In this document: one piece after another, positions 1-64,000 of the stretch | Layout of the letters: every line of letters begins with the position of its first letter | How positions within the stretch are numbered: position 1 is the first letter of the stretch | Virus record (IMG/VR): IMGVR_UViG_3300028797_000103 | Span: 87,685-151,684 of that record | Source: a virus | Lineage: Duplodnaviria > Heunggongvirae > Uroviricota > Caudoviricetes | DNA length: 64,000 bases | Reading direction: 5' to 3' (one strand) | The notes under the pieces: model-generated | Database searches by the model: none | What the model saw: the letters and a program-made list of their open reading frames with translations, nothing else | Told to the model about the DNA's origin: nothing | Position numbers and translations under genes: made by a program

Positions 1-828
1 TTTTCTGTGAAGAACCCAATCAGGGTGTGCATAGACATGGCTAATGGTCATATGGTCGACGCAATCAACACTGTAAAGGAAATAAAAGATGTTTACGGAG
101 ACAATTCGCTTGTTATGGCTGGTAACATTGCAAATCCAAAAACGTATGAACTGTACGAAAACGCAGGGTGCGATTATTTGAGAGTTGGAATTGGTGGCGG
201 TTCGGCTTGCTTGACAAGCTCCAACGGAGGCATACATTATCCATATTTCTCTCTTATAAAGGAACTTTATGAGGAGAAAGAGCGTCTTCGCGGAAAGTGC
301 AAAATCATAGCCGATGGCGGAATACGCGGGTTCGGTGATATACAGAAAGCTCTCATATACGCAGATGCCGTAATGATTGGCGGTTTGTTTAATAAGGCGA
401 TTGAGAGTTCTGCAAAAACGATGTATGGAAACTTCTTTTTCAATATACGTGGAAAGAAGATAATAAGACCATTAAAGACTCTTTTAATGTATGGTAGAGA
501 GGTTAGAAAAGCCGACTATTCTTGGGTTGTTGATCTCATAAAGAAAAACAAATTGAGTGTATGGAAAGAGTTTTATGGCATGTCAACTAAAAAAGCTCAG
601 GCTAATATAATAAATGCCAAGGCTCGTGTTGGAAATGAAGCAAGACGCGTATTCAAAACATCTGAGGGTCTTGTAAAATATCAGAAAGTAGAATATTCTA
701 TTGCCGGTTGGGTAAGAAACGAAATTGATTATTTGAGGAGTGCAATGAGTTATACAAACTCAAGAACGCTCGAAGAATATAAGAATTCGGAGTGGTATCC
801 AACAAATCAATTGAAATATAATAAGTAA
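1..828 (+). CDS. IMP dehydrogenase/GMP reductase family protein, C-terminal part (5' end lies outside the window)
   Basis: The open frame runs to window position 1. Motifs RVGIGGGSACLTS and IADGGIRGFGDIQKALIYADAVMIGGLF match the IMPDH/GuaC catalytic loop and nucleotide-binding region. Confidence 0.6.
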   Translation, partial: FSVKNPIRVCIDMANGHMVDAINTVKEIKDVYGDNSLVMAGNIANPKTYELYENAGCDYLRVGIGGGSACLTSSNGGIHYPYFSLIKELYEEKERLRGKCKIIADGGIRGFGDIQKALIYADAVMIGGLFNKAIESSAKTMYGNFFFNIRGKKIIRPLKTLLMYGREVRKADYSWVVDLIKKNKLSVWKEFYGMSTKKAQANIINAKARVGNEARRVFKTSEGLVKYQKVEYSIAGWVRNEIDYLRSAMSYTNSRTLEEYKNSEWYPTNQLKYNK

Positions 829-831
829 GAA

Positions 832-1227
832 ATGGCGAATATCAAAAAACTGTCAGACGAAGAATTCGAATACGATATAGTCAACAAGGAACTCGAAAAA
901 TACGGAGTTACCGTTGACGACATCAAGAAACTTCCGAGAATGCCGGAGGACAGATCCTTTGTTGATGATAGTGTAATATACTGGGAAAACTGGTTCCAGA
1001 AATATTCGTTTGATTCCTTTGAAGAATTCATTGCTTGGAAAGAATATTATTTCGAGAGATATAAGGATTGGCAACCAAAGAGAAAGTGGAGACGGTCAGA
1101 CGTTGAAGGATATTTTAACTGGCATAACATGCAGATTGGTTTGAGATATAATTATGACTTCGATGAACATATGAAAAGAAACAAAGAAATCGATATGTTC
1201 AAAAAGGTTTTTGGAAAGAACAAATAA
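832..1227 (+). CDS. hypothetical protein
   Basis: 131-aa ORF tightly packed after the upstream gene, with no recognisable motif. Confidence 0.4.
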   Translation: MANIKKLSDEEFEYDIVNKELEKYGVTVDDIKKLPRMPEDRSFVDDSVIYWENWFQKYSFDSFEEFIAWKEYYFERYKDWQPKRKWRRSDVEGYFNWHNMQIGLRYNYDFDEHMKRNKEIDMFKKVFGKNK

Positions 1228-1259
1228 AGTAGTAAAGAATAATTAAAAATTTTTAAGAA

Positions 1260-2459
1260 ATGGCTAACGTAATTTCAAGTGTATCAAACAAGATTGTTGA
1301 CGAAAACGGTAAAATCTACAATTCCATTCGTCAGCTCGCAAAGGAACTCGGCGTTTCGAGAAAGAGAATCAGCCGCTGTCTTAAACGTGACAACTATGTA
1401 AAGATAAACGGAATGACATATGTCCTCGAAACCTTCGGGTTTGCAACCCCGATTGTAAAAGAACCAACACTGTTCGACGACGTAGAAACCGAAGTTCCTG
1501 CTGCACCAAGAGTTATCGAGGTTGTGAAGCCGAGAGAAGACGAGAAGGAATATCAGGAGTTCAAGAAGATGAAGGAGGACATCAAGAGTGTCAACGATCT
1601 TCCTGTAACTGATTACGATTTCCATCTTGCAAACCATAAAAATGGCACGAGATATTGTGTCGCTTTGTTCAGCGATGTTCATCTTGAACAGACAATCGAA
1701 AAGGAATCTGTTCTCGGAAAGAACGAATACAACATAGACATTGCGGAAAAGAGGGTTCGCAACTATTTCAACAATCTGGTTCTTTGTCTCAAAGACGACC
1801 GTGTTGAGAATCTCATCTTCGCTTGTCTCGGAGATATAATAAACGGTCTCATTCATGAGTCATACCTTGCATCGAACTCTATGATGCCAATGGATGCGGT
1901 TATAAAAGGACAGAGTCTAATTTACAGCGGTCTTAAGTTCATTCTTAAGAACACCAAAATCAAGAAGCTTCTTTTTGTTGGCGTTATCGGAAATCACTCC
2001 AGAACAACAAAGAAGGTTTGGAGTTCAGGTGCATACAAGATGAGCTACGAATATCTTATGTATAAGAACATTGAAAGCTTCTGCAAGGCAGAGGGTCTTC
2101 CAATCGAGTTTGTTATTCCTAACTCTGATAAGGCAATCATCAATATGGAAGACGGAAACGTGTTCCTGTTCGAGCACGGTGATGCTGTTCGCAGCACCGG
2201 ACAGGGTGTTTGCGGAATATATCCGGCACTTGGAAGATATCGTCTTAAGACTCATGAGAACTTCGGGCAGACCAAACTTTTCATCGGTCATTATCATCAG
2301 TGCTGCCAGATGAAGGGTGTTGTTGTTAACGGAAGTATCGTCGGACAGGATAACTATGCGCTCCGCAACGGGTTTGCATATGAACCACCGGCACAGATGT
2401 ACGAGGTCTATGACTCCAAGATTGGTCTCTTGAATACAAGACAAATCTACTGCGACTAA
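1260..2459 (+). CDS. calcineurin-like metallophosphoesterase with N-terminal HTH-like segment
   Basis: Phosphoesterase motifs DVHL, GDIING, GNHS, EHGD and GHYH are present. The N-terminus (LAKELGVSRKRISRCLKR) is HTH-like. Confidence 0.6.
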   Translation: MANVISSVSNKIVDENGKIYNSIRQLAKELGVSRKRISRCLKRDNYVKINGMTYVLETFGFATPIVKEPTLFDDVETEVPAAPRVIEVVKPREDEKEYQEFKKMKEDIKSVNDLPVTDYDFHLANHKNGTRYCVALFSDVHLEQTIEKESVLGKNEYNIDIAEKRVRNYFNNLVLCLKDDRVENLIFACLGDIINGLIHESYLASNSMMPMDAVIKGQSLIYSGLKFILKNTKIKKLLFVGVIGNHSRTTKKVWSSGAYKMSYEYLMYKNIESFCKAEGLPIEFVIPNSDKAIINMEDGNVFLFEHGDAVRSTGQGVCGIYPALGRYRLKTHENFGQTKLFIGHYHQCCQMKGVVVNGSIVGQDNYALRNGFAYEPPAQMYEVYDSKIGLLNTRQIYCD

Positions 2460-2460
2460 T

Positions 2461-3195
2461 ATGGGAATGAAAATAGCATTTATGAGCGATCTTCACGGGT
2501 CGCTCATAGACTTTAAAGAAAAGGTTGATCTTGTTTGTATAGCCGGTGACATCGTTCCGCTTGAAATACAGAACGATGTGTTCAAATCTATAGCTTGGTT
2601 TAGCGGAAAGTTTGTTCCTTGGGCTGAAGGACTGGATTGTGCTAAAGTTATATTCATAGGTGGAAATCACGACTTCTTTTTACAGAGAATTGTAAACCAA
2701 TATTTTTCTGGAAGAAACATTGACTATTCTTTATATGAAAAAGAAAGCGCGGCGGCTGATGTGATAAAGGATAAATTGATGCTTCCGAAGAAAATTGTTT
2801 ATCTTCAGGATACAGTTTATAACTATAACCACAAAAAGATTTATGGAACACCGTGGATTCCGGAATTGAGCAGATGGGCGTTTTACAAGTCAAGCGAAGA
2901 CCTGAAAGAAGTGTTTGAAAAAATACCGGAAGACGTTGACGTCCTATTAACGCATAGTCCTGGAAAATATGTAAATGACACTGGTGTAAGTTTGCAGGAT
3001 TATAGACTTCCTGAATATGGGTCACAAGAATTGAGCGAAGCTGTATTCAAAAAGAAACCGAAATATTGGTTTTGCGGACACGTTCATTCTGGAAATCACA
3101 TTATGACAGAATATGGAGCAACGACGGTAGCAAACGTAAGCATAAAGGATGAAAACTATAGAGTTAGTTACGTCCCGCTTATAATTGAAATTTAA
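2461..3195 (+). CDS. calcineurin-like metallophosphoesterase
   Basis: Motifs SDLHG, GDIV, GGNHDF, THSPG and GHVHSGNH are present. The start overlaps the previous stop by 1 nt. Confidence 0.6.
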   Translation: MGMKIAFMSDLHGSLIDFKEKVDLVCIAGDIVPLEIQNDVFKSIAWFSGKFVPWAEGLDCAKVIFIGGNHDFFLQRIVNQYFSGRNIDYSLYEKESAAADVIKDKLMLPKKIVYLQDTVYNYNHKKIYGTPWIPELSRWAFYKSSEDLKEVFEKIPEDVDVLLTHSPGKYVNDTGVSLQDYRLPEYGSQELSEAVFKKKPKYWFCGHVHSGNHIMTEYGATTVANVSIKDENYRVSYVPLIIEI

Positions 3196-3201
3196 TTATT
3201 A

Positions 3202-3233
3202 AAGGCGTCTATAATAGACGCCTATTTTATTTT
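3202..3233. terminator. bidirectional rho-independent terminator between convergent genes
   Basis: Hairpin aggcgtcta-taa-tagacgcct followed by a T-run. Confidence 0.6.
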
Positions 3234-3323
3234 AAACAAACAGTGTAAAGTAAAAGGTGCTGGTGTGGATACAACCACCAATGGTGATGTCGCAGGCTTA
3301 GCCTTTTTGGGCTTGGATACATT

Positions 3324-5300
3324 TTATACTAATTTTGTCCAATCTATGGTTACTCCAAGCCCCTCCAAAACCTTTTGCAGAGAGTTCACCCGCGTCGTGG
3401 GATTAGTACCATCATAGCCGCCGACACCACAAATGTAAATCTCACCATTAGACGTAACTTCAAATGCATTCTTTCTATTTGTGCCAGATGTACCGATACC
3501 TATAGAATGACGTGTACTTGTGTTGGATTTATTGTATGAGCCTTCAGCATGTTCGGCTTCATTAGTAGTTCTTGTATGCACGCCTTCTGTATGAGAGCAC
3601 TGTCCATCTGCTTGTGTACCATTACCTTCTGCATGAGAGCACTGTCCATCTGCTTGTGTACCATTACCTTCTGCATGAGAGCACTGTCCATCTGCTTGTG
3701 TACCATTACCTTCTGCATGAGATGCAAATCTGGTTGCCTCTGTCTGATATCCTTCAGTATGAGATGATGCTCCACTTGCGGCTGTTTGATATCCTTCTGC
3801 ATGAGAATTATCACCACCTGCCGACGTGCCGTTTCCTTCAGCATGAGATGCAACACCAATTGCAGTAGTAGAGTAGCCTTCTGCATGTGCAGCTTGTGCA
3901 GATGCGGTTGTTCGTCCACCTTCTGAATGAGCTTGTATTGCACTCGCTATTGTACTATATCCTTCAGCATGACTTGCTCTCGCTAATGACTCAGAAGCCA
4001 CTCCCTCAGCATGACTTGCATTACCTTTTGCCAATGTTCCATTACCTTCAGCATGCGTAAACGCACCATCATTAGTGTTGGTGTGAATTGATTGTTTACT
4101 ACCTGTTCCAGCTCTTGTATTTGCACCTTCTGCGTGAGAAGTTACACCATCGGCTATAGTTCCAAGACCTTCTGCGTGTGATGCATATTGAGTTGCTTGC
4201 GTGCCTTTACCTTCAGCGTGTGATGAGTTACCGCTTGCAAGAGTTCCATTGCCCTCCGCGTGAGAAAAATATCCAGCCGTGTTTGTGTTATTTGGGTCTT
4301 TCTTCTCTCTGTTACCAGCTACTGTATTGATACCCTCAGCATGAGCTGCTTGACCAGATGCAATCGTGCCAAATCCTTCACTATGAGAAGAAATTGCACT
4401 GGCTGTTGTATTGTAACCTTCTGCATGGGATGCACGACCTAACGATTCAGAAGATATTCCCTCTGCATGGCTTGAATTACCTTTTGCTAAAGTGCCATTA
4501 CCTTCTGCGTGTGTGAATGTTCCTTCACTAGTATTGGTATGTGCTTCTTGTTTGCTACCTGTTCCAGCTCTTGTGTTTGCTCCTTCTGCATGGCTGGTGA
4601 TTCCACTGGCAATAGTGCTTAGTCCTTCAGCGTGAGCTGTGTATTGAGTGGCCTGTGTATCCCTTCCTTCAGTGTGCGAAGAATTACCACTTGCAAGAGT
4701 TCCGTTGCCTTCAGCATGAGAGAAGTCTCCGGGAGTGTTTGTGTTGTCGTGTTGTTTTTTATCTCCGTTGCCAGCTACTGTATTGATACCCTCAGCATGA
4801 GCTGCCACACCTTTAGCTAAAGTATTGTGACCTTCAGCGAAACTATTAACTCCTTCTGCTTTCGTATCTTCCCCAGTTGCTACGGCATTTTTTGCAGTGG
4901 CACTAGCCCCAGTATCTTTCTGCTGGACACTGTTATCACCGCTAGAACCTGTTTCAAATGGAGAAAATTGAAATTCTTTAGAAATGTCTACATAATCACT
5001 TTCTTGTGTTCCATCACCAGAATTGCACATATAAGTTTTATATATTCCGTCTCCTGTGTGGAATGTCAGTTTTATTCCGGCGTGTTTATGTATAACCGGA
5101 AGTTTTTCGATTGCTGTGGCTAGAGTGTATACGCTGGAATCAGTAGCCCCCGGATAAAGACGGTTTACATTGTATTCCGCTATATACTTGTCGAGAGTTT
5201 TTTCATTATCATCAACAACGGCAAAATGCTTTGTTCTTGGATATACGGAAGCGTCGTTATTTAACCTGTCCTTAAATTGTAGTATGTTGTTTTCGCTCAT
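3324..5300 (-). CDS. tail-fibre-like protein with tandem xHAEG(N/Y)xT repeats (paralog 1)
   Basis: 658 aa with about 35 SHAEG-type repeats. Its N-terminus and C-terminus (NAFEVTSNGEIYICGVGGYDG) are conserved with the ORFs at 17378-18994 and 21111-22013. Confidence 0.55.
   Translation of the reverse strand: MSENNILQFKDRLNNDASVYPRTKHFAVVDDNEKTLDKYIAEYNVNRLYPGATDSSVYTLATAIEKLPVIHKHAGIKLTFHTGDGIYKTYMCNSGDGTQESDYVDISKEFQFSPFETGSSGDNSVQQKDTGASATAKNAVATGEDTKAEGVNSFAEGHNTLAKGVAAHAEGINTVAGNGDKKQHDNTNTPGDFSHAEGNGTLASGNSSHTEGRDTQATQYTAHAEGLSTIASGITSHAEGANTRAGTGSKQEAHTNTSEGTFTHAEGNGTLAKGNSSHAEGISSESLGRASHAEGYNTTASAISSHSEGFGTIASGQAAHAEGINTVAGNREKKDPNNTNTAGYFSHAEGNGTLASGNSSHAEGKGTQATQYASHAEGLGTIADGVTSHAEGANTRAGTGSKQSIHTNTNDGAFTHAEGNGTLAKGNASHAEGVASESLARASHAEGYSTIASAIQAHSEGGRTTASAQAAHAEGYSTTAIGVASHAEGNGTSAGGDNSHAEGYQTAASGASSHTEGYQTEATRFASHAEGNGTQADGQCSHAEGNGTQADGQCSHAEGNGTQADGQCSHTEGVHTRTTNEAEHAEGSYNKSNTSTRHSIGIGTSGTNRKNAFEVTSNGEIYICGVGGYDGTNPTTRVNSLQKVLEGLGVTIDWTKLV
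3594..3722. repeat. three near-perfect 42-nt tandem DNA repeats inside the fibre gene
   Basis: The unit ...ctgtccatctgcttgtgtaccattaccttctgcatgagagca... occurs three times and encodes GNGTQADGQCSHAE three times. Confidence 0.8.
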
Positions 5301-5325
5301 TGTGTTTCAACTGTTTTTCTATTTA

Positions 5326-8300
5326 TTAGTACCAGTTCTGTTCGTATTGAACAGCTATTACATTGTTATTGCGTATTGAATCGTAGTTATCTGCATTAGT
5401 ACAGTTGTAGCAATATCCGCTTATGCCCTGTGACGATGAGTGGTCTATAGCTGAGAATGCAGCAGCCATATCAACTCTAGGCATGTTTCCATCAATCGTT
5501 GGACAGTCGTAGAACATTTTACCTGCGTATTTGAGTTTTCTATTTGTTGCGGAGCTTCCCGTTCTTAGGAACTGTTCGCTTACGCCTGTTATCTTTGTTC
5601 TTGAGAACGCACCGAATGCATTAACAAGTGATGTTAGTGAATTCTTGAACCAAGTGTTAGATATCGTTCCACCGAGACCTGGGTTGTAACAGAACATCTG
5701 CTGTATCGTTTCAAGTTTATACAACCCGTCGAATGTATTGTTTGATATAGGATAAGGTTGTGTCCATGTGTGGTTGTCAACGTTTGCTCTGAAACTATAT
5801 GTCAAACGGAACATAAACGATACATCAGCTACGGAAACTAGCTTTGAGAAGAATTCTGGGTGGACAAAGTAGTCAATGTTTTCGTATTTTGTTGGCTCGT
5901 TTAGTCCACAATCAAAGAACATTTCAGATATATTTGTTAATGTCGTGTATCTTCTGTCGCTCGTTTCTGTCCAGAACATATCCCATGGTATCTTTCCGGA
6001 AAGTTTGTTACAGTTTTTGAACATTGCTTTCGCCGTTGTCAATTTCACACACTCTGCAAGAAGACCGAGTTTTGGATTTTCAGGATCAATGTCTTCTGTT
6101 CCAACGTCTATACCAGTCATATTTTTACAGTTTTCGAACATGCTCGATGTGTTTATCAATGTACTTCTGCAAGAATCAAATAGTGTTGATTGCAATCTTC
6201 CAGTTATTCCTTCACAACCCTTAAAGCATGATGAAACGTTTTCCAATTTCTCACACCCGTCGAACACATCAAGTTCACTTGCATCTATATCCAAACTTGA
6301 ACAGCCGTTGAAGGCGTCGTACGCGTATACGAGTTTTGTCATTCCAGATAGAATGTCATTGCTAAATCCGGATATGCTAGTACAGCCTTTAAATAGTTCT
6401 GATGCATCTGTTATTTTTGTTTTTGAACCCTCAAAGAAATTTGGCATTACGCTGATGTTTAAACTTGTACATCCATTAAACAAACCCTTTACGTTGTTTA
6501 TGTTTGTGTGCGTACTGAACAAATCTTTCGTTACGGTTCCATCTTGTGTAGAGTAAGCAGTTAATGATGTACAATCTTTGAAAACTTGACTTACATTTTG
6601 AAGCAACGGCATTGTTTTAAATACATCAGGATTTATAAGTATAATTCCAACACAACCCTCAAACAATCCTCCTGAATTATATGATCCTCCTGTATAGGTC
6701 GACGTACTCTTATTTCCAATAGATGTAACTTTGCTTGCGCCAGCAAACAAATTTGCAGTTGGAACAAAAACAAGAGAGCTACAATTTGCAAACATTCCGC
6801 TCAAATTTGTAAGTTTGCTAAAGACTGTAGTTGTGTCTCCGGATGCTCTGAATATTGAGTTTTCCGTCAACGATTGTATTTTTGTTGATTTGAATGCGGC
6901 TGCTGCCGTCTCAAGTAAAGTGTTACTTGAGAAAAATCCTTCAGGAACGATTCCGGTTATTGATGTACAACCATTAAAAATACCGTCTATATTTTTTAGT
7001 TTTGTGTTACTTGCAAATATTTTTGCTATAACGTTGTCTGTTTTTGCTATAGTAATCTTTGTACATCCAGAGAACATTGCTGCTGCGTTTTCTAAGTCTG
7101 GGCAAGAATTAAATATTGTACTTGTTAAAGTGAAAACGAGATTCGTATCTCCACTGAACATCGCGTTCGCTGTTTTCAATTTTGGGAAGAACGTAAATAT
7201 GTTGGAAGGAATAGATGTTAATGTTGCACTGTTTCCACCAAATGCCGTACTAGCCGTTGTGCATTCTGACAACCCTGTAGACCCGCTTGAATTTTTAAAC
7301 GCGTTCGCATGAATCGATGTTATTCCAGCCCCCCAGAAACAGGATGACATCGAAGTAACTTTTTTACAATTTCCGAAAAAGTTTGCCGGTATAACCGTGT
7401 ATTCATCACCAGTTTTAGTCCCTTTCTTTGAATGACATAATGATGATATGTCTGTTAATGATTCTCCACAAGAATCAAGAAATCTTTTTATTTGAGCAAG
7501 AGGAACATCGTAACAAGAGTTGAATGCACTAGATAAGCTTGTACAATTTACAAAATTTAACACCAACCCGCTTGTGTCAGCCAACACATAACAATAAGCA
7601 AACATTGAGCTCGCGCTACCGTTACAAGTTAAGCTTCCAGAAACGCTTTGTAATTTGTTGCAGCTTCTGAATAAATTTGCGCAAGATCCTGTATAATTTA
7701 GATTAAGTATCTTTTCAATGTTGACGCAGTTATAGAAAGATAGAGATGTTAAAGATCCAAGGTTTAACATATCAACACCGTCGAATTCATTCGTATCGTA
7801 CGCAATGTTCTTTATGTTTGATTGTGACATTGAGAGCGTTCGTAGCGTATCTCCGATGTTGCTCGCGAACCTTATATTTTCTATAACTGAACCGGTTAAA
7901 ACAATTGTTTTAAGCCCGTCAATTGCACTAAGGTTTAGTGTTCTCAAACCGGCGCTTCTGTTATTATTAAAGTACAATTCTTCCAGAGATGAGCATCTGT
8001 CTATAACAAGGGTATCTATTCTTGAATTTGATTTCAATGAAATACTCTTTATAGAATCGCAGTCTGTTATATTAACAGTAACTATTGGAAGTTCATCAGC
8101 AACAATCGATGTCAATGAAGGACAGTTATCGATAACATAGCTTGAAATGTATTCACAACCGCTAACATCAACAGATGAAAGGAATTGACATGAACTCAAT
8201 CCTATACCAGTTATGTTTGAATTCTTTGCGCTAACTGTCTTGAGTGCTCCACCAACAGGGAACGCTATTGATGTGAGTTTTGTATCATCGAGATATACTT

Positions 8301-11300
8301 CCTTTAAGTTTTCGCAGTTAGAAAGGTTGAGCTGCGCACCAGACGCTTCCGTTCCCAAACGAGTGCATCCGTTGCAGTTCAAATATCTTAAGAATTTGTT
8401 CTTTAATAGGGATAGTGTTGTAAGTTTAACCGTTCCCGAAAGATCAAGTCTTGTCAATCTTGTTGCAGCACCAAGGATAAGTGATGACGGTTTTATTTCA
8501 GACAGGTTCTCAAACTCGCGTATTCCACCAGCACCGCTGATGAACATTTCCTTATTACCAGATGTTATTGGTATCTGGAAAAGAAGACCTTCCTTTATTT
8601 CCTGCGTATATGGGTCTCTATATCTTGAGTCTCGGCTGCAATATCCTTCAAGATCGGCTTCGTCCGTACCAACGGTTATTCTGACGTATTGTGGAGAATA
8701 TGTCTTAACACCAAGGAACACATATGTTCCTGTTGTTCCGGTAACGGCATCTGAACGAAAACCTATACTACCGTTCAACGAGTCCGTTTCGTTGTGGTAG
8801 TCGAACAATGTATCGCAATAAATGAGTCTGTTTTTCATCCAAGACTTGAACTTCTGAACGCGGTTTCCGTGCATACGAGAAATATATTCTCCGATATCTG
8901 ACAACTTATAGAATTTGGTTGTCATGTCTCTGTTGTAGTATGCTTCTCCTATAATATCAGAAGTATTCGCAAGATATTTTGCAGATATATTGTCTATTGA
9001 ATAAATTCCGTAATTTCTGATCTTTCCGTAAAGAGCATTGATTTCTGTTCTAAATGCAGTTGCAAATGCTATCCAGAATTTAGATGTTCTTGTGTTATAG
9101 CTCAAATATCTTTCCTTAGCGTTTGCCGCGATGTTATCGAAATATTTTCCAGCTATAGGAGTGTTGTTTATGTTCTTGAACGGGGAAAGGTCTTCTATCA
9201 GCTCAGCGTCTTCTTTTATTATTTCGAAACCTGTGTTATCCAATCCGGCTTGTGAGTCAAGGTCATATGGACGTGGTATCCAATGAAGCCCATCCCAAGT
9301 GTCCCACATAGAGTTCTTTCCGGCGTTGTCAACCTGACCGAACAACATCATCTGCAAGTAGTATATTGCGCAATATTCAAATATGAAATAATTAGAGAAT
9401 TCGTTCTTGAACGTTGTCAGGTTTTTGGATGCTTCAGAAACCCAGTCTATCATTCTTTTCAATCCCCAAGTTGAGTCTCCCCAGAACTCTTTTTCACCTT
9501 CTTCTATATCATCCCAGTCGTATCTCATTTCATAGTCTTGGGCGAAATATTCATACTCGTCCTTATAAGGAACTTCGTAATCTTCTTCTGCCAAGAGATA
9601 AAGATTGTTTGTCCCCTCACGCTTATATGGTGACTCTCCTTCGTAATTCTCAACGAATGGCGTATCTTGTCCAGCGTATGTTTCTATGAATGCGTCGAGG
9701 TCCATAGCTGGATAATTCTCGTCGACATATTGTTTTAGCGTAACCTCTGTTCCAAGATGAGAACGTTTCCATGCCTCATATTGCTCCTCGTGCGATGGAT
9801 ACCAATAATATTCTAACCAGAGGTTATATGCAGTCAAACAATAGTCGTCTCTATAAGCCGTAGCGCAGTAATCAGCAAAACTGTAGAAACATCCAGCTGA
9901 ATTTGATTTGTTTGCAACACCTTCAAAAGATTGCATTATGTTTGATACTCTCGGAGAAACTGGTCCCCATTCTTCAGGATCAAATTCACCGGCAGTCGTT
10001 TCATCAGCGGCTTCATAAACAGCGCCGTCATATGTACAACGCTCACCTTCTTCATATGATTTAGATGGATCATAATTTGGATATACTCCAGCAACAGCTC
10101 TTGGGTTATCAACTTGTATTTCTGTCTCTCCGTCTGTATCGTATTTTGCTGGAGCGTCAAATCCAAGAGATTTTCCGGATTTATCGATGTTGAACATATA
10201 TGTTCCAACATATACACCCTTATCAGTATCAGTGTCGTAATAATCAGCTTCACTTTCGTAGTATTTTACTATACAAGGGAACCCTTTGATTGCGTCGAAC
10301 ATTCCGTCTCGTCTAGCCGGGCTTCTGTGGTCATTTGCGGCTGTATATACTGTATGATCGCTGTTCCATCCTGTTGCGATGTCTCCAGTTTCAACAAGAG
10401 CATCAATCATATCATTATAGAACATACAGGTTGGAGTGTTGTTAAGGTGGGCGGCTTCCATGAAGTCACATTTTAAAGTAAATTTACTTTCCTTTTTCCA
10501 ACCGTCTTGAACTTTAACCTTATACTTATCTTTATAGTTCTCGTCTGTGTATAGTGTTATTTTATAGTTCTTTACTGGATATGCAAGCGAAGACGTTCCC
10601 TGTGTCTGAACGAAACAATGTGGCCACACAACACTATCTTCCCCAGGCTCTTTATATACTATTTTTGCGTGAGCATATCTTTTTTTCTGCTCAGCTTTAA
10701 TTTTCATCTTGTTCAGTTCTGAGAATGGAACAAGCTCTATATTATCTTTAATTTCTTTCGCCGTTCTTCCCTCGGTTGCGTTAATGTTAATGAACTCAAC
10801 TATTGGGAGAACATCGAGGTTTCTTCCGTTTATTCTCTCCTTTTCTTCATCTGTATAGTGAGAAACAATGTAATTGTTATTTACTTCAGATGCTCTAAGC
10901 GCTCTATTATAGAAACGAATAGCCTTTATTTCACACTGCCCGAAATAATCAATGTTGTTGTTTGTTGGATTTGTTGCAGAATTAAGAAGAACTGTAGGAG
11001 CAAAACTTTCGAATATCATTTCGTTCGTAAGTATTGCCGCTGTACACATTGAACCGTTTACGTATATCGTCATCAATCTCTCAGGAGCATAATCCTGAAC
11101 ATCTGAAACTTCGGTGTGAATTTGCTTATCGATGACAAATGTTGCGTGAATCCATTCGTCTTCCGAAACGTCATATTTTATTTGTGCTGATGTGTTACCA
11201 AGGCTCAAGGTGTCGTATGACGCTGAAAAACCGGCAGAGTTCGTTCCGTTTCCAATGTGCGACGTCATGACCTTGTTTTCTAGTTCACCTATACATCTTG

Positions 11301-12870
11301 TTCTAAATATTATTTCAGCTGTAAATCCATCCTGAAGTGAATTTATTTGACTTAGAGGATTATAGTTAACGCCATTTCTCTTCAATATGCCGTAAGATTC
11401 TCCAGTGAACTTAAGCATTTTTTCACCTTCTTGATCGTCTGGAAGAGTTTCATCTACATTTTTCCAGCCATTCGTTGTATAGTTTAAGTTGTGAAGTTCG
11501 AAATATATTCCATTCCCGTGAGGGCTACTATTTTCCCATATTCCGGTTTTGTCTCGGTCGTTTGCGTTACTCTTACCGTCTGCTTCAAAATCGCAAATTA
11601 GAGAGTCATCTGAAATCAAGTTCCAGTTTGTTGTATATACATCTACCTTTACATGGATTTCAACACTATCGTGAGTTATAGGAGATGGGGTTCCTTCTCT
11701 TGATGTTGCCCACATTCTTATGATATAATCGCCCGCTTCTGTTATTTTACCAAGCGACCAATAGTTTGTCTGGTTTACATTAACATCTCTTGCAAGTGAT
11801 ACGCCTTCAACGATTGTCGTTGCTTCCCATTTTTTAAGACTTGAATTGTATACTGCGTGATACAAGCTTCCGTTAGCTTTAAGTGTATTTGTGTGTACAT
11901 CACCACAAACTATCGTAAATGGAACAGAAACAACGGTGTTTGTATCGGCGGTCTTTTCCGTTACGGTGCTGTTCAAAACGAAGTCATTTGCGTTAAGCAA
12001 TGAGAATGGGTAGACAATGTTTGTCGTCAATTCGCCCTCACTTTCATCGTCCGGCGTGTCTCCAGTAAACGCAAACAATCTTAAAGCATAATTACCCCAG
12101 TTCGGTATGACTCCTATATCCCAGCTTTGTGCGGTAAGACTATATGGCACTTCACCACTTCCTTCTTTAGTGAAACTTAATAATCTTCCGGCTGCGTTTG
12201 TTATTATGTTTCCTTGAGAATCAACAACCTCACCGTAAACTTTTATAACCTTTGATGTATCAGCAACAGACGCGTTATACACTATGGATATTTCGCTTTG
12301 AGTGTTTAAATGCTCGTGTTCTAATATATAATCAAAGTTTGATGATAATTTGATTCCACCGGTGATGACAGTAAATGAGAGAATTTCTGGTGCAGGAACG
12401 CCAAATCCATCGACGGCTGTAACTGTAAACGTTGATGTTCCCTCTATGTTCATTTCACCAAGATTGAGAGTAACGTAACCTTTTGGGGATGAAAACTCTT
12501 TTGTCGTTCCCATTCCTTCGACTTTAACCGTACAGTTACCAAAGTTTGGAGATTTAAAGAATACTGTTATCGTTAAAACCTCTCCGGTATCTTTTTTTAT
12601 TGTTACTCCCTCTGGATTTATATCTGTATATTTTAGTTGTGGTTGTTCACCAACAAGTTTCTTAACGAGACCGGAATCCGTTACGTCTTCTTTCCACCAA
12701 TACTCTACAACACCATCTTCTGTCAGTATTGCGACCGTTCTTCCTAAAACTCTTCGTTGAGCAGGTATCTGTGTACACGCTTCCTGAACACTTTCAAATG
12801 GACCATACAATGCGTCAATATTTGCGCATTTGCTTCTTACATCAAGACGTTGAGAAAAATTTGTTGACAT
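5326..12870 (-). CDS. giant virion-associated protein (2514 aa) with LamG/concanavalin-like, leucine-rich-repeat and BspA-type repeat regions
   Basis: A single ORF. The motif AIRFYNRALRASEV is typical of LamG-like jelly-roll domains. Classic LRRs are present (LxxLxLSxN...). Many repeats of the form F(K/N/E)(G/N)C(T/S)S(I/L)(T/S)G resemble BspA-like LRR_5. Confidence 0.55.
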   Translation of the reverse strand: MSTNFSQRLDVRSKCANIDALYGPFESVQEACTQIPAQRRVLGRTVAILTEDGVVEYWWKEDVTDSGLVKKLVGEQPQLKYTDINPEGVTIKKDTGEVLTITVFFKSPNFGNCTVKVEGMGTTKEFSSPKGYVTLNLGEMNIEGTSTFTVTAVDGFGVPAPEILSFTVITGGIKLSSNFDYILEHEHLNTQSEISIVYNASVADTSKVIKVYGEVVDSQGNIITNAAGRLLSFTKEGSGEVPYSLTAQSWDIGVIPNWGNYALRLFAFTGDTPDDESEGELTTNIVYPFSLLNANDFVLNSTVTEKTADTNTVVSVPFTIVCGDVHTNTLKANGSLYHAVYNSSLKKWEATTIVEGVSLARDVNVNQTNYWSLGKITEAGDYIIRMWATSREGTPSPITHDSVEIHVKVDVYTTNWNLISDDSLICDFEADGKSNANDRDKTGIWENSSPHGNGIYFELHNLNYTTNGWKNVDETLPDDQEGEKMLKFTGESYGILKRNGVNYNPLSQINSLQDGFTAEIIFRTRCIGELENKVMTSHIGNGTNSAGFSASYDTLSLGNTSAQIKYDVSEDEWIHATFVIDKQIHTEVSDVQDYAPERLMTIYVNGSMCTAAILTNEMIFESFAPTVLLNSATNPTNNNIDYFGQCEIKAIRFYNRALRASEVNNNYIVSHYTDEEKERINGRNLDVLPIVEFININATEGRTAKEIKDNIELVPFSELNKMKIKAEQKKRYAHAKIVYKEPGEDSVVWPHCFVQTQGTSSLAYPVKNYKITLYTDENYKDKYKVKVQDGWKKESKFTLKCDFMEAAHLNNTPTCMFYNDMIDALVETGDIATGWNSDHTVYTAANDHRSPARRDGMFDAIKGFPCIVKYYESEADYYDTDTDKGVYVGTYMFNIDKSGKSLGFDAPAKYDTDGETEIQVDNPRAVAGVYPNYDPSKSYEEGERCTYDGAVYEAADETTAGEFDPEEWGPVSPRVSNIMQSFEGVANKSNSAGCFYSFADYCATAYRDDYCLTAYNLWLEYYWYPSHEEQYEAWKRSHLGTEVTLKQYVDENYPAMDLDAFIETYAGQDTPFVENYEGESPYKREGTNNLYLLAEEDYEVPYKDEYEYFAQDYEMRYDWDDIEEGEKEFWGDSTWGLKRMIDWVSEASKNLTTFKNEFSNYFIFEYCAIYYLQMMLFGQVDNAGKNSMWDTWDGLHWIPRPYDLDSQAGLDNTGFEIIKEDAELIEDLSPFKNINNTPIAGKYFDNIAANAKERYLSYNTRTSKFWIAFATAFRTEINALYGKIRNYGIYSIDNISAKYLANTSDIIGEAYYNRDMTTKFYKLSDIGEYISRMHGNRVQKFKSWMKNRLIYCDTLFDYHNETDSLNGSIGFRSDAVTGTTGTYVFLGVKTYSPQYVRITVGTDEADLEGYCSRDSRYRDPYTQEIKEGLLFQIPITSGNKEMFISGAGGIREFENLSEIKPSSLILGAATRLTRLDLSGTVKLTTLSLLKNKFLRYLNCNGCTRLGTEASGAQLNLSNCENLKEVYLDDTKLTSIAFPVGGALKTVSAKNSNITGIGLSSCQFLSSVDVSGCEYISSYVIDNCPSLTSIVADELPIVTVNITDCDSIKSISLKSNSRIDTLVIDRCSSLEELYFNNNRSAGLRTLNLSAIDGLKTIVLTGSVIENIRFASNIGDTLRTLSMSQSNIKNIAYDTNEFDGVDMLNLGSLTSLSFYNCVNIEKILNLNYTGSCANLFRSCNKLQSVSGSLTCNGSASSMFAYCYVLADTSGLVLNFVNCTSLSSAFNSCYDVPLAQIKRFLDSCGESLTDISSLCHSKKGTKTGDEYTVIPANFFGNCKKVTSMSSCFWGAGITSIHANAFKNSSGSTGLSECTTASTAFGGNSATLTSIPSNIFTFFPKLKTANAMFSGDTNLVFTLTSTIFNSCPDLENAAAMFSGCTKITIAKTDNVIAKIFASNTKLKNIDGIFNGCTSITGIVPEGFFSSNTLLETAAAAFKSTKIQSLTENSIFRASGDTTTVFSKLTNLSGMFANCSSLVFVPTANLFAGASKVTSIGNKSTSTYTGGSYNSGGLFEGCVGIILINPDVFKTMPLLQNVSQVFKDCTSLTAYSTQDGTVTKDLFSTHTNINNVKGLFNGCTSLNISVMPNFFEGSKTKITDASELFKGCTSISGFSNDILSGMTKLVYAYDAFNGCSSLDIDASELDVFDGCEKLENVSSCFKGCEGITGRLQSTLFDSCRSTLINTSSMFENCKNMTGIDVGTEDIDPENPKLGLLAECVKLTTAKAMFKNCNKLSGKIPWDMFWTETSDRRYTTLTNISEMFFDCGLNEPTKYENIDYFVHPEFFSKLVSVADVSFMFRLTYSFRANVDNHTWTQPYPISNNTFDGLYKLETIQQMFCYNPGLGGTISNTWFKNSLTSLVNAFGAFSRTKITGVSEQFLRTGSSATNRKLKYAGKMFYDCPTIDGNMPRVDMAAAFSAIDHSSSQGISGYCYNCTNADNYDSIRNNNVIAVQYEQNWY

Positions 12871-12871
12871 A

Positions 12872-13642
12872 TTATTTTGTTGTTCCTGTTACTTTTATTG
12901 TGCATTGCATATCCAAAGGAATTCCAGAATCGAGAGTATATTCGAGAACTTTATAGGTTATGCCGTTTATAGATGTTGTTGCTAACTGTGTGAATAGTTC
13001 GGTCTGGTGTTCCTGTGTGACAACGGCAACAACGTCTGATAATGTTTGATCGGATGCAATTGCTATGTAATGATAAACTTTGTTGAAATTTGAGTTTACT
13101 GACAACTTATCTGTTGATGGTAATCCCATAACTCTGCTTCTTAAGTTCCCATCGTTTACAAATTTAGTATCAGATCCTCCGTAATAATATACGTTTACAA
13201 GTTTCTTTTCTGTTGGTGTAGGAGTCACGCCGCCCTCGTCTATTATCTTTTGAATCGCATCTACTTGATTTTTTAAAGCTACGAATTCTGGTCTCGTCAC
13301 ATAATTTGCCGGATCCAAGCTTTCAGGCGTTGCGTCTGGTATCGGAGATTCTTCTGAGCCTTCGCACAAGACAGCGTAATATCTTCTGTCTGCAACTTGC
13401 ATACTTAAAGAGTCGCAATGTATTTTCCAGCCAGCGTTTAGAGTAAAAGCTTTAACTAAGTTTCTTTCGTCGAGCTCAACTTCACAAGGAGCGAGTTTGT
13501 TACCAGAAACTGTTGATATAAACGCACTCCCATAGTATGTTACGATATTATATATAGAATAGCCGGAACCGTTGTTATAGCCGTCTACCCAATCTCCGAC
13601 ATAAACCGGAAGATTTCCCAAGTCTATTTGATTTACAGCCAT
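12872..13642 (-). CDS. hypothetical protein (structural gene neighbourhood)
   Basis: 256-aa ORF directly downstream of the giant gene on the same strand. Confidence 0.4.
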   Translation of the reverse strand: MAVNQIDLGNLPVYVGDWVDGYNNGSGYSIYNIVTYYGSAFISTVSGNKLAPCEVELDERNLVKAFTLNAGWKIHCDSLSMQVADRRYYAVLCEGSEESPIPDATPESLDPANYVTRPEFVALKNQVDAIQKIIDEGGVTPTPTEKKLVNVYYYGGSDTKFVNDGNLRSRVMGLPSTDKLSVNSNFNKVYHYIAIASDQTLSDVVAVVTQEHQTELFTQLATTSINGITYKVLEYTLDSGIPLDMQCTIKVTGTTK

Positions 13643-13643
13643 G

Positions 13644-14156
13644 TTATTGTGTTGTTATATATACATTTTTTTCTGTTATCTTTCCTCCGGTAATACCAGA
13701 TTTATCGTTGGTGTTTAAAAGAAGTTTTCCACTGTTTGATATTCCTCCGCACCTGTTGTCTTCAATGTGTAACGCTTCGTTTTCTTTTATGTCTGACTCA
13801 TCTCTAGACGATGCGTAGACTTTTCCGGTTAGTACATCGAAGTTTAATTTGAATTCGGTTCTATCAGATATTTGTTGCTGGTGTTCTTCTTGTTCGGACT
13901 CTTCTCGTTTTCGTTCTTCAACATATGCTTTTTCAACATACGTTAGTCCAACAGTATCTAGAAATATTTTTCTATTTACACTAACGTCGTATTTCCCCCA
14001 GTCTATCTGAGCTCCGGGATTTTTCCAAGCGTCTCCAACAATTTGCAAACCATCATCATTAAGATACTTGCTGGAATCCCAATCTACATCACTTGGATTT
14101 CCATTTACAATGTATCTTAACCCTCCAGTATTGAGAAACGTTGAAGCATCTTGCAT
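13644..14156 (-). CDS. hypothetical protein
   Basis: 170-aa ORF in the same operon-like run. Confidence 0.4.
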   Translation of the reverse strand: MQDASTFLNTGGLRYIVNGNPSDVDWDSSKYLNDDGLQIVGDAWKNPGAQIDWGKYDVSVNRKIFLDTVGLTYVEKAYVEERKREESEQEEHQQQISDRTEFKLNFDVLTGKVYASSRDESDIKENEALHIEDNRCGGISNSGKLLLNTNDKSGITGGKITEKNVYITTQ

Positions 14157-14175
14157 CAGTTAAATAAAGTTGTTT

Positions 14176-14961
14176 TTATTCAGATGGTTCTTCTTCTATT
14201 TCTGCTACAGGAAGTCTATCGTCTAATATCTGACAGATTCCATTAAATGTGCTTGAGTCTGCAACAAGCGTTTCTTTCAGTTCTGCAAGAGTGCTAGAAT
14301 CTGCAATAGCAACATCTTTCATTTCTGCAAGAGTGCTAGAGTCTGTCGCCAACGTCTCTTTTATCTCGGATAGCGTGCTTGAGTCTGCAACAGCAGCATC
14401 TTTCAGTTCTGAAAGCACACTTGAATCGGCAGCGAGGATTTCTTTTATCTCGGATAGCGTACTTGAGTCTGCAACAGCAGCATCTTTCATATCCGATAGA
14501 GATTGATTGATTCCCTCATAAATGCTTGAGTCAGATGCAAGTGTTTCCTTTAATTCAGAAACCTCATTAACAAGAGACTCCAGAACAGAAACTAGTGTTT
14601 TTCCACCAGAGATATCTTCTATCGCTTCATCTACGATTTTTATCGCATCTTTAAGAGAGATCTCTCCGTAAGTTTCACCGTTGAATTCAAAGTCTTTTAT
14701 TGTAGCCTGATCAAGAATGGTGTCGCTTGTGAGAAGGTTACTCGTGAATAGAACAGAACCGTTCATAGAACCAGTTCCCATCAAAGTGTAAACGTCTCTT
14801 GATGTTACAGACGGGTCGCTTTTAGCTGGATACCAGAAAGGAACAATTGCGCTCTCACCATAAGCAAGCTTCATGTTATAGATTATGCTTCTGGCAACGT
14901 CTATGCTGTCAACGATTTCTCTATATGCGTTGTATTTTAAGTTATCACATCTATTATCCAT
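14176..14961 (-). CDS. hypothetical protein with internal 13-aa tandem repeats (DSSTLSEIKETLA-like)
   Basis: About eight repeats of ADSSTLSE(I/L/M)K(D/E)xxA are visible in the translation. Confidence 0.45.
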   Translation of the reverse strand: MDNRCDNLKYNAYREIVDSIDVARSIIYNMKLAYGESAIVPFWYPAKSDPSVTSRDVYTLMGTGSMNGSVLFTSNLLTSDTILDQATIKDFEFNGETYGEISLKDAIKIVDEAIEDISGGKTLVSVLESLVNEVSELKETLASDSSIYEGINQSLSDMKDAAVADSSTLSEIKEILAADSSVLSELKDAAVADSSTLSEIKETLATDSSTLAEMKDVAIADSSTLAELKETLVADSSTFNGICQILDDRLPVAEIEEEPSE

Positions 14962-14980
14962 AGTATAATCTTAGTTGTTT

Positions 14981-15847
14981 TTAAGCTGTCAATTCGCTTG
15001 CAATTTCGTCTATGATGATATTGTCAAATGTAAGTACACCGTAGTCGAAGTATTTCTTGAAGTTTACGATTTCGCTAAGGTTGTATAGTGGGGCATATTC
15101 GTGAATATCATCTTCGTCTGGTTCTCCAAATATAATTCCATTCTCATCAAAGAATACGAGCGTTTCTTCTCCGGCATCTCCGTCTTCAATAGCCTTTTCT
15201 ATTGCACTCTTAATAAGTTCGGCGGCTTCCTTTGGTGAACTCAATGCGAAATCTTGTTCAACCGTTACGCTTTCGTCAAGTCCTTCGTCATCATAATCGT
15301 CTTCATCATCTGTTGATGATGTTTCGAGGTCGATTTCAATATTAACGAACGCTTTCTTAAAGGCTGGATCCCATATATCATTACCGCTCTCTGCGTTTCC
15401 AACGAGAATAACTCTCCACCCCGGAGCTACAAACAATTTGTCAGATGTACCAACAGCCATAGCAATAAGAGCTTTTGCTAGCTCTTTCTGCTCTATTGTT
15501 GTTGTTCTGATGCTAATAAGAAGTACGCCTTCGCTATCATCTTCTGCCGCGAGGTCGTCGCTGTCATAGATGTGAGTTGCGTCAGAAAGCAAATTGTCAA
15601 TAGTAGTGTTCCAACCGATTGAAACTAATCCTAATCCAACGCTTCCATATTTTTCGGTTACGAAATTTTCTATATAAGACGTGGTTCTGTTGCCAGACAT
15701 CTGCCATATAAACAAAGGAGTGGTTGTTTTCCCTTCGATATATGATGCCAATAATTTTTGGAATTTATCTTCTTTCTTGATGTATTTGAAGCTATCCAAA
15801 CGTTCGTCATCGAATGACTTTACAGCTGATTCAAAAATGCTTTTCAT
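14981..15847 (-). CDS. acidic hypothetical protein
   Basis: 288 aa with an Asp/Glu-rich C-terminal half. Confidence 0.4.
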   Translation of the reverse strand: MKSIFESAVKSFDDERLDSFKYIKKEDKFQKLLASYIEGKTTTPLFIWQMSGNRTTSYIENFVTEKYGSVGLGLVSIGWNTTIDNLLSDATHIYDSDDLAAEDDSEGVLLISIRTTTIEQKELAKALIAMAVGTSDKLFVAPGWRVILVGNAESGNDIWDPAFKKAFVNIEIDLETSSTDDEDDYDDEGLDESVTVEQDFALSSPKEAAELIKSAIEKAIEDGDAGEETLVFFDENGIIFGEPDEDDIHEYAPLYNLSEIVNFKKYFDYGVLTFDNIIIDEIASELTA

Positions 15848-15954
15848 TATTTTATTAAACTATAGTTTTCCTTTATCTATTTATTTTGAACTTTGTCTGG
15901 CATTTGTCCGAAGCGTAAGTTTTCAAAAATGTTTTTATATTACAAAGTTTTTCA

Positions 15955-15967
15955 GTATATTTGCAAA
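15955..15967 (+). promoter_or_regulatory. conserved promoter box gTATATTTGcaa (Bacteroides -7 TAnnTTTG type)
   Basis: Identical 13-mers recur upstream of many genes. This copy lies 23 nt upstream of the Dam start codon. Confidence 0.6.
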
Positions 15968-15989
15968 TGAAATTTACAACATTGATTAT

Positions 15990-16913
15990 ATGTCAAAACC
16001 TTTTCTAAAGTGGGCTGGTGGAAAAACGCAGCTGCTTCCGGAAATAACAGCAATAGTAGATTCAATGAGAGATTCATCTGAATCTTTTATATATGTCGAG
16101 CCTTTTGTTGGTGGAGGTTCAGTGCTTTTTAATCTTCTCGATAACTGTTCAAATTTAAAGTTCGCAATCATAAACGACATGAACAGAGATTTGATGAACT
16201 GTTACAGAATCATCGCAGACAATGACAAATACATACATCTAAAAAACAGGCTCCTTGAGATAGAAACTGAATACAACCATAAGACGTATGATGAAAAGAA
16301 ACAGATGTATTCCGACATTAGGGACGAATATAACAAAAGAAATTCGAGCGATATTGTTGATCCTGTTGAAATTTCTGCAATGTTTATATTCCTTAATAAG
16401 TGTGGATTCAACGGAATGTATAGGGAGAACAAGTCTGGAGAATATAACATTCCTTGGGGACAGAAAGATTACATAAACCTTTTCGATGAATATAATTTTG
16501 ACAGATGTCACGTCCTCCTGAACGAAAAGGTTGTAATTCTTGATGGAGATTATTCTAAAACGGGTGTAGCATTCGACTTAGCAAGGGTTAACGGAGCAGA
16601 CCTCATCTTTTACATTGACCCTCCATATAGACCAGTGTCGTCGTCGAGTTCTTTTACGAGTTATGTTTCAGGTGGATTTGGAGACAAAGAACAGGAAGAA
16701 TTGAAACTGTTTTGTGACAATATAGATTCATTCGGTGGAAAGTTTATAGTCAGCAATTCAAAATCGGAGGACTTTTTCGATAAACTTTATTCCGGTTATC
16801 ACATTGATGTTGTTGAGGCTAGACGAAACATAAATTCGATAGGTAGTAAGAGAGGTAAGGTTGAAGAGATCCTTATATATAACGAGGAAAAGAAAAGCAA
16901 CGCGTTGTTCTAA
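15990..16913 (+). CDS. dam: DNA adenine methyltransferase (Dam-like, GATC family)
   Basis: MSKPFLKWAGGKTQLL at the N-terminus, FVGGGSV (SAM-binding) and DPPY. The start was chosen at 15990, downstream of the promoter box, rather than at the longer track ORF. Confidence 0.75.
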   Translation: MSKPFLKWAGGKTQLLPEITAIVDSMRDSSESFIYVEPFVGGGSVLFNLLDNCSNLKFAIINDMNRDLMNCYRIIADNDKYIHLKNRLLEIETEYNHKTYDEKKQMYSDIRDEYNKRNSSDIVDPVEISAMFIFLNKCGFNGMYRENKSGEYNIPWGQKDYINLFDEYNFDRCHVLLNEKVVILDGDYSKTGVAFDLARVNGADLIFYIDPPYRPVSSSSSFTSYVSGGFGDKEQEELKLFCDNIDSFGGKFIVSNSKSEDFFDKLYSGYHIDVVEARRNINSIGSKRGKVEEILIYNEEKKSNALF

Positions 16914-17353
16914 TGGCAGATACAAAGGCAAAGAAACTGAAGGGTCAAAAGAAAGAAGCCCCGGACTCAAACAAAATAGATGAGAATCCGCTATTGAGGG
17001 TTGACAACAGGGTTGATTTTGAAATAGAAACCGGGAATCTTCTTCAAGACCCCGGTAAATTGATATATAATGGATTTGATAACTTTGATTTAAAGAAAGA
17101 AAAGGATCACTTCGACCTCAGTAAACTTTCTGATGATACGAAAATAGTTGTAGTTTTAAGGTATTACGAATATCTAAGTATAGCTACATTCAAATTCTCG
17201 TTCGTTGTCCCTATATTGCAATCTGGATTAAGCATGAGGGATTGCTTCGAAATGATAAAACATTCGTTGAGGAACAAACTTCTATTAAACGCTCCTTCAT
17301 TCGATACTATATTTGAACCAGAGTTTCAGTATATAGGTAAAATAAAATATTGA
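16913..17353 (+). CDS. hypothetical protein
   Basis: 146-aa ORF translationally coupled to dam. Confidence 0.4.
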   Translation: MADTKAKKLKGQKKEAPDSNKIDENPLLRVDNRVDFEIETGNLLQDPGKLIYNGFDNFDLKKEKDHFDLSKLSDDTKIVVVLRYYEYLSIATFKFSFVVPILQSGLSMRDCFEMIKHSLRNKLLLNAPSFDTIFEPEFQYIGKIKY

Positions 17354-17380
17354 GTGTCAACCTGACACTCAATATTTTTA
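17345..17380. terminator. bidirectional terminator / 16-bp perfect inverted repeat
   Basis: aaaatattgagtgtca-acc-tgacactcaatatttt lies between convergent genes. Confidence 0.6.
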
Positions 17381-18994
17381 GAACGGTTCAAATTCAAGTC
17401 TAATTCCTGTTCCACCGGATCCGCCATAATAAATGTCTAAATAATACAAGTTTTCTGTATTATCTTCTCTTGCAAACGTAAAATGGGCGTTTTCGTTTAC
17501 AGTGTCAACACCATATTCCCTACATTGGTATAAATTATGAGTTATAGTTCCATCACTTGTTGTAAAAAGATCAAAGGTTGCGTTTGAAAAATAATTAACA
17601 ATATCGTTGTAAATTCCATCTAGGTCTGACTGCTGTTTTATACTTTGACCTAAAGAATTCATAATGTTGGTATATAAAGTATATATTATATTTTGACCGT
17701 CGTGGTCGTATATATGAACAACAGCACTGTCTAATCCGAATCTTCCGTTATACAAATCCAAATTAAGGGTGATTGGTGTGCCCCATCCGGTGTAAACATT
17801 TAGCGATGTTACTATTCTTCTTGGCCCGGTTCCACCAACAAGAGAGTTTAAATATGTGGCTAAGTCGGTTTTTTGTGATAATGCCGATGCTGTCCCTTCC
17901 GTTCCATCGACACCTCCTATTCCCGGAATGTAATGTTTTCCATCAGCTGTAATGACATGAGCATTTTTTCTTACACTCAATGATGAGCCTATGCCAACAG
18001 TATGGCGAGTCACGTTTGGTATCGATATATTAAAGGATCCTTCAGCGTGTTCGTAATCGTTGAGTGCTTTTGTGAAATTTCCTTCTGCGTGGCTTTGTGT
18101 GCCAATAGCTTCCCCACCAGCGCCCTCAACGTGAGAATAGTTACCAATCGCAAGAGAATTAAAACCTTCAGCGTGAGCCGCGTTTCCCTTAGCAAGAGTA
18201 TACTTGTTGTTGGCTGTTTCCCAGTTTAATATTATGGATGCATCCGGACTACCAGCTATTGCATCTGACACCTTTGCTTTTGAACGTCCTTCAGTGTGAG
18301 AATTTGCACCAAAAGCATATGTTTGGAGTCCTTCTGCGTGGGATTCTAAACCATATGCCGTGTTTGTGCTGCCTTCAGAATGGCTTTGTGACCCCCATGC
18401 GATATTGTTTGCGCCCTCAACGTGCGAGTAGTCTCCGAGGGAAAGTCCGTTGAATCCTTCTGCGTGGCTTGAATGACCTTTAGCCATAGCGAATTTTGTC
18501 GAATTCCAATCCGATACAACACCAGACGCATCTTTTGCTGCTGTTGTTTCAGATGCCTTTGACTGTGACCGCCCCTCTATATGTGAATTCGCTCCGAATG
18601 CATATGTTTTATAACCTTCTGCATGAGAGTTTTCTCCCTCAGATGTTGCATTATCACCCTCTGCGTGCGAATCATCACCAACGGCATACGTGTAATTTCC
18701 TTCAGCATGGGAATTGTTTCCTTCGGCTACGGTGTCAAGACCTTCTGAATGAGAGGAATCACCGGTAGCATGTGTTGTGTCTCCTTCAGCATGAGATGCA
18801 AACCCACCGGAATCTGTATCAGATCCTTCTGAAACAGATAGTTCCCCGTGCGCATCATTCGAACCATGTTTTTGTTGAGCGCTGTCCGTTCCGCGTCCCT
18901 TTTCAAAAACAACATCAGCTTTGCGTGCAAATAAATTATCTACGTTATAAAAGAAACGTGATAATGCGGCTAAAAGTGTTTCTTTTGTTATCAT
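17378..18994 (-). CDS. tail-fibre-like protein with xHAEG repeats (paralog 2)
   Basis: SHAEG/SHVEG repeats. The C-terminus (RKNAHVITADGKHYIPGIGGVDG) is conserved with the 3324-5300 product. Confidence 0.5.
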   Translation of the reverse strand: MITKETLLAALSRFFYNVDNLFARKADVVFEKGRGTDSAQQKHGSNDAHGELSVSEGSDTDSGGFASHAEGDTTHATGDSSHSEGLDTVAEGNNSHAEGNYTYAVGDDSHAEGDNATSEGENSHAEGYKTYAFGANSHIEGRSQSKASETTAAKDASGVVSDWNSTKFAMAKGHSSHAEGFNGLSLGDYSHVEGANNIAWGSQSHSEGSTNTAYGLESHAEGLQTYAFGANSHTEGRSKAKVSDAIAGSPDASIILNWETANNKYTLAKGNAAHAEGFNSLAIGNYSHVEGAGGEAIGTQSHAEGNFTKALNDYEHAEGSFNISIPNVTRHTVGIGSSLSVRKNAHVITADGKHYIPGIGGVDGTEGTASALSQKTDLATYLNSLVGGTGPRRIVTSLNVYTGWGTPITLNLDLYNGRFGLDSAVVHIYDHDGQNIIYTLYTNIMNSLGQSIKQQSDLDGIYNDIVNYFSNATFDLFTTSDGTITHNLYQCREYGVDTVNENAHFTFAREDNTENLYYLDIYYGGSGGTGIRLEFEPF

Positions 18995-18995
18995 A

Positions 18996-19829
18996 TTATA
19001 TTAAGCTTATTGCGCTTTTATAGTTTTCGTTTATCAAAACGTTGTCATCTTTTGTTAACATATTTGATATTTTGTTTATAACAGGAATTGTCCATTTTGA
19101 TTTTGAATGAAAGTGTGCAAATCCGATTTGTTCGTCACAAAAATATCTTATGTTTTTATCGTCTGTCGGATATTTATAGTTCGTTGCTTTTTGTTCTGCC
19201 ACAAAATCCGATCTATATCCATATTTATCAACAAGAGACGGAAGAAATGACTGTTCAAGCAAGAAATCAATCGTACATCTTATGTTTTTATTGCTATATA
19301 TGTCAATCGCTTCAAAATAATTGTCAATAAACTCTTTTTTGAGCGATTCGTTGTTAAAACCAATTACGCCAACACAATATGGATGCATCGATAAATCAAT
19401 TTCCCTCATTCTAGACGGGGTCCCGTTTTCGATTAAGATTTTTCTCTCTTTAGAATATCTTACAATCTCATCGTGTCTCATTTGGACCAAAACATCCCAC
19501 CCGTCTTTTGGACATATACATGGTTTGTCTATGATGATGTCATAATCAAGATGAATTGTTCCAAGCTCCTCGTTTCTTAGTGCAAAATATTTTATTGCGG
19601 CAAACATTTCTGGATTTACCTTGTCTGGAATATCAAGAACGACGACATCATCGTAAGGAAACCCTTTTACTATTTTTGAACCAAGCGCGTCTGTATACAG
19701 AACAAGATCATATCCTTGTTTTTTTATTGATTTTGCAGACGCATACATCATTTTCATCGTTAGATACAAATGAGATTTGTTCATTGGTTTTGTCCAAAAC
19801 GTTTGTATTATTTTATTCGTCTCGTTCAT
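18996..19829 (-). CDS. hypothetical protein (possible glycosyltransferase-like)
   Basis: 277 aa with a DYD motif. It lies between fibre paralogs next to a methyltransferase. Confidence 0.3.
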   Translation of the reverse strand: MNETNKIIQTFWTKPMNKSHLYLTMKMMYASAKSIKKQGYDLVLYTDALGSKIVKGFPYDDVVVLDIPDKVNPEMFAAIKYFALRNEELGTIHLDYDIIIDKPCICPKDGWDVLVQMRHDEIVRYSKERKILIENGTPSRMREIDLSMHPYCVGVIGFNNESLKKEFIDNYFEAIDIYSNKNIRCTIDFLLEQSFLPSLVDKYGYRSDFVAEQKATNYKYPTDDKNIRYFCDEQIGFAHFHSKSKWTIPVINKISNMLTKDDNVLINENYKSAISLI

Positions 19830-20341
19830 TGTTCATCACATTTGATATAATATCCGTATAAATTGTTTCCGTATAGAAGTTTTAGTTTCGGGTATCTATC
19901 GGCTACAACATCTTTCGTCAAGTCGTTTTGTATGTGTATTTCATGAACATTTTGGTTTCCTGCTCCACTGCTTAATAGATAAGGGACGGCTACAATAAGA
20001 TTTTTACATCTATCATATGCATAATCAATAACTTTTTGAGCATCTTGAACTGTCATATGTTCAATCACATCGCCGAATATAATCAAATCATAAAACGAAT
20101 ATTCAAAATTTATGATATCAACATTAAAGCAACGTCTATATTTTTCTAAGAGATTGTAATAATATATGTTAGACTCATATATCTCTACCGCGTCAATGTT
20201 TTTATACCATTTACCTAGAAGATTGTAATATGTTCCGCTTCCAGCACCAACGTCTAAAATTTCTGAATCTTTTTTAAAATTCTTATAAATCCAAGACGCT
20301 ACATTTGGCTTAAAGAAATTGTATGAGGATGCTCTATCCAC
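19826..20341 (-). CDS. class I SAM-dependent methyltransferase
   Basis: Motif I ILDVGAGSG and motif post-II IIFGDVIEH are present. Confidence 0.6.
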   Translation of the reverse strand: MDRASSYNFFKPNVASWIYKNFKKDSEILDVGAGSGTYYNLLGKWYKNIDAVEIYESNIYYYNLLEKYRRCFNVDIINFEYSFYDLIIFGDVIEHMTVQDAQKVIDYAYDRCKNLIVAVPYLLSSGAGNQNVHEIHIQNDLTKDVVADRYPKLKLLYGNNLYGYYIKCDEQ

Positions 20342-21093
20342 TATATTTCGTATTTTGATTTTTTAGTATATAGTCCATCCATAAGAGTATATAGTCCACT
20401 TTTTAAATCGAATGAAGCCGTACTAAAAACGTTGCTGTATTTTGGGTTTGATTTCCACCACTCGGATGCTTTGTTTATTCGTACATCTTCAACAAATTCT
20501 GGTGAACACAATCCATTTAAAAACGCATAGTTGTTTATAAGAACAAACGCTTCAAACGGATAAAAGTTTTTCATGTTTTCGTCTATTATTTGACGACATC
20601 CATCTATCGCGTCTCTTGATATTCTCATATTTCGATGAAGCGTAAAATGAAATGTCGGGAGACCAAGTTCATCGAGACGATTTTTACAATCAACCAGCCA
20701 TTTTGTATATTCGTTCATTTTTGGAGTTTTGACCTCAGGTAAAAATGGTGAGTTTGTGTACTTCACATAATATGGATATTCGTTAAAATCAACATCCTTT
20801 GTGTAAAAGTGGTCATCCATTGAAACAAGGAATTCAGAACCAATGTCAGAATTATCGACAGCGTATAAGAGTTTATTTGCTATATTCTGTGCTTTTTGTG
20901 TTGGATGGATGGTATCTTTATTTATATCATCGCAAGGAATTTTTATTACTTCATCGGACAACCATTGCGGACATTCGCCACATACATAAACTCGATCTAC
21001 CCCAATCCCATACTTATCAATCGACCGTAAACCCCAACGCAACTCCATGTTGTCACATTTAGAATCCTTTCCAACTATATATAAAATATCCAT
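20341..21093 (-). CDS. hypothetical protein (possible sugar/polysaccharide-modifying enzyme)
   Basis: 250-aa ORF that ends in TAG. Confidence 0.3.
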   Translation of the reverse strand: MDILYIVGKDSKCDNMELRWGLRSIDKYGIGVDRVYVCGECPQWLSDEVIKIPCDDINKDTIHPTQKAQNIANKLLYAVDNSDIGSEFLVSMDDHFYTKDVDFNEYPYYVKYTNSPFLPEVKTPKMNEYTKWLVDCKNRLDELGLPTFHFTLHRNMRISRDAIDGCRQIIDENMKNFYPFEAFVLINNYAFLNGLCSPEFVEDVRINKASEWWKSNPKYSNVFSTASFDLKSGLYTLMDGLYTKKSKYEI

Positions 21094-21110
21094 TTTGTTG
21101 TTTTGTTACT

Positions 21111-22013
21111 TTAAAGGTTTGTTGATAAATTTGAATCAAGTGCGCTGCCGCTTTCAGATCCTCCTCCTCCACCACCGCCGCTGAACAGTGCATCTATCTC
21201 CGCCGTCGATACTTGTTGATCTTCTAGCATATCTTGAAGCGTATGTGCGCCGCTTCCTTGATTTTTTCCATTATAATTTCCAACACCAATGAGATATGCG
21301 TCACCACTTTGCATTATTTCAAATGCATTCGTTCTGTCATCGTTTGATGTTCCTATACCAATAGAGTAAAGTGTCTTTCCTGCTGGAACAGAAGATGTGT
21401 GCGTTTGATTATATTTTCCTTGAGCTCGTTCATAGTCGTTTGATGTTTTTGTCCCCAATCCAGACACAAAACTTCCTCTTGTTGAGGCGTTGCTGCTTTC
21501 TCCAAGAGATATGCTTCCATATGCCCCAGCTACAGAACCAGTTGCCCTTGCTAATTTTACAGAATTTATGCTGCTCCCTGTTGTTATTGGCGAGACTCTG
21601 GCGTAGTTGAGAGTTCTAATTATGTCTATCCAGTTTTTCTTTAAAGGTGGGACTTCGGCAGATGAAATATCATTGCCCATAGCGTCAATTTGCGTTCCAC
21701 ACACCCATATATGAGACTCGACAAGATCTGATGATGATAAAAATGAAAGTGTGAGTCCTCTTTTGTTTCTGTATGCATTGGGGACCCTCGCAATCGCCCC
21801 GGAAAGCGTATATATCGTTGTTGGACCGGCAGATGGATCCAGACTGTTTACGTTATATTCATATAAATAGTCGTCCAATTCTTTATTATTTTCATCTATA
21901 ACCGAATAGTGTCTTGTATACGGATAAACCGGAGTGTCGTTTCGTGCCCTGTCTTTAAACTGAACAACTCTTTTGTCGATATCGCTCATTTTTACATTGT
22001 TTATTTTATACAT
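21111..22013 (-). CDS. tail-fibre-like protein, short paralog (paralog 3)
   Basis: The N-terminal ~100 aa align with the 3324-5300 product (VQFKDRARND.PVYP.TRH..VIDENNKELD.Y..EYNVN.L). The C-terminus NAFEIMQSGDAYLIGVGNYNG is also shared. Confidence 0.5.
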   Translation of the reverse strand: MYKINNVKMSDIDKRVVQFKDRARNDTPVYPYTRHYSVIDENNKELDDYLYEYNVNSLDPSAGPTTIYTLSGAIARVPNAYRNKRGLTLSFLSSSDLVESHIWVCGTQIDAMGNDISSAEVPPLKKNWIDIIRTLNYARVSPITTGSSINSVKLARATGSVAGAYGSISLGESSNASTRGSFVSGLGTKTSNDYERAQGKYNQTHTSSVPAGKTLYSIGIGTSNDDRTNAFEIMQSGDAYLIGVGNYNGKNQGSGAHTLQDMLEDQQVSTAEIDALFSGGGGGGGSESGSALDSNLSTNL

Positions 22014-22060
22014 TATTTATTTTAATAAGCCGTCTGATTTGGAATTCTCGATTATTTTCC

Positions 22061-22073
22061 GTACATTTGCAAC
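22061..22073 (+). promoter_or_regulatory. promoter box variant gTACATTTGcaac
   Basis: Located upstream of dnaJ. The same variant occurs at 34233 and 49225. Confidence 0.45.
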
Positions 22074-22093
22074 GTAATTTGTGAAATGTACAT

Positions 22094-23143
22094 TTGATTA
22101 TGGAAAATAAAAATTATTACGACATTTTGGGGGTTCCAAAAACAGCAACTGATGCCGAGATAAAAGCGGCGTTCAGGAACCTGTCTAAAAAATATCATCC
22201 GGACATATCAAAGGAACCAAACGCTGAGGAAAAATTTAAGGAAATAAATGAAGCGTATTCCGTGCTTTCCGACGAAAAGAAGCGAAAGATGTATGATACA
22301 TACGGTACCGCAGACGAACAGGCGTTTGGAAACGGAGGTGGATTTGATTTCAGAGGTGGATTTGATGATTTCTTCAATAGATTCAAACGAGAAACAAGAC
22401 GAGTTGAAAGAGGGGATGACCTCAAGGTTGACATCACGTTAACATTTGAAGAAGCGTTCTACGGCGTAAAGAAAACAATATCCGTGTCTAAGATGTGCAC
22501 CTGTCATCGGTGCAGCGGCTCTGGAAGTGAAACGAACGAGGAAGAGATTTGCCCGGTTTGTAACGGTACTGGACAAGAATACAGATCATATCGTCAGGGA
22601 AACACAATTTTTCAACAGGGCACGACGTGCTCGAATTGCCACGGAACAGGTAGAGTAATCCTTCATCCTTGTGAAAACTGTAACGGAACCGGACTTGAGA
22701 AACGGACGGTTAATGTTGACGTTGATATTCCGGCCGGCGTTTCCGGAGATTCATATATGGTTGTTCAAGGAAAGGGGAATGACGGAGAGCATCGCGGAAT
22801 TCCGGGAGACCTTATTGTTGTAATATCCGTAAAGGAGTCAAAAGACGGACTCAAGAGAGATGGAAACTCGTTAAGATATACGGCAAAGATGAAATTCCCG
22901 GATATGGTATTCGGAAAGGATATCGAAATACCTTACCTCACCGGAAAAAAGAAAATCCACGTAGACAGCGGAACTCAGAGCGGAAAGGAATTCACACTTT
23001 ACGGAATGGGATTCAGGGATCCGAACAATCCGGGTAATAGCAGGCTTGTCGGAGATTACATAGTCACAGTCGAATGTGATATTCCGAAAAAGAAAGATTT
23101 GAAAAAAGAAGACATTGACTTACTAAAAAAATTATTTAAATGA
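22094..23143 (+). CDS. dnaJ: DnaJ-type co-chaperone (J domain + four CxxCxGxG zinc-finger repeats)
   Basis: [30 protein letters not shown] (HPD motif). Repeats [24 protein letters not shown] and CENCNGTG. Confidence 0.8.
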
Positions 23144-23144
23144 T

Positions 23145-23492
23145 ATGACTAGCTTATTGATAACTCTTCCGAAGCATATATCTTGGAAAGATTATGAAAA
23201 GGAGTTGGAAACCGTCAAGGACGGTGAAATGCAGATGAACTTCAAGGTCAGCAGTAGACCGAAAAGAGTATCTGCTGGAGACAGATGTTATATTTGTCAC
23301 AACGGATACATTGTTGGCTGGATGAAAATTGTCGACATATTTTATGGAGACAGATTCAAATGTTCTACAACGGGTTGTGATTGGGATGAAGGCTGGTACG
23401 TTGCGAGGTCAGGAGAATTTCACTATATAACGCCTATCCCATGCAAGGGGTTTCAGGGATACCGTTATATTGATTCTGACAACCTTGAATAA
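23145..23492 (+). CDS. hypothetical protein
   Basis: 115-aa ORF immediately after dnaJ. Confidence 0.4.
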   Translation: MTSLLITLPKHISWKDYEKELETVKDGEMQMNFKVSSRPKRVSAGDRCYICHNGYIVGWMKIVDIFYGDRFKCSTTGCDWDEGWYVARSGEFHYITPIPCKGFQGYRYIDSDNLE

Positions 23493-23537
23493 AATATTAT
23501 AAATAAAATTTGCAAATCTGAAAAAATATCCGTACAT

Positions 23538-24803
23538 TTGCGGAGAAATGATAAAACGACAATAATGGAACCAATCGAAGGAAAAGAAATAGTAGGAGTA
23601 CAGGAAGATTCTAACAATTACACAAAGATGTCCTCGTTTCAGGAAGGGTATCCGATTGTGGCATTCTGCCCGGAAAAGCTTTACGTTGACAGATTCAAAC
23701 TTATACCATCTGCCAAGTATGTAAGGTTTTATATGAATGATGACAGGACTGAGTTTGATTTCAAATCGATAAACGGAGAAGTCCTGAAAGCTGCTTATCT
23801 TAAAACAGATTTCTGCAAGGATTCCGGTGCAGACGTTGATAGCATCGACGTGATAGAACGCATTTCGAGGTCAACGTTTGCCGAAAACAAAGGCGGAAAA
23901 CGAGTCAAGAAGACAACATACAACACGGCGTATGTCAATGATAGGTGCGTTGATTCATCTATGACACTTATAGATAATCTCAACCGTATCATATTCACTT
24001 TTGATAACTGCTCGATGGAAGTGTATTACCCCTCGACAAAAGCAGACGTCGATGGTGTATTCTACAAACTTTGCGATCAGCTTTGGAAATTTATACCTAC
24101 AAAGGATTCAAAGGAGAAATCAAAGGCTGAGATTGAACTCATAACCTACGCAAACCGCAGGCTTGATACAACAACAGGCGAGATTGAGGCAACGACAATT
24201 GATGTCAACAAGACATACAACGACGACTTCAAGGACGTTTATAAGAAGATTAACGACTTTGTCAACGACGAGGAGAAAGGTTGCGGAATAGTCATATTGA
24301 ACGGTGAGCCGGGAACAGGAAAAACGACGTTCATCCGTGACATCGTTACCCACAGTAAGAAGAAATTCCTTTTTATATCTCCTGAACTGGCTAATAATAT
24401 TTCTTCTCCTGATTTCACACAACTTCTTCTGGAAAACGCAAACAGCGTTTTAATTATGGAAGATTGTGAGAAGGCAATTGAGAAACGGTCTGACGGTGGG
24501 TTTATGTCAAGCGTAGCTTCGATTCTCAATATGAGCGATGGTCTGCTTGGTGACATATACAACATCAGGTTCATATGTACGTTCAACTCAGACCTTGAGC
24601 GGGTTGATGACGCCCTGTTGAGAAAGGGACGATGCAAGGCTATGTACACATTTAAGAAACTCGCGAAAGAAAAGGCGACCGCCATTTTGAAAGAACGCGG
24701 ATTCGATGTAGTCGCAGACGAAGATATGTCTCTTGCAGACATATTCCACTATGGAGAAGACAACGGAGTAGAAACATCAGAAAAAAGAAAAATAGGTTTT
24801 TAA
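23538..24803 (+). CDS. AAA+ ATPase
   Basis: Walker A GEPGTGKTT and Walker B VLIMEDCE. A promoter box gtacatttgcgg lies upstream at 23532. Confidence 0.65.
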   Translation: MRRNDKTTIMEPIEGKEIVGVQEDSNNYTKMSSFQEGYPIVAFCPEKLYVDRFKLIPSAKYVRFYMNDDRTEFDFKSINGEVLKAAYLKTDFCKDSGADVDSIDVIERISRSTFAENKGGKRVKKTTYNTAYVNDRCVDSSMTLIDNLNRIIFTFDNCSMEVYYPSTKADVDGVFYKLCDQLWKFIPTKDSKEKSKAEIELITYANRRLDTTTGEIEATTIDVNKTYNDDFKDVYKKINDFVNDEEKGCGIVILNGEPGTGKTTFIRDIVTHSKKKFLFISPELANNISSPDFTQLLLENANSVLIMEDCEKAIEKRSDGGFMSSVASILNMSDGLLGDIYNIRFICTFNSDLERVDDALLRKGRCKAMYTFKKLAKEKATAILKERGFDVVADEDMSLADIFHYGEDNGVETSEKRKIGF

Positions 24804-24824
24804 CAAATATTAAAATATTAAAAT

Positions 24825-25739
24825 ATGAAAACACAAACGTATACCAAGATTCAGACATTGTATAAAAGGTATGTGCTTAAAGGCGTTGACCTCCCCAACA
24901 AGGATTGGATTGTTTTCCAGAACAAAATCATCCTCGGAGGATATTCCGATGATCACATGAAATATGTGAAGAATCTTCTTTTCGATTGCACGGAGAAGGT
25001 TGACGGAACAAACTCAAAGATTGTATATCTTCCTTCTACCGGAGAATGCTTCTGCGGAGGAAAGACTGATAACGCGGATATTGTTGGGACTGGTCAGAAA
25101 GTGTTTCTCGATGCTGTAATTGAAAGAATCAAACCAATTCTTGCAGAGCTTTTCCCTCCAGAGTCCGCCAAGTTTACTCCTAAAGTGAACGACAAGAATC
25201 AGATTCAGTATTATAACATTTCTTCTGATGTTAATGGAGCCATTCTTTCAGATGTCAATCCAATCGCACCGGGTGTTTATGGTGTAGAGCTTGAGGAGGT
25301 TCCTGTTTACATTTACGGCGAGTTCTACGGAAAGAAGATTCAGAAAGGAGGAAATTACGACAAGGACAACAACCGTTTCGCCGTGTTCGATATTTGTCAG
25401 CAGGGATGGTGGGTTCCTCTCGATATGCTTTCTGAATATACTCAGAAGCTTGGTCTCGATTTGGTTCCTTACATCGGGCAGATGACAATCGACGAAGCCG
25501 AAGAAATTGTGAAGAATGGGTTCAAAACGACGGTTCCGAATGTCAGCAATCCGGATTACCTTGCCGAAGGAATCGTAGCTCGCCCCGTTGTTCCAATCAA
25601 GGATCCTCGTGGTCGCAGGATAATTGTAAAAATAAAGACTTGTGATTACAATGATCTTCGGGTTGCTATAAACAAAGTTGGTGAAGAAGAGTACAGAAAA
25701 TTCGACGCGTGGTATAAAGAAAATGTAGAATCTGTATAA
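24825..25739 (+). CDS. RNA-ligase-like nucleotidyltransferase (ligase superfamily)
   Basis: Motif I KVDGTN, motif III-like YIYGEFYGKKIQ, motif IV/V AEGIVARP and FDI. Confidence 0.55.
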   Translation: MKTQTYTKIQTLYKRYVLKGVDLPNKDWIVFQNKIILGGYSDDHMKYVKNLLFDCTEKVDGTNSKIVYLPSTGECFCGGKTDNADIVGTGQKVFLDAVIERIKPILAELFPPESAKFTPKVNDKNQIQYYNISSDVNGAILSDVNPIAPGVYGVELEEVPVYIYGEFYGKKIQKGGNYDKDNNRFAVFDICQQGWWVPLDMLSEYTQKLGLDLVPYIGQMTIDEAEEIVKNGFKTTVPNVSNPDYLAEGIVARPVVPIKDPRGRRIIVKIKTCDYNDLRVAINKVGEEEYRKFDAWYKENVESV

Positions 25740-26380
25740 TGTACACAAGGGTTCCACTACAGAAACTTACACATAAGCTTGACAAGTTCAAGCTTTGTTA
25801 CGTTGATACCATACCGGAAACTGTGTGGGCTCTTCCTCCAGAACTACAGGAAGAATATGATAAAATACCTTATGAAGAATTTAAGAATAACCCATGGTTA
25901 TATGATAAATTCAGATTTAAGGATCTTCCGAATCCGGAATACTTAAAGGGAGAAAGAGAGTATCTCGCTTACTTCACTCCAAGAACATTGGATGAACAGA
26001 CCGGCGACGATTGGGATGATACCCCGTATGAGTGCAACGCTGGAATACCATACGATGATTTTATCGTTTCTTCGAAGGAGGAGAATGGTATAAAAGTCGC
26101 AACTGAAATCGAGAAATATGAGATTATTGTTGTTCCTTTTTCTACGAGGAGTTTTAATACCTCTATTCCGAAAGATTATAACGATGGATACAATTCTCAT
26201 TTCTGTGTGAATGACATCAACGCTGGGGCTGTAGCATGGATATATGATTTCAACGCGACCGAAAAGAAACACGGTGCTATTTATGCGGGGTGCACTCCGT
26301 TTGAGTTCAAAAAGACAATAAATTACATAAGAGATTACAATAAGAAACAATTTGATAATTACATGAGTTATGAAGATTAA
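25739..26380 (+). CDS. hypothetical protein
   Basis: 213-aa ORF with no motif recognised. Confidence 0.4.
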   Translation: MYTRVPLQKLTHKLDKFKLCYVDTIPETVWALPPELQEEYDKIPYEEFKNNPWLYDKFRFKDLPNPEYLKGEREYLAYFTPRTLDEQTGDDWDDTPYECNAGIPYDDFIVSSKEENGIKVATEIEKYEIIVVPFSTRSFNTSIPKDYNDGYNSHFCVNDINAGAVAWIYDFNATEKKHGAIYAGCTPFEFKKTINYIRDYNKKQFDNYMSYED

Positions 26381-27971
26381 ATTCAATACAATCTATCTCA
26401 AGAATTTCCGAAGAGGGCTTGCAACAAACAGTTCATCAACACACTCTCTAATTTACAGAAACGATAATGAAGTTTTTGAAGATCTTGGTGTGTTTGATAA
26501 CGACTATTATGGTCGTCATACAAAAACAATTGCTGCAACACGCGAGGCTAAAATCAAATATGTCCTCGCAAACATAATGTATAACGACGCTCTCGTTGAG
26601 GTGATGTCAAAATTTTATCCGGAAATGGAACAATATTTTCCGGACATAAAAGCTACGTTAATCAACGAAGAAAAATCTCCATATGCTACATGTGATGATA
26701 ACGGATTCGGATGTTGCTACCGTGGTTCGATGACGTCAGATGACCTTAAATTTAATATAGATTATCTGAGAAACATAATCGACAATCCGGATATCGTAAT
26801 CGTCGGAGGTTCAGATGAGACCGATTTTGTTTATGATACAATCGAAGGACACGATAAAGAGCCTCTTCCTGACGATCATTATTGTTCCGCATATTCCCAC
26901 ATAAGCACAACTCCAATCAAAAATGGAAATTATTATACTTGCTATGGGGAAAAGAATTCTTCGAGGTATAGCGGTCATTACAGGCTTCGTTTTTCAACAA
27001 CCCCAAATGCTCCAGTTCCTGAATATCCTGAACTTATCGATATCAGAATAACGAACCGTTGCGAAAATGGTTGTCCGTTCTGCTTTATGGATTCCAATCT
27101 GAATGAGCCGGATGCAGACTTTAACTTCCTTAAGCAGATTGCAAACCAGCTCAAAATTAGGACGGAGTTTTCTATTGGCGGAGGAAACGTTCTTCTGTAT
27201 CCTCATTTTGAAGAGTTCGTAAAGCTTCTTCACGAAAACGGACACGTTGTTAATGTAACAATAAACGCAAAGAACGCTAAAGATATAATTTCTGACGAAC
27301 ATATGATTGAAGTGTTCAGAAAATATGTCGATGGCTGCGGAGTTTCAGTTTTCAACGACACCGATATAGACGAGCTTGATAGACTGAAGAGGATTATAAA
27401 TAAAGAAGACGGAAAGACGTGGAATCCTAAACGCGTATATTTTGTAGCACATCTTATTCCTGAGCTTCTTGGTGTCGGCGGAACGATTAACGTTATTAAT
27501 AGGATTCGGAAGAAAAACCAATGGGTGGACTATCTTTTCCTCGGCTACAAGACAAATGGTCGCGGAAAGAATTTAAACTACAGGCATTTCACTGATCATG
27601 AGCTTGATCAGATATTTAAAGAATTCAGTCACAGCGTAGCAATTGATACTACATTTGCAAATAGATACGAGAAATATATAAAGAAACATTTCTCTCACAA
27701 ATATAGCATCACTATGAACGAGGGAGAGTTTTCGATGTACATCGACGGAATAACGAAGTCTGCGTATAAATCATCATACCAAACCGACAAGCCGTATCTT
27801 ATGTGGGTCGATTATTCAAAATATCAAAATTACAGGGATATGCCAGACACATATAATGTAAAGGAAGCGTTCACGAAGATACGGGAAGATGGTGGATTCG
27901 AGGTGTATGACAAAATAAAAAGAAGCGTTTATGATAATGTCGAGCCGAGAGGAACTGAGGAAGAAGATTAA
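26370..27971 (+). CDS. radical SAM domain protein
   Basis: CxxxCxxC cluster ITNRCENGCPFCF at about aa 225. A ~220-aa N-terminal extension is present. Confidence 0.55.
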   Translation: MKIKFNTIYLKNFRRGLATNSSSTHSLIYRNDNEVFEDLGVFDNDYYGRHTKTIAATREAKIKYVLANIMYNDALVEVMSKFYPEMEQYFPDIKATLINEEKSPYATCDDNGFGCCYRGSMTSDDLKFNIDYLRNIIDNPDIVIVGGSDETDFVYDTIEGHDKEPLPDDHYCSAYSHISTTPIKNGNYYTCYGEKNSSRYSGHYRLRFSTTPNAPVPEYPELIDIRITNRCENGCPFCFMDSNLNEPDADFNFLKQIANQLKIRTEFSIGGGNVLLYPHFEEFVKLLHENGHVVNVTINAKNAKDIISDEHMIEVFRKYVDGCGVSVFNDTDIDELDRLKRIINKEDGKTWNPKRVYFVAHLIPELLGVGGTINVINRIRKKNQWVDYLFLGYKTNGRGKNLNYRHFTDHELDQIFKEFSHSVAIDTTFANRYEKYIKKHFSHKYSITMNEGEFSMYIDGITKSAYKSSYQTDKPYLMWVDYSKYQNYRDMPDTYNVKEAFTKIREDGGFEVYDKIKRSVYDNVEPRGTEEED

Positions 27972-28515
27972 AACGGCTTGGATTAACATCCGGTTTCCGT
28001 TTTTTGCTCCAAGGGATCACAAAACCGATAAGATTGTTTGGGAAAAGATTTTCAAACAGTCATATTGGTGGTCTATTCCAGACGGATGGAGAACGGCGTT
28101 CGGAATCAGGTTTGCAAAAGACTTTAAAAGAGCGATTCGTCATTCAAAGAAATCACTGTTTTTCGTTAGCATAAAGGAAAAGTTCGGAATACTCGACTTG
28201 ACGTTGAATGCATATACTGACGAAATATTCAAACTGATTTCAAAATATGTGAAGCTGTCTTCCACAACATGTATAAAGTGTGGAAAGAAAGCTGACGGAA
28301 AAACCCACCCTTGGATATTTCCATTGTGTTATAGTTGCTATATTGATCCAAAAAATAATTATGTTAATCGTAAATTGGGTTTCAAATCATTTGAATTTGA
28401 GAAGTTATCAGATGAGGCAAAGCGAGAATATTTGCTTGAGGCGCAAAACGATGAATATAATTATGGGCACAATGTTCAGCATAAGTATACAAATGATGAA
28501 GGAGATGACATCTAG
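27931..28515 (+). CDS. hypothetical protein with C-terminal Cys-rich (zinc-ribbon-like) segment
   Basis: CIKCGKK...CYSCY. The ORF ends in TAG. Confidence 0.4.
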   Translation: MIMSSREELRKKIKTAWINIRFPFFAPRDHKTDKIVWEKIFKQSYWWSIPDGWRTAFGIRFAKDFKRAIRHSKKSLFFVSIKEKFGILDLTLNAYTDEIFKLISKYVKLSSTTCIKCGKKADGKTHPWIFPLCYSCYIDPKNNYVNRKLGFKSFEFEKLSDEAKREYLLEAQNDEYNYGHNVQHKYTNDEGDDI

Positions 28516-28544
28516 TCATCTCTTTCTTTTTCTTTATTTTTTCA

Positions 28545-28557
28545 GTATATTTGCAAA
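28545..28557 (+). promoter_or_regulatory. conserved promoter box gTATATTTGcaaa
   Basis: Located 35 nt upstream of the 28592 start. Confidence 0.55.
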
Positions 28558-28591
28558 AGCAATTAAACGTTATACTTAATTCGTTGATTTT

Positions 28592-29584
28592 ATGATTATA
28601 TGCAAAGCCGGTAAATCCGATGTAGAAACTATTGTTAACCTGTTCGTTAATCACGTTTCATCTCATCCAGAATACATTTCACACGGGGAGATCCAAATGG
28701 GAGTTGGAATAAGACATTTCGATAACGGTTACTTTACATCAAGATTGTCGGAAGATGCTGCAAAGAATTGGACAAAATATATCGAATCAAAAATAGAAAG
28801 TCAACGTTCGTCAGTTTGGAAACTTGTAGACGGAGACAATATAAATGGATTTTGTGTTGCAGAAATACAGGAGGATGGCTCCGATCCGTTTGGAGTTGTT
28901 TGTGATTTATTCGTTAAGGAAAAATTTCGCCGTGTAGGAATAGGAGAGAAACTTCTGAATGTTGCAATATCTTGGTTGGATGACCACAACGTGTCTGGAA
29001 TTTATATAGAATCTGGAATTGACAATAACGCTGCACATAGATTTTATGAAAACAGAGGGTTTGTTAATATTAGTAAAACATATAAACTTGAAAGGATGAA
29101 TAATAATATTGGAAGTTTGGACGCGAATATCAAAGGATTAAGACAAGGCGTTCCGGTGAAATTTCTTAAATTGAGTGAAAACGCGGTTGTTCCTGAATAT
29201 AAAACTCTTGGTAGCTCTGGAATGGATGTCAGGAGCACAATAGATTGTGAACTTAACCCCGGAGAAAGAAAACTGATTCCGACTGGATGGGCGGCTGAAA
29301 TTCCAGAAGGATATGAAATTCAAGTGAGAAGTAGAAGTGGACTTGCTGCAAATTACGGTGTTATTGTATTAAACGAGCCAGGAACGGTTGATTCTGATTA
29401 CAGGGGAGAGATAAAGGTTATACTTTACAATAGCGGAAGCGAAGTCTTCCCCGTCAGCGCTGGAGATAGAATCGCGCAGCTGGTGCTCGCAAAATGTGAA
29501 CATGCTGATGTAGTTGTTGTGGACACGATTCAATCATCAACCGAAAGAGGTGATGGTGGGTTCGGTCACACTGGTGTGAAATAA
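28592..29584 (+). CDS. dut: GNAT acetyltransferase - dUTP diphosphatase fusion protein
   Basis: N-terminal GNAT motifs (RRVGIGEKLL...AHRFYENRGF). C-terminal dUTPase motifs (SSGMDVRS, LIPTG, RSGLA, GTVDSDYRGEI, GDRIAQLV). Confidence 0.7.
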   Translation: MIICKAGKSDVETIVNLFVNHVSSHPEYISHGEIQMGVGIRHFDNGYFTSRLSEDAAKNWTKYIESKIESQRSSVWKLVDGDNINGFCVAEIQEDGSDPFGVVCDLFVKEKFRRVGIGEKLLNVAISWLDDHNVSGIYIESGIDNNAAHRFYENRGFVNISKTYKLERMNNNIGSLDANIKGLRQGVPVKFLKLSENAVVPEYKTLGSSGMDVRSTIDCELNPGERKLIPTGWAAEIPEGYEIQVRSRSGLAANYGVIVLNEPGTVDSDYRGEIKVILYNSGSEVFPVSAGDRIAQLVLAKCEHADVVVVDTIQSSTERGDGGFGHTGVK

Positions 29585-29585
29585 T

Positions 29586-30026
29586 ATGAAGATAATTTTT
29601 CTAGACATAGATGGGGTGATGAACAAACTCTCTGAACTCGGAGGAGTTGTTGGTCCAACCATAAACAAGAAAAAGGTTGCTTTGCTGAATCAACTTTCAG
29701 ATATAAAAGATATAGCAATCGTCATATCTTCCTCTTGGAGAAATGAGGCGGTAAAGCCGCTGAAAGATGCAGGTCTTGAAATTCCTATACTTGGGTGTAC
29801 TCCACAATTGTTTTATCCATGGGCTTGCCGAGGTAACGAGATAGAGAAATACATGACCGACACATATAATTACGAAAATGCTGATTTTGAATATGTTATA
29901 CTTGATGATGTAGAATATATCCTCTATTCACAGATTGACAATTTCGTGAAAGTTAATATGTATGATGGTCTTACACAGGAAAATGTAGATAAAGTTAGAG
30001 AAATACTTACTAAATACGATGAATGA
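29586..30026 (+). CDS. HAD-like hydrolase (motif I DxDGV)
   Basis: The N-terminus MKIIFLDIDGVMN matches HAD motif I. Confidence 0.4.
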   Translation: MKIIFLDIDGVMNKLSELGGVVGPTINKKKVALLNQLSDIKDIAIVISSSWRNEAVKPLKDAGLEIPILGCTPQLFYPWACRGNEIEKYMTDTYNYENADFEYVILDDVEYILYSQIDNFVKVNMYDGLTQENVDKVREILTKYDE

Positions 30027-30684
30027 TTTTAATAAATTTGCGAAATCGCAGGGAATATCCGATTTGACGCTTGACGGATACACAAAAATGACAAGCGGGT
30101 ATATAAATCCAACAATCATCGAGGAAAGAAAACTGAATGTAGCCGCAATGGACGTTTTCAGCCGATTGCAGATGGACAGGATTATATTCCTCGGTTCAGA
30201 AATAAATGACGACGTTGCCAATATAATACAGGCACAGCTTCTTTATCTTTCGTCTATGAGTAAAGATCCAATTTCGCTGTACATTAACAGTCCCGGCGGT
30301 GTTGTCACATCTGGAATGGCAATATACGATACAATTCAACTAATAGAGCCTGAGGTCAGCACAATATGTACAGGGATGGCAGCTTCAATGGCGGCAGTTC
30401 TTTTCTGTTCCGGAGAGCACGGAAAACGGTCAATTCTTCCTCATTCAAGAGTTCTGATTCACCAGCCTCTTGGCGGAGCAAGCGGGCAGGCATCCGATAT
30501 TCTTATTGCGGCGAAAGAAATCGAAAGGACAAAGGAAGAACTTATAAGAATTATAGCTGAACATACAGGTCAGCCGTATGAAAAGGTTCTTACTGATGCA
30601 GATAGAGATTATTGGATGAACGCAAAGGAGGCTCTTGACTATGGCATTTGCGATAAGATACTTGACAAAAAGGCGAATAAATAA
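30019..30684 (+). CDS. clpP: ClpP-family serine protease
   Basis: The Ser region GMAASMAAV and His region LIHQPLGG are collinear with ClpP. Confidence 0.75.
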   Translation: MNDFNKFAKSQGISDLTLDGYTKMTSGYINPTIIEERKLNVAAMDVFSRLQMDRIIFLGSEINDDVANIIQAQLLYLSSMSKDPISLYINSPGGVVTSGMAIYDTIQLIEPEVSTICTGMAASMAAVLFCSGEHGKRSILPHSRVLIHQPLGGASGQASDILIAAKEIERTKEELIRIIAEHTGQPYEKVLTDADRDYWMNAKEALDYGICDKILDKKANK

Positions 30685-30711
30685 TCAAAAGTAAAACGCA
30701 AAAGCAAATAA

Positions 30712-31254
30712 TTGATTATGAAAAAGTACAATGAAGATGAAGTTAAGAGTTTGACAAAGGCTCAGATTTCTGAAAAACTTACTGAAGAGGGTGTTCTTTT
30801 CGATCCAGCATCAAAGAAGGATGAGCTTATTGCAAAGCTTCTTGATATAGAGCTTCCTGAACCAGAACAGGAACCAGAACCAGAAAATGAAGAAGGTCCG
30901 TCTGGTGTAGATGTCGAAGAAACATCAGGAGAAGAAGATGTTGATTCAACATCTGGCGATGATGATGAATCTGAAGAGGAACCAGATCAGCCGGAAGAAA
31001 CCGAGACTGTAGAAGAAACAGAGGCTGTAGAAGAAACCGGAGAGGAAGAAGTTGCCACGGAATCCGCCGGTGAAGAAGAGGATGAGCGATTCTCAAAGAT
31101 TGAAGACCTTGCCGAAGGATACTTGGCGGCGATTGACAATCTTCCTACAGGAAAGACGGAACAGGAACCAGAAGGCGCAGTTAAAGCTGTGTTTGCTGCA
31201 AGAGCAAAGGAAAGGGTTGGAACGGTTGCAGTGAGAGCCGCAAAGAGGTTCTAA
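30712..31254 (+). CDS. highly acidic protein (scaffold-like?)
   Basis: A Glu/Asp/Pro-rich central region follows the ClpP-family protease. Confidence 0.4.
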   Translation: MIMKKYNEDEVKSLTKAQISEKLTEEGVLFDPASKKDELIAKLLDIELPEPEQEPEPENEEGPSGVDVEETSGEEDVDSTSGDDDESEEEPDQPEETETVEETEAVEETGEEEVATESAGEEEDERFSKIEDLAEGYLAAIDNLPTGKTEQEPEGAVKAVFAARAKERVGTVAVRAAKRF

Positions 31255-31324
31255 TCAAAACTTAATCTTAATCATAGGACTTCCAGAAGGGAGTCCTATT
31301 TTCATATACGGATAAATAAGCTAT

Positions 31325-32515
31325 ATGAAGGATTATGAAATCGGAGCGTCGGTTGTAGAAACGAAACAACTGTCAGCCAAAGAAATAGAAGATAAACTTC
31401 TCGAAGCACTTAAGGCAACTTTTAACATCGAGGAGAGGATAGAGAATATCCAACAGGCGGTGTCCGATTTATTAAAGGAAGAGTGTGACGTCTGTAAGAT
31501 ACTTGAGTATATAGACAAGATAAAAAATATCATATCCGAAATAACCGGAATAGGTGATGACCTTGTAAACGGAATATCAAAGATATTGACCGAGGCGACG
31601 GCTGCTGTAAACAAGGCGATTGAAGCCGCAAAAGAAAAGGCACAAGAAGCGATAAACAAAGGAATTGAAGCTGCAAAAGATAAAGTGTCTGAAGGAAAAG
31701 ATGCTGCGAAGAATACTGTTGATTCTGAAACATCTGGAACGGAAGATGCAAACGCAGCTCTAGATAAAGATGCGCAAATACCAAGTGGTCTTGAAGATTT
31801 TAATGCATTTGGTATAATAATGAAACGCTTCCAGATATTAAAGCTCAGGATAAAGAGAATAATTCTTGTTCTTAAGCGTCTGGTTGCATTGACGTGCAGG
31901 GATACTCTTATTTGGGTTTTGTCTGGTGCTGGCTCAACAATGACGGCTCCAATAAACTCTGTCCTCTCAGCATTATCCGCAGTAGGCGCTGCGGCACAAA
32001 CTGTTCTAACAGCACTCGGACTTCTTCTTATGATTATACAGCCAATATTGGATATATTTGGAATAGAAGGTGGAGGAATGTCATTCTTTATGACACCAAA
32101 ATCACTGATAACCGCACCCGGATTGGCAGTTAGAATAAGTCAGATAAACGCCGGAATAACAACTCAGATACCTGAGCCTGTACAAAAGGTTGCAGATAAC
32201 GCCGTTCTTGCTGTAAAACAGGCGTACTCAAAAACAAAATTCGCAAAGATTGCGGCAATCGCAACGCAGGGTGCGGCCGCAGCAGCATCTGACGCTGGGT
32301 TCTCTGTTCCAAGTTTCGGTCCTGCGGAGGCATTTGATCCTAATAATATAAAGAAGGTAATACATATGGCGATAGAAGTTTTATTGATGGCGTATGCTGA
32401 GCCGTTACCAAGATATGAAAAACTGACGCCTGTAAATGTCAGATTCATGATGCATTTGGCATTAGCTTGGGAACCGACAGCCAAAAAGTGTTTCGGAATA
32501 CCGGGATTTCCATAA
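31325..32515 (+). CDS. hypothetical protein with coiled-coil N-half and hydrophobic C-half
   Basis: 396 aa. The N-terminal half is Ala/Lys/Glu-rich and the C-terminal half is Gly/Ala-rich and hydrophobic. Confidence 0.4.
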   Translation: MKDYEIGASVVETKQLSAKEIEDKLLEALKATFNIEERIENIQQAVSDLLKEECDVCKILEYIDKIKNIISEITGIGDDLVNGISKILTEATAAVNKAIEAAKEKAQEAINKGIEAAKDKVSEGKDAAKNTVDSETSGTEDANAALDKDAQIPSGLEDFNAFGIIMKRFQILKLRIKRIILVLKRLVALTCRDTLIWVLSGAGSTMTAPINSVLSALSAVGAAAQTVLTALGLLLMIIQPILDIFGIEGGGMSFFMTPKSLITAPGLAVRISQINAGITTQIPEPVQKVADNAVLAVKQAYSKTKFAKIAAIATQGAAAAASDAGFSVPSFGPAEAFDPNNIKKVIHMAIEVLLMAYAEPLPRYEKLTPVNVRFMMHLALAWEPTAKKCFGIPGFP

Positions 32516-32520
32516 TAAAA

Positions 32521-32548
32521 AAAGAGACCAACGCGGTCTCTTTTTATT
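32521..32548. terminator. rho-independent terminator
   Basis: agagacc-aacgc-ggtctct followed by TTTTT. Confidence 0.6.
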
Positions 32549-33050
32549 TGTATATTCTATAAACCTTTCCTTCTTTATCAGCCCATTTCTCCCACGGCTG
32601 ATTGTAATACCATTTAGAAGATTTGACGTAATCCCATTTTGAATGAAACAATCTGTCATATATGTTTCCGCATAAAGATGGTAGACCTATTACTATTAAA
32701 TATAACCATCCTAATTTTTTAGATTGTATTGTGTGTCCGTATTCGTGTTTGAAAGAATTCGATTCTTCCCTGTATTCATATTTGAATATAACATATTTAC
32801 CCAATGATATTCCGGAAGGCATCGACGGTGAAACCCAATATTCTATTCCATTGTAGTCATCATATTTGTAGCATCTGTCTCCGTCGATCATCTTATAATA
32901 CCAGATGAGAATCAAACCAAGAAGGTTTTGTGGTAGTTGCCAGATATAAAGTAATATGTTTTTCAGAGTTTTCACAACAGTTTGTTTTCTTTTATTATTT
33001 ATTTTCAGTATATTTGCAAAGTAAAACACCAGATCATAAAAATGACTCAA
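32544..33050 (-). CDS. hypothetical protein
   Basis: 168-aa ORF on the minus strand. Confidence 0.4.
   Translation of the reverse strand: MSHFYDLVFYFANILKINNKRKQTVVKTLKNILLYIWQLPQNLLGLILIWYYKMIDGDRCYKYDDYNGIEYWVSPSMPSGISLGKYVIFKYEYREESNSFKHEYGHTIQSKKLGWLYLIVIGLPSLCGNIYDRLFHSKWDYVKSSKWYYNQPWEKWADKEGKVYRIYK
33008..33020 (+). promoter_or_regulatory. conserved promoter box gTATATTTGcaaa
   Basis: Located 22 nt upstream of ATG 33042. Confidence 0.5.
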
Positions 33051-33224
33051 ACAATGACGTTAATAATAGTGTTGTCTGTTGCTATAGTCGTGGCATTTGT
33101 AGCAGGAATAATTCTTGGAAAGCAGGTAACTTCTAGAATCGCTTATCTTGAAGGAGTTAGTGATGGAAAATCTGGCATGTACATATACGCAAAAAGAAGA
33201 AACGTAAAAGAATATTATGAATAG
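33042..33224 (+). CDS. small single-pass membrane protein
   Basis: MTQTMTLIIVLSVAIVVAFVAGIILG forms a TM helix. The start was chosen after the promoter box. Confidence 0.4.
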   Translation: MTQTMTLIIVLSVAIVVAFVAGIILGKQVTSRIAYLEGVSDGKSGMYIYAKRRNVKEYYE

Positions 33225-33678
33225 AGCTCAAGCCGTTGAGATAGTAAAGGCTAAACTTTCTGGATACGCTGACGTAAACGATTTCAATTATTTTCATGCG
33301 CTGTCAACTCTTGTCCCAGAACTTATAGATAAGGAGACTGAGGAGACATCTGACGGATTTCACACCTTCGGCGAATTGTATAAATATCGTCTTTTATACA
33401 ATGCTGCGTTTTTCAACAGCATATCAAACTTTTATGACGTACATAAGAGTTGGAGACACAGCGATGGCGAAGAATGCTTTGGTGGAGGATGGTTCATTGT
33501 AATGGCTGAACTTCCAACCGGACAAATTTCCAACCACTATGAAGCGAAATATTGGGATCTGTTTAAGATTCCTGTGAAAGAAAACGCCAACATATGGGAT
33601 GGTCATACACCAAACGATGCGGCAAATAGACTTCAAAAATTCATAGAAGGATATGTTGAGGTGGAGAATTTGCAGTAA
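33217..33678 (+). CDS. hypothetical protein
   Basis: 153-aa ORF. Confidence 0.4.
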   Translation: MNRAQAVEIVKAKLSGYADVNDFNYFHALSTLVPELIDKETEETSDGFHTFGELYKYRLLYNAAFFNSISNFYDVHKSWRHSDGEECFGGGWFIVMAELPTGQISNHYEAKYWDLFKIPVKENANIWDGHTPNDAANRLQKFIEGYVEVENLQ

Positions 33679-33929
33679 TTTCTAAAAAGTTTCAAAAATT
33701 TTGTAATAAATAGTAAAAACCACGTTAAATTATTTTCAGCAATGATGCGTTCAAATCTATATGTTTCCCTTAAACCGGTCAAGAATGATTGGTTTAGAGG
33801 AGCATCATATGATATAGAACCAGCTAGGATAAGTTAACGGAAGGCAATTCGTGCTTGGGCACTCAAACATATAAAACTAACAACAGGCATCCTTCCGACC
33901 AAAAAATCAGGAGGATGTTTTTATTTTAA

Positions 33930-34202
33930 ATGAATTATTTGTTTAATATGAAAGAGTTGATTATAATAGCAGCATCGTTTGCTTTGCTTGTAATGATAGT
34001 AGATTATTACTATGTGAAGCTCGGCGATAAGTTCAGAAAGGATCCCTTTACATACAGGGTTGTGAAGAAAGGAAAGATATTTTCTGAAATCGAATTGCTG
34101 AGGAATAATTCGGACGAGGGAACCGGGCAGAAAAGCAAAATTTCAAACGTAAGACTTTCAATGACTTACCTGAAAGTTGACGAAAAGCAAGAAAAAAAGT
34201 AA
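33930..34202 (+). CDS. small membrane protein
   Basis: 90 aa with an N-terminal hydrophobic helix. Confidence 0.35.
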   Translation: MNYLFNMKELIIIAASFALLVMIVDYYYVKLGDKFRKDPFTYRVVKKGKIFSEIELLRNNSDEGTGQKSKISNVRLSMTYLKVDEKQEKK

Positions 34203-34328
34203 ACCATTTTCTTGCATAAATGAAAAATTAGTTGTACATTTGCAACGTCAAACACACAGACATTGTAGATGACAACAAAAAAATAAAAAACATTTTCGCA
34301 AAATATTTGCAAGTTTCAAAACTTTGCC

Positions 34329-34341
34329 GTATATTTGCAAA
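34329..34341 (+). promoter_or_regulatory. conserved promoter box (plus variants at 34233 and 34301)
   Basis: Three tandem boxes lie upstream of the tRNA array. Confidence 0.5.
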
Positions 34342-34641
34342 AAACTTCGGGGTAACCCGTAAGGTCTTTGACAATACTGACAAAACGAATCAATCGCGAT
34401 TTGATATGTGAATTGATAATCGCAAAACAATAGACGTCGGGGAGAGGGAACGATGGTGAGTCCCAACGGACAGTCACCCTCTCCCCAGTCGATAAGGAAA
34501 TTGAATCGTCCACTGTGAAGATAACTTCTGCTAGGAGCTTGAGTTTATCGCTTCCGCCGGAACGCTCTGTCTTTACAGCCGTCCTATTTGGTCGATATCA
34601 TTTTATTTTAAGAGATTATTTGGTTTCCTTTTATTTTTAAT

Positions 34642-34714
34642 CGGGGTGTAGCTCAGTTGGTAGAGTACGTGGTTTGGGACCATGGGGTCGCAGGTTCGAG
34701 CCCTGTCACCCCGA
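34642..34714 (+). tRNA. tRNA-Pro(TGG)
   Basis: Hand-folded cloverleaf. Acceptor CGGGGTG/CACCCCG and anticodon loop TTTGGGA. Confidence 0.7.
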
Positions 34715-34938
34715 CAAAGCATAGAGAGGTCAGAAAGATTCTTCGCATCGAGTTGAGGTTAACTTTAAACTCATTTTGCGACGTTTGGACTATTCGCTAA
34801 GCGTTTGTCGGTTACGAAAAAACAGAATCAGGTATGGTATAGGATGTAGGGGAAATACGAAATCCGTCCCCGAACCAAGGTGAGTTCCTGCTGAATATGA
34901 AGGATCGTGTAGACAGGAACGAGTATCTGTGCTTTAAT

Positions 34939-35023
34939 GGGGAGGCTGCTCAGATGGCGGATGGGCGCCGGACTGTAAATCCGGTACAAGGAAACACAGT
35001 GGGTTCGAATCCCACCCTCCCCA
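34939..35023 (+). tRNA. tRNA-Tyr(GTA), long variable arm; D-arm atypical
   Basis: Acceptor GGGGAGG/CCTCCCC, anticodon stem CCGGA/TCCGG with loop CTGTAAA, and T-arm GTGGGTTCGAATCCCAC. Confidence 0.55.
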
Positions 35024-35264
35024 CTTGCGACTTGGTGAAAAATGTGCCTGTAAAAAGTCTAATCAGTGTAGTATGTGAGGCTAGCATATGATGGTTTAGC
35101 TGGGTCCTTTAGTATGAAATCCTGATGGTGCGGCCGCAACTGACGGAAAGTAAAAAACAGGTTTGGAGTCATCACGCCCCGTATCATAGTGGGGTATTTA
35201 CGTGGAAGTCGTAGGTCGCTACCATTACGAGACTTAGGTCTTGATAAAAACAAACTAAACAAAA

Positions 35265-35510
35265 ATGAATAGCACCAACAAAGAAACTTTGAAGGAGTTT
35301 GGTAAAGCAGCGCTTCTCATAATTTTGGGTCTCGTTGTAATCATCACTTCAGCCGGTGTTTGGAACGGTGTTGCTTCACACACAATCGATTCATTCTACG
35401 GTTGGGTAGCAGGTCTTAACTTAGTTGCCGAGGGCTTCGGAATCTGGAGTCTTTACAAATGGCTGTTCAAAAAGAAAGTCGAAGACAAGGAGAAGAAGGA
35501 TGGGAACTGA
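35265..35510 (+). CDS. small membrane protein
   Basis: 81 aa with two hydrophobic helices, embedded in the tRNA region. Confidence 0.35.
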   Translation: MNSTNKETLKEFGKAALLIILGLVVIITSAGVWNGVASHTIDSFYGWVAGLNLVAEGFGIWSLYKWLFKKKVEDKEKKDGN

Positions 35511-35587
35511 TGCCTAAAGAACAAAATCGGTTAATCTCGACTGTTGTCGAGCTTCGGGATTTATGACAGGGTCCTTAACCGATAAAT

Positions 35588-35666
35588 GCGGACGTATCGC
35601 CACTGTCTTATACACAGTCATTAACAGCGTAATTGGGGTATGGGAGTTCGAGTCTCTCCGTCCGTA
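35588..35666 (+). tRNA. tRNA-like element with anticodon-like hairpin ACTGT-CTTATAC-ACAGT (TAT) but no canonical D-arm
   Basis: Acceptor GCGGACG/CGTCCGT and T-arm GGGAGTTCGAGTCTCTC. Possibly degenerate. Confidence 0.3.
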
Positions 35667-35673
35667 CTAATAT

Positions 35674-35761
35674 CGCGGGTTAGAGAAGTTGGTCATCTCG
35701 CCGGTCTCATAAGCCGGAACTGGACAAAATCTGGTCGGGGGTTCGAATCCTTCACCCGCTA
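35674..35761 (+). tRNA. tRNA-Met(CAT)-like with ~14-nt insertion in variable region
   Basis: The anticodon arm CCGGT-CTCATAA-GCCGG is identical to the tRNA at 42693. D-arm GAGA/TCTC. The variable region is unusually long. Confidence 0.45.
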
Positions 35762-36748
35762 CAAAACAAATCGGTATCCGTCTGGTCGGAAAAGTAAGGT
35801 GAGGTTGGAAGAGTCCTCGCAAAACGTCGATCCGTACGCCTGAAAAAACAAAACAGCACTACCGGTTAGACTTATAGAGAGGTGAAATGATATATCCTCC
35901 GATGTAGCCGAATCACTCTGGGATTGGAAGACAACAGAGCGGCGAACTTCCAGCGAGCAGTGCTCGCCTCGACGTAGTGTCGATATTGCTAGACAGGTCT
36001 TCTCACAAGATGCTCGAAGTGTTATTTATTGGGAGAGAGAGCCCCAAGAAGTCCAAAGGGAACGCGTTTAACTTCAGAACGCAGAGGACCGATGCAAGAC
36101 AGTCACGAAGCGATAACTTTTCACGAGAGTGGCAAATCACAACAAAAATTTTTCTGGTCAAGTTCTATGGGAAAAGTAAAGCCCGTGACGATGCCACAGT
36201 TGATCGGTGTTCGTTCTACCGGATACAGGAACGTTCGTAGCGGATGTACCGTTACGTTGACAGATTAGACAATCAATTGCTGGATACGGGATACGCAGAA
36301 AGAGGAAGACCGCTCGTCATAATGACGGGAATTTCTTTACGGTGGTTATACTTTTACACCTTTTTCGATCTTCTTGCGTTGTGATTTTTTTATGATTAAT
36401 GTTGATTTAAAAATATATGCAGGATTAGCCTCATGGCGAACTTGCGCAAAAACGGTTTACGCCGACCTTAAAGCGCGTCGTGGAGATATGCGTCAATATC
36501 GGTGGCACGGTGCAAGACCACGGATGTACAGCCGCAACAAAGCACTAAGGGAGAGGTAACGTTACTCCTTAAAACTATATTTTTGGAGTAGGCATGTGAA
36601 CGCCGAGGGACCAAGTTTTGAAACGTTAATAGAAACTGGGGAACGGTGTCTGTGGCAAATCGTGAAGGAAGTGAGGGTGCAAATCCCCTACCACATTTAT
36701 TTGTGGTGTCAATAGTAGCGTTTTACACAGATACAAAAATCACCAAAT

Positions 36749-36820
36749 GGGGCGGTAGCTCAGTGGTAGAGCACTGGACTGAAAATCCAGGTGTCGGCAG
36801 TTCAACTCTGCCCCGCCCCA
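36749..36820 (+). tRNA. tRNA-Phe(GAA)
   Basis: GGGGCGG...CTGGA-CTGAAAA-TCCAG...TTCAACT...CCGCCCC A. Confidence 0.8.
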
Positions 36821-37302
36821 CAAAGTCTTGATTTTACACAAACCGAAAGGGTCGGTCACTGTGTTGACATCTTGTGACAATGAGCGCTACCAAGTATAAA
36901 ATTGCCGTGACGTGCACTCATGTGAAATGGTATAGTAGGAGCAATGGTAAGTCCGGTGCCTCAATATCTCTTAAAGATGCTGTCGGTTCGAAACGGCGGC
37001 GGAGTGGCTAGAAAGACGGAACCCACCTTGAGAGGTGCAAATCTAAGGTAAGCCTGCAAGAATAATCAAGACATCGGTACAGCTTTATCCCGAACAGTAG
37101 TAGGGTCCGGTTGGGCGTGAGTTCGAATCTGCAAGCGGCGAAGTGTAACTCTTCAACGCGATGGTTTTCCAAAAACCGGGTATAGCTTAGGGGTTGTGTA
37201 CAGACTCCGTTCAGTTATGATTGAATAACCAAAGCGAGGTGTCGCAGGAAGTCGCATCGGGGAGTGAAGTTGCTATTCTCCCCTTTTTTAGAAATTTGGA
37301 TC

Positions 37303-37375
37303 GACCTCGTAGCTCAGTTGGTAGAGCACGACACTTTTAATGTCGGGGTCACGGGTTCGAGCCCCGTCGGGGTCA
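37303..37375 (+). tRNA. tRNA-Lys(TTT)
   Basis: GACCTCG TA GCTC...CGACA-CTTTTAA-TGTCG...TTCGAGC...CGGGGTC A. Confidence 0.8.
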
Positions 37376-37463
37376 CAGCAATTGTCGCAGTCAGAAAATG
37401 TACAAGGAACATGCTTGCTTAACAGCAGATACAATAATGGTGTTCTGGAGATTGTGACCTTTG

Positions 37464-37536
37464 CTCTCTTAGCTCAGTTGGTAGAGCACGACACTCTTAA
37501 TGTTGGGGTCCAGGGTTCGAGCCCCTGAGGGAGCAC
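37464..37536 (+). tRNA. tRNA-Lys(CTT)
   Basis: GCTCTCT TA GCTC...CGACA-CTCTTAA-TGTTG...TTCGAGC...AGGGAGC A. Confidence 0.8.
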
Positions 37537-38115
37537 GAGGTGTAAGTTTCATCGGGTTGGCGCACGCAGGCGAATTCCTGCGCATACGAAAAGAAAGCGA
37601 ACTCGGTCTAATCCATTGAGAGAATGGTAATATGAATGTCCAATAGCTCAGAGGAAGAGCAGCGGGACCACCGTTTGTCGGGATTTCGAAATTCCCTTGG
37701 GCATCAACACCTATGCGAACACATAAGTTTAGGCGGGCTGGCATTGCGGGTTGCAAACCCTTTGTCGGTTTATGTCGCGTTGAACGATCGGGGATAGTCA
37801 ACGATTCCAAACTGGATGAAAGCTGTTTAATACGGTACCTAAAACTTCAGCTTAGCGTTTAAGTGGATAGTTGCAAAAGTTGCCTCTGACACAGAGCGAA
37901 GAAGTGGGTTCGACTCCCGCACGCGATACAAAATAGCATTTGCAAAAGACGTCGTGCATCTAAAAGCAAGCGATACGCCAAAGTCTACGTACCTTTTGAG
38001 ATGACTACTGCGCAGTTAAAGTCGCTCACCTGTGTGTCGGAACTGGTCTGGGATTGTACCAGAGTTTAAGCTGATGGAAACACTGTATAAGAGATATTGT
38101 TTGTGCTATTATATT

Positions 38116-38187
38116 GGGGCAGTAGCTCAGCGGTAGAGCAGCGGACTGTTAATCCGCTGGTCGTAGGTTCGAATCCTACCTGCCCCG
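38116..38187 (+). tRNA. tRNA-Asn(GTT)
   Basis: GGGGCAG TA GCTC...GCGGA-CTGTTAA-TCCGC...TTCGAAT...CTGCCCC G. Confidence 0.8.
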
Positions 38188-39023
38188 CGAAACTTATTAC
38201 CATATTATCTTTCGGAGAAATGGTTGGATAAAGCTCGCGTGGAAGACGGCAATTGTCCGTAAAAGTTCAGTTAAAGGTTATCTTCCTTCATCAAGACGCT
38301 GAGTGTCGGTCACTCACCCAATCCCACACTGGGAATCCGCAGAATAGGCTTAATTGTGCATCGCTAATATGCGGACGGAATCTTGTAGCACAACATTGGT
38401 TTCGGAGGAAGTTCGAATCTTCCCGTCTTGGCAACAGCAGGCATCGGAAGGAATGCGACGGGATCCCCATTAGAGAGCTGACTGCTCTAGATGGTTCTTA
38501 TTCTAAATGTAGACCTTGAAGCCACGGAGATTGGTAGAAGAATAATGCGAATCTGGCGGTATCTCCACAACGCGTCGTTCGCAAAATGGTTGGGTTTAGT
38601 CGCTGATGTCGCCATAATGTATAAGTCCTGCTGACGTAAAAGTCGTTGATTCCGGCTGACCACTTTGCTGAGTAGGCGTCAAATTGGAGAAGTGATGCTG
38701 AGGGGGCATAGTAAAAGAACCGCGTAGTATGCGAAGAGAAATTCCGTCATTAACTCCAAATATAAGTCGGGGTGGCTAGCAAAGGGAACGGTTCCGGTCC
38801 AATATCATAAAAATCCTTATGAAATCTGAGACAATCACGAGTCGGAATGGGTACAATTTGAAAAAATTGGGTTGCGGAGAAGATAACTCTTCATGCATTT
38901 ACATCGGAAGAACACAGTAGCAAAATTAACCTGAGGTGGGCTCACCCTCTTGAAAAAATAGAGGATAAGCAAGAACAGAGAGTACATAGTTTATTTAAAA
39001 CATCCGATGACCAACATTATAAC

Positions 39024-39098
39024 GTGCCATTAGCTCAGGTAGAAGAGCCGAGGGGCTTTGCCCCACACGTGTCGGCGGTGCAAATCCGTCATGGTGCG
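39024..39098 (+). tRNA. tRNA-like, atypical anticodon arm (possible Lys-TTT-like; C33, 6-bp stem/5-nt loop alternative)
   Basis: Acceptor GTGCCAT/ATGGTGC with a canonical D-arm. The anticodon region is GAGGG-GCTTTGC-CCCAC and the T-loop is TGCAAAT. Confidence 0.3.
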
Positions 39099-39104
39099 TA
39101 TTTC

Positions 39105-39179
39105 GGGAGGTTAGCTCAGTTGGTTTAGAGCATCTGCCTTACAAGCAGAGGGTCACTGGTTCGAATCCAGTACCTCCCA
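39105..39179 (+). tRNA. tRNA-Val(TAC)
   Basis: GGGAGGT TA GCTC...TCTGC-CTTACAA-GCAGA...TTCGAAT...ACCTCCC A. Confidence 0.8.
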
Positions 39180-39507
39180 CTAGAGATACTTGAGGTTCTC
39201 GACAAATGAACAAAGTACACGTTCACCAGAGATAAACACAGGAACTGACGTGGTGTATAAACAGGAAAAGCACGCAAGTAACAACATAGGCGATTTCGAA
39301 TACCCTATGGCTCTACCCAAACGGCGTTGTTTCGCCGTTATAAAAACAACTAATCAATTACTATGAAAAAGAATTATTTCTTTGGGTAGGTTTCTTCGGA
39401 TTCCTCCATTGTTCTTGAGAAAGTGATGCCTCCTTAATGTTTCGTTTTATTTTTACCTTTAATCTTTTACCAAAATCTTTAATCTTAAAACTAAAACGAA
39501 AACAATT

Positions 39508-39837
39508 ATGAAAGCAAATATCTTAAAATTCAAGAACGACATTAAGGCTCTCGTTGAAGAGCAGAAAGTTAACAAACTCAACAGGAAGACCGACAGGCTT
39601 CCGGAAAACTTTGTCCGCACAAAACCAGCATGGCAAGCAGCCGAGGACGCAAAGTCTCTCAAATACACACTTGAATGTGCGTATATGGCTTATGCAATCC
39701 TTCGCGGAAAGGATGATGAATTTCTTTCTAAGATCGATAATGACTGGGAATACATCAAGTCTTGTTATCAAACTAGAAAGTTCGTTGACAAGTATGCGGA
39801 CGAAAATCCAGAATCAGTTGCAGGAGAAGCAGCATAA
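39508..39837 (+). CDS. hypothetical protein
   Basis: 109-aa ORF inside the tRNA array. Confidence 0.4.
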   Translation: MKANILKFKNDIKALVEEQKVNKLNRKTDRLPENFVRTKPAWQAAEDAKSLKYTLECAYMAYAILRGKDDEFLSKIDNDWEYIKSCYQTRKFVDKYADENPESVAGEAA

Positions 39838-40117
39838 TCGGCTTTATATAATAGTCGATAAAAGTCTAGACCCAGTTTATGGGTGCGTTCAAGGCGGTCA
39901 TGCTGCTTGTCAGTTTTTACTGGAACATCCTGACAGTGATTGGAAAAACGATTATTTGATTTATCTGTACGGAGACGTTGAGAAAGTCAGATATAAGTTG
40001 AGTCGCACCGACAAACGATTCTCTGAGTTTAAGGAACCCGATCTCGGTGGCATGTTGACTTCACTTGCTGTGGAGGATGATGGAAGGATGTTCAGGAACT
40101 ATAAATTAGTTTCCTGA
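39799..40117 (+). CDS. PTH2-like (peptidyl-tRNA hydrolase 2 family?) small protein
   Basis: The motif VYGCVQGGHAACQF resembles the PTH2 G-x-AAQC-HAA region. The start is uncertain because the frame is open from 39554 and overlaps the upstream gene. Confidence 0.3.
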
Positions 40118-40165
40118 CGTCTTGTTGTTTAGACCTTTTCCGGCTGTGGGTAACAACCGGATTCT

Positions 40166-40238
40166 GATCCTGTGAGACATTTGGTAGTCTGGCCGTCCCT
40201 AAAACGGTTTTATGCGGGTTCGATTCCTGTCAGGATCA
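40166..40238 (+). tRNA. putative amber-suppressor tRNA, anticodon CTA (C33 atypical)
   Basis: GATCCTG TG AGAC-ATTTGGTA-GTCT G GCCGT-CCCTAAA-ACGGT TTTAT GCGGG-TTCGATT-CCTGT CAGGATC A. Confidence 0.45.
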
Positions 40239-40245
40239 CAATAAA

Positions 40246-40318
40246 GGGAGTATGGTTGAATGGCTACAATGCAGGCTTGTCACGCCTCGTGGTACGGGTT
40301 CGAATCCCGTTATTCCCG
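40246..40318 (+). tRNA. tRNA-Asp(GTC) copy 1 (C27:C43 mismatch)
   Basis: GGGAGTA...CAGGC-TTGTCAC-GCCTC...TTCGAAT...TATTCCC G. Confidence 0.6.
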
Positions 40319-40323
40319 CAATT

Positions 40324-40397
40324 GGTGCAGTAGTTCAGCTGGTTAGAATGCCGGCCTGTCACGCCGGAGGTCGTGGGTTCGAGCCCCATCTGCACCG
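40324..40397 (+). tRNA. tRNA-Asp(GTC) copy 2
   Basis: GGTGCAG TA GTTC...CCGGC-CTGTCAC-GCCGG...TTCGAGC...CTGCACC G. Confidence 0.8.
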
Positions 40398-40677
40398 CGT
40401 TTATCTTTATATCGATTGACGAATACAGAACAGTCGTTGCGCCAAATGAAACGATCAAGAGGCAAAGTAGTATTAAGAACTCTACGAGTTGGTTTAACTC
40501 CAACATCGATATATAAGATATACAAAAGGCGTTGTTGACGAGAGAACGAAGTCCCTCAGGAGATGATATCAAATGCTGGTTAATTGTAAATTCACATTCG
40601 ATGTGAATACCTTAATGGTCAACGAAGGTTTGAATCCTTCCAACGCCTCAAATACCAATTTAAACCAAAATCAATTT

Positions 40678-41139
40678 ATGCGTAAGTTTATTACAATTAT
40701 TCTTGCTGCTGTCACAATGTTGTTTGCAGCATCTTGCACTTCGTGCAACAATGATGTCAAGTTTGGCATCGAGTATGATCTTGCTGTCAACGGCAGCACA
40801 GATGCAGCTGTTTCTGTAGAATTTGTAGGCGGACATTTCTCCGTCGACGGTGCAGCAAAGTTTGACTTTGACTGGACAAATGTTCTAAAGGACGCAAAGT
40901 TCGAATCTGCACAGGCTCTCGCTCTCGACGAAGCTCTTGTATCAAATGACGCAAAGGTCGCCGAAGCTGCTGCTCGCGTTAACGAATGGCTTGAAACTGA
41001 GGTTGCTGTGAAGGATTTCACTGGTCATTACGACATTTATATCAAGGGCTATGTGAAAGAAACTCTAACTGGACTGAAGTTCGAGATTGATCGTCGCATC
41101 ACAAATCTTCCAGAGACTACAGAGGATCAGGCTCAGTAA
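40678..41139 (+). CDS. putative lipoprotein
   Basis: MRKFITIILAAVTMLFAASC is a signal peptide with a lipobox Cys. The start was trimmed from the track ORF 40573. Confidence 0.45.
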   Translation: MRKFITIILAAVTMLFAASCTSCNNDVKFGIEYDLAVNGSTDAAVSVEFVGGHFSVDGAAKFDFDWTNVLKDAKFESAQALALDEALVSNDAKVAEAAARVNEWLETEVAVKDFTGHYDIYIKGYVKETLTGLKFEIDRRITNLPETTEDQAQ

Positions 41140-41254
41140 TTAAGCAAATTCCGGAACGTATGCCGGATCGTAGCTCATATTGACCTCTGGTTTCAAGTCA
41201 ATATCTCTTCAACGTATAAGAGTAACAAGTTAGACCTCTTGGTGAGTTGATAAA

Positions 41255-41326
41255 AGGTCACACGCCCGGTTCGTCTAAAGGTCAGGACACAAGATTTTCA
41301 TTCTTGTAATAGCAGTTCGATTCTGC
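41255..41326 (+). tRNA. tRNA-Glu(TTC)
   Basis: GCCCGGT TC GTCT...CAAGA-TTTTCAT-TCTTG...AGCAG-TTCGATT-CTGCT ACCGGGT A. Confidence 0.7.
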
Positions 41327-41420
41327 TACCGGGTACAACCTTTTTTGATGGAGAACGAGGTATGGTAATCCTCGCAGGGACGCCGTTGCCCCCTGAAGCT
41401 TTGAACCCCATTGAAGCCCA

Positions 41421-42347
41421 TTGTTTTTTGAAAAACAACTAAAATACAATATGAGTAATATCGATATGAAACTTCCGGCATTTAGGAAGCGCCCTCAACC
41501 GACAAAGAGTGAAATATTGAAAATGGATCTTTCTGAATACTTTCAGTTTATAATAGATCCAAAAGCTTTTTCAAGGGCAGTCTACGAAAATATGAAAGAA
41601 TATTACGGAGACTATTTGACTGAAGATGTTGTAAATAAATTCAAGTTGTCACCAAAGATTGACTACGTTCTTGAAAATCTTAACACACACGATTCCGATA
41701 CATTCTTAAGAAAGCTTAAGGAACATTTCCATCAATTTAGAATAATGGAATTCAGAACAACTGACAGAGAAAAAAGATATATAAAACTAACAATATATGA
41801 TTCTGAAGGTGAGAGCGCAGAACATTTTGCAAACAGTAAGCGATTTGTTGATTTCTGCAATTTCTTCGGATACACAATATCTAAAGTGCTTCAGGGAACA
41901 GAAAATTGTGCAGTGAAACTAGAACCTAGATTTGCAGAATCTGCAAACGATTTGGTGTATAATAAATGTTTTGGAAAAATATATCATATAACGTCAAAAT
42001 CCAATGCTGAAAAAATTCTGAAAAGCGGGTTAAGGGTGAGAAGCGGTAAGTATAGGGATTTTCCAAACAGAATATATTTTGTTGCGATACCACCAAAAAA
42101 GCAGAGTATTGAAACTAGAGAGGAGATTGTTGATGCTATAGATTTGTATATTCCATATGCTGAAGTATTAAGCGGATTTTGCATATTAAAAATTGATATT
42201 TATGGAACGAATTTAAACTTTTATATGGATTCAGTTTCAGAAGACGATGCAAAATATATGGATAAAGAGAACGTTGCGGTGTATACATACAACAACATTC
42301 CTCCGAAATTTATATCTGTTGCATACGACAGCACAGAAGACAAATAA
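41421..42347 (+). CDS. hypothetical protein
   Basis: 308-aa ORF. Confidence 0.45.
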   Translation: MFFEKQLKYNMSNIDMKLPAFRKRPQPTKSEILKMDLSEYFQFIIDPKAFSRAVYENMKEYYGDYLTEDVVNKFKLSPKIDYVLENLNTHDSDTFLRKLKEHFHQFRIMEFRTTDREKRYIKLTIYDSEGESAEHFANSKRFVDFCNFFGYTISKVLQGTENCAVKLEPRFAESANDLVYNKCFGKIYHITSKSNAEKILKSGLRVRSGKYRDFPNRIYFVAIPPKKQSIETREEIVDAIDLYIPYAEVLSGFCILKIDIYGTNLNFYMDSVSEDDAKYMDKENVAVYTYNNIPPKFISVAYDSTEDK

Positions 42348-42692
42348 ATCCCTAGTGTACCCAGAGCTAGCGTGGACGTGGCTAGGTCGGATGCGATCAT
42401 CAAGTCGCAGACGAAAGAAACCCCATTGATGTAATGGCAGCATACCTGACGCGAATTCAGGAAGTTCGAGTTCGAATCTCGATGGTTTGGGTTCAAAAAA
42501 AAAAACAACGGAACCTTGCTGGTGCGAAAACTTCCGAAAATTCGGCTCTAACCACCAGAAAAAACCGTGAGGACCAAGGGGCACCAACCAGGAAGGCTGC
42601 ATCTTAGTTGTACATACGATGTAGTTGACGTGCTGGGAGAAGTAGATCCATAGGAGCGGAGAAACGTTGTTTTTTAGAAATTTGCGGCGTGG

Positions 42693-42756
42693 AGCAGAGG
42701 TCAGCTTGCCGGTCTCATAAGCCGGAGGTCGTAGGTTCGAATCCTACCGCACGCAA
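42693..42756 (+). tRNA. tRNA-Met(CAT), initiator-like body
   Basis: The sequence TGCGGCG TG GAGC AGAGGTCA GCTT G CCGGT-CTCATAA-GCCGG AGGTC GTAGG-TTCGAAT-CCTAC is closely collinear with E. coli tRNA-fMet. The 3' acceptor strand CGC(A)CGCA carries a one-nucleotide bulge. Confidence 0.6.
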
Positions 42757-43204
42757 CAAGGAAATGTTTGGAAATCCAACGGGCATTTCAATAGAGCAAA
42801 CAGAACATGATAATGAGTCCTGCTGACGGATAAGGCAAGGTGAAGATATGGGTTCAATGAGGTCGAAACGGAGTATACACGGAGTAGGCAATATATAAAG
42901 CTCGAATATAAGATGGAGGCTTCTAGGGAAGTACCACGTGTAGGGGTGTTCGAATCACCACTCCATCTCCCCTTTCCCGTGATGGGCAATAGTAGCGGGA
43001 ATCTCTGCGGCGAGCCCCAACGTCCCGGCAGAGTCGGTCAGGTTCACACATAACGGCAAAAACGGAAGTTGTCCAACTATCGGCTTATGTTTCGATTAAA
43101 TAGTGGCAATGGATGCAGTCAATAAGACCGTTTATAGTTGTGATTAAAAAGGTAGTTGTAAGCCTGATACAGAGTACCGAAGCGTATCCTAAATCTCTGT
43201 AAAT

Positions 43205-43287
43205 GCGGCAGTGGCGGAATGGTAGACGCGCCAGCTTGAGGGGCTGGTGGGAGCAATCCCGTGGGAGTTCGAGTCTCCCCTGCCGCA
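43205..43287 (+). tRNA. tRNA-Leu(GAG)
   Basis: GCGGCAG TG GCGGAATGGTAGACGCG CCAGC-TTGAGGG-GCTGG with a long variable arm, then GGGAG-TTCGAGT-CTCCC CTGCCGC A. Confidence 0.8.
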
Positions 43288-43464
43288 CTAATTCACGACA
43301 GTATTTGCAGGTTCAAGTCCTGTTCTGAGGCGGATGACGACGAACTGGTATGTAGCTTAATGGTGTTAAATCCCGTGCCAGCCTTTGTTAGGGAGTTGCT
43401 GTTAAGTAAGGTCGGCTGTTGATAAATCTGCTGTCATAGCGCTGTGGCAGTACGTGAATGATAT

Positions 43465-43550
43465 AGGTCGGTCGCCTAGCGGTTGATGGCATCAGTCTCC
43501 AAAACTGACGAGGTTATTCCTCCACGTGGGTTCGAATCCTACCCGGCCTG
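43465..43550 (+). tRNA. type-II (long variable arm, Ser-like body) tRNA with anticodon CCA (Trp codon), discriminator G73
   Basis: AGGTCGG TC GCCTAGCGGTTGATGGC A TCAGT-CTCCAAA-ACTGA with variable stem GAGG/CCTC, then GTGGG-TTCGAAT-CCTAC CCGGCCT G. The anticodon stem has five perfect base pairs. Confidence 0.55.
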
Positions 43551-43700
43551 CTGTTTTTCTTAGACCGCATCCGAAATGTCGACGTCGGAATGAAATTTAA
43601 AAAACAAGAATTTTCCCTGAATGTCGGTTGTATCTGGGAACGTCGGTTCGGGACGTAATATCCAATAGTCGTGACGTATAAGCCGAACAACGACTAGTCT

Positions 43701-43774
43701 GGCCCCTTAGCTCAGTTGGACAGAGCAACAGTCTTCTAAACTGTGGGTCCCGCGTTCGAATCGCGGAGGGGTCA
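43701..43774 (+). tRNA. tRNA-Arg(TCT)
   Basis: GGCCCCT TA GCTC...ACAGT-CTTCTAA-ACTGT...CCGCG-TTCGAAT-CGCGG AGGGGTC A. Confidence 0.8.
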
Positions 43775-43976
43775 CAAATATGAGAGGATGGACAAATGGT
43801 AAAGTCGCCCCCGTTGGTGTGGGGAGGCGCCTAATAAACCTATTCATTAAGAGGATAAACGGTACGTCGCGAGTCCGCCGAATTCTGAATATTATGGTAA
43901 ATAAGCGCAGAGCTGTTTCACTGTCGCGATTTGAAACAGCCGATTGGAGGTTCGAGCCCTTCTCGCTCTCACACAT

Positions 43977-44106
43977 GGTGGTATAGTTTAATGGAGTATG
44001 GCTAGCCGATTAAAGAGCTTCGACAGTATGCAAGTTCCGTTTCCGTACCTTGAGAATGCCTTCCATGGGCAGGAAGGTGATCAACGTTCGATTCGTTGTA
44101 CCACCG
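43977..44106 (+). tRNA. ~130-nt tRNA-like element (matching acceptor ends GGTGGTA/TACCACC and canonical T-arm CAACG-TTCGATT-CGTTG); possibly intron/insert-containing tRNA
   Basis: The terminal acceptor pairing and T-arm are clear. The interior is too long for a standard cloverleaf. Confidence 0.3.
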
Positions 44107-44111
44107 CAAAT

Positions 44112-44183
44112 GCCCCTATAGTGTAATGGATCGCACGAGATGCTACGGACATCTTAGTAGGGGTTCGAATCCTCTTAGGGGTA
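44112..44183 (+). tRNA. tRNA-Arg(ACG)
   Basis: GCCCCTA TA GTGT-AATGGATC-GCAC G AGATG-CTACGGA-CATCT TAGT AGGGG-TTCGAAT-CCTCT TAGGGGT A. Confidence 0.75.
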
Positions 44184-44240
44184 CACAAAGATTCATCTTA
44201 TAAATCCATAGAATAAATAGCATATCAAAATTATGCTTAA

Positions 44241-45887
44241 ATGATGAATTCTGAAATCTTAATAGTGTCGTTGACATCATACCCGAAACGAATACATTGT
44301 GTATATGATGTTTTGATTTCATTGCTAAATCAGACCGTAGACAGGGCTTTATATCATGTTGTGCTTGTTTTATGCTCATCTGAATTTCCGAATGGAATCA
44401 AGGATGTTCCTGAAAATATAAAACATCTTGTCGATTCTGGCGATGTTGAGATAATATGGCATCCAACTAATATAAGGTCTCATAAAAAACTTATCCCTAC
44501 ATTGAAAAAATATCCAAACGATCCTATACTTGTTGTGGATGATGACTCTATAAGGGATCCGAAATGGATAGAAGTTTTCTTGAACGATCATAAAAAATAT
44601 CCAAATGACATCATAGGAGGAAATTTTGCTTGGTTCTTTGGAAGCGGACTTGAACTTTCTCGGTTATCATCAAGAAAGCGCAAATGCGGTTCTTATATGA
44701 ACGGAATAGCCGGAATGGTTTTAAACTTTGCTAAGCCAGCAAACGGAGACGGTGGGTGTTTATATCCAGCTGGAACATTTACAGATTCCAGATTCTTTGA
44801 TGAAAACTTATTCATGAAGCTTTCTCCAACGTCGGATGAATCGTGGCAGTTTTGTTTCAATATTATAGAGAACAGAACTTTTCGTCAGACCAGTGTAGTT
44901 TTTGATGCCAGTGAACGATTTATAGAAGGGACGCAGGAAATGCCAACGGCATTACACAGAGTAAACAACTACACAGATATAAACAAAAGATTGTTTTCGG
45001 AGTTTCCAGAATTCAAATCAAATCTACTGAAAAGACAAAGAAAAATAGTAGTGTCTTTGACAACATATGGAAACAGACTAAAAAGCGGAGCTGTTGACAA
45101 AACAATACAAAGCATATTGAATCAGAGTATAAAACCAAGTAAAATTGTTTTGAACATAGATTCAGGTGATGAGGTATATTTCTCTGATTGGCTCAAAGAT
45201 AAAATAAAACATGGTGTCGTTGAGTTAATATCAACGAAAGATGTATTCAAGCCTCACAAAAAATATTTTTATGTGATGCAGAAATACAGGGACTATGCGA
45301 TAATAACTTTTGATGACGATCAAGTCTATTCAAAGGATGCTATAAAGGAATTGTTTGAATCTTATTTAAAACATCCAGATTGCGTTTCAGCAAGACGAGT
45401 TCATCTGATGAAGAAAGGTATAAACGGAAAAATTTCTTCATATTCAAATTGGACGAAAGAATACACCGGAATGGTTGATGTTCCGTCTGATGCTTTGTTT
45501 GCTACAGGCGTTGGTGGTGTATTATATCCACCAGACATATTAGGTATAAACGATGACAATATAAAAGAAATCGAAAAATACTTAAACGTGGATGACATTT
45601 ATCTTAAAGTCCTCGAACAAAGAAAAGGAATAAAGGTGGTGAAATGTAAAACGGGGAATTTATATGAATCATCTATCGTTGATAAAGTTACGCAAATGAA
45701 TGCTTTGCAAAATAGAAATGTTAGAAACAATGAAAACGATCTTTATCTTGGAGAGTTGGTGGTTGATAACGTTTCTGACGTTTGTTCAAATGTATCATCT
45801 GTAATATCTAAGAGGTGCGCATCTTATTGGAGAACTAAAATTTCTGAGCCGGTTGGAACACGCACAGCAAAATTTACCAGAAGATGA
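44241..45887 (+). CDS. tandem-domain glycosyltransferase-like protein
   Basis: Two internal repeats each begin I(L/V)VSLT(S/T)Y(P/G)(K/N)R and carry a DDD/DXD-like motif (ILVVDDDS; ITFDDDQ). Confidence 0.4.
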   Translation: MMNSEILIVSLTSYPKRIHCVYDVLISLLNQTVDRALYHVVLVLCSSEFPNGIKDVPENIKHLVDSGDVEIIWHPTNIRSHKKLIPTLKKYPNDPILVVDDDSIRDPKWIEVFLNDHKKYPNDIIGGNFAWFFGSGLELSRLSSRKRKCGSYMNGIAGMVLNFAKPANGDGGCLYPAGTFTDSRFFDENLFMKLSPTSDESWQFCFNIIENRTFRQTSVVFDASERFIEGTQEMPTALHRVNNYTDINKRLFSEFPEFKSNLLKRQRKIVVSLTTYGNRLKSGAVDKTIQSILNQSIKPSKIVLNIDSGDEVYFSDWLKDKIKHGVVELISTKDVFKPHKKYFYVMQKYRDYAIITFDDDQVYSKDAIKELFESYLKHPDCVSARRVHLMKKGINGKISSYSNWTKEYTGMVDVPSDALFATGVGGVLYPPDILGINDDNIKEIEKYLNVDDIYLKVLEQRKGIKVVKCKTGNLYESSIVDKVTQMNALQNRNVRNNENDLYLGELVVDNVSDVCSNVSSVISKRCASYWRTKISEPVGTRTAKFTRR

Positions 45888-45909
45888 TTTCAAATAATTA
45901 AAAAATTCT

Positions 45910-45922
45910 GTATATTTGCAAA
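45910..45922 (+). promoter_or_regulatory. conserved promoter box gTATATTTGcaaa
   Basis: Located 8 nt upstream of tRNA-Ser. Confidence 0.55.
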
Positions 45923-45929
45923 ACATATT

Positions 45930-46017
45930 GGAGGGTTGGCAGAGTGGTCTATCGCGTCGGTCTTGAAAACCGAAGATCTTCACGGGTCCGGGGGTTCGAA
46001 TCCCTCACTCTCCGCCA
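45930..46017 (+). tRNA. tRNA-Ser(TGA) with genomically encoded 3' CCA
   Basis: GGAGGGT TG GCAGAGTGGTCTATCGC G TCGGT-CTTGAAA-ACCGA with a long variable arm, then GGGGG-TTCGAAT-CCCTC ACTCTCC G CCA. Confidence 0.75.
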
Positions 46018-46585
46018 TTAAATTTGAGCACGTGTCGATGACATCGCTGGGTGTACAGACGAGAAGGACAACTCTTAAGGTAACGGGTGTGTTAAACCAG
46101 CCCGCGAGTGCTCTTTTCAAATCAATCTAGAACTCCGAGGAAACTTCACAAGCATTAAGTTTGCCTCTGTGATGCCAAGTTCGAAATTGATGAGAAAAAT
46201 ACATCAACGTTATGGTGGTGGGATTGGAAGCGTCCATCCTTAATGAGTGACTGAGCACCGGATCTATTAACGCCTTTCGGAATCGTCACGTTGATGCAGA
46301 TGAGATAAAACTCTGCAAAGCTTATATCTGTGTGGATATATCGACAAAAACAAGGAATGCTTTGCGGTACGGAAAAACGAGGTGTCACATAAACCTTTCG
46401 TAAGAATCATCTGTTTTGCGCATCATCGACGTGAGCAAACGTGCAGAAAGAAACGCAACTTAGTCGGATAAATGCAATAAGAAACTTTATGTTCGAACTA
46501 ATAAGACTTCCTGAAGTGAAAAGCTAATTGTTTTATTAGTTGTATTTGTCTTTGGCGTAAAAGCACGCCGTACGTTAGATGTTTT

Positions 46586-46658
46586 GCGGGATTAGCTCAG
46601 TTGGCAGAGCGTCTGCTTGCCATGCAGAAGGTCGAGAGTTCGAATCTCTTATCCCGCT
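46586..46658 (+). tRNA. tRNA-Gly(GCC)
   Basis: GCGGGAT TA GCTC...TCTGC-TTGCCAT-GCAGA...TTCGAAT...ATCCCGC T. Confidence 0.8.
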
Positions 46659-46712
46659 CAAGTAAGGGTGCAACAGAGCTGGGACACTGGTTGTATCCCG
46701 AAAGTCCCCCAA

Positions 46713-46785
46713 GCGGAACTAGCTCAGTTGGTAGAGCGGCGGCTTCCCAAGCCGCAGGTCACGAGTTCGAACCTCGCGTTCCGCT
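46713..46785 (+). tRNA. tRNA-Gly(CCC)
   Basis: GCGGAAC TA GCTC...GCGGC-TTCCCAA-GCCGC...TTCGAAC...GTTCCGC T. Confidence 0.8.
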
Positions 46786-46862
46786 CAGATTTTTACGGAT
46801 TTATTTGTTTTATTGGAAAATTCTTCATACCTTTGCAAAAGAAACAAATAAATTATAAAGAT

Positions 46863-47255
46863 ATGAACGATTGGCATAACAAAATTATGAAATTGGACCT
46901 CACCAAATGGGTTGTTACGAAGTTTTATCACTACGCTTCGATTTGTCAAGACATTTTTGCGGAATATGATGAAGTTTGGAACAACAAACCTGTTGGTGAT
47001 CCATACATAAAAGAGTTGTATATTCATTTTTTGTCTATAGCAAATCTTTATTATAAAGAATACACCGGAAGGAAGTACAGCGACATTCGTGATAATAAGA
47101 CCACAATAGAAATCACGAATGTGGAAACTGGGGAAAAGCTTTACATCACTTCCAAAGATGGTAGATTCCTTATAGGAAGGAGTGTGTGGAGTGAGTTCGG
47201 AATTGTTACAAATTTTGGAGTTTGCCAATATGAGTCAAAGATAGATAAAAAATAA
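46863..47255 (+). CDS. hypothetical protein
   Basis: Track ORF 46617..47255 was trimmed to the first ATG after the two tRNA-Gly genes. Confidence 0.4.
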   Translation: MNDWHNKIMKLDLTKWVVTKFYHYASICQDIFAEYDEVWNNKPVGDPYIKELYIHFLSIANLYYKEYTGRKYSDIRDNKTTIEITNVETGEKLYITSKDGRFLIGRSVWSEFGIVTNFGVCQYESKIDKK

Positions 47256-47259
47256 AGAT

Positions 47260-47331
47260 GCGGGAGTAACTCAGTGGTAGAGCGTCAGCCTTCCAAGCTG
47301 AAAGTCGCGGGTTCGAATCCCGTCTCCCGCT
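47260..47331 (+). tRNA. tRNA-Gly(TCC)
   Basis: GCGGGAG TA ACTC...TCAGC-CTTCCAA-GCTGA...TTCGAAT...CTCCCGC T. Confidence 0.8.
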
Positions 47332-47341
47332 CCATTCACAA

Positions 47342-47459
47342 ACAGAAATGGTGAAATTGGTAACCACAGTGGACCAACCCAATATTCCTACTCATGGGGT
47401 AACCCACGGCGAAGCGCAGTAGGTTGTACGTAGCTTGTCGGTTCGAGTCCGGCTTTCTG
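47342..47459 (+). tRNA. ~118-nt tRNA-like element (acceptor ACAGAAA/TTTCTGT, T-arm GTCGG-TTCGAGT-CCGGC) with oversized interior
   Basis: The terminal helix and T-arm are canonical, with a ~40-nt excess between the D-arm region and T-arm. Confidence 0.3.
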
Positions 47460-47478
47460 TATGTGATATTGATTTAAT

Positions 47479-47931
47479 ATGAAAAGGATAGTTTCATTTA
47501 TTTTAATTGATATCGCTGCAATATTGTCTTTCGGTTGTATAAAAGCTGAAACAGACAACCAATGCTTTAAGGTTGGAAACTTTAATGAAGTGATAGAAAT
47601 AAAAGTAGACGATATCACATCAATAGAATATCTTGTTTCATTTAACTTTAATCAAAGATATGTGAAATATCAATGTTGTAAACAGGAAATAACTGTTATA
47701 CAAGAAAGTCCGAAAGAATTTGAAACAATAATTATCTATCCTGTGACAAGAAGAGTAAAAACCTTGCTCATAAATGAGATAACGTTTACAAGAAATTCAT
47801 TTTTATATAACTTAAAAGAGTGGGACAATCTAAGAAGCAACGGAGAAGATTATTTCTGCATATATAATAATAGGGATGCAGTTTGTTCATTTGAACTTCT
47901 TGATGAGATAATTGAACATTGTAACGAATAA
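47479..47931 (+). CDS. secreted hypothetical protein (signal peptide)
   Basis: MKRIVSFILIDIAAILSFGC. Confidence 0.4.
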   Translation: MKRIVSFILIDIAAILSFGCIKAETDNQCFKVGNFNEVIEIKVDDITSIEYLVSFNFNQRYVKYQCCKQEITVIQESPKEFETIIIYPVTRRVKTLLINEITFTRNSFLYNLKEWDNLRSNGEDYFCIYNNRDAVCSFELLDEIIEHCNE

Positions 47932-48084
47932 ACATAAATCGTGAGCACGTTGTGTGCAGAGAGGAGACGTCCCACCACAACGGTCACCGCGATGAAGATG
48001 CGGCTCAAGCTTTAGTCTAGACGATAGAGCCTCGGTCAAAGCCCGACGCAGCCTTGGGGAGAAGCGATAAAGCCTCCCTCGTAT

Positions 48085-48157
48085 GGGGGTATAGCTCAGT
48101 TGGTAGAGCATCTGATTTGCATTCAGAAGGTCGCCGGTTCGAACCCGACTACCTCCA
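48085..48157 (+). tRNA. tRNA-Ala(TGC)
   Basis: GGGGGTA TA GCTC...TCTGA-TTTGCAT-TCAGA...TTCGAAC...TACCTCC A. Confidence 0.75.
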
Positions 48158-48163
48158 CAATCC

Positions 48164-48237
48164 GCTCTCATCTTACTAATGGCTTAGGTGGCCAGCCTCT
48201 CACGCTGGAGATATGGGTTCGAGTCCCGTTGGGAGTA
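48164..48237 (+). tRNA. tRNA-Glu(CTC)-like, weak D-arm
   Basis: Acceptor GCTCTCA/TGGGAGT, anticodon arm CCAGC-CTCTCAC-GCTGG and T-arm ATGGG-TTCGAGT-CCCGT. Confidence 0.4.
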
Positions 48238-48247
48238 CAACCGAATT

Positions 48248-48328
48248 GCGGGTGTGGCGGAATGGTAGACGCGTCAGACTTAGGATCTGGTGTCGCAAGG
48301 CGTATGGGTTCGAGTCCCTTCACCCGCA
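48248..48328 (+). tRNA. tRNA-Leu(TAG)
   Basis: GCGGGTG TG GCGGAATGGTAGACGCG TCAGA-CTTAGGA-TCTGG with a long variable arm, then ATGGG-TTCGAGT-CCCTT CACCCGC A. Confidence 0.8.
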
Positions 48329-48523
48329 CGAATAAATATTATGAACACCGAGGGGAAAGAGATACTGCTTACACAGACTCACCGTAAGCACTCTGGAATT
48401 CGATTTATTCGTAGGTGTGGACGTCGGAAGGGTGAGCCCGCCGTTCTTAGGTTGTCCTGTGTCGCCAGGATCGCGTAGGTGTTTTTTATAAGGCGTATGA
48501 TCACTTTATAATTCACCGTCATC

Positions 48524-48594
48524 GCCCGATTAGTTCAACGGTAGAACAGGACCTTCGTAACGTTCAGATGTTGGTTCGATTCCGACATCGGGCT
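48524..48594 (+). tRNA. tRNA-Thr(CGT)
   Basis: GCCCGAT TA GTTC AACGGTA GAAC A GGACC-TTCGTAA-CGTTC AGAT GTTGG-TTCGATT-CCGAC ATCGGGC T. The anticodon stem has one mismatch. Confidence 0.55.
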
Positions 48595-48610
48595 CTTTAA
48601 GATTATAGAT

Positions 48611-48682
48611 TGCGCTGTAGCTCAGAGGCAGAGCAGGAGATTCATATCCTCCAGGTCGGCATTTCGAAATTGCCCAGCGCAA
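48611..48682 (+). tRNA. tRNA with CAT anticodon (elongator Met or Ile2/lysidine-type)
   Basis: TGCGCTG TA GCTC AGAGGCA GAGC A GGAGA-TTCATAT-CCTCC AGGTC GGCAT-TTCGAAA-TTGCC CAGCGCA A. Confidence 0.6.
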
Positions 48683-49224
48683 CAAATAAAATACAAATTT
48701 AATTTTCATGAAAACAAGAGAAATTGATGAATAATAATTTGGGGACGATATAGAATTTGACTCAAGTTGTCGAACATAATAAGCACGTCGTGCGCCGGTC
48801 ATTTAGCACGTTAATCTCGATGATCAAGAAATAGCTGACAACAGCAACTACAGACTCGCTGCTTAATCAACCGTGTTGGTTAACTTAATTCATCGGAGCC
48901 AAGGCAGCTTCGGAACGAGTGCTTCAGCAGAAGTTTTCTGTCTTCGGTATATTCTGCAACACGAAGCATCATCATTAACCGGAGAGCAGCATCGAAACCC
49001 TTCGTATCGATGTTCGCTAAATCGAAGGAAGGCTGTTCAGGTTTTGTTTCTCTTTTTCTGCCAGCAAATTATAAGAGAAAATAAACGTGTAGAAAGTTGT
49101 GTAAGAGATTTGAACACGGCGGGGCGGTTCCGCCCGTCTCCACAAATTTTGGTTCGTTTTGTCACTTTTGTTAAGTTTTTTGAAAATTTTTGCAAAAATA
49201 CTTTTTTATTTCAAATAAATACAG

Positions 49225-49237
49225 TACATTTGCAACA
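49225..49237 (+). promoter_or_regulatory. promoter box variant gTACATTTGcaac
   Basis: Followed by tcaaactgaaacgg, which also follows the box at 49338. Confidence 0.4.
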
Positions 49238-49337
49238 CCAAACTGAAACGGAAACGTTTCTTAGGTGACAAAGTTCATTGAAATGCAAAAATATTGAAAA
49301 TTTTTCGAAATTTATTTTGAAGTTTCAAAAATTATCC

Positions 49338-49350
49338 GTATATTTGCAAT
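49338..49350 (+). promoter_or_regulatory. conserved promoter box gTATATTTGcaat
   Basis: Located upstream of a ~0.9-kb non-coding stretch. Confidence 0.5.
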
Positions 49351-49354
49351 GTCA

Positions 49355-50220
49355 AACTGAAACGGTCACTCGTTGATGGTTGAAAAGTTCTTTGAAAATA
49401 AGAAATGGCGGGCTTCCCGTCAATAGGATAACTTGCGAATCCATAAGCAAGTAAAGTCGTCTCGGTGTTCACAAGATTACTGACTCGGCGGAGGAGAAAT
49501 CCTCTCCATGTGAAAGCCATTCCTCAAGCCTTTAGTGGTTTGTAAGTCCGGGCAGGGCTGATAGCTAAAGGTGCAGGCGTTGACCGCGTCTGCTTGGGAG
49601 GTAACTCCGACACAGTGGGAATGCACATGCTCAGAAAGATTGCCAATCTTACAGAGCATGTGAGGAATTTTCTAGTCCTATATGGTATGCCAATACCATG
49701 TATCAGGTGGCACTGGTATCAGAAATGGTAGGATTAACGTGAGAAGTACAGTGAGTAGTCTTGGCAGACAAAAGCAGAAAGGCGTACATACCTAATCCAG
49801 TCAAAAGCTGGTATGGTATTGGAGCACAGCCACGTCTTTCAAACGGTCAAATCTTGTGCGATGATATCTCTTATGGATGAGACAAAACATCTTAAAAGTA
49901 TTAAATCAATCAAGCAAAAGTGCTGTGCACGCTGTGTGACAATGCAGTTATCCACCTGTGATATGGTGGCTACCGAAAGTACCGCAAGGAAATCGTAGAA
50001 GCGAAAGAAGTATGCAACTAATAGGAGGGTCGCGCCTTCGAATCTCGCAAGGAGTTAGGGCAGAAACAAGTACCTTATATAACACAGTGTAGTGGTTGCG
50101 GAACCTAAATCCGTCTGCATCTTGCCTATCTCTAGAAGTAGGGATGTGTTCTAGGTCCGAAAAGGAACGAAAATGGCAAGCGATGTGGGTCACGACTCAG
50201 CCCAACTCATCAGAAAATTA
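49355..50220 (+). ncRNA. candidate structured non-coding RNA (promoter-to-terminator transcript; local resemblance to RNase P RNA conserved motifs)
   Basis: No ORF over 80 aa in any frame. The motifs GTAAGTCCGGGCAGGG, GGTAACTCC and ACAGTGGGAATG...CAGAAAGATTGCC resemble RNase P CR-I and the P8-P10 region. The transcript is bounded by a promoter box and a terminator. Confidence 0.3.
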
Positions 50221-50248
50221 AGACCGCTCAATCGAGCGGTCTTTTTTC
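50221..50248. terminator. rho-independent terminator (bidirectional)
   Basis: agaccgctc-aatc-gagcggtct followed by TTTTTT. Confidence 0.7.
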
Positions 50249-50273
50249 GTTTATATACGTTTGTAAAGTTTTA

Positions 50274-51362
50274 TTATCCGAGAGAGTCTTCTTTCATAAT
50301 CTTCATTATATATTCTTTGGACTTCTCGTCAGTGTCATAGCAAACTAATCCGGATGTTTCTCCGTGCATGTATTTGCTGTACCATACATAGAATGTGCAG
50401 GGCTTTCCTTTATATTCGCAGGAATATTTTCCCGGTTTAACAAACCCAGTTGTGTTGTATAGATTTTCTTCAAATCTCTTTTCTATTGAGAACACGTCGA
50501 AGTTCATATCCATTTCGAGTTCGCCATCTGCATAGCAGAACGCCGGTCTTACTGTAGGAACACCCTGAGTTTCATCGTAGTCTCCGAATATTACATACGC
50601 CTTTTGTTTCGGTTCCTGTTTTTCTGCTTCTATTCTTTCTGCTTGTTCGCGGCGACGCTTTGCTATTATGTTCATTGCAAATTTCTTCGCTGCTGCTGGA
50701 GAAAGATCCGGTCTTTTCTTACAAACCCAGTTGTATGTATCATAATAGTCGACGCCGAATTCTTCATTAAGATTTTCTTCTATTGATTCTCTCTTTGCTT
50801 TGTCTTTGCTCCACTTTGCGACTATCCTCTTTGCATACTGTATCTGTTCGCGCCTTGAAAGGTTACGTCTGTGTTTGGCTACCCAATCGATAGTATCGTT
50901 AAGATCATATCCGAACTTTTCGTTCATTGTTGATTCTGATTCTTGGAGCTGTTCATCGTAATCAAAGTCATCAACAATTTCTCCGGTTTCGTCGTAATAA
51001 TGATCAATCGTTGAATCATCATCAAGAAGTCTGATGAAAGGAATATCGGTGTGATTTATCTTTCCCTGTTTTCCGTCGCCCCTTCTTGCGTAACCTTCTT
51101 CTATCTCAAGTTTATGTATAAAGTTCCAGAAGTCATGACACTTATTTTCTATTGCACCGGAAAGTTCTTTTCCGCCACGTTCTCCATTGAATATGTCCAT
51201 AACAGAATCAATGGCTTTCTGTAGATTAAGTATTCTTGATTTTATTTCTTTTGGTTCGAGATACCAATCGTATTCACCGTCTGGAAGTTTTATTCCTCTT
51301 GTTTTTGAGAAATCGATATCTTCGTTCATCTGTTTTCCAGTTTTGTACAAAATAGTTTTCAT
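50274..51362 (-). CDS. hypothetical protein
   Basis: 362-aa ORF, the only minus-strand gene in the right half of the window. Confidence 0.45.
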   Translation of the reverse strand: MKTILYKTGKQMNEDIDFSKTRGIKLPDGEYDWYLEPKEIKSRILNLQKAIDSVMDIFNGERGGKELSGAIENKCHDFWNFIHKLEIEEGYARRGDGKQGKINHTDIPFIRLLDDDSTIDHYYDETGEIVDDFDYDEQLQESESTMNEKFGYDLNDTIDWVAKHRRNLSRREQIQYAKRIVAKWSKDKAKRESIEENLNEEFGVDYYDTYNWVCKKRPDLSPAAAKKFAMNIIAKRRREQAERIEAEKQEPKQKAYVIFGDYDETQGVPTVRPAFCYADGELEMDMNFDVFSIEKRFEENLYNTTGFVKPGKYSCEYKGKPCTFYVWYSKYMHGETSGLVCYDTDEKSKEYIMKIMKEDSLG

Positions 51363-51460
51363 ATACTAATTTAACATTTTTATATTTATTTGAAAAATAC
51401 CGGTCTAAAACAATTTTGCGTGTTACCGTCAGATATATTTTTTATTCTGAATAAAAAGTA

Positions 51461-51473
51461 GTATATTTGCAAA
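51461..51473 (+). promoter_or_regulatory. conserved promoter box gTATATTTGcaaa
   Basis: Located upstream of the tRNA at 51618. Confidence 0.5.
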
Positions 51474-51617
51474 GCGATAAATATAGTATATCTCCCAAAA
51501 GGATATTGCGAGAGAGTGGACAATTCCATCTGTATCCAATTAAATACAGGATAGTGAGTATGTAGCTACGAAACAAAATGAACCTCGCACTCGCGGAATA
51601 TTTGAGGGGGATGCTCC

Positions 51618-51702
51618 GTCGGGGTGGCCGAGTGGCTAGGCAACGGTCTGCAAAACCGTATGGGTGTAAAAGCCTACGCAGGTTCGAATCCTGTCCCCGA
51701 CT
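51618..51702 (+). tRNA. type-II (long variable arm, Ser-like body) tRNA with anticodon GCA (Cys codons), discriminator U73
   Basis: GTCGGGG TG GCC GAGTGGCTA GGC A ACGGT-CTGCAAA-ACCGT with a long variable arm, then GCAGG-TTCGAAT-CCTGT CCCCGAC T. The anticodon stem is identical to tRNA-Ser(GCT) at 57101. Confidence 0.55.
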
Positions 51703-51735
51703 CTAAGCAAACTAACAGTTTGCTTTTTTAGTGTT

Positions 51736-52890
51736 ATGATGAAACTACTTAAAGTTCTCATAGTTATAGCATTGATGCTGTTTGGACAAGTTGACGCTTA
51801 TTCACAAGACGGAAATGATATGTCGTTGACGGTTGAGTTCGTTATAAATTCTAGCGAGTTCGTGAAGAATAAAAACTATGACAAATTCATAGAAGAATTT
51901 GTTCCTTATATAAATTTACATGCGGACGAAATAGACAACATTCTTCTTGTTGGGTCTGCGTCTCCAGAAGGAAACAGAAATAATAATGTGCGTCTTGCAA
52001 ACTTAAGGGCTGAAAAAATATATTCCTACGTAAACGAATATATTCCTAAGAGAAAAATCATAGTTAACAACGACTATAATTTGTTTTTGGAGAAGACGGG
52101 GTTGGATGAGAGCGATTATAAAAAACTTAGGGCAACATATATTGAAGTTCATTTGAAATCGCAGAAGAAAGACGAACCAAAACTGGATACCGTATATATA
52201 GAAAAGATTGATACTGTATATAAGGAAAAAGAAACCATAAACAACTACTATAAAGAAACAGTTACAGGTTTACACAGTAAACCAATTATTTCAATTTATA
52301 ACAATCTTCTTGAGGATCTTTTAATAAGACCAAACATTGGAATAGAGGTTTACTTTCATAAGATGTCTTTCTTTGTTGAGGGGTCATTTTCTCATCGTGA
52401 ACTTTTTGGGAAGACATATAATATAGATTTGTGGAACACTGGATTTAGAAAATATTTCAACGATGACTATGATAAAGTGTTCGTGGAATTATATGGAAAT
52501 GCCGGATATTTTGATACAGATTTGTTTACAAAGATCGGAAAGATTGGCATAATATATGGCGGAGGACTTGGAGTTGGGTATGTGTTCAATCTTTGTCCGC
52601 ACTGGAAAATTTCTCCAGTTGTTAGAATTGGGTTGTTCGAAAGGATTTATTTTGCAGATTATTATCGCTCAGAACAGGGTTCAATAAATATATTTTTCGG
52701 AAATTATAGCAACGGGAACATAAATAATGAGATTGGCGATCAGTCTGGTGAAACAACAAGCAGAGTCGTCGAAACAGATAAAATAATAACTAAAGAATTT
52801 TTTGAAAACAGCAATAAAGCATTTTACATTGGTCCGACATATGTTGGAGTTGTATTGAAACGGGACTTTTGTATAGGCAAGAAAAAATAA
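51736..52890 (+). CDS. outer-membrane-type protein with OmpA-like motif
   Basis: Signal peptide MMKLLKVLIVIALMLFGQVDA. The motif GSASPEGNRNNNVRLANLRAEKI resembles the OmpA C-terminal domain signature. Confidence 0.4.
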   Translation: MMKLLKVLIVIALMLFGQVDAYSQDGNDMSLTVEFVINSSEFVKNKNYDKFIEEFVPYINLHADEIDNILLVGSASPEGNRNNNVRLANLRAEKIYSYVNEYIPKRKIIVNNDYNLFLEKTGLDESDYKKLRATYIEVHLKSQKKDEPKLDTVYIEKIDTVYKEKETINNYYKETVTGLHSKPIISIYNNLLEDLLIRPNIGIEVYFHKMSFFVEGSFSHRELFGKTYNIDLWNTGFRKYFNDDYDKVFVELYGNAGYFDTDLFTKIGKIGIIYGGGLGVGYVFNLCPHWKISPVVRIGLFERIYFADYYRSEQGSINIFFGNYSNGNINNEIGDQSGETTSRVVETDKIITKEFFENSNKAFYIGPTYVGVVLKRDFCIGKKK

Positions 52891-52901
52891 AGAACAAAAC
52901 T

Positions 52902-54614
52902 ATGAAGAAAAAATTTCTATGGGCAATCGCGTGTATACTAGCGTTGCTTGTTTCATGTGTTAAATTTGAGGACACATTTAACTACAAAACTCAAACAAAT
53001 TCGAATGGCGAATACGCTATAGTGTTTAGCAATCGCTCCAAAATGACAAAGGCATCGGTATCCAGCGTAGCTGGGACAGGATATGACACGTTCAGCTTAT
53101 TTGCTTGGAACTCTATCAACGACACAATTATGAAACCATATTCTGTCGTTGCTGACGGGTTGAATTCATATCAGTACGAGGATGTGACCGGACAGGAACT
53201 CAAATACTTTAAAAGAGTGGCAGATTGGTATGATTTCATTGGAATAATCCCAACCGATCATAACATGACACTCTCAAACGGTGAAGTTAAAGTCGAAGGA
53301 GTAAAATCTTTTGTTGTCGACGACAAGAGGGCTGAGAAGGCTGTTAATCTTACGGACACTCTTTATTGGAGCGCTGGTCTTTCTGCTGATTCTCCAGAAG
53401 AGTTTTTAACAGCTTATAAGAGAGTTGAAAAGGCTGACTATGGTAACGTTGTCAATCTTCCTTTCAACCATCAGAACGCTCTTATATTTTTAGGATTCAG
53501 CTCAGATAAGACTGACACAAGAATCATTGATTACGCTCCGGGCACGCCAGATGTTCCAGAGGTTCCTGCTGTAAATGACACTGTGGACACTTGGGTAAAC
53601 CTTAAGAGAAGCTATAGTGCTGTTGGTTCTTCAACGAAATTGAAAGGTCCGGGAGAAACTACATATACAAACGCAGCCGCACTTCCAGACAATCTCGTTG
53701 CAGAAATCAAGTCATATTATTCAATCAACGGCGGAACACCGGGAGATTATGACCTTCATCTTGGAAACACAGTATGGCCAAGTAGCGAAATCAAACAATT
53801 GAGAGTTGTTAAGGCTATTCCAGACGAGTACAAAATAACTTTCGAAATGTATAACTCTGGAGAAACTATGGATTTCTTCAACGGCTGGAAGTATCTTCAG
53901 GACAACGGTTATGATATTCAGCCGGGAACGACTGGTGGAAAGCCTGACGTTTGGAATTACGTTTTGATTGACGCGTTTGTAAACGGTTCGGCTTACACTG
54001 TTGTTGGACTCAACTGTGGAGACTTAAATGCAGTTCCTCAGTATACAATCAATGTAACTCCGGGAGCACCGGCAATTCCGGGAACACCAGGATTGGAAGG
54101 AGTCAGAGTTTTTAGCGCAGATTCTCTTGGTGTAAACAATGTTCCAACGGATACGCTATATTGTATACACGTTCCTCATACAGTAACGGCTGATGCAACG
54201 GTTAGCGCAAGCGGTACTGTTCTTTCAAACAGAGTTACAACTGATGACGTTATACAGTTCTCGCTTCCTTCAACAACAACCTTGAGCGAAACTCCAGTTT
54301 GGTCCTCAAGCACTTTCTATGCTCTTCCGGGTGATACAAATTTCAATTTCATAGTTGTGAAACTCTCGTATGTATATAATGGTGTAACCGCATACGATGT
54401 TAGAGTTCCTATCCATCTTCCAGACGGGGGTCTTCAGCCGGGCAAATATTACAAGTACGAGCTTTATATTACAAGTACGAGTAATGGAACAAATGATCCT
54501 GCTGAGGCAACTGATGAAAAGGACGAGATTATAATCGAAGACAATCCTGTAATTCAGGTAAGACTTGTAGAAAACGGTTATACTCAGGGCGACGAAAGAA
54601 GATTTACAATCTAA
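52902..54614 (+). CDS. lipoprotein (cell-surface, Bacteroides-like)
   Basis: MKKKFLWAIACILALLVSC is a lipoprotein signal. The start was trimmed from track ORF 52869. Confidence 0.45.
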   Translation: MKKKFLWAIACILALLVSCVKFEDTFNYKTQTNSNGEYAIVFSNRSKMTKASVSSVAGTGYDTFSLFAWNSINDTIMKPYSVVADGLNSYQYEDVTGQELKYFKRVADWYDFIGIIPTDHNMTLSNGEVKVEGVKSFVVDDKRAEKAVNLTDTLYWSAGLSADSPEEFLTAYKRVEKADYGNVVNLPFNHQNALIFLGFSSDKTDTRIIDYAPGTPDVPEVPAVNDTVDTWVNLKRSYSAVGSSTKLKGPGETTYTNAAALPDNLVAEIKSYYSINGGTPGDYDLHLGNTVWPSSEIKQLRVVKAIPDEYKITFEMYNSGETMDFFNGWKYLQDNGYDIQPGTTGGKPDVWNYVLIDAFVNGSAYTVVGLNCGDLNAVPQYTINVTPGAPAIPGTPGLEGVRVFSADSLGVNNVPTDTLYCIHVPHTVTADATVSASGTVLSNRVTTDDVIQFSLPSTTTLSETPVWSSSTFYALPGDTNFNFIVVKLSYVYNGVTAYDVRVPIHLPDGGLQPGKYYKYELYITSTSNGTNDPAEATDEKDEIIIEDNPVIQVRLVENGYTQGDERRFTI

Positions 54615-54636
54615 AAATCGTTGGTTCAATTGAAGA

Positions 54637-54676
54637 AAAGTTTCGGTGATGTAAAAATCATCGAAACTTTTTTGTT
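54637..54676 (+). terminator. rho-independent terminator
   Basis: aagtttcggtgat...atcatcgaaactt followed by TTTTT. Confidence 0.55.
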
Positions 54677-54704
54677 GAAATATTTGTTTTATCCAAAATT
54701 ATTC

Positions 54705-54717
54705 GTATATTTGCACC
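54705..54717 (+). promoter_or_regulatory. promoter box gTATATTTGcacc
   Basis: Located upstream of the 54755 ORF. Confidence 0.45.
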
Positions 54718-54754
54718 GTGAAACAAAAAGAACACATTATAAATTAACAAAAAT

Positions 54755-54976
54755 ATGATTTACAAAATTATTATTGGTCTATTAGTTCTGGCGGCAGCGC
54801 TTTACTACATTTTCTGTTTCCTTGAAATTTTCGATGTGATTAAGTTCACTTCAAAGGAAACTACAATTACTTTCCCTAAGGCGTTCATTCCTTTCTATTA
54901 TCTCATCCACGACGATAAAAAGAAGAAAGATGAGCCGAAGAAACGCGTCAAGCCAATCAAAACAAGTGCGGAATAA
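54755..54976 (+). CDS. small membrane protein
   Basis: MIYKIIIGLLVLAAALYYIFCFLEIF. Confidence 0.35.
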   Translation: MIYKIIIGLLVLAAALYYIFCFLEIFDVIKFTSKETTITFPKAFIPFYYLIHDDKKKKDEPKKRVKPIKTSAE

Positions 54977-55008
54977 CATTCATTAACCATTTATAAACAA
55001 ACAACAAA

Positions 55009-56196
55009 ATGATTCAATTAACAAAAAAGAAGGTCACCGCTATCATTCTCGGTGTGTTTACCATTGTCGTGCTCTGCCTCCTCGGTAGCGTAGCAGAAGA
55101 CGTTAAGAATGAGCAGATTGTCGTCAACCAGTATCCGATTTCCGGTAAGCTCGTCTACTGGACAGATTCCGGACTCAAGTGGCAGTGGTTCGGTCGCACA
55201 ACCAAATACTACAAGACCCAGCAGTTCTGGTTCGGCGGTAAGGATGTCGACGGAAACTCTCACGGTTCTCCAATCAAGGTTGTGTTCAACGACGCCTCCG
55301 TCGGTTACATTTATGGTTCACTAAGGGTCGTGCTTCCGACAGACGTAGAACACCTAAAACTCATTCAGACCGCATACGCAGGAATGGATCGTCTTATGAA
55401 CGACTTGGTTGCCCAGAACGTCGTCAAGGTAATCTATGCATCTGGTCCTCTGATGTCCGCGTTCGAGTCATACGCTGAGAAGAAAAACGATATGGTATTT
55501 TATATTACAGACCAGCTTACGAACGGCGTATACAAGACAACTACACGCGAGGAAGATGTCGTTGATTCGTTTACAGGAGAAACAAAGAAGGTCAAGGTCG
55601 CGTCCCTCATTGCAGACGAGAATGCGCCTAACGGATACATTCGTTCAGAGAAATCTCCATTCACTTCATACGGTGTGATTATCGATCAGGTGTCCATCAC
55701 TGAAATTACATATGACGATAAGGTAAACCAGCAGATTCAGACCCAGCAGCAGGCTAACATGTCTATCCAGACAAAGAAGGCTGAGGCACTTGCCGCACAG
55801 CAGGATGCTATTAAGGCTGAAGCGGAAGGTAAGGCAGCTGCTGCAAAGGCTAAGTGGGAGCAGGAGCGAATCAAGGCTACTGAGGTTACCAAAGCCGAAC
55901 AGGAGCGCGAAGTTGCTCGCCTTGCCGCAGAAAAGGCTGAATTCGACAAGAAGCGCATCATCGCTGAAGGTGAAGCAGAAGCAGCAGCTAATAGGGCTAA
56001 GGTCGCAGCAGGTCTGACTCCTCAGGAACGTGCAGAGTGGGAATATAAGACTAAGGTTGGTGTTGCCGAAGCATTCTCCAAGATTGAGCTTCCGAGGGTC
56101 ATTATGGGAGGAGCTTCCGGAAGTTCCGGCTCAACAGCTATGGACGCGATGGGTCTAAAGTTCCTTCTCGATTTATCTGAGAAATATTCCAAGTAA
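55009..56196 (+). CDS. SPFH/band-7 (prohibitin/HflK-like) membrane protein
   Basis: An N-terminal TM helix, then a band-7-like core, then a long Ala/Glu/Lys/Gln-rich coiled coil. Confidence 0.55.
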   Translation: MIQLTKKKVTAIILGVFTIVVLCLLGSVAEDVKNEQIVVNQYPISGKLVYWTDSGLKWQWFGRTTKYYKTQQFWFGGKDVDGNSHGSPIKVVFNDASVGYIYGSLRVVLPTDVEHLKLIQTAYAGMDRLMNDLVAQNVVKVIYASGPLMSAFESYAEKKNDMVFYITDQLTNGVYKTTTREEDVVDSFTGETKKVKVASLIADENAPNGYIRSEKSPFTSYGVIIDQVSITEITYDDKVNQQIQTQQQANMSIQTKKAEALAAQQDAIKAEAEGKAAAAKAKWEQERIKATEVTKAEQEREVARLAAEKAEFDKKRIIAEGEAEAAANRAKVAAGLTPQERAEWEYKTKVGVAEAFSKIELPRVIMGGASGSSGSTAMDAMGLKFLLDLSEKYSK

Positions 56197-56220
56197 GGAT
56201 ATAAGCAGATAAAAATTAAA

Positions 56221-56253
56221 GCACGCTGAAATAACAACAGCGTGCTTTTTTAA
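56221..56253 (+). terminator. rho-independent terminator
   Basis: agcacgctg-aaataacaa-cagcgtgct followed by TTTTTT. Confidence 0.65.
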
Positions 56254-56263
56254 TAAATACTAT

Positions 56264-56614
56264 ATGACAACAAAGGAAGAAATAACAGATTTTGGAAAAC
56301 GTTGGTATATAGAAGACGATGATAAAACGTTTCATTTTGCTCTATATATCTATGACGATGATCCAGATGCGCTTTATCTTTCTAATGTTTATGTAAGTGA
56401 AGAGAACAGAAGAAAGGGGTTTGGAAATCTGATTCTTAAAATTGCAGACGACATAGCGAAGAATATGAACGTTTCCGTTATTATGCTTAAAGCGAGACGA
56501 AACAGTTTTATTCACGATTGGTACGAAAGAAACGGCTTTGTTGATTTTCAGATCGATTCCGAGGACGATGGGTTCATATGGATGAAAAAATCGTTGCAAC
56601 AATCAATTAAATAA
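56264..56614 (+). CDS. GNAT family N-acetyltransferase
   Basis: RRKGFGNLILKIADDIAKNMNVSVIMLKARRNSFIHDWYERNGF. Confidence 0.55.
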   Translation: MTTKEEITDFGKRWYIEDDDKTFHFALYIYDDDPDALYLSNVYVSEENRRKGFGNLILKIADDIAKNMNVSVIMLKARRNSFIHDWYERNGFVDFQIDSEDDGFIWMKKSLQQSIK

Positions 56615-56648
56615 ATAGATTAAATATTTGGAATTTGAAATAAATTCC

Positions 56649-56661
56649 GTATATTTGCAAA
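56649..56661 (+). promoter_or_regulatory. conserved promoter box gTATATTTGcaaa
   Basis: Located 10 nt upstream of tRNA-Ile. Confidence 0.55.
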
Positions 56662-56670
56662 AGGATTTAT

Positions 56671-56744
56671 AGGCGATTAGCTCAGTTGGTCAGAGCACCG
56701 CCCTGATAAGGCGGGGGTCCGCAGTTCAAATCTGCGATCGCCTA
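56671..56744 (+). tRNA. tRNA-Ile(GAT)
   Basis: AGGCGAT TA GCTC...CCGCC-CTGATAA-GGCGG...CGCAG-TTCAAAT-CTGCG ATCGCCT A. Confidence 0.8.
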
Positions 56745-57100
56745 CGAGATTACTCGAAGAGCAATTCTCTTGGACCGATTGAGTCGCGGTATCCGAAGAA
56801 GTACGATTCAGTTCTTTGAAATATAATAGGAAGTTCCAGCATGAAAAGGCTTCCGACGTATGGGCGGAGCATACCTAGTGAGCGAAGCGGTTATAGTACC
56901 GGCCGGTGCGCTGCAAGCAAGAGTCTAAGTTGGCGGGAATATATTGAATACCGCACGGACGCAGTATTACGAGGTCGAGCTGATGTGAAAACCATAGGAG
57001 TGATGTGAAATTCATCGTAGCGGAAAAGGTGGGATAACCCTGACGTGGTACCCTGCTGCGGGGGTGGAAAATAATGTTGGATTACACTTCCTATTTTTTC

Positions 57101-57189
57101 GGAGGCTTACCCAAGTGGCTGAAGGGGACGGTTTGCTAAACCGTTAGTGCGTTAATAGCGCAGCGGGCGTTCGAATCGCCCAGCCTCCG
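57101..57189 (+). tRNA. tRNA-Ser(GCT)
   Basis: GGAGGCT TA CCC AAGTGGCTGAAGGGG A CGGTT-TGCTAAA-ACCGT with a long variable arm, then GGGCG-TTCGAAT-CGCCC AGCCTCC G. Confidence 0.75.
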
Positions 57190-57213
57190 CAAAGGAAAAA
57201 CAAATAAAATTAA

Positions 57214-57585
57214 ATGAGTAAAGAAAGATATAGACGCGGACAATTCATCAATGCGATTATTAAAGAAACCGGAAATGAAGTCGTGTTGAGGAAAGAGCCG
57301 GACGGAACAATATTTCAGGATATGTATTCCGATTATGACGGTAGTCACTACTATTCAGAAGATGAAATAAAAAAGATAGAAAAGGTTGATCCTATAAAAA
57401 TCGAATTAACAGAAAAGCAAACGATTGAATATAATAATTTTTGCAGAGAGCATGCGCATCCGGATTTTAAGGCAGGTGGAGTGCATTCACTTATCATAAC
57501 GTATCATGGAATAGGTATGGGGGTTACTGCGAAGTGTGAGTTTTGTAAGCAAACAAAAGATATAACTGATTACGACACTTGGTGA
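57214..57585 (+). CDS. hypothetical protein with C-terminal Cys/His cluster
   Basis: 123 aa with CREHAHPDF...CEFCKQ. Confidence 0.4.
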   Translation: MSKERYRRGQFINAIIKETGNEVVLRKEPDGTIFQDMYSDYDGSHYYSEDEIKKIEKVDPIKIELTEKQTIEYNNFCREHAHPDFKAGGVHSLIITYHGIGMGVTAKCEFCKQTKDITDYDTW

Positions 57586-57586
57586 A

Positions 57587-57612
57587 ATCGGAACGATGTT
57601 CCGATTTTTTTG
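57587..57612 (+). terminator. rho-independent terminator
   Basis: atcggaac-gat-gttccgat followed by TTTTTTT. Confidence 0.65.
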
Positions 57613-57633
57613 TTTTTATTGAAAAATAATCAG

Positions 57634-57646
57634 TATATTTGCAAAG
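57634..57646 (+). promoter_or_regulatory. conserved promoter box gTATATTTGcaaa
   Basis: Located upstream of the 57639 and 57866 genes. Confidence 0.5.
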
Positions 57647-57863
57647 TAAAACTTTATTAGAACAAATGATTGATATTTTTTCAGGATGCCTTTTAGCTAT
57701 TAGTGTTTTCTTCATAATGCTCATAGCATTATTAAAACGTCTAATGAATAAAGCGGTTGAAGATTTTTATAATGAATATGGGAGATATCCAACACCTGAA
57801 GAGAACAATGCGATTTTTCAAATGTTGATATCGAATATATTTTCAAAGAACAAAAACGAATAA
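57639..57863 (+). CDS. small membrane protein
   Basis: 74 aa with a central hydrophobic helix. The start overlaps the promoter box, so it is uncertain. Confidence 0.3.
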   Translation: MQSKTLLEQMIDIFSGCLLAISVFFIMLIALLKRLMNKAVEDFYNEYGRYPTPEENNAIFQMLISNIFSKNKNE

Positions 57864-57865
57864 TT

Positions 57866-58477
57866 ATGATAACTAAATTTACAGGCGACGGTCTTTTCTT
57901 TACGTCTGATACACACTTCAACCACAAGAAGATTCTTGATTTCACAAAGCGTCCGTATTCCAGCATAGAGGAACACGATGAGGCTCTTATTGAGAACTGG
58001 AATTCTGTTGTCGGATTAAACGACACCGTGTTCCATCTCGGAGATTTCTGCTTCGGTAATCCTTCAAAGGTTGAGGAAATCGCAAAGCGGTTGAATGGAC
58101 ACATAATTCTTATTCGTGGGAACCACGATGACAAAAACCTTCAGAAAAGTTTGTGGGGGCTGTTTGAAGACGTGCTGTATCAGGCTAGGATAAGCGTTGA
58201 TGGACGAAGCGTCTATTTGAATCATTTTCCGTTTCTCTGTTTTGCTCACGGAGATCCGAAGATTTATAGGGATGCGTACCATTACAATCTTTTTGGACAC
58301 GTTCACTCCGGAACACAATCTACGTCGTCCGATGTAAGCAGACTGCGTTATCTTTATCCTACACAGTATGATGTCGGTGTTGACAACAACAACATGACTC
58401 CTGTATCTTGGGAGTGGATTGACAATCATCTTCAGGAAAAGATTAAAAAGTATCTGGAGGAAAACGAGAATAACTAA
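57866..58477 (+). CDS. calcineurin-like metallophosphoesterase (third copy in window)
   Basis: SDTHFNH, HLGDF, IRGNHDD, AHGD and GHVHSG. Confidence 0.6.
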   Translation: MITKFTGDGLFFTSDTHFNHKKILDFTKRPYSSIEEHDEALIENWNSVVGLNDTVFHLGDFCFGNPSKVEEIAKRLNGHIILIRGNHDDKNLQKSLWGLFEDVLYQARISVDGRSVYLNHFPFLCFAHGDPKIYRDAYHYNLFGHVHSGTQSTSSDVSRLRYLYPTQYDVGVDNNNMTPVSWEWIDNHLQEKIKKYLEENENN

Positions 58478-58548
58478 AGAAAACTCTTTCTTAGTTATGT
58501 ATGATTCTGGTTGGTTAAATTATATAGAAAGTAGAAATACAAGAACAT

Positions 58549-58776
58549 ATGAAGACAATATTGATAGTAGTAATAGTGATAGTTCTGCTGATTGCAGCGT
58601 GTTATGCGACGTACAAGACGACGGAGATTCACGAACTCCACAAGATGAGAGCCGCGTTTGAACACTATCTCGACGCTCATCCGTTGATGAATGAAGGATT
58701 TAAAAACGGAATTGAGAAGGCTGAGAGTATGGTAGACGCGGAGGAAGAGAAGGTCAAACACGAAATATTCAGTTAA
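58549..58776 (+). CDS. small protein
   Basis: 75 aa with an N-terminal hydrophobic helix. Confidence 0.3.
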   Translation: MKTILIVVIVIVLLIAACYATYKTTEIHELHKMRAAFEHYLDAHPLMNEGFKNGIEKAESMVDAEEEKVKHEIFS

Positions 58777-58800
58777 AGAGTCTTAACGACTCTTTTTCTT
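58776..58800 (+). terminator. rho-independent terminator
   Basis: aagagtc-ttaac-gactctt followed by TTTTT. Confidence 0.6.
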
Positions 58801-58815
58801 TTCTAATTTTATCAG

Positions 58816-58828
58816 TATATTTGCAAAA
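58816..58828 (+). promoter_or_regulatory. conserved promoter box gTATATTTGcaaa
   Basis: Located upstream of the polB fragment. Confidence 0.5.
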
Positions 58829-60353
58829 AAATTACAAGTCTTACATGATAATCAATACAGAAATAAAGGATCTGACAAAAAACGGAATGCCGGTGCTGGA
58901 CAGTTATGGTCGTTGCAAACGGTTTCTTTTAATTTCATATGTTGATAAAAACGGAACCATTAAAAAATTCGTCTGGGTGATACCTGAGGAATTTATGTAT
59001 CAGTGGAAATATGCAACAAGAAACGACGTTCCGGATCCTGTATACAAGTCTTGGGATTTTAAAAACGTTGTTAAGGAACCAATAGTTGGAAACTTTTCAG
59101 AGCAGCGTGTACATGAAATGATGCTTGATTTGGTTGCATCAAATCCAGATAATCCTGAACTGAAAGAAATGTTCGAGCTGAACATACCAGAAACGACATA
59201 TGCTGATATTGAGGTAGATGTTGGAGAAGACGGGTTCCCGCTAGCGGAAGAAGCAGCTAACACTGTAAACACTTGTTCATTCGTAAGGGGAAACGATGCT
59301 TGGTGCGTTGGTCTTGCGCAGTTGACAAACGATGACATCGAGTGGATTCAGAAAGAAATTGACAAGCACGTTTCCAAACTTGGAGTAAAATATAATTTCC
59401 ATTATAGATATCATGAAAATGAGCTCAGTCTGTTGAATGATATTTTCCAGAATTTCATAGGTACATCAGAGTGTGTTACTGGGTGGAACTGGTTTGGATA
59501 TGACTGGATATATTTGACAAACAGATCAAATCTTTATGGAATGGATATAAGTTATCTATCGCCAACAAAGTCATTTACAACTTACAGACCGATGGATGCA
59601 AAAGGAAAAGATGATAACATCAGGGTTCCTATGCACAGGGGGATGTACGATTATCTAGAAATTTACAGGAAGTGGGACAAGAGAATAACTCCAAAGATTA
59701 GCAACAAGCTTGACTGGGTAGCAGAGACTGTGCTTGGAATCAAGAAGGTAGCCCATCAGCTCGGATTCCGTGACATGTGGAGACAGCAGAAAAAGGAATA
59801 TGTTTTCTATAATGTAATCGATAGCATTCTTGTGCGGGAGATTGATAAGAAACTGAAGACATCATCAACATTTTTCGGTCTCGCAAACATCATGCACACT
59901 CCGGCTTTGACCGCATTCAGTTCTACGAAGAGTATCGAAATTGTTCAGTCTGAATATCTTTACAGAGAAAAAAGAATATTCCCGAAGGCGAAACAGAACA
60001 ATAACGTTCAGGAGTATGAGGGCGCATTTGTGTATGAACCCATTCCGGGTGTTTATATTCAGGTTTGGACTGTTGACTACGCGTCTCTTTATCCTACAAC
60101 TATGAGGCAATTTAATATGTCTCCTGACACATTTATAAAGAAAGACAAGAATCATAGGAGACAGCCAGATGAGATAGTTTGTGTCAACGGTTCTGTTTAT
60201 ACTAAAAAATTCCGTGGATTCATTCCAAAAATATTGGATGACTTCTACGCTAAGAGAAAGTCGTATAAAAAGAAGATGATTGAGGCTGAAGAAACCAAGT
60301 ACGAATTGCAGGAAATATTAAAAAGCAGAAAAGAAAAAGCAACAGTCGCATAA
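58821..60353 (+). CDS. family-B DNA polymerase, N-terminal fragment (3'-5' exonuclease region through polymerase motif A); gene is split/truncated
   Basis: Exo-I-like YADIEVD and motif A VDYASLYPTTM. The ORF stops ~100 aa after motif A, and motifs B and C are absent. The listed start 58821 probably over-extends, since the promoter box lies at 58816-58828. Confidence 0.55.
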   Translation: MQKNYKSYMIINTEIKDLTKNGMPVLDSYGRCKRFLLISYVDKNGTIKKFVWVIPEEFMYQWKYATRNDVPDPVYKSWDFKNVVKEPIVGNFSEQRVHEMMLDLVASNPDNPELKEMFELNIPETTYADIEVDVGEDGFPLAEEAANTVNTCSFVRGNDAWCVGLAQLTNDDIEWIQKEIDKHVSKLGVKYNFHYRYHENELSLLNDIFQNFIGTSECVTGWNWFGYDWIYLTNRSNLYGMDISYLSPTKSFTTYRPMDAKGKDDNIRVPMHRGMYDYLEIYRKWDKRITPKISNKLDWVAETVLGIKKVAHQLGFRDMWRQQKKEYVFYNVIDSILVREIDKKLKTSSTFFGLANIMHTPALTAFSSTKSIEIVQSEYLYREKRIFPKAKQNNNVQEYEGAFVYEPIPGVYIQVWTVDYASLYPTTMRQFNMSPDTFIKKDKNHRRQPDEIVCVNGSVYTKKFRGFIPKILDDFYAKRKSYKKKMIEAEETKYELQEILKSRKEKATVA

Positions 60354-60563
60354 ATAGTTAAAACAAAAACTATTTAAAATGGCGATCAAGCAGCAGGCAG
60401 TTCGTGCATTCATTGCAACTCCAAGAAAAAAGAGACCCGGTGTTATATCAAAGAAGCGCACATCAAAGATAAAAACATCGAAACACTACGTCAAGGCGTA
60501 TAGGGGTCAGGGAAGATAATTAAAAATTTTTCCGGTTTTATTTGGATTTTAAAAAAAATCGTC

Positions 60564-60576
60564 GTATATTTGCGAC
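60564..60576 (+). promoter_or_regulatory. promoter box gTATATTTGcgac
   Basis: Located 8 nt upstream of tRNA-His. Confidence 0.5.
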
Positions 60577-60583
60577 GTAATAT

Positions 60584-60657
60584 GGAGGGTGTAGCTCAGT
60601 TGGAAGAGCGCTAGATTGTGGCTCTAGAGGTCACGGGTTCGAACCCCGTCTCTCTCC
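60584..60657 (+). tRNA. tRNA-His(GTG) with encoded G-1
   Basis: G-1 GAGGGTG TA GCTC AGTTGGAA GAGC G CTAGA-TTGTGGC-TCTAG AGGTC ACGGG-TTCGAAC-CCCGT CTCTCTC C. G-1 pairs with C73. Confidence 0.7.
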
Positions 60658-60688
60658 CTTAGATAAAATATAGTTCATTGAAAAGTTT

Positions 60689-61398
60689 GCGCTCGTGGCG
60701 GAATGGTAGACGCAAGGGACTTAAATAAATTGAGTGCATACCGCAGGACGCTTAATGCGTGATAGATAAGATAAACAACCCAATTGGGAAGTAGCCTGTG
60801 GACGCTGGGAAACCAGTTATGTAGAACCTCCCTAAGTCGGCGAAACCTTAGCTAGTTAATGTTCAAAGAAGCGTTGAAGTAGTTGTGAAACATTGGAAGT
60901 ATAGTACCAATGGGCTGAATTCTACGGAGTGGAGAAGATTAACTTTGGTGGCAACGCCGAGCAATGTGATGGTGGTTGTAGACGGGAGCTTGTCAAAAAG
61001 GCAGGCGTAATGGTGAATTAACACTCGGAAAGAGCCGTGACCATTTAAGCAGTGTGTAGAGATCATCGAAACATTATGGAGTAGAGTAAGCCAGATATGA
61101 GTAAGTGCAGAGCTTAACGTCTGGTTGAAACAGGAGGAACCTAAGTTGAAATTATTGTATGAATGTTCCCAGTGAACCCGGAACCGAATAAACAGGCTGT
61201 GCAACTCAGCAAACCTCTTCATACAGTACCTTGCAAGATTTCAATATGGTTAAGACATGATCCAGACCACGAACAGACGTGCAGCCATAATAGTCGGGGC
61301 AGTTAAACCGAATTAGCGTGTCTGGCAGCGAAAGTTGTAGTGGTACGAAAATCCCTCGACCCGAAAGGGTCGTGTGGGTTCGACTCCCACCGGGCGCA
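60689..61398 (+). tRNA. tRNA-Leu(TAA) interrupted in the anticodon loop by a ~625-nt group-I-type intron (exons 60689-60722 and 61348-61398)
   Basis: 5' exon GCGCTCG TG GCGGAATGGTAGACGC A AGGGA CTT. 3' exon AAAA TCCCT CGACCC-GAAA-GGGTCG T GTGGG-TTCGACT-CCCAC CGGGCGC A. The intron begins AAATAAATTGAG, like the cyanobacterial tRNA-Leu intron, and ends in G. Confidence 0.7.
60723..61347 (+). other. putative group I self-splicing intron inserted between U34 and A35 of tRNA-Leu(UAA)
   Basis: The insert sits at the canonical tRNA-Leu(UAA) position with a U before the 5' splice site and a terminal G. No convincing internal ORF is present on the sense strand. Confidence 0.55.
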
Positions 61399-61402
61399 CA
61401 AT

Positions 61403-61486
61403 GCAGATGTGGCGGAATGGTAGACGCAGCAGACTCAAAATCTGCCGGGCGATGAGCCCGTGGGGGTTCGACTCCCCCCATCTGCA
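61403..61486 (+). tRNA. tRNA-Leu(CAA)
   Basis: GCAGATG TG GCGGAATGGTAGACGC A GCAGA-CTCAAAA-TCTGC with a long variable arm, then GGGGG-TTCGACT-CCCCC CATCTGC A. Confidence 0.75.
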
Positions 61487-61490
61487 CATT

Positions 61491-61922
61491 ATGAAAACTA
61501 TTAGATTTTCTTCGTATGAATCATTTAAAAAATGGTTTTATAGAAATAAAAGAGAATGCGATTTTCCTCTTATAGAGAGGAACAATTGGTGGTTGAGGCG
61601 TCAAGAAAATCTCGACATGTTTAGATATGTCACACCAAACGGAAAATGTTTAGGGATAGCAGCAGTAACTCCGTATGAATCTGATTGGAAAGATGACAAA
61701 CGAAAATACATAAGTCTGTTTGAAATTCATAGAAAATTTCATAGAAAGGGATATGGGTATTGGATGTTTCGTTCAATAGAGAATTATTATAAAAGCCGAG
61801 GCTCTACCCATTTTGCGTTGATGAGCGTAGATGATGAAAGCGATCGCTTCTGGAGAAAGTTAGGTTTCCGCCGTGGAAATCTAAGTGTAGAAGAAAATGA
61901 TTTGCAATATAGAATAAAATAA
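61491..61922 (+). CDS. GNAT family N-acetyltransferase
   Basis: RKGYGYWMFRSIENYY...FALMSVDDESDRFWRKLGF. Track ORF 61374 was trimmed to the ATG after tRNA-Leu(CAA). Confidence 0.5.
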   Translation: MKTIRFSSYESFKKWFYRNKRECDFPLIERNNWWLRRQENLDMFRYVTPNGKCLGIAAVTPYESDWKDDKRKYISLFEIHRKFHRKGYGYWMFRSIENYYKSRGSTHFALMSVDDESDRFWRKLGFRRGNLSVEENDLQYRIK

Positions 61923-61951
61923 GGAGAGTGAATTAACACTCTCCTTTTTTG
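61923..61951 (+). terminator. rho-independent terminator
   Basis: ggagagtg-aattaa-cactctcc followed by TTTTTT. Confidence 0.7.
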
Positions 61952-61968
61952 TTTTTAATATAAATTCA

Positions 61969-61980
61969 GTATATTTGCAA
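61969..61980 (+). promoter_or_regulatory. conserved promoter box gTATATTTGcaa
   Basis: Located upstream of the methyltransferase. Confidence 0.5.
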
Positions 61981-61996
61981 AAATAGTTTTAATTGT

Positions 61997-62935
61997 ATGC
62001 CGAGATTAGGAAATAACTTTTTAATAAATGCGAGACGAGAACGAAATGATGAATTCTATACTCAGTATTGTGATATTGAATCTGAGATGAAAAAATTTGA
62101 AAAATTTTTATCCGGAAAAATTATATATTGTCCAACAGATCATCACACGAAATCGAATTTTCCTGTCTTCTTTAGAAATAACTTCGAACGATTAGGCATT
62201 CGAGGGTTATATACTAGTGATATAGATGACGGGGCATATTATTATGACGGAAAAAATGAAACAAGAATAGGAGGACCGGTTGATATTAGAGGGGACAGGT
62301 TCATAGAATATATGTGTCTTTCTGATGTTATAATAACAAACCCGCCGTTTAGCTTATTTGTTAAGTTTCTAGACAATATCATCAACTATGAAAAGGATTT
62401 CATAATAATAGGTCAACAAAATACAATATCAACAAAATCTGTATTCTCATATATAATGGAAAATAAAGTTTATGTTGATTATGGATTTAAAGGAATAGCC
62501 GGTTGGTTTGATGTTCCAGATGATTATGTTGATTCTGCTTCTGCTGGCGAACACATAAAAGGAAAAATAAGGGTGTCTGGCGTTGTTTGGTATACATCAT
62601 ATAACGTTACGGAAGACAACGATTCAATAGAATTAACAAAATCTCATTTGAAAGAAAACGGCGAGCATGATTATGAAAAGTATCCAGTGTTTGATAATTT
62701 TAGGAAAATATCTGGGTTGTCTGAGGATGCAATATGTGTAGATAAAGTAAAAGACATACCTTATGATTGGAACGGGTATATGGGAGTTCCTATTTCTTTT
62801 TTCGGAAAATATAATCCAAATCAATTTGAGTTAATACAGTTAGATCATTACGGACCGCTTGGAAATCAAGATAATTGCATAAATGGGAAACAAAAATATA
62901 GAAGGATTTATATAAAATTAAAAAAACAATGTTAA
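61997..62935 (+). CDS. N6-adenine (or N4-cytosine) DNA methyltransferase
   Basis: Motif IV VIITNPPFS, plus a SAM-binding-like N-terminal region. Confidence 0.55.
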   Translation: MPRLGNNFLINARRERNDEFYTQYCDIESEMKKFEKFLSGKIIYCPTDHHTKSNFPVFFRNNFERLGIRGLYTSDIDDGAYYYDGKNETRIGGPVDIRGDRFIEYMCLSDVIITNPPFSLFVKFLDNIINYEKDFIIIGQQNTISTKSVFSYIMENKVYVDYGFKGIAGWFDVPDDYVDSASAGEHIKGKIRVSGVVWYTSYNVTEDNDSIELTKSHLKENGEHDYEKYPVFDNFRKISGLSEDAICVDKVKDIPYDWNGYMGVPISFFGKYNPNQFELIQLDHYGPLGNQDNCINGKQKYRRIYIKLKKQC

Positions 62936-63609
62936 CTGATATAGAAGTTCGTAACATCGAAAGAGATTTAATTGAAACAATAAATCTCGTTGGAGGAATA
63001 CCAAAGTGGGGAAGCGTTCAATGTGATAAGAACGACGATATAATAAAAAACATATTTAGCATAAAAACATATAAAGAACTTTGTGAAACATTTGATAATT
63101 TACACATAGATGATATTTATAAACGAAACTATTTGACAAGAAAATGGTTTAAAATTATAATATCAAAAGTAGATGAAGAACTTTTATTTGACAACGGTTC
63201 TAAAAACGCTATATGGAATTTATCGGCATATGACAAATCGTTCGACGGAACGCTGTGTGGGGTAAACGTCGATTTAAAATCAACTATAATCCCAGAGAGT
63301 CTTTTTAGATCAGAATGGTGGAACCCAAACACTATAATAAATTGGTTTTATTCAAATCAATCTAAAGAAAGAAGGTTTGGAACAAATAACAGAGTATTTA
63401 TAGTTTGTGGTTCAGAAAACGGAGAAAAATCTACAGATATACTACAAAGTTCATTTACTATTAAACAAAGTATTCTGAAAGATTTCTCAGAAAATATAGG
63501 GATAACGATACCATGGGTTCATATAAACTTTAACGGAAATAATATTTTATCTCAAGTTATATATTTTTGGGAAACTAAATCAAACGGAGTTCAATATAAA
63601 TTTGGATAA
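62929..63609 (+). CDS. hypothetical protein adjacent to MTase
   Basis: 226 aa, overlapping the MTase stop by 7 nt. Confidence 0.4.
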   Translation: MLTDIEVRNIERDLIETINLVGGIPKWGSVQCDKNDDIIKNIFSIKTYKELCETFDNLHIDDIYKRNYLTRKWFKIIISKVDEELLFDNGSKNAIWNLSAYDKSFDGTLCGVNVDLKSTIIPESLFRSEWWNPNTIINWFYSNQSKERRFGTNNRVFIVCGSENGEKSTDILQSSFTIKQSILKDFSENIGITIPWVHINFNGNNILSQVIYFWETKSNGVQYKFG

Positions 63610-63612
63610 CAA

Positions 63613-64000
63613 ATGAAATACAAATTTGCGTTTAAGAAATTTACAGGAGAGAAAATCGAAGATGTTGTTGAATATGCAAAGGATTGGATAAACTCTCATG
63701 AAAATATAGAGATCTTAATAGGAACAGATTCTCAAAGCCGTGGTGAACGGACATATTTTTCAACCGTTATTGCATTTTACAATAAAGGAAGTGACGGTCA
63801 TGGACACGGTGGTCATTGCATATACAGAAGATGGTTTACGAAAAGATATAACGTTGACCAGAAAATAGAACGACTATTTAAAGAAGTAGTAGAATCTGTA
63901 GAACTTGCTCTGTATTTTAAAGAAAACGGAATAGACGTTGATTTCATTGACTTGGATGTGAATCCAAAGGCTGGCGAAAAACAGCGTAATAAATCGAACG
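63613..64000 (+). CDS. hypothetical protein (3' end outside window)
   Basis: The frame starting at ATG 63613 stays open to the window end. Confidence 0.35.
   Translation, partial: MKYKFAFKKFTGEKIEDVVEYAKDWINSHENIEILIGTDSQSRGERTYFSTVIAFYNKGSDGHGHGGHCIYRRWFTKRYNVDQKIERLFKEVVESVELALYFKENGIDVDFIDLDVNPKAGEKQRNKSN

Follow-up and report, generated by a model that had tools for sequence, protein, structure and literature searches.

A phage tRNA with a tryptophan anticodon on a class-II body is probably charged with tryptophan

Results

The tRNA array and its surroundings

The window analysed here is the whole stretch of 64,000 nucleotides between positions 87685 and 151684 of the viral sequence IMGVR_UViG_3300028797_000103; coordinates are counted from its first letter. 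It contains a dispersed tRNA array (Table 1), in which ARAGORN identifies 31 tRNAs, every one of them on the + strand, from 34.6 to 61.5 kb. Rfam adds a tmRNA and one further tRNA-like element, which is degenerate. The gene at 43465, assigned by ARAGORN as tRNA-Trp(cca), is 86 nt long, has G73 and a variable arm of 17 nt, and does not encode the CCA tail. It is the sole Trp decoder within the window and fills an isotype otherwise absent from the set. The CUA suppressor is a separate gene; the gene at 43465 has no stop-complementary anticodon and is therefore not a suppressor by anticodon. A scan for promoters and terminators around it gave nothing exceeding the shuffled background.

The proteins encoded in the window are of the huge-phage type and include a split PolB, Dam and EcoRI-type methylases, DnaJ, ClpP and dUTPase, as well as a radical SAM protein, an RNA ligase, two metallophosphoesterases and a DUF3575/OmpA protein. 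The PolB is nearest to that of the Prevotella Lak megaphages, with which it shares 36% identity across 98% of the query, and the crAss-like affiliation given in the preliminary description is thus wrong. Among cultured phages, no close DNA relatives of the region were found, only scattered tRNA matches. The adjoining glycosyltransferase led to two related loci, at 36-37% identity, both without tRNAs.

Table 1. Features of the tRNA gene at 43465 and of the array around it
Feature	Position	Strand	Details and evidence
Class-II tRNA, anticodon CCA	43465..43550	+	ARAGORN; Rfam, 50.7 bits; minimum-free-energy cloverleaf
Acceptor 5' strand AGGTCGG	43465..43471	+	7/7 pairs with 43543-43549; sequence and script parse
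D-arm GCCTAGCGGTTGATGGC = GCC-TAGCGGTTGAT-GGC	43474..43490	+	3-bp stem, 11-nt loop, class-II (Ser/Tyr) type
Anticodon arm TCAGT-CTCCAAA-ACTGA	43492..43508	+	Stem 43492-43496/43504-43508; CCA at 43499-43501 in a 7-nt loop
Variable arm CGAGGTTATTCCTCCAC = C-GAGG-TTATT-CCTC-CAC	43509..43525	+	1 unpaired 5' base, stem 4 bp, loop 5 nt, 3 unpaired 3' bases
T-arm GTGGG-TTCGAAT-CCTAC	43526..43542	+	Sequence, Rfam, minimum-free-energy fold
Acceptor 3' strand CCGGCCT (43543-43549) and discriminator G73 (43550)	43543..43550	+	Sequence, Rfam
Dispersed tRNA array	34642..61487	+	31-32 genes, all 20 amino acids, CUA suppressor and tmRNA; ARAGORN, Rfam
Long-arm tRNA, anticodon CAU	35674..35761	+	19-nt variable region, 6-bp stem; Rfam, 48.9 bits
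CUA suppressor tRNA	40166..40239	+	ARAGORN
Degenerate tRNA-like element	42684..42755		Rfam
tmRNA	48741..49145		Rfam
Long-arm tRNA, anticodon GCA	51618..51702	+	18-nt variable region, 5-bp stem, U73; Rfam, 58.4 bits

Architecture of the gene

Read from the 5' end, the gene is organized as AGGTCGG-TC-GCCTAGCGGTTGATGGC-A-TCAGT-CTCCAAA-ACTGA-CGAGGTTATTCCTCCAC-GTGGG-TTCGAAT-CCTAC-CCGGCCT-G. The acceptor stem is formed by the pairs A1:U72, G2:C71, G3:C70, U4.G69, C5:G68, G6:C67 and G7:C66, and the acceptor and T stems have the normal 7/5 configuration. All helices are fully paired, the T-loop TTCGAAT is canonical and position 9 is a C. Every element listed in the preliminary description, i.e., the D-arm, the stem-loop in the variable region, the TCAGT/ACTGA stem, the CTCCAAA loop, the CCA anticodon and G73, is present.

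The Rfam tRNA model RF00005 is covered in full (1-71) with a score of 50.7 bits (gathering score 29) and E-values of 8e-10 in a local search and 6.5e-8 over the whole window. In this alignment, which is the covariance-model check proposed beforehand, the long variable arm is kept, and the model accommodates the 17 extra bases as an insertion within the variable region. The minimum-free-energy and centroid folds calculated with ViennaRNA are the same cloverleaf, both with a variable-arm hairpin of 4 bp and 5 nt. ARAGORN, Rfam and ViennaRNA, three independent methods, thus agree on the cloverleaf and the anticodon. A better fold offering another triplet as the anticodon was looked for in the Rfam alignment and the ViennaRNA folds, and none was found. 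An intron as the source of the extra length is ruled out, the insertion being in the variable region, its hairpin covarying and the anticodon loop being intact. The folding energy itself is unremarkable (z = -1.1); it is the covariance-model score, together with covariation among its relatives, that sets the gene apart from chance.

Covariation among relatives

Twelve gapless relatives of 83 nt were aligned and scored against the cloverleaf including the variable-arm hairpin. Standard pairs occupy 98.9% of the cells, and both partners change at 19 of the 23 pairs, among them all three pairs of the variable arm; all five helices covary. None of 500 shuffles attains these values, and pairing falls to 32-42% when the 3' partners are slid. 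The invariance of the anticodon loop and the T-loop is in part imposed by the pattern with which the relatives were retrieved, while the helices are unconstrained by it. The closest relative among the matches listed (L044, also recovered as L465, L470 and L475) has an acceptor stem and a D-arm identical to those of the window gene, with compensatory changes at 27:43, 49:65 and 51:63 and an arm rebuilt as a 3-bp stem with a GAAA loop. The two-sided compensatory changes in every helix speak for a functioning tRNA under purifying selection.

These observations bear on the question of whether the gene functions in translation at all. It might instead act as a tRNA-like decoy or sponge that occupies, for instance, modification enzymes or tRNA nucleases of the host, serve as a processing signal within the array, or be a decaying pseudogene. 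Its Rfam score lies in the lower part of the range for the window, which also holds the degenerate element at 42684-42755, and huge-phage papers reporting oversized or "mismatch isotype" tRNAs speculate on non-canonical roles (10.1101/356790). However, the perfect helices, the canonical T-loop and the compensatory changes argue against such a role, as does the fact that the gene supplies an isotype otherwise missing from the set. The CTCCAAA loop is fixed by the retrieval pattern, but G73 is not, and it recurs in divergent relatives (94% in arrays, among the matches listed). A role outside translation is therefore quite unlikely.

Distribution of long-arm Trp tRNAs

The preliminary description had proposed looking for homologous tRNAs in related crAss-like genomes; long-arm Trp tRNAs exist in number in viral contigs. 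In IMG/VR, the pattern CTCCAAA followed after 20-32 bases by a T-loop retrieves at least 120 loci, with at least 55 distinct genes of 80 nt or more that ARAGORN assigns as tRNA-Trp(cca). In cellular genomes, searched with a tighter pattern in one genome per species (185,579 bacterial and archaeal species), only 91 loci are found, of two kinds. The first are in multi-tRNA arrays (Collinsella, Gemmata and other planctomycetes, Saccharibacteria and Bacteroidota MAG contigs); the second stand alone and have the plain body of a tRNA-Ser or a tRNA-Leu. The cultured Vibrio phages VBP47 and VBP32 have an 84-nt version, annotated simply as tRNA-Trp. In a scan of the whole genome of the Lak-A1 megaphage (MK250016.1), the only Trp tRNA is 92 nt long, with a long arm, A1:U72 and G73. 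The same phage encodes a Cys tRNA of 81 nt in which a class-II D-arm is combined with U73. When eight diverse long-arm Trp tRNAs were compared with cultured phages by BLAST, there was no match at E <= 1e-8, and at E <= 0.01 the matches were canonical Trp tRNAs and those of Vibrio phages VBP32 and VBP47.

Other isotypes have similar long forms. The same pattern with the respective anticodons gave at least 51 distinct long tRNAs for Cys(gca), of which most have U73, and at least 82 for Met(cat), many of which keep A73 and the 1-72 mismatch of initiators. The long arm is the minority form among Trp tRNAs: in loci picked for long Cys or Met tRNAs, 37 short Trp tRNAs were counted versus one long one, among the matches listed. 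Short-loop Leu tRNAs are common in the phage arrays fetched (41, among the matches listed). In the searchable full text, which mostly excludes subscription journals, we came across no account of phage tRNAs for Trp, Cys or Met with a long arm; the Lak megaphage preprint notes only oversized and "mismatch isotype" tRNAs (10.1101/356790). The gene at 43465 is apparently a member of a widespread, diverse and so far undescribed class of phage tRNAs.

Relationships of the class-II body

When the anticodon is masked, the window tRNA lies closest, among 2,580 collected tRNAs, to other long-arm Trp tRNAs, followed by long-arm Cys tRNAs and tRNA-Ser(UGA); short Trp tRNAs are not near. The best BLAST matches in cultured phages are the tRNA-Ser(UGA) genes of Synechococcus phage RB11-B and Stenotrophomonas phage RAS14, and the arm of the latter, CGAGGGTTATACCTCC, closely resembles that of the window gene. 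An exact search with an 18-nt stretch of the D-arm in viral and metagenome collections gave 13 matches, six of which are chance matches outside tRNAs and none of which is a tRNA-Ser. The exact 18-nt D-arm is also present in long-arm Thr(UGU) tRNAs, whose acceptor pairs include G1:C72 and C2:G71. One chassis can bear differing combinations of anticodon and acceptor.

The type found in Collinsella arrays is an ordinary tRNA-Trp with a hairpin in the variable loop, and its BLAST neighbours are Trp tRNAs of 74-76 nt. The difference between these hairpin-inserted tRNA-Trp and the bodies that neighbour tRNA-Ser indicates that the class arose more than once.

Identity elements of the acceptor end

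The bacterial Trp identity set consists of A1:U72, G2:C71, G3:C70, G73 and the anticodon bases C34, C35 and A36, with G4:C69 in B. subtilis, as given in PMC9976931. The window gene has the CCA anticodon, G73, A1:U72, G2:C71 and G3:C70; at the minor element 4:69 it has U.G. From the tRNA-Ser acceptor set it contains only G2:C71, since 1:72 is A:U and 3:70 is G:C, while both tRNA-Ser genes of the window begin with GGAGG. G73 is common to Trp and Ser identity (for Ser, U73 in some) and hence does not discriminate between them; the absence of A73 excludes Leu and Tyr identity.

A population contrast was made between 68 array-borne long-arm Trp tRNAs and 71 tRNA-Ser from the same loci, all among the matches listed. 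Pair 1:72 is G:C in 96% of the tRNA-Ser, whereas in the long-arm Trp tRNAs it is A:U in 60%, G.U in 15% and G:C in 12%. Pair 2:71 is G:C in 94% of tRNA-Ser, against 51% G:C and 25% C:G in long-arm Trp, and pair 3:70 is A:U in 89% of the former and G:C in 65% of the latter. At position 73, tRNA-Ser has G in 77% and U in 21%, and long-arm Trp has G in 94%.

From these elements, together with the arm geometry and codon use described below, we infer the attached amino acid. The gene at 43465 is probably a functional tRNA-Trp on a class-II chassis, charged with Trp and reading UGG. Charging with tryptophan would most likely be performed by the host TrpRS, UGG would be read as Trp, and the gene would act as the single Trp member of a near-complete phage tRNA set. 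The preliminary description had left two options, one being that SerRS could charge a Ser body and UGG be decoded as Ser, and the other that G73 and the CCA anticodon could satisfy TrpRS; the evidence favours the second.

Charging with Ser by SerRS, alone or beside Trp, would lead to UGG being partly read as Ser, in a deliberate or tolerated mistranslation. We consider this unlikely, although several features are compatible with it. The D-arm is of the Ser type, the variable arm forms a hairpin, tRNA-Ser(UGA) genes are the nearest matches among cultured phages, and the D-loop, numbered by hand, apparently has the 20a/20b bases that orient the arm in tRNA-Ser. G2:C71, G73, C11:G24 and a 4-bp arm are part of the E. 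coli SerRS set, SerRS is blind to the anticodon and anticodon-mutated tRNA-Ser mistranslates, according to PMC9976931; the nev-tRNAs of nematodes provide a precedent (PMC3333845). However, G1:C72 and A3:U70, near-universal in tRNA-Ser, are both replaced in the window gene, and C2:G71, an element acting against SerRS in E. coli (PMC9976931), is present in 25% of the array-borne relatives among the matches listed.

Geometry of the variable arm

Arm geometry was derived by folding the variable region alone and was compared across isotypes. In tRNA-Ser, the 3' side of the arm mostly leaves one base unpaired (97 of 163; none or one in 124 of 163) and the stem mainly has 4-7 bp (156 of 163); as Ser-type geometry we took none or one unpaired base, a stem of usually 5-7 bp and a region of 15-25 nt. 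In tRNA-Leu there are mostly two unpaired bases (92 of 138) and 3-5 bp, and in tRNA-Tyr mostly three (41 of 59) and 3 bp. Long-arm Cys, Met, Thr, Asn and Lys tRNAs have a mode of three unpaired bases with stems of mostly 3-4 bp; the same holds for long-arm Trp tRNAs with U72 and G73 (27 of 56 with three, among the matches listed). The window gene, with three unpaired 3' bases and a stem of just 4 bp, departs from the Ser combination of stem and 3'-unpaired length. Its geometry is Tyr-like, which argues against serylation.

Natural tRNAs with a Ser body and a CCA anticodon serve as controls. Eight CCA tRNAs, in a few bacterial genomes, retain a Ser acceptor, GG(A/U) with G73 or U73, and all eight have Ser geometry: one unpaired base, a stem of 5-9 bp and a region of 18-24 nt. 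Eight other CCA tRNAs have A73 and mostly Leu geometry. The window gene resembles neither group; in particular, the genuine Ser-bodied CCA tRNAs retain every Ser feature, while the window gene does not. It also differs from mistranslating class-II tRNAs of the nev-tRNA or Candida tRNA-Ser(CAG) type, which combine a full class-II identity with a foreign anticodon.

The assertion of a Ser body thus holds for the class-II architecture, the CCA anticodon, G73, the D-arm of Ser/Tyr type and the tRNA-Ser(UGA) neighbours, but not for the acceptor or the geometry of the arm.

The two other long-arm tRNAs of the window each carry the acceptor features cognate to their anticodons. The CAU tRNA at 35674 has an initiator-like C1xU72 mismatch, G2:C71, C3:G70, G4:C69 and A73, which are initiator and formylation determinants, and U73 of the GCA tRNA is the Cys discriminator (PMC9976931).

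Use of TGG and TGA in phage genes

TGG makes up 1.17% of the 15,247 codons in the window. Eleven TGG codons could be aligned with homologues. Trp111 of Dam is the invariant Trp of the KWAGGK motif and Trp222 of PolB is the Trp of the RB69 GWN motif. Trp259 of Dam corresponds to Tyr or Phe, six further TGG codons of PolB to Val, Ile, Phe, Tyr, Arg and Met, Trp233 of the dUTPase to Leu or Ile, and Trp199 of ClpP to Phe. The homologues therefore have conserved Trp at two positions, Tyr/Phe at four, aliphatic residues at four and Arg at one; none has Ser. The phage genes expect Trp at UGG, which is a statement about the genes' expectation and not about the residue delivered by the tRNA. Since the genes expect Trp, charging the only Trp decoder of the window with Ser would harm the phage's own proteins. 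With the A:U and G:C pairs of the acceptor, the Tyr-type arm, the Ser-bodied controls and these TGG columns taken together, decoding of UGG as Ser after charging by SerRS is unsupported.

A different departure from UGG decoding would be near-cognate reading of UGA as Trp, via an altered core consisting of C9 and the class-II hinge, as in the Hirsh-type G24A and A9C mutants of E. coli tRNA-Trp. Mutations in the hinge of tRNA-Trp promote UGA reading, as discussed in PMC13092985, and the phage already has a CUA suppressor tRNA. However, position 9 is free among the relatives, where T, G, A and C all occur. TGA ends 6 of the 44 ORFs in the window and appears to be a working stop, and no troublesome in-frame TGA turned up in the conserved genes Dam, PolB, dUTPase and ClpP, making UGA reading highly unlikely.

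Discussion

Comparison with known tRNAs

A long variable arm is normally the mark of Ser, Leu and Tyr tRNAs. The window gene shares with canonical, class-I bacterial tRNA-Trp the CUCCAAA loop, G73, A1:U72, G2:C71, G3:C70 and the position of sole UGG decoder. It differs in having a variable region of 17 nt with a 4-bp hairpin, where tRNA-Trp has 4-5 nt, in U4.G69 instead of G4:C69 and in its class-II D-arm of 3 bp and 11 nt. With bacterial tRNA-Ser it has in common the type of D-arm, a variable-arm hairpin, G73, G2:C71 and C11:G24, whereas G1:C72, A3:U70, about one unpaired base and a Ser anticodon are replaced by A:U, G:C, three unpaired bases next to a 4-bp stem, and CCA. The arm of bacterial tRNA-Tyr, with one unpaired base, 3-4 bp and three unpaired bases, and its 3-bp D-stem are the same as in the window gene, but tRNA-Tyr has A73 and the anticodon GUA rather than G73 and CCA.

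TyrRS is a class Ic paralogue of TrpRS. It binds the arm through an S4-like domain at its C-terminus (PMC5370408). Bacterial TrpRS is not known to have such a domain.

Class-II architecture joined to a class-I anticodon is also seen in the nematode nev-tRNAs, which have Gly or Ile anticodons; these retain the identity elements for Leu and accept this amino acid in vitro, and so mistranslate (PMC3333845, PMC4300185). They belong to a eukaryotic nucleus and have an acceptor mismatched to the anticodon, whereas the window gene belongs to a phage and has an acceptor matching its anticodon. The allo-tRNAs share the long variable arm, G73 or U73 and varied non-Ser anticodons, and some lie in phage tRNA clusters; they have 8/4 or 9/3 branches, a Sec-like D-arm and Ser acceptors (PMC5389517), unlike the 7/5 configuration and Trp-type acceptor found here. 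The type I, short-loop tRNA-Leu of Streptomyces coelicolor also crosses the boundary between classes I and II while keeping cognate charging (PMC6614811). There the arm has been lost, in a cellular Leu tRNA, whereas the phage Trp tRNA would have crossed in the opposite direction.

Origin of the chassis and possible role of the arm

For the evolutionary route, we infer duplication of a class-II phage tRNA as the most likely source of the body, with its D-arm of Ser/Tyr type and its variable-arm hairpin. The second anticodon position would then have changed, the step from Ser CGA to CCA needing a single base, and pairs 1:72 and 3:70 would have been remodelled to give the Trp identity set A1:U72, G2:C71, G3:C70 and G73. 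Such a route resembles the tRNA gene recruitment and remolding of mitochondria and of experiments in E. coli.

Any benefit of the arm itself is a more tentative matter. The arm may be a selected add-on, a Tyr-type hairpin repeatedly grafted onto families with few species (Trp, Cys and initiator Met; also Thr, Asn and Lys) with cognate charging kept, which might evade host tRNA nucleases or mark the phage copies for phage factors; we regard this as possible but doubtful. The class has arisen independently at least twice, one D-arm chassis serves both Trp and Thr tRNAs, and one arm geometry is common to six isotypes. These convergent origins and the geometry common across isotypes hint at selection on the arm. 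The RNA ligase and the two metallophosphoesterases of the window are possible RNA-repair genes, and there is ample documentation both of host defences that cut tRNAs and of phage tRNAs escaping such attack (PMC10264068, PMC11555353, PMC13096335, PMC13273310). A link of the arm to such defences, or to the ligase and metallophosphoesterases, is speculation.

Implications

The gene at 43465 is probably not a device for Trp-to-Ser recoding. Phages keep long-arm Trp tRNAs and, in relatives, also Cys, initiator-like Met, Thr and other long-arm tRNAs, with acceptors that match the anticodon. If charging with Trp is true, an "isotype mismatch" called in a huge-phage genome should not be taken as recoding. 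Class I synthetases such as TrpRS would then tolerate a large arm, which may be of use in the design of orthogonal or taggable tRNAs. It would also raise the question of whether the arm helps phage tRNAs to survive the tRNA-cleaving defences of the host.

Long-arm tRNAs of other isotypes

The D-arm of the Trp tRNA in the window, TCGCCTAGCGGTTGATGGCA, recurs exactly in two long-arm tRNA-Thr(UGU) genes, L472 and L474, among the loci fetched from viral and metagenome collections by pattern searches. The acceptor is of Thr type in both (G1:C72, C2:G71), and position 73 is U; because the same D-arm is combined with Thr acceptors, a single class-II chassis is reused for different amino acids. Further long-arm isotypes in the fetched phage and mobile-element loci are Asn, Lys, His, Ile, Val, Glu, Pro and Thr. 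The reverse switch is also common there, with 41 distinct tRNA-Leu genes in arrays combining a short variable loop (4-7 nt) with A73.

Within the window itself, long-arm tRNAs with anticodons CAU and GCA are present (see table). The former has initiator-like features, namely a C1xU72 mismatch, G2:C71, C3:G70, G4:C69 and A73. Pattern scans of IMG/VR returned at least 51 distinct long Cys(gca) tRNAs and at least 82 distinct long Met(cat) tRNAs, and a C1xA72 mismatch marks many of the latter; the Prevotella megaphage Lak-A1 carries a long Cys tRNA of 81 nt. The tRNA-like element at 42684 has exactly the anticodon arm (CAU) of the long-arm tRNA at 35674; given the poor pairing of its acceptor stem, it could be a Met tRNA that is decaying or unusual.

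Features in the window and in fetched loci (c, complementary strand)
Feature	Location	Strand	Remarks
RNA ligase (PF09414)	24825-25739	+	
Calcineurin-like phosphoesterase	2461-3195	+	
Calcineurin-like phosphoesterase	57866-58477	+	
Long-arm tRNA, anticodon CAU	35674-35761	+	88 nt; variable arm 19 nt with 6-bp stem
Gln(ttg) tRNA call	39023-39099	+	ARAGORN, 77 nt; below Rfam tRNA gathering score
Suppressor tRNA, anticodon CUA	40166-40239	+	ARAGORN label 'Pyl'
tRNA-like element	42684-42755	+	Rfam 54.2 bits; without ARAGORN call
Spacer, tRNA-Leu(gag) to Trp tRNA	43289-43464	+	holds T-arm-like segment
tmRNA, phage-encoded	48741-49145	+	Rfam RF00023, 86.9 bits, match over full length
Long-arm tRNA, anticodon GCA	51618-51702	+	85 nt; class-II D-arm; variable arm 18 nt with 5-bp stem; U73
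Ser(gct) tRNA	57101-57190	+	ARAGORN, 90 nt; below Rfam tRNA gathering score
Family B DNA polymerase ORF	58821-60353	+	TAA stop at residue 510
Long-arm tRNA-Thr(UGU)	L472, 835-922		
Long-arm tRNA-Thr(UGU)	L474, 127-211	c	
Fetched phage or mobile-element locus, example of arm-class switches	L003, 3910-4236		
Ser-bodied CCA tRNA	L147, Pelagibius sp. 7325, 1918-2007	c	

Ser and Leu bodies with anticodon CCA

A complete tRNA-Ser body with anticodon CCA was found in eight fetched tRNAs (L147, L175, L194, L173, L213, L151, L179 and L115), with acceptor GGAGAG or GGTGAG, G73 or U73, and an arm of 18-24 nt in Ser geometry (one unpaired base at its 3' base). Seven are solitary genes on genome-collection contigs, from Alphaproteobacteria, Dehalococcoidia, Acidobacteria, Acidimicrobiia, Saccharibacteria and Gammaproteobacteria, while L115 comes from a viral contig. 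It is these eight, and not the gene in the window, that qualify as genuine candidates for Trp-to-Ser mistranslation. Candidates for Trp-to-Leu mistranslation are the solitary CCA tRNAs with a tRNA-Leu-type body (L166, L189, L190, L205, L156, L130, L169 and L191), found in Dehalococcoidia, Acidobacteria (Edaphobacter), CPR and other MAGs. All eight have A73, five show Leu arm geometry, and the D-arm is of the GTGGCGGAAT.GGTAGACGC type in most, L191 deviating.

Other RNA and protein genes of the window

The tmRNA is absent from the output of the ARAGORN run; the ORF overlapping it (48873-49268) is probably spurious. The Gln(ttg) call looks doubtful. The Ser(gct) gene has a normal acceptor, GGAGGCT, and a 20-nt arm. 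The spacer upstream of the Trp tRNA yielded no tRNA call at E <= 1; its T-arm-like segment, GCAGG-TTCAAGT-CCTGT (around 43309-43325), may be the remnant of a lost tRNA.

The 44 ORFs of the window end in TAA (36), TGA (six) or, in only two cases, TAG. These scarce TAG stops and the CUA suppressor fit TAG reassignment, as described for Lak megaphages.

Alignment of the polymerase ORF to RB69 gp43 is confined to the N-terminal half, and downstream a small hairpin lies between the stop codon of the ORF and tRNA-His. The gene appears to be split, since Lak phages match the same piece of about 500 residues of family B DNA polymerase.

The RNA ligase and the two phosphoesterases sit in a tRNA-dense genome. 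By analogy with T4, they could constitute an RNA (tRNA) repair set; if so, this would imply that tRNA-cleaving host defences exert pressure.

Follow-up and report, generated by a model that had tools for sequence, protein, structure and literature searches.

The window analysed here, a 64,000-nucleotide stretch of the IMG/VR virus record IMGVR_UViG_3300028797_000103, appears to come from a very large phage genome. Its PHROGs matches are to phage families, and its DNA polymerase (58821-60353) is closest to those of Prevotella Lak megaphages, at 36% identity; this distant Lak-phage similarity, together with the promoter type described below, points to a Bacteroidota host. Between 34.6 and 61.5 kb the window carries 31 tRNA genes, all on the + strand, including one with anticodon CUA (CTA) at 40166-40239, so that an earlier suggestion tying the RNA described here to an array of more than 30 tRNA genes holds. 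A tmRNA gene (49 kb region, 48741-49145) lies directly upstream of this RNA on the same strand, and is followed by an ORF-free unit at 49339-50249 (+) with a promoter at one end and a terminator at the other. The signals that delimit the unit are as follows.

49225-49290 (+): upstream tandem copy of the promoter box, with TACATTTGCAA at 49225-49235, the leader CAAACTGAAACGG and the box AGTTCATTGAA at 49272-49282
49316-49349 (+): promoter of Bacteroidota type, with a -33-like TTTG at 49316-49319, a 19-nt spacer and the -7 box TATATTTGCAA at 49339-49349
50220-50249 (+): intrinsic terminator, a 10-bp stem (six G-C pairs) with a 4-nt loop (50220-50243), followed by a T-run

A sigma-70-like scan likewise marks 49317-49344, and transcription is predicted to start near 49352. 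The underlying motif, TAnnTTTGCAA, is found at 20 places in the window where 1.3 would be expected, an enrichment of about 15-fold. The promoter box is conserved, as the sequence-only reading had it, while its placement 5 nt before the interval was a minor coordinate slip, the box lying inside the first 12 nt. Among 28 homologs of the RNA (described below), 14 have a TAnnTTTG box 8-127 nt upstream, and both copies of the upstream tandem element are matched in the nearest relative, L095; homologs that lack a box of their own and directly follow tRNAs are presumably co-transcribed with them and then processed. At the other end, the strong terminator that had been noted is present; it can be read on both strands and faces a convergent ORF at 50274-51362 (-). 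These signals predict a single transcript of about 0.9 kb running from phage promoter to terminator, with a primary extent of ~49352-50249 and a conserved core of 49385-50203. The G+C content of the region is 0.43-0.48, compared with 0.32-0.40 in its immediate flanks, and it folds better than its dinucleotide shuffles (z = -4.0), none of 20 shuffles being as good.

To assign the RNA to a family, 49150-50350 was compared with all 4227 Rfam families, with matches listed to E ≤ 10. The scan proposed earlier (RF00010, RF00011, RF00373 and the full library) thus yielded no RNase P family and instead returned GOLLD (RF02032), which matches 49777-50203 (+) from end to end (model positions 1-416 of 416) with 73.0 bits and E = 1.1e-18. 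The curated gathering score of RF02032 is 150 bits, about twice the score of the window, and at Rfam gathering thresholds nothing is reported for the region. ROOL, OLE, HEARO, group I and II introns and the remaining large-RNA families, like RNase P, gave no match at E ≤ 10 in 49150-50350. Since the Rfam model spans only the conserved 3' half of GOLLD, the ~390 nt upstream are left for a 5' domain. Of 11 homologs scanned in turn, nine matched GOLLD with 62-97 bits and E-values between 1e-13 and 5e-24, and the other two, L013 and L080, showed no match to it at E ≤ 1e-6. Because the highest score among the clade members tested is 97 bits, pipelines that apply the threshold miss the whole clade.

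Homologs were retrieved from IMG/VR, metagenomes and bacterial genomes by exact DNA patterns taken from conserved blocks of the RNA; patterns of 17 nt returned mostly chance matches. This search gave 47 homologous loci, on 5 IMG/VR contigs, 41 metagenome contigs and one contig of a metagenome-assembled genome (MAG). They are 71-95% identical to the RNA, most of them aligning over its whole length, and at L001, the locus checked, the flanks cannot be aligned to those in the window. Parent contigs reach 355, 315, 235, 206, 168 and 139 kb. A blastn search of the region against 50,697 GenBank phages found no match. For a flanking 362-aa ORF no relatives were found in IMG/VR, and the homologs therefore could not have been retrieved through synteny; the element at 56810-57090 likewise gave no homologs in the IMG/VR scan. 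Among species-representative bacterial genomes the first pattern had zero matches and the second a single one, on a 47-kb contig of a 'Clostridia' MAG from goat ileum, which is probably a mis-binned phage and not reliable for the host. On sequence grounds, the carriers of this RNA are huge phages, distantly related to Lak phages, whose hosts are probably ruminant and gut Bacteroidota.

The genomic setting recurs among these loci. Of the 22 loci searched for tRNAs, most have the RNA inside a same-strand tRNA array; no tRNA appears in the stretch scanned at L006, L086 and L094. At L073 the last nucleotide of a tRNA-Met is 3 nt ahead of the point where the RNA alignment begins; at L095 a tmRNA is followed by the RNA in the same order as in the window, and at L013 and L091 a tmRNA lies within ~1.4 kb of it. 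This tRNA-array context is as described for GOLLD.

An alignment of 28 distinct full-length copies (A3) was used to derive a consensus structure with RNAalifold. The parts of the RNA are listed here in order of their first nucleotide.

49385-49397 (+): 5'-terminal box AAGUUCUUUGAAA, near-invariant in the 28 homologs; conservation starts here
49403-49776 (+): 5' domain of about ten helices, from RNAalifold and pair counts over 28 sequences
49406-49422 (+): P1 hairpin of the 5' domain
49432-49451 (+): hairpin of the 5' domain
49470-49476 with 49852-49858 (+): long-range helix (helix 4) of 7 bp, CACAAGA with UCUUGUG
49580-49586 with 49844-49850 (+): tertiary pairing PK3, hairpin loop UUGACCG with CGGUCAA at the start of the linker
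49595-49610 (+): GNRA hairpin of the 5' domain
49624-49662 (+): long hairpin of the 5' domain
49689-49691 and 49709-49711 (+): complementary loops, GCC and GGC, of two hairpins of the 5' domain
49777-50203 (+): GOLLD 3' domain (P13-P27), the full RF02032 model match
49800-49808 (+): retained contact-forming loop GUCAAAAGC
49824-49830 with 49922-49928 (+): PK1, GCACAGC with GCUGUGC, equivalent to env-38 467-471:555-559
49859-49911 (+): variable A/U-rich linker, the middle of J13/15, with identity 0.51 against 0.88 in neighbouring parts
49912-49921 (+): conserved AAGCAAAAGU of J13/15, its AGCAAAA invariant in 28 of 28
49942-49947 with 50115-50120 (+): PK2, AUGCAG with CUGCAU, equivalent to env-38 576-580:743-747
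49982-49989 (+): retained contact-forming loop CCGCAAGG
50024-50039 (+): retained contact-forming hairpin with a GUCGCG loop
50044-50054 (+): retained contact-forming loop CUCGCAAGGAG

The structure comprises 171 predicted pairs, 92 of which show at least one compensatory double change, so that the covariation proposed as a check is found in the related sequences. Across A3, 97.9% of cells are paired, as opposed to 40-45% when the partners are slid by 1-3 columns, and the slid controls contain only 18-34 pairs with double changes; none of 500 shuffles reached the observed pairing and covariation values. As an independent test, the Rfam GOLLD consensus structure, which derives from unrelated sequences, was placed on A3 through the cmscan alignment of the window. 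Here 85.6% of cells are paired versus 38-52% in slid controls, and 34 of 87 pairs carry double changes versus 5-9. The transferred helices 1, 3, 4, 13 and 14 are 91-100% paired in the 28 homologs, and helices 5, 7 and 9 (the outer P21 helix and apical parts of P20) are poorly kept in the clade. The P13-P27 architecture of the GOLLD 3' domain is thus present in the clade and supported by covariation. Core length varies little, from 807 to 837 nt, and mean column identity is 0.78 in the 5' domain, 0.88-0.89 in the 3' domain and 0.51 in the linker, whose equivalents span 32-56 nt across homologs and which has no tRNA embedded in it. Both the size and this conservation profile agree with published accounts of GOLLD.

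Three tertiary pairings and one long-range helix stand out in this structure. PK1 is paired in 100% of cells, with five of its seven pairs covarying. PK2 is invariant and fully complementary within the clade; since it differs from the gugaC/Gucac found at the equivalent places of the Rfam consensus, the change between clades is compensatory. The published GOLLD covariation table (PMC12286853 supplement) contains two non-nested pairings, and both have counterparts here, in PK1 and PK2, which supports the GOLLD identity. For PK3, which pairs a hairpin loop with J13/15, we found no published GOLLD counterpart. It has 5-7 complementary bases in 28 of 28 sequences, with co-varying variants (UUAACCG:CGGUUAA, UUACCC:GGGUAA and UAACCC:GGGUUA), and its mean score of 6.18 compares with 4.86 ± 0.18 for permuted partners, none of 300 permutations equalling it. 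In the long-range helix, compensatory changes occur in all seven pairs, with 95% of cells paired; this covariation makes the 5' domain and P13/P14 one molecule. At the 5' end, the promoter box ends 8 nt upstream of the AAGUUCUUUGAAA box in four homologs, which places the latter at the very 5' end of the transcript. The same AAGUUCUUUGAAA box is also seen upstream of an intron-bearing tRNA-Leu and of another ORF-less stretch in the array.

The sequence-only reading had put forward a phage-encoded RNase P RNA or an RNase-P-like tRNA-processing ribozyme, a proposal to which the 31 adjoining tRNA genes and the apparent resemblance of GUAAGUCCGGGCAGGG to bacterial CR-I lend some appeal. The three strings it quoted do occur, at 49542-49557, 49600-49608 and 49612-49644, but as covarying stems and a GNRA hairpin rather than as RNase P elements. 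In GUAAGUCCGGGCAGGG, AGUC(C) forms the 5' side of a hairpin (helix 10), a local stem in which 49545-49548 lie opposite 49556-49559; each of the four pairs has both its bases substituted among the homologs, and AGUC/GGCU is replaced by GUUC/GAAC, CCCC/GGGG or GCUU/GAAG in other copies. The second string, GGUAACUCC, is a GUAA hairpin of the GNRA type, GGAG-GUAA-CUCC, with a covarying stem (helix 12), and the third, CAGAAAGAUUGCC, makes up the apical portion of a hairpin with 14 pairs (helix 13) that likewise covaries. The core strands of RNase P are universally conserved, and free covariation is not their behaviour. Strings that covary as ordinary stems, together with the absence of a model match at E ≤ 10, argue that this is not RNase P. 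Like bacterial RNase P RNA (RF00010/RF00011), the RNA is large, structured and tRNA-linked and holds a short CR-I-like string; unlike it, the RNA is twice as long and has no P4/CR-V, the lack of a CR-V/P4 3' strand having been rightly remarked on, and no CR-V-like partner was found. The GOLLD model moreover accounts for the whole 3' half, and we give the RNase P explanation next to no credence, regarding it as refuted where homology is concerned. A hidden protein-coding gene with a reassigned stop codon is just as implausible. Such a gene might be entertained for a phage carrying a suppressor tRNA, the one with anticodon CUA at 40166-40239, but the longest ORF in 49150-50300 has 82 aa under code 11, and recoding TAG, TGA or TAA singly brings the maximum to no more than 133 aa, in keeping with the initial judgement that no credible ORF exists. 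The 28 homologs show no codon periodicity, with variability of 0.174, 0.171 and 0.178 by phase and no 3-nt rhythm of substitution; 388 of 412 pairwise indels (94%) are not multiples of three, and the substitutions in stems are compensatory. What stands of the sequence-only reading is a self-contained structured RNA of ~0.9 kb that codes for no protein, is delimited by a promoter and a terminator of its own and is linked to the tRNA array.

Could the match be superficial, or concern only part of the molecule? Another large RNA class, be it ROOL, OLE, HEARO or a group I or II intron, might in principle resemble GOLLD, and ROOL too is associated with phages and tRNAs and was first found in rumen data. 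None of these families appears at E ≤ 10, whereas the GOLLD model is matched over its full length and the pseudoknots specific to it are present, which makes this explanation scarcely tenable. ROOL (RF03087) shares with the RNA its large, ornate, phage- and tRNA-linked character, its formation of cages and its frequency in the rumen, but differs in sequence and fold, which are unrelated, and has no match in the region. Somewhat less remote, and still very improbable, is the idea that two separate RNAs adjoin here, a GOLLD-like one at 49777-50203 and an unrelated structured one at 49385-49776. Rfam models the 3' half only, GOLLD 5' domains are known to vary, and the 5' half resembles a reference at the level of motifs only, all of which would fit such a division. 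The halves are nevertheless joined by the covarying 49470-49476/49852-49858 helix and the 49580-49586/49844-49850 pairing, which bracket P13/P14; they are colinear at fixed spacing in 28 of 28 full-length homologs, and they share one promoter and one terminator. Together, these data indicate with high confidence that the RNA of 49385-50203 belongs to the GOLLD family as a member of a divergent clade. It is a further GOLLD, neither RNase P nor a new class of RNA, and the fallback offered earlier, of a different or novel structured RNA, was apt as to a different RNA and mistaken as to one novel in kind. GOLLD was known beforehand; what is new is a divergent clade below the Rfam threshold.

For comparison with known members, family features were taken from Kretsch 2025, Weinberg 2017 and a 2026 review. 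The env-38 GOLLD is an RNA of 833 nt, of which positions 1-420 make up the 5' region and 421-833 the 3' region (PMC12286853). The RNA described here is of similar size (~820 nt) and has the same succession of 5' domain, P13/P14, variable J13/15 and 3' domain, with most 3'-domain helices and both pseudoknots. Conserved loops are likewise shared, namely L14 CAAAAG, AAGCAAAAG, the CGCAA loops and the terminal CUCAGCC; both RNAs are phage-borne and found beside tRNAs, and in both the 3' domain is better conserved than the 5' domain. By contrast, the clade scores half the RF02032 cut-off and its primary sequence is essentially unalignable to env-38; it does not keep the outer helix of P21 or the apical pairs of P20, has the conserved 5' box AAGUUCUUUGAAA, and extends over Bacteroidota megaphages of rumen and gut. 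PK2, as noted, also departs from the Rfam GOLLD consensus.

Direct comparison with the env-38 sequence relied on a text recovered by optical character recognition (OCR), with errors, that covers 815 of 833 nt. Global alignment with this text was not significant in either half, with z = 1.2 in the 5' one and z = 2.3 in the 3' one, and an nhmmer profile found nothing in the same damaged sequence. By eye, several 5'-domain motifs of the OCR-damaged copy recur without a change of order: an initial AUGGC...GUCAA, the loop GGUAAC, then AGAAAG...ACAGAG, AUCARAAAUGG and the strand pairing just 3' of P13. Homology to env-38 is visible only at the level of structure and covariance model.

GOLLD RNAs form dihedral, protein-free cages through contacts of L14, J13/15-L20, L21 and L24 (PMC12286853), and env-38 was seen as a 14-mer by cryo-EM (Kretsch et al. 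2025, PMC12286853). Which 5'-domain and P21 helices a GOLLD has determines the stoichiometry of its cage, into whose lumen the linker points. In the S. agalactiae GOLLD, the 3' domain forms 10-mers and the full-length RNA 12-mers (Wang et al. 2025, as summarized in PMC12990946). By the same account, this RNA of ~700 nt has P21b and 5'-domain helices absent or altered and still forms a cage, which is the kind of variation seen in our clade; it differs in being chromosomal or prophage-borne in Firmicutes, shorter, and deprived of other helices. Published descriptions also note that GOLLD 5' domains vary among members.

The elements that make these contacts in env-38 are retained in the RNA of the window. 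They include the A-rich L14 CAAAAG, J13/15 AAGCAAAAG with L20 CGCAA, the GC-palindromic L21 loops and an L24 tetraloop of the form GAAR, which reads GAAG in the window, not GAAA. Within J13/15, AGCAAAA of 49912-49921 corresponds to the conserved AAAGCAAAAGU of the Rfam consensus, and its counterpart in env-38 forms, together with L20, the B7 kissing contact (PMC12286853). By analogy with env-38 and with the cryo-EM of the Streptococcus agalactiae GOLLD, the clade RNA would fold without protein and, joined by loop-loop and A-minor contacts, would self-assemble into a closed homo-oligomeric cage of dihedral form, its linker turned towards the lumen. Because the contact loops are retained and P21 is altered, a cage is expected and its stoichiometry is not predictable; the analogy leads us to regard a multimeric cage as fairly probable.

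What such a cage might do is a matter of speculation. GOLLD expression goes up in the course of phage lysis, and pull-downs have been reported to show binding to ribosomes (PMC12286853). Embedding in a tRNA array and a tmRNA neighbour would make a role in the phage takeover of translation the most likely one. During infection, the cage may act on the translation apparatus by binding or sequestering tRNAs or ribosomes, and an action of this kind would explain why the RNA travels with phage tRNA and tmRNA genes. We put forward a translation-linked role of the clade RNA tentatively, as a possibility that carries more doubt than conviction. More doubtful again, and in our estimation unlikely, is that the clade constitutes a distinct GOLLD subtype with another cage stoichiometry and that its AAGUUCUUUGAAA box is a shared phage signal. 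In that event, the differing stoichiometry might come from the altered P21, from the clade's own pairing between a hairpin loop and J13/15, and from the 5'-terminal AAGUUCUUUGAAA box, and the box might mark structured RNAs of translation takeover for processing or protein binding.

GOLLD is among the largest non-coding RNAs of bacteria and phages, and its protein-free nanocages were shown in 2025. This family now gains a coherent clade, nearly 50 sequences strong, that goes unnoticed at standard Rfam thresholds, the RF02032 cut-off being too strict for phage metagenomes. The clade widens the GOLLD host range to huge phages of rumen and gut Bacteroidota, and its ample covariation documents both domains as well as three tertiary pairings. 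The proximity to tmRNA and tRNA genes offers a testable handle on a translation-related role, and the clade supplies natural variants for learning how the loss and gain of helices sets the stoichiometry of the cage.

The GOLLD gene lies directly downstream of a phage-encoded tmRNA gene. The same order, tmRNA then GOLLD, is found in L095, the nearest relative, and in L013/L091 a tmRNA also occurs near the GOLLD RNA. The features discussed here, within the window unless a contig is named, are as follows.

Features in and around the tRNA array
40166-40239, +: tRNA with anticodon CUA (amber suppressor), labelled 'Pyl' by ARAGORN
43305-43444, +: 140-nt element, between tRNA-Leu and tRNA-Trp
48741-49145, +: tmRNA (Rfam, 86.9 bits)
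49272, +: box AGTTC[AT]TTGAA, inside the duplicated leader upstream of the GOLLD RNA
49386, +: same box, at the GOLLD RNA 5' end
56810, +: same box, preceding the ORF-less stretch
56810-57090, +: G+C-rich stretch of ~270 nt without an ORF, between tRNA-Ile and tRNA-Ser
60672, +: same box, 14 nt past tRNA-His and directly ahead of the split tRNA-Leu
60691-61399, +: split tRNA-Leu(UAA)-like gene
L111 2510-3325: GOLLD RNA copy (80% identity; GOLLD 84 bits)
L001 9641-9780 and L070 7188-7327: copies of the 140-nt element in other phage contigs (90% identity to the window)

The copy in L111 is likewise surrounded by a tRNA array. This 47-kb contig (JAFRDD010000067.1) is assigned to a goat-ileum MAG labelled 'Clostridia bacterium', and is probably a mis-binned phage contig.

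The 140-nt element begins with a sequence resembling the 3' half of a tRNA, GCAGGUUCAAGUCCUGUUCUGAGGCG, and has no match in Rfam; the three sequences from which it is known are too few for covariation analysis. When L001, the only contig so compared, was set against the whole window, little besides this element matched. Reading through TAG, which the tRNA with anticodon CUA might permit, does not lengthen the large ORFs of the window, and any recoding would therefore affect genes elsewhere.

The anticodon loop of the tRNA-Leu(UAA)-like gene is interrupted by an insert of ~620 nt, which separates a 5' half, GCGCUCGUGGCGGAAUGGUAGACGCAAGGGACUU, from a 3' half consisting of AAAAUCCCU followed by the variable arm, T arm and acceptor CGGGCGCA. 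ARAGORN does not call this gene. The insert is preceded by U and ends in G, as is expected of a group I intron; no Rfam family, group I intron included, matches the gene and its insert at E<=1. The ORF-less stretch has a counterpart in L095 (8083-8319, 95% identity), and a search for homologs beyond L095 found none. It has no Rfam match, and its folding is not unusually good (z=-0.7).

Upstream of the GOLLD RNA, the promoter box, CAAACTGAAACGG leader and AGTTCNTTGAA box are tandemly duplicated (49225-49290 versus 49339-49400, +), a duplication that L095 also carries. AGTTC[AT]TTGAA occurs exactly four times in the window, always on the + strand, and when one mismatch is permitted its count there does not exceed chance. 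At the GOLLD RNA 5' end it is nearly invariant among 28 homologs (distinct full-length copies), and it may represent a processing or recognition signal common to its sites.

Follow-up and report, generated by a model that had tools for sequence, protein, structure and literature searches.

The window analysed here, a stretch of 64,000 nucleotides from a virus of the Caudoviricetes, carries at 51618-51702 on the + strand a tRNA-Cys(GCA) gene with a long, paired variable arm. The gene probably gives a working phage tRNA-Cys, in which a type-I body carries a hairpin in its variable loop and which would be charged by the host cysteinyl-tRNA synthetase (CysRS) by means of U73 and GCA. For bacteria, the textbooks allow long variable arms on Leu, Ser, Tyr and Sec tRNAs only. 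Cys (and Trp) tRNAs with such arms are a common sight in phages rich in tRNA genes, and cellular genomes have almost none.

Structure and setting of the tRNA-Cys gene

ARAGORN called a tRNA-Cys(gca) at 51618-51703 (+), and the complete gene, 85 nt at 51618-51702 with class-II architecture and a 7/5 acceptor/T branch, was supported by ARAGORN, Rfam, the minimum free energy (MFE) fold and a covariance model of type-I Cys tRNAs. The match to Rfam RF00005 (58.4 bits, E=1.5e-12) covered model positions 1-71, that is, the model from end to end, and placed an insertion of 15 nt in the variable region. In this alignment CUGCAAA sits opposite the consensus anticodon loop. Folding by MFE gave a cloverleaf to which a further helix of 5 bp is added (-35 kcal/mol, z=-2.3). 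The original prediction of a long-armed tRNA with GCA and U73 was thus confirmed by ARAGORN, by Rfam and by reading of the sequence, and what it stated as fact was accurate throughout, apart from one label for the D arm discussed below.

The 5' strand of the acceptor stem, GTCGGGG (51618-51624, +), pairs at all seven positions with CCCCGAC (51695-51701, +), giving G1:C72, U2:A71 and C3:G70, and the T at 51702 (+) is the discriminator U73 from sequence reading. The D arm, GCC-GAGTGGCTA-GGC at 51627-51641 (+), has G13.A22 and G18G19 and is without the class-II 20a/20b insert. Region 8-26 is 18 nt long, like that of type-I Cys tRNAs, while 20 nt is the commonest length in phage Ser, Leu and Tyr tRNAs and is also the length in both Ser genes of the window. 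The anticodon arm, ACGGT-CUGCAAA-ACCGT at 51643-51659 (+), was placed by the Rfam alignment; GCA lies at 51650-51652, A36A37A38 are present, and the arm is invariant in the alignment of close relatives described below. The variable arm occupies 51660-51677 (+) and reads A-UGGGU-GUAAAA-GCCUA-C (ATGGGTGTAAAAGCCTAC), which in the MFE fold forms a 5-bp stem, including two G.U pairs, with one unpaired base on each side. At 18 nt it is well within the class-II range for a variable region (more than 10 nt, with a stem-loop). The T arm, GCAGG-TTCGAAT-CCTGT at 51678-51694 (+), includes G49.U65 and was also placed by the Rfam alignment.

All parts fit a canonical 7/5 cloverleaf, with a 7-bp acceptor stem, a 5-bp anticodon stem and 7-nt loop, and a 5-bp T stem with a TTCRANY loop. 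As T8 is unable to pair with T65, an 8/4 branch is impossible. The residues needed for tertiary contacts are in place (U8, A14, G18G19, U33, a purine at 37, T54-T55-C56 and A58), G9 follows U8, and CCA is not encoded. A terminator-like hairpin with a T-run, AAGCAAACTAACAGTTTGCTT, was found 3 nt past the gene at 51705-51735 (+) by a consensus scan, as a pattern match only.

The gene is part of an island of 31 tRNA genes called by ARAGORN, all on the + strand at 34.6-61.5 kb of the window. It is the sole Cys tRNA among these calls, and one additional tRNA, found by Rfam only, reads CAT. The set covers all 20 amino acids, with Cys and Trp each served by one long-armed gene only, and the third long-armed tRNA of the window is an initiator-like tRNA(CAT) that reads AUG. 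Several degenerate tRNA-like sequences were also seen in the island.

The window has ~39% G+C and is densely coding with the standard code. Its genes include a family B DNA polymerase, PHROG structural repeat proteins and a tmRNA, together with an RNA ligase, metallophosphoesterases, ClpP, DnaJ, a dUTPase, DNA methylases and a radical-SAM enzyme. No aminoacyl-tRNA synthetase, CysRS and SerRS included, was matched in the 40 window ORFs scanned against Pfam, and the few remaining ORFs, at 115-170 aa, are too short to encode a synthetase. The gene downstream of the Cys tRNA encodes a DUF3575 domain and matches OmpA weakly, below threshold, which hints at a host among the Bacteroidota. Its two relatives, with 54% and 37% amino-acid identity, each have a tRNA-Ala upstream; the tRNA order is therefore fluid, and synteny through this gene fails. 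A BLAST search with positions 50000-53500 gave no match among the INPHARED phages, meaning that an annotated close relative does not exist, and when the window ORFs were compared by tblastn with all loci fetched, none of the phages with long-armed Cys tRNAs proved to be a close relative.

Identity elements for CysRS and SerRS

The bacterial Cys determinants are U73 and G34 C35 A36, with G2:C71 and C3:G70 as minor elements (PMC9976931, Table 1). Both U73 and GCA are present in the window gene, which bears out the earlier claim that the major CysRS determinants are here joined with a long variable arm. Among the minor elements, C3:G70 is present and the 2:71 pair is U:A; the absence of G2:C71 is a point against the Cys reading. 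Since G2:C71 occurs in only 46% of type-I phage Cys tRNAs (n=150 unique), it is not a general Cys element. The same 150 tRNAs have U73 in 99%, G73 in 0% and A3:U70 in 11%, and the three pairs G1-C72, G2-C71 and A3-U70 occur together in 1%.

For bacterial Ser tRNAs, the determinants are the large variable arm, G73 and G2:C71, and also C72, R4:Y69, C11:G24 and G30:C40 (PMC9976931). The last four are all carried by the Cys gene, which counts against a pure Cys reading. The Ser acceptor signature G73/G2:C71/A3:U70, to which A3:U70 was added on the basis of its 81% conservation in phage Ser tRNAs, is absent from the gene, where U73, U2:A71 and C3:G70 are found instead. Phage Ser tRNAs (n=155 unique) have G2:C71 in 94%, G73 in 78% and U73 in 17%, with the three pairs together in 75%. 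Among long-armed Cys tRNAs (n=65 unique), G2:C71 is found in 18%, A3:U70 in 23%, G73 in 2% and U73 in 94%, and the three-pair set in 3%. Both Ser genes of the window start with GGAGG and end with G73. Isotypes other than Cys that bear long arms in phage arrays also keep their own discriminators, U in 13 of 14 Thr tRNAs and A in Val, Met, Lys, Glu and Gln, and have not taken up the G that is commonest at position 73 of tRNA-Ser.

The arm itself is of the Ser form. In phage Ser tRNAs the variable arm typically has one unpaired 5' base, a stem of 5-7 bp and one unpaired 3' base; the corresponding values are one, 3-5 bp and two in phage Leu tRNAs, one, 3 bp and three in phage Tyr tRNAs, and one, 5 bp and one in the window gene. 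The window arm thus matches the commonest phage Ser form in its secondary-structure geometry, and the gene also has a high Ser covariance score: with a model built from 28 phage Ser tRNAs, it ranks third at 74.3 bits. Only the two Ser genes score higher (81.1 and 77.8), and the next in order are Asn (65.5), Leu (63.6) and Trp (62.1). The sense of a hybrid in the original prediction is therefore justified at the level of architecture. GNRA loops were considered as a specificity of the extra arm and rejected, being just as common in Leu and Ser arms.

It is possible, though we think it doubtful, that the tRNA has a dual identity, being charged mainly by CysRS and also measurably by SerRS, with a fraction of UGY codons read as Ser in a low-level and possibly tolerated mistranslation. 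SerRS takes no account of the anticodon and, in allo-tRNAs, tolerates U73 (PMC5389517), and U73 is found in about a sixth of phage tRNA-Ser, as given above. Taken with the Ser arm geometry, the Ser-model score and the minor Ser determinants, this means that some serylation could occur. The cores of long-armed Cys tRNAs are, in addition, slightly nearer to those of Ser tRNAs at the same locus (mean identity 0.62, the highest) than to those of other isotypes (0.45-0.57, with Tyr at 0.55). However, the gene is without the G2:C71 and A3:U70 pairs that most phage Ser tRNAs keep, and without the 20a/20b D-loop insert of both window Ser genes. Furthermore, most long-armed phage Cys tRNAs have short, Tyr-type arms that would not mimic Ser, which argues that the long arm per se was not selected for SerRS binding.

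Relatives, descent and the question of recoding

The occurrence of long-armed Cys tRNAs was determined with the pattern GGTCTGCAAAACC-N(16-30)-GGTTCGAATCC, and counts from such exact-pattern scans are lower bounds. The pattern was found in 73 IMG/VR contigs, with an 82-91 nt tRNA-Cys(gca) at each locus, and in this set the long-armed gene was nearly always the sole Cys gene of the fetched stretch. In cellular genomes (one genome per species, 185,579 species) it was found in 15 contigs, most of which are dense tRNA arrays in metagenome bins. For comparison, the type-I Cys spacing occurs in more than 120 viral contigs among the matches listed, and in loci picked for another reason 7 of 35 Cys tRNAs were long-armed. 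In 62 unique long-armed Cys tRNAs, the acceptor pairs are 98-100% canonical with four to six pair types, all four Watson-Crick types among them, and U73 is present in 58. Long-armed tRNA-Trp(CCA) genes occur in more than 119 viral contigs, nearly all with G73 and with A:U or G.U as the first pair, and in other phages long arms were seen on at least 15 isotypes.

Most long-armed Cys tRNAs have a D loop of the class-II type (GAGTGGTTGAAAGG) and a short Tyr-type arm (3-4 bp, a tetraloop and three unpaired 3' bases). The window gene, with its type-I D arm and a 5-bp stem flanked by one unpaired base on each side, is unlike this majority, and the long Cys arms have therefore probably arisen separately, at least twice. 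In the major family the arm geometry is Tyr-like, yet the core is nearer to Ser, and remoulding from a Tyr tRNA is possible there; for the window gene, an origin as a remoulded Tyr tRNA was rejected because of its type-I Cys body.

We defined the lineage of the window gene by GCA, U73, the D arm GARTGGYTAGGCA of type-I Cys tRNAs and a variable arm that is paired and 15 nt or longer; it was found in 3 viral contigs and 29 metagenome contigs. The acceptor stem, anticodon arm and T arm of the window gene are shared with the Cys genes of close relatives (L456, L455, L444, L449 and L450/L468), in which the variable arms differ and are 16-20 nt long. One of these, L456, is the 314,739-bp contig Ga0256405_10000061, where the tRNA order is as in the window: Cys, Ile, Ser(gct), then His and Leu(caa). 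In an alignment of 11 sequences (A3), with variable arms of 15-20 nt, 96.6% of cells are paired, compared with 78% in shuffles, and 14 pairs have changed on both sides. Compensatory changes are present in every helix, acceptor pairs included, and among close relatives in 4 of the 5 pairs of the extra-arm stem, while U73 and GCA are invariant. These patterns of substitution point to selection that maintains the extra helix while the sequence of the arm drifts, and to selection on the Cys identity elements of long-armed Cys tRNAs.

This conservation also bears on whether the gene could act outside translation, as a decoy or sponge that occupies a tRNA-targeting nuclease of the host, as a regulatory RNA, or as a decaying pseudo-tRNA. 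One proposed role of phage tRNAs is to counteract defences that deplete tRNAs (PMC10264068), and the RNA ligase and phosphoesterases of the window and the degenerate sequences of the island could be read in this way. We nevertheless regard such a role as improbable, because every helix is intact, U8, A14, G18G19, U33, A37, TTCGAAT and U73 are conserved, the gene fills the single Cys slot of a complete tRNA set, and its lineage is conserved with compensatory changes in all helices.

The window gene is most closely related to Cys tRNAs from other phages. The original prediction had instead derived it from the tRNA-Ser(GCT) at 57101-57189, whose anticodon stem, ACGGT/ACCGT, is indeed identical and whose loop reads TTGCTAA. 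This descent did not withstand alignment. With the variable arm removed, the gene and Ser(GCT) agree at 66% of core positions. The value for Phe is equal and those for Gly(tcc) (70%) and Trp (69%) are higher, so the identity to Ser(GCT) is not above background. The acceptor stems are 43% and the T arms 59% identical, so that only the 5-bp anticodon stem is the same, and this stem is frequent in phage Cys tRNAs. The D arm had been reported correctly as GCC/GGC, but its description as Ser-like does not hold, since TGGCCGAGTGGCTAGGCA is the usual D arm of type-I phage Cys tRNAs. A scan of IMG/VR with the D-arm motif and the Cys loop, GARTGGYTAGGCA-N5-CTGCAAA, returned 104 contigs with 63 unique Cys tRNAs, all 63 with U73; 60 of them are type I (variable loop of 4-6 nt), and the three with long arms are the window gene and those of two further loci (L025 and L386). 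In loci chosen independently of the motif, this D arm was carried by 6 Cys tRNAs, one CUA tRNA and one Ile tRNA, and by 0 of 129 unique Ser tRNAs.

Other parts of the body also point to type-I Cys. The T arm of the gene is found in type-I Cys tRNAs of two other loci (L347 and L389), and over bases 7-41 the gene shows 91% identity to the tRNA-Cys (74 nt) of mycobacteriophage LeBron. Among covariance models, a type-I Cys model ranked the gene first and the Ser model ranked it third. The former was built from 18 type-I phage Cys tRNAs of loci fetched for another purpose, and in the island it scores 51618-51702 highest at 62.6 bits (tied with Phe, and with the arm scored as an insertion), against 33.6 and 31.6 for the Ser genes. 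Within-model ranks were used, as setting raw bits of one model (Cys, 71 positions) against those of the other (Ser, 88 positions) does not make a valid isotype call. At its 3' end, the variable region has retained the YTAC/CCAC ending seen in type-I Cys loops, which suggests that the hairpin was inserted into a type-I variable loop.

In addition, the original prediction saw in the long-armed Cys and Trp tRNAs a coherent strategy of recoding or misreading in the UGN box. There is no sign of recoding in the window, and the standard code suffices. The ORFs are intact with it and need no in-frame stop codons; the stop codons of 43 window ORFs are TAA in 35, TGA in 6 and TAG in 2. Cys codons make up 1.5% of the 14,837 window codons. 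The CxxxCxxC motif of the radical-SAM enzyme is spelled TGC/TGT/TGC, which means that the phage needs UGY to be read as Cys. In the long-armed Trp gene the bacterial identity set for Trp (PMC9976931) is complete, with A1-U72, G2-C71, G3-C70 and G73, and the third long-armed tRNA reads AUG, which lies outside the supposed scheme. Class-II scaffolds with a UCA anticodon, which speak for the original prediction, do exist elsewhere (8 viral contigs, some with U73), but no UCA-anticodon tRNA is present among the ARAGORN calls of the window. It is therefore highly improbable that the gene is a recent derivative of tRNA-Ser(GCT) with a change at position 36, still charged by SerRS and deliberately misreading or recoding UGN codons together with the tRNA(CCA): the shared anticodon stem, the long arms on both tRNAs and the UCA scaffolds elsewhere would fit this, but the background-level core identity, the type-I Cys D and T arms, the missing Ser acceptor signature, the complete Trp identity set and the standard code do not.

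A probable working tRNA-Cys and the possible role of its arm

As a working tRNA-Cys, the product would be transcribed within the + strand tRNA island, with the terminator-like hairpin following the gene, and trimmed by the processing enzymes of the host. CCA would be added after transcription, as none is encoded. Host CysRS would then charge the tRNA by U73 and G34-C35-A36, with C3:G70 as a minor element, and the charged tRNA would read UGU and UGC as Cys, being the sole Cys tRNA in a phage set for 20 amino acids. CysRS, a class I synthetase, docks on the face of the tRNA opposite the variable region. From this we infer that CysRS should tolerate the arm; charging by the enzyme and any benefit of the arm are likewise putative. 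A precedent is the selC* tRNA-Cys, which is long-armed with U73 and was shown to be cysteinylated and active in translation (PMC5389517).

Several known systems resemble the window gene in part. The type-I tRNA-Cys of LeBron (gp112, NC_014461, 74 nt) has the same D arm TGGCCGAGTGGCTAGGCA, U73, GCA in CUGCAAA, the 7/5 branch and G15:C48; type-I phage tRNA-Cys differ in having a variable loop of 4-6 nt in place of the 18-nt paired arm. Other long-armed phage Cys tRNAs share the 7/5 branch, GCA, U73, a paired variable arm and a location in tRNA arrays, and differ mostly in the class-II D loop and Tyr-type arm described above. A cultured example is Caulobacter phage CcrColossus, with an 87-nt tRNA-Cys (NC_019406, 132216-132302) that is annotated simply as tRNA-Cys and receives no comment as a long-armed tRNA in the genome paper.

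The selC* tRNA-Cys (Mukai et al., NAR 2017, PMC5389517) likewise combine a long arm with U73 and GCA (or UCA). Unlike the window gene, however, with its 7/5 branch, 5-bp anticodon stem and place in a phage array, they are tRNA-Sec-like with an 8/4 branch and longer stems, and are found in anaerobic bacteria beside sel genes, some of them needing CysRS*; neither an 8/4, 8/5 or 9/4 branch nor long stems are seen here. Allo-tRNAs and nematode nev-tRNAs also have a long arm with the anticodon of a class-I isotype, but they have Ser or Leu identity and charging with a foreign anticodon and act as missense or nonsense suppressors, and the allo-tRNAs have 8/4 or 9/3 branches; the discriminator and acceptor stem of the window gene are of the Cys type. 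Bacterial tRNA-Ser share the arm of one unpaired base, 5 bp and one unpaired base, C11:G24, R4:Y69 and C72, and differ in G73 (U73 in the window gene), G2:C71 (U2:A71), A3:U70 (C3:G70), the 20a/20b insert in the D loop, and the anticodon, which in the window gene is that of Cys. The full text searched, which left many subscription papers uncovered, held no description of long-armed phage Cys or Trp tRNAs of the 7/5 kind, only papers on selC*, allo-tRNA, nev-tRNA and phage tRNAs in general.

As for the function of the arm, our leading guess is that it alters recognition of the phage tRNA by modification enzymes or by nucleases that bind tRNA. More tentatively, and with less than even confidence, we suggest that the long arm could be an adaptive, recurrent and phage-specific change that spares aminoacylation and alters recognition by other tRNA-binding proteins. 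An adaptive arm could shield phage tRNAs from host defence nucleases that cleave tRNAs, or serve as a self label towards a phage enzyme directed against the tRNAs of the host, and an arm that evolves fast yet is always paired would be the trace of such a conflict over tRNAs. Evasion of tRNA-targeting nucleases has already been proposed for anticodon-loop changes in phage tRNAs (PMC10264068). The RNA ligase and phosphoesterases in the window are consistent with such a conflict, a fit rather than a proof.

An ordinary 7/5 tRNA-Cys with a long arm breaks the textbook restriction of such arms, and the lineages concerned span dozens to hundreds of phage contigs. Long-armed Cys genes, such as that of CcrColossus, are already present in GenBank phage records, where they have gone unremarked. 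If the arm is neutral, annotators should not take a phage 'class-II Cys or Trp' tRNA as a signal of recoding. If it is adaptive, it would open a new way, easy to follow by experiment, into the conflict over tRNAs between phage and host, and nature would have supplied a collection of substrates for CysRS and TrpRS that bear an orthogonal-looking structural tag.

Long-armed tRNA-Trp(CCA) and long arms in other isotypes

The long-armed tRNA-Trp(CCA), which is 87 nt in length and located at 43465-43551 on the plus strand, carries the bacterial Trp identity set, consisting of A1-U72, G2-C71, G3-C70 and G73. By pattern scan, the same architecture was found in more than 119 IMG/VR contigs, a lower bound, and among the matches listed nearly all of these tRNAs had G73 together with A:U or G.U as the first pair.

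Long variable arms also occurred sporadically in at least 15 isotypes within the phage tRNA arrays of the fetched loci L001-L337, including Thr(UGU), Lys, Asn, Met, Val and His, as well as Ile, Arg, Glu, Gln, Asp and Pro; in the same loci, Ala, Gly and Phe tRNAs almost never had them. U73 was present in 17% of phage tRNA-Ser. Two different long-armed Cys tRNAs were arranged in tandem on a single metagenome contig (L466, 2397-2577), and on a contig binned as Mollicutes (L194, 6937-7109) a Cys tRNA with a long arm lies next to one of type I.

tRNAs with stop-codon anticodons

The tRNA with the anticodon CUA at 40166-40239 (plus strand), which was labelled as Pyl by ARAGORN, has the anticodon loop CCCUAAA with C at position 33, and it looks like an amber suppressor. 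Only 2 out of 43 ORFs in the window use TAG as their terminator.

The UCA pattern was matched by eight viral contigs from IMG/VR (L211-L218), in seven of which ARAGORN called a class-II tRNA of 93-95 nt with this anticodon. The UCA tRNAs of L212 and L215 are Trp-like, with A1-U72 and G73, while those of L214, L216 and L218 are Cys-like, with G1-C72 and U73. It is possible that these UCA tRNAs are opal decoders built on long-armed scaffolds of the same kinds.

Initiator-like tRNAs, tmRNA and detection by different tools

An initiator-like tRNA of class II would be unusual. The long-armed tRNA(CAT) of 89 nt at 35674-35762 (plus strand) showed initiator hallmarks when its alignment row was read by eye, namely the C1xU72 mismatch, A11:U24, G29-C41/G30-C40 and A73. 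Another tRNA(CAT), whose D arm resembles that of an initiator and whose acceptor stem is irregular, was matched by Rfam at 42684-42755 (plus strand), although it was not called by ARAGORN. Four weak tRNA-like matches of 18-29 bits to our own covariance models, at 42420-42487, 37637-37704, 35588-35666 and 61318-61398, may be decayed tRNA genes.

The phage-encoded tmRNA within the tRNA island (48741-49145, plus strand; Rfam RF00023, 86.9 bits) likewise had no ARAGORN call. The tRNA-Ser(GCT) at 57101-57189 (plus strand), called by ARAGORN and scoring 77.8 bits with the phage-Ser covariance model, did not appear among the Rfam matches that reached the gathering threshold, and the tRNA-Gln at 39023 was missing there too.

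Protein genes in the window

The family B DNA polymerase ORF (58821-60353, plus strand), identified by profile match, covers the exonuclease domain, and its polymerase domain is matched only at profile positions 22-145 of 453. Genes for tRNA-His and tRNA-Leu come after this ORF, and the polymerase may therefore be split.

Phage T4 counters anticodon nucleases with a tRNA repair kit. An RNA ligase (PF09414; 24825-25739) and two calcineurin-like phosphoesterases (2461-3195 and 57866-58477), all on the plus strand, could together, by analogy, provide a T4-like tRNA repair kit.

Follow-up and report, generated by a model that had tools for sequence, protein, structure and literature searches.

The window, i.e. 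the whole 64-kb stretch of phage DNA that was analysed, carries between positions 58845 and 63609 a DNA polymerase gene followed by tRNA genes, one of them interrupted, and by four further ORFs, all encoded on the + strand:

58845..60353, +: polB-N, 502 aa, probable N-terminal subunit of a fingertip-split T4 gp43-type family-B DNA polymerase
60379..60519, +: 46-aa very basic ORF, directly 3' of polB-N
60585..60658, +: tRNA-His(GTG) (ARAGORN; Rfam tRNA, 64 bits)
60689..60722, +: 5' exon of tRNA-Leu(UAA), ending at U34
60723..61347, +: probable group I intron, 625 nt, ORF-less, with large peripheral insertions
61348..61399, +: 3' exon of tRNA-Leu(UAA), starting at A35
61403..61487, +: tRNA-Leu(CAA) (ARAGORN; Rfam, 60.8 bits)
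61491..61922, +: GNAT acetyltransferase, 143 aa (Pfam Acetyltransf_1, E 3e-9)
61997..62935, +: EcoRI-type N6-adenine DNA methyltransferase, 312 aa (Pfam EcoRI_methylase PF13651, E 1.4e-66)
62929..63609, +: 226-aa ORF, with a 7-nt overlap with the end of the methylase gene

An earlier note made from the sequence alone had listed tRNA-His, the interrupted tRNA-Leu(TAA), tRNA-Leu(CAA), the GNAT gene, the methylase and the 226-aa ORF, and all of them were recovered where it had placed them (ARAGORN, Rfam, Pfam).

The same note had described an ORF at 58821-60353 as a family-B polymerase gene with exonuclease motifs and motif A, terminating just after the latter. This ORF is real, as indicated by Pfam and by an alignment of 22 homologues. 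In three public assemblies, the gene was called from the ATG at 58845, with a TTG at 58821 as alternative, and its TAA stop is followed by a second in-frame stop. The encoded protein comprises an N-terminal domain, a 3'-5' exonuclease, palm motif A and the first fingers helix; it matches Pfam DNA_pol_B_exo1 and PHROG 2062, and its match to Pfam DNA_pol_B covers profile positions 22-145 of 453 only, from which it follows that the ORF genuinely stops about one third of the way into the polymerase domain. The motifs Exo I (DIE), Exo II (NxxxxD), Exo III (YxxxD) and motif A (DYASLYPTT, i.e. DxxSLYP) are present, with residues invariant in the 22 homologues, which include Lak-A2, phage PAU and a full-length cyanophage gp43. 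Across the best 120 homologues (identity from 100% down to 44%), which retain the catalytic residues, the length is 487-525 aa, except in four shorter and evidently partial ones, and in an 82%-identical relative (L242) the ORF ends at the same point.

The C-terminal half is encoded by a separate gene (P0359, 423 aa), which contains motif B (KTFINSVYG), motif C (YGDTDS), the KKxY motif (KKNY) and the thumb, and matches Pfam DNA_pol_B. Motifs B, C and KKxY are invariant in an alignment of eight related C-part sequences (A1). In JGI sample 3300033463, the C-half is found on contig Ga0310690_10000222 and the N-half on contig Ga0310690_10000698. Furthermore, in public assemblies the longest contig with the exact N-half protein measures 328,867 bp, and the exact C-half protein occurs on a contig of this same length. 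Both halves are placed in one genome of ~329 kb on the basis of this matching length and of the shared sample, rather than of coordinates. The two loci are unlinked and at least ~59 kb apart. Indeed, a tblastn search for polymerase motifs B and C gave no match in the 64 kb of the window or in the 10 kb that follow. Of the proposal that the polymerase is made as split subunits with the C-terminal part beyond the window, the separate C-half gene was thus borne out, but not a position just past 64000, where motifs B and C were to be sought.

On Ga0310690_10000222, P0359 is located between capsid and tail-sheath genes. An enzyme of replication would not be expected amid late structural genes.

The N-half aligns to residues 187-502 of RB69 gp43, with 11 residues left over, and position 11 of the C-half profile corresponds to RB69 residue 533. 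The N-half covers positions 111-502 of the 856 positions of PHROG 262 and the C-half positions 575-840, and PHROGs holds distinct families for the two polymerase halves. Together the two halves tile the full polymerase, and the alignment places the break between the two fingers helices, at the position of the RB69 gp43 fingertip. The N-half ORF of Lak-A2 (36% identity) ends at the homologous position. Complete Lak and LR7565xx genomes have exactly one N-part and one C-part each and no intact polB copy, and each of the complete or large relatives examined has both parts. In Lak-A2 and LR756504, the halves are 220-280 kb apart and on opposite strands. The genes flanking the N-half differ among relatives, as do the termini of both halves in length and sequence. 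By this comparison, the polymerase was already split before these phages diverged, and the split is fixed throughout a very large and deep clade. A second, intact polymerase elsewhere in the source phage is excluded only by analogy with its relatives, whose genomes are complete.

These data bear on the alternative raised in the earlier note, namely that polB-N is a decaying pseudogene, i.e. a polB into which the tRNAs, GNAT gene and methylase were recently inserted, so that another polymerase replicates the phage. The ORF does stop before motifs B and C and no polymerase-like sequence occurs in the next 10 kb, as this alternative predicts. However, the short length and the catalytic residues are kept down to 25-44% identity, L242 shares the end of the ORF, the break is identical in Lak-A2 and comparable in PAU, each with different downstream genes, and a conserved, intact C-half gene is present. 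Decay can accordingly be given almost no weight. The tRNAs, GNAT gene and methylase were likewise rejected as the splitting insertion, since the split predates the divergence of the phages and the flanking content varies.

Alternatively, the two halves could be covalently joined after expression, by a split intein (as in Nanoarchaeum PolB) or by trans-splicing of a split group I or group II intron RNA. Inteins do invade this family: the Lak-A2 C-half has one at motif C and many C-half homologues match Pfam Intein_splicing; moreover, the N-half is followed after 370 nt by a group I intron. Yet the N-half ends with extein-like fingers-helix sequence and then TAA, with no N-intein block, and the C-half starts with Met and fingers-helix sequence and has DNA_pol_B as its sole Pfam domain; a Pfam search detected no intein domain in polB-N or P0359. 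The termini vary among relatives, as expected of free ends, and the group I intron is wholly explained within the tRNA-Leu gene. Covalent joining is thus very improbable.

It could also be supposed that the N-half acts alone or with another partner, as a proofreading exonuclease or accessory factor, and that the C-half has another role, the two forming no obligate enzyme. The genes are unlinked and located in different modules (replication/tRNA versus capsid/sheath), and an extra split minimal Pol III alpha was reported in group 2.2 jumbo phages, to which Lak was assigned (Iyer et al., PMC7824862). In contrast, no variation is seen in motif A, with its catalytic aspartates, among N-halves, nor in motifs B and C among C-halves, as would be expected only if the halves together restore a whole active site, and the two parts are found together in all the complete or large relatives. 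Independent roles are thus improbable, though less so than joining or decay.

The reading preferred here, with a probability of roughly 0.85, is that polB-N encodes, in full, the N-terminal subunit of a T4 gp43-type replicative polymerase built from two subunits, and that the tRNA-Leu(UAA) gene downstream of it holds a group I intron. The C-terminal subunit (423 aa) carries motif B within the second fingers helix and motif C within the palm hairpin, followed by KKxY and the thumb. By analogy with the split gp43 of T4-like phages and with split Pfu, the two polypeptides would be translated separately and assemble non-covalently into one active enzyme, in contact via the antiparallel fingers helices and a shared palm sheet, with neither intein nor intron joining them. 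The downstream tRNAs, GNAT gene and methylase would be ordinary neighbours in a tRNA-rich replication region, and not the cause of the split.

A split of this sort is already known, and this phage adds another example. Bicistronic gp43 (43A/43B) was described in the T4-related phages 133, 44RR, 31, 25 and 65 (Petrov et al. 2006, 2010, as reported in PMC3061061). These share with the present case the gp43 family, a fingertip break between the fingers helices, an ORF for each half and the absence of an intein, but their cistrons are separated by 2 bp to 3 kb, versus at least ~59 kb and different functional modules here; indeed, near or adjacent cistrons of the T4-like kind are not found here, the C-half being outside the window and the next 10 kb. 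The cultured Sphingomonas jumbo phage PAU also has separate genes for an N-half (gp105, 487 aa; 26% identity to polB-N, E 2e-31) and a C-half (gp110, 404 aa), which differ in being only 2.4 kb apart, with four genes between them, i.e. the dUTPase gp106, gp107, gp108 and the clamp gp109 (PMC4889955). An engineered Pfu polymerase with a fingertip break was reconstituted with wild-type kinetics (PMC3061061). Like the proposed enzyme, it is a family-B polymerase of two non-covalently associated polypeptides; unlike it, it is an artificial bicistronic construct, archaeal and not of the gp43 type. The split PolB of Methanothermobacter thermautotrophicus (Kelman et al. 1999) likewise consists of two non-covalently associated polypeptides, with genes 85 kb apart, but it is also archaeal and not of the gp43 type, and it is split in the palm, ~83 residues further on.

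The top tblastn matches of polB-N are in Prevotella Lak megaphages (36%) and LR7565xx huge phages, then in PAU and T4-like cyanophages, which makes Lak megaphages and other huge phages its closest kin. Contig Ga0310690_10000222 carries a gp23-type capsid gene and a sheath gene. The earlier note had linked the polymerase with crAss-like phages; a crAss-like (Crassvirales) origin was rejected in view of the Lak, LR7565xx and PAU relatives of the polymerase, of the 329-kb contig and of the gp23-type capsid and sheath genes.

The tRNA-Leu(TAA) gene had been read as intron-bearing, and rightly so: 60689-60722 joined to 61348-61399 gives a perfect 86-nt tRNA-Leu(taa), and an intronless tRNA-Leu(UAA) orthologue in L242 (5349-5434) defines the U34|A35 junction. 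The 625-nt insert contains no ORF, is identical across independent assemblies and has the following predicted core elements:

60827-31/61133-37: P3
60837-42/60955-60: P4
61061-65/61258-62: P7
61138-41/61248-51: P8
61267-70/61340-43: P9.0
61325-29/61334-38: P9
61347: omega-G

Group I introns in bacterial and plastid tRNA-Leu(UAA) genes belong to subgroup IC3. The insert shares with them the U34|A35 site, P1 and the 5' start AAAUAA(A)UUGAG, J4/5 (GAAACC), P4', J8/7-P7', the P9 GAAA hairpin and the terminal G, its nearest forms being non-cyanobacterial (a Bacteroidales rumen genome and Pyrinomonadaceae; L294 and L264). It differs in being located in a phage tRNA gene, in its length (625 nt versus ~205-330 nt), in scoring below every Rfam threshold, and in having additional domains after P1 and in P5, P6, P8 and P9, as well as 67 nt between P7 and P3'. 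The insert is thus, as judged from these shared elements, apparently homologous to bacterial tRNA-Leu group I introns, and it was recently acquired at the canonical U34|A35 site. It would have to be removed, probably by self-splicing, to give a functional tRNA-Leu(UAA).

The insert could instead be a gene-inactivating insertion of another kind, such as an intron of a different class or a mobile-element remnant. It matches neither RF00028 nor any other Rfam family, even at E <= 10, its global alignment to a covariance model fails, and it is two to three times as long as known tRNA-Leu introns while lacking an ORF. However, RF00028 is borderline even on the true intron from Bacteroidales (51.5 bits, the threshold being 50); control introns score 51.5-104.9 bits with it, and two true ones were missed too. 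The insertion is located exactly at U34|A35; P1 ends in a U-G pair at the 5' splice site, and the last nucleotide of the insert is a G. With a profile of verified tRNA-Leu group I introns, the three best nhmmer matches in the whole window fall inside the insert and in model order (E 7e-5, 6e-4 and 0.018). Core helices P3-P9 all pair, P7 with two compensatory changes, and an unconstrained minimum-energy fold recovers P3, P8, P9.0 and P9; the identity of the insert in independent assemblies also counts against these alternatives, which are unlikely overall. The covariance model gives partial collinear matches and offers an alternative P3' pairing (60984-88), and the P7-P3' region is atypical, a 67-nt insertion being unusual for the tRNA-Leu lineage.

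Introns in tRNA-Phe, Gly, Thr and Tyr genes of Lak megaphages were termed 'enigmatic' (Devoto et al., bioRxiv 10.1101/356790). They too are found in huge gut phages and are polymorphic in presence among related genomes, whereas the intron described here, which interrupts tRNA-Leu(UAA), is assignable to a group I lineage that is already known. A broader reading, which we regard as tentative and somewhat less probable than its contrary, is that the insert is a group I ribozyme of the ancient tRNA-Leu(UAA) lineage, active and mobile, which has passed between the chromosomes of Bacteroidales and the tRNA genes of megaphages, and that the dispersed polymerase halves serve replicase control. If so, a mobile ribozyme with new peripheral domains and a P7.1/7.2-like insertion could provide a mechanistic identity for the 'enigmatic' tRNA introns of Lak, and the location of the halves in early replication versus late structural modules would mean that replicase assembly is controlled by their separate expression.

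As regards the neighbouring ORFs, the 46-aa protein has no match in Pfam, PHROG or NCBIfam, but an identical copy is found on 6 contigs, and a 47-aa homologue occupies the same position in L242. The GNAT gene, for which a longer GTG-started ORF would overlap the tRNA, is likewise located 3' of the tRNAs in L242, where the EcoRI-type methylase is also conserved. The 226-aa ORF gave no family or structure match (Pfam, PHROG and NCBIfam being among the searches); its residues E83, D115 and K117 are invariant, and it is possibly a PD-(D/E)XK-like nuclease. With the methylase, it was considered as a candidate type II restriction-modification pair; it is missing beside the same methylase in L242, and a homologue in Priestia occurs without a methylase neighbour.

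The open reading frame at 58821-60353, described in the earlier note as a family-B DNA polymerase gene truncated after motif A, is present in the window. Its start is placed by gene callers in three independent public assemblies at the ATG at 58845, giving a protein of 502 aa (58845-60353, + strand), hereafter polB-N, the N-terminal subunit of a gp43-type family-B DNA polymerase. A family-B exonuclease domain is present (Pfam), while the polymerase domain is matched only at positions 22-145 of a 453-position profile. Indeed, Exo I (DIE), Exo II, Exo III and motif A (DYASLYPTT) are all found and a TAA closes the frame shortly past the first fingers helix, which bears out the described set of exonuclease motifs and motif A with a stop before motifs B and C. 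Searched against phage records, polB-N comes closest to the Prevotella Lak megaphages of ~540 kb (36% identity, 98% query coverage), with other huge uncultured phages (LR7565xx) next and the jumbo phage PAU of Sphingomonas and T4-like cyanophages after them; it is not crAss-like. The exact proteins of the polB-N region are also encoded on a 328,867-bp ENA contig (ERZ27257207, k141_3285839) and on JGI and Logan contigs. Samples in which this phage is present include SRR10393136 and JGI 3300033463.

Two explanations had been offered for the short gene: expression as split subunits with the C-terminal part beyond the window, or disruption by an insertion. The first is retained and the second, with gene decay, is rejected, given the conserved length and residues and the existence of a separate gene for the C-terminal half (C-half). 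polB-N is thus a fixed split gene and not a decaying one, since (i) its best 120 homologues (100% to 44% identity) are 487-525 aa long, bar four shorter, evidently partial sequences, (ii) no Exo I, II, III or motif A residue varies across 22 aligned sequences, among them Lak-A2 (MK250019), PAU gp105 and a full-length cyanophage gp43 (front half), (iii) the Lak-A2 open reading frame ends at a homologous point (…EELKHILEHRKQSA against …ELQEILKSRKEKATVA), (iv) the PAU annotation lists two polymerase genes, gp105 (487 aa, N-terminal) and gp110 (404 aa, C-terminal), with 2.4 kb between them, and (v) the two halves have separate PHROG families, polB-N matching phrog_2062 (502-position profile) and also positions 111-502 of the full-length family phrog_262 (856 positions). 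The search for an intact gene, also suggested earlier, yielded one place for the N-half, one for the C-half and no intact polymerase gene in the complete genomes of relatives, and the split architecture was seen in hundreds of metagenomic clusters. A "truncated" PolB of ~500 aa on a huge-phage contig should therefore be read neither as a pseudogene nor as showing that the genome is incomplete, and a partner gene of ~400 aa should be sought anywhere in the genome.

The C-half was expected past position 64000, but motifs B and C are encoded neither in the window nor in the next 10 kb downstream (tblastn), and consequently the C-half is not adjacent to polB-N. It was traced from PAU gp110 to the stand-alone 408-aa C-half of LR756504, to that of Lak-A2, to metagenome C-half families and finally to an IMG/VR contig of this phage's own JGI metagenome. 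The protein concerned (P0359, 423 aa) carries KTFINSVYG (motif B), YGDTDS (motif C) and KKNY; it was absent among the 120 matches listed in two protein searches, with the Lak C-half and P0240 as queries. The exact P0359 is recorded on a 328,867-bp contig, as is polB-N, and in JGI sample 3300033463 polB-N lies on Ga0310690_10000698 and the C-half near 95 kb of Ga0310690_10000222 (L372; C-half locus at L372 10001-11272). There the C-half directly follows a gene for a Dam-type methylase and a 179-aa ORF, among neighbours that also include a metallophosphatase gene; a prohead protease gene and a gp23-type capsid gene lie 7-10 kb upstream and a tail-sheath gene 2.4 kb downstream. A replication gene would not usually be expected in such a late structural module. 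From the position on this contig combined with the window, the halves are at least about 59 kb apart; a 30-mer taken from mid-window had no match in IMG/VR. They are located at 123 kb (- strand) and 346 kb (+ strand) in Lak-A2, and at 256 kb (+ strand) and 538 kb (- strand) in LR756504, for the N-half and C-half respectively, and are 14-20 kb apart in other huge phages of IMG/VR.

polB-N aligns to residues 187-502 of RB69 gp43 and has 11 further residues, and the C-half profile starts aligning at RB69 residue 533, with motif B shortly beyond. The break is thus situated at the tip of the fingers, between two antiparallel helices, the place at which T4-like split forms of gp43 are also broken (PMC3061061, citing Petrov et al. 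2006 and 2010). A Pfu polymerase engineered with a fingertip split retains the kinetics of the wild type, and fragments produced separately can reconstitute it (PMC3061061). No intein blocks were detected at the junction in either half, and the termini of the halves vary in length and sequence among relatives, so that separate translation followed by non-covalent assembly into one exonuclease-proficient replicase is most likely. The pair belongs to the fingertip-split gp43-type polymerases and would work as they do, the assembly step being inferred. In contrast to T4-like split gp43, however, the genes are unlinked, in different genome modules, and the split has become fixed throughout a very large huge-phage clade. 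In the archaeal Mth PolB the halves are likewise unlinked (85 kb apart), but the break is in the palm; PAU was already annotated as having a split polymerase. No paper describing the dispersed split in Lak-like phages was found within the literature searched. Halves fixed at unlinked loci across a deep megaphage clade add to the modularity already known for family-B polymerases and prompt the question of what controls their stoichiometry and timing.

A conserved hydrophobic end (…SLF, …SLW, …ALW) is shared by the aligned C-halves from this phage's clade, LR756504 and Lak-A2; the PAU sequence lacks this end, which presumably resembles the clamp-binding tail of gp43. Separately, the Lak-A2 C-half is interrupted at motif C (…GDTD/S…HN/SIYVEF; about 3430-4260 of L009, the Lak-A2 record) by an intein-like insert with in-frame stops and a frame change, and many C-half homologues match Pfam Intein_splicing or are ~510-600 aa long.

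The genes listed in the earlier note downstream of polB-N were all found, together with a small ORF directly after it:

60379-60519, + strand: 46-aa ORF, Lys/Arg-rich (…KKRPGVISKKRTSKIKTSKHYVKAYRGQGR)
60585-60658: tRNA-His(GTG)
60689-61399: interrupted tRNA-Leu(UAA)
61403-61487: tRNA-Leu(CAA)
61491-61922: GNAT gene
61997-62935: EcoRI-type N6-adenine methylase
62929-63609: 226-aa ORF, overlapping the methylase gene

The 46-aa ORF, without match to any known family, occurs on 6 contigs and is kept immediately downstream of polB-N in L242, an 82%-identical relative. L242 shows the same gene order, with polB-N, a 47-aa ORF, tRNA-His, tRNA-Leu(UAA), tRNA-Leu(CAA), GNAT, methylase, RNase H-like, NT5C, UvrD helicase and RNA ligase. 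The genes downstream of the N-half in Lak-A2 and PAU are entirely different, which implies that the split long predates the present gene surroundings; the tRNAs, GNAT gene and methylase gene did not split polB. The idea that the 226-aa ORF encodes a restriction enzyme was unsupported. Upstream of the polymerase region, genes for a Band_7/SPFH-family protein (395 aa) and a second small GNAT (116 aa) are encoded at 55009-56614 (+ strand).

The intron assignment in tRNA-Leu(UAA) is a by-product more informative than the polymerase split. When 60723-61347 (625 nt) is removed, the product is a perfect 86-nt tRNA-Leu(UAA), with the exon-exon junction …GGGACUU/AAAAUCCCU…, and an uninterrupted gene at the same place in L242 sets the insertion point between U34 and A35. 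The insert is identical in independent assemblies and contains no ORF. No Rfam match was obtained, even at E <= 10 (three runs), nor any blastn match of the interrupted gene to phage records, and a 16-mer from its J4/5 gave chance matches only in IMG/VR. As its first bases (AAAUAAAUUGAG) recall the cyanobacterial tRNA-Leu intron, tRNA-Leu(UAA) genes of Nostoc, Mastigocoleus, a Pyrinomonadaceae, an uncultured bacterium and a Bacteroidales rumen genome were fetched; RF00028 confirms three of these introns as group I (104.9, 73.6 and 51.5 bits) and misses two. When a profile of six of the fetched introns was run against both strands of the whole window, its three best matches fell in the insert, in model order:

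60717-60740: P1, E 0.018
60804-60852: P2 tip, P3, P4 and J4/5, E 6e-4
61246-61350: P8', J8/7, P7', P9 to the terminal G, E 7e-5

Weaker collinear profile matches cover P5'/P4' and J6/7-P7. All core helices are able to form, namely P1 (with a U-G pair), P3 (5 bp), P4 (6 bp), P5, a candidate P6, P7, P8, P9.0 and P9, the last capped by a GAAA loop, with the omega-G at 61347. P7 (5 bp, 61061-65/61258-62) shows two compensatory changes relative to the family (GACUA/UAGUC to GAUCA/UGAUC), and the unconstrained minimum-energy fold by itself yields P3, P8, P9.0 and P9. A covariance model of the family (R1) gave only partial collinear or misaligned matches, as it cannot bridge the large extra domains of the insert. 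From these sequence features it is concluded that the insert is in all likelihood an expanded group I intron of the tRNA-Leu(UAA) lineage, with an atypical P7-to-P3' stretch of 67 nt, closest to non-cyanobacterial forms (Bacteroidales, Pyrinomonadaceae). Non-cyanobacterial bacteria do have group I introns at the same site (the Bacteroidales genome JAFZYD010000097, L294, 6038-6241, and the uncultured bacterium, L295): the Bacteroidales intron has the 5' and 3' ends most similar to the phage intron, and that of L295 carries an HNH homing-endonuclease ORF in P6. Lak phage tRNA introns have been reported as "enigmatic" (bioRxiv 10.1101/356790), and no paper assigning a phage tRNA-Leu intron to group I was found. 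The assignment links an intron in a phage tRNA gene with the classic group I lineage of tRNA-Leu, and the failure of the Rfam model on expanded forms may explain the unclassified Lak tRNA introns.

Other elements of the tRNA region are:

34642-61487: dense tRNA region (31 ARAGORN calls, one Rfam call at 42684-42755 and the intron-containing tRNA-Leu(UAA))
40166-40239, + strand: tRNA with anticodon CTA, amber-suppressor type (ARAGORN label 'Pyl')
47340-47455, + strand: uncalled tRNA-like sequence of ~118 nt after tRNA-Gly(TCC), with acceptor ACAGAAA…UUUCUGU and a T-arm
47903-48080, + strand: stretch with a group I R-like element (GUGCAGAGAGGAGACG) just upstream of tRNA-Ala, weak intron-model match (E 0.93)
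48741-49145, + strand: full-length tmRNA inside the tRNA region (Rfam RF00023, 86.9 bits, E 2e-32), without ARAGORN call

At least 31 tRNAs, a tmRNA and an amber-suppressor-type tRNA fit a Lak-like huge phage. Of the 56 long ORFs in the window, only 3 stop at TAG; with the CTA tRNA, this rarity would agree with the recoding of TAG that has been described for Lak phages, a matter that stop-codon counts do not settle. The sequences at 47340-47455 and 47903-48080 might represent another interrupted tRNA or another intron. ARAGORN in long-intron mode mostly fused adjoining tRNAs and its output was not trusted. Several tRNAs are unusually long, among them tRNA-Met (89 nt), tRNA-Trp (87 nt) and tRNA-Cys (86 nt). 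Finally, the ENA record k141_3285839 starts near window position ~46,010 (from L001 coordinates), and the window spans that start, as expected if the genome is circular or circularly permuted, or if the window derives from another assembly.
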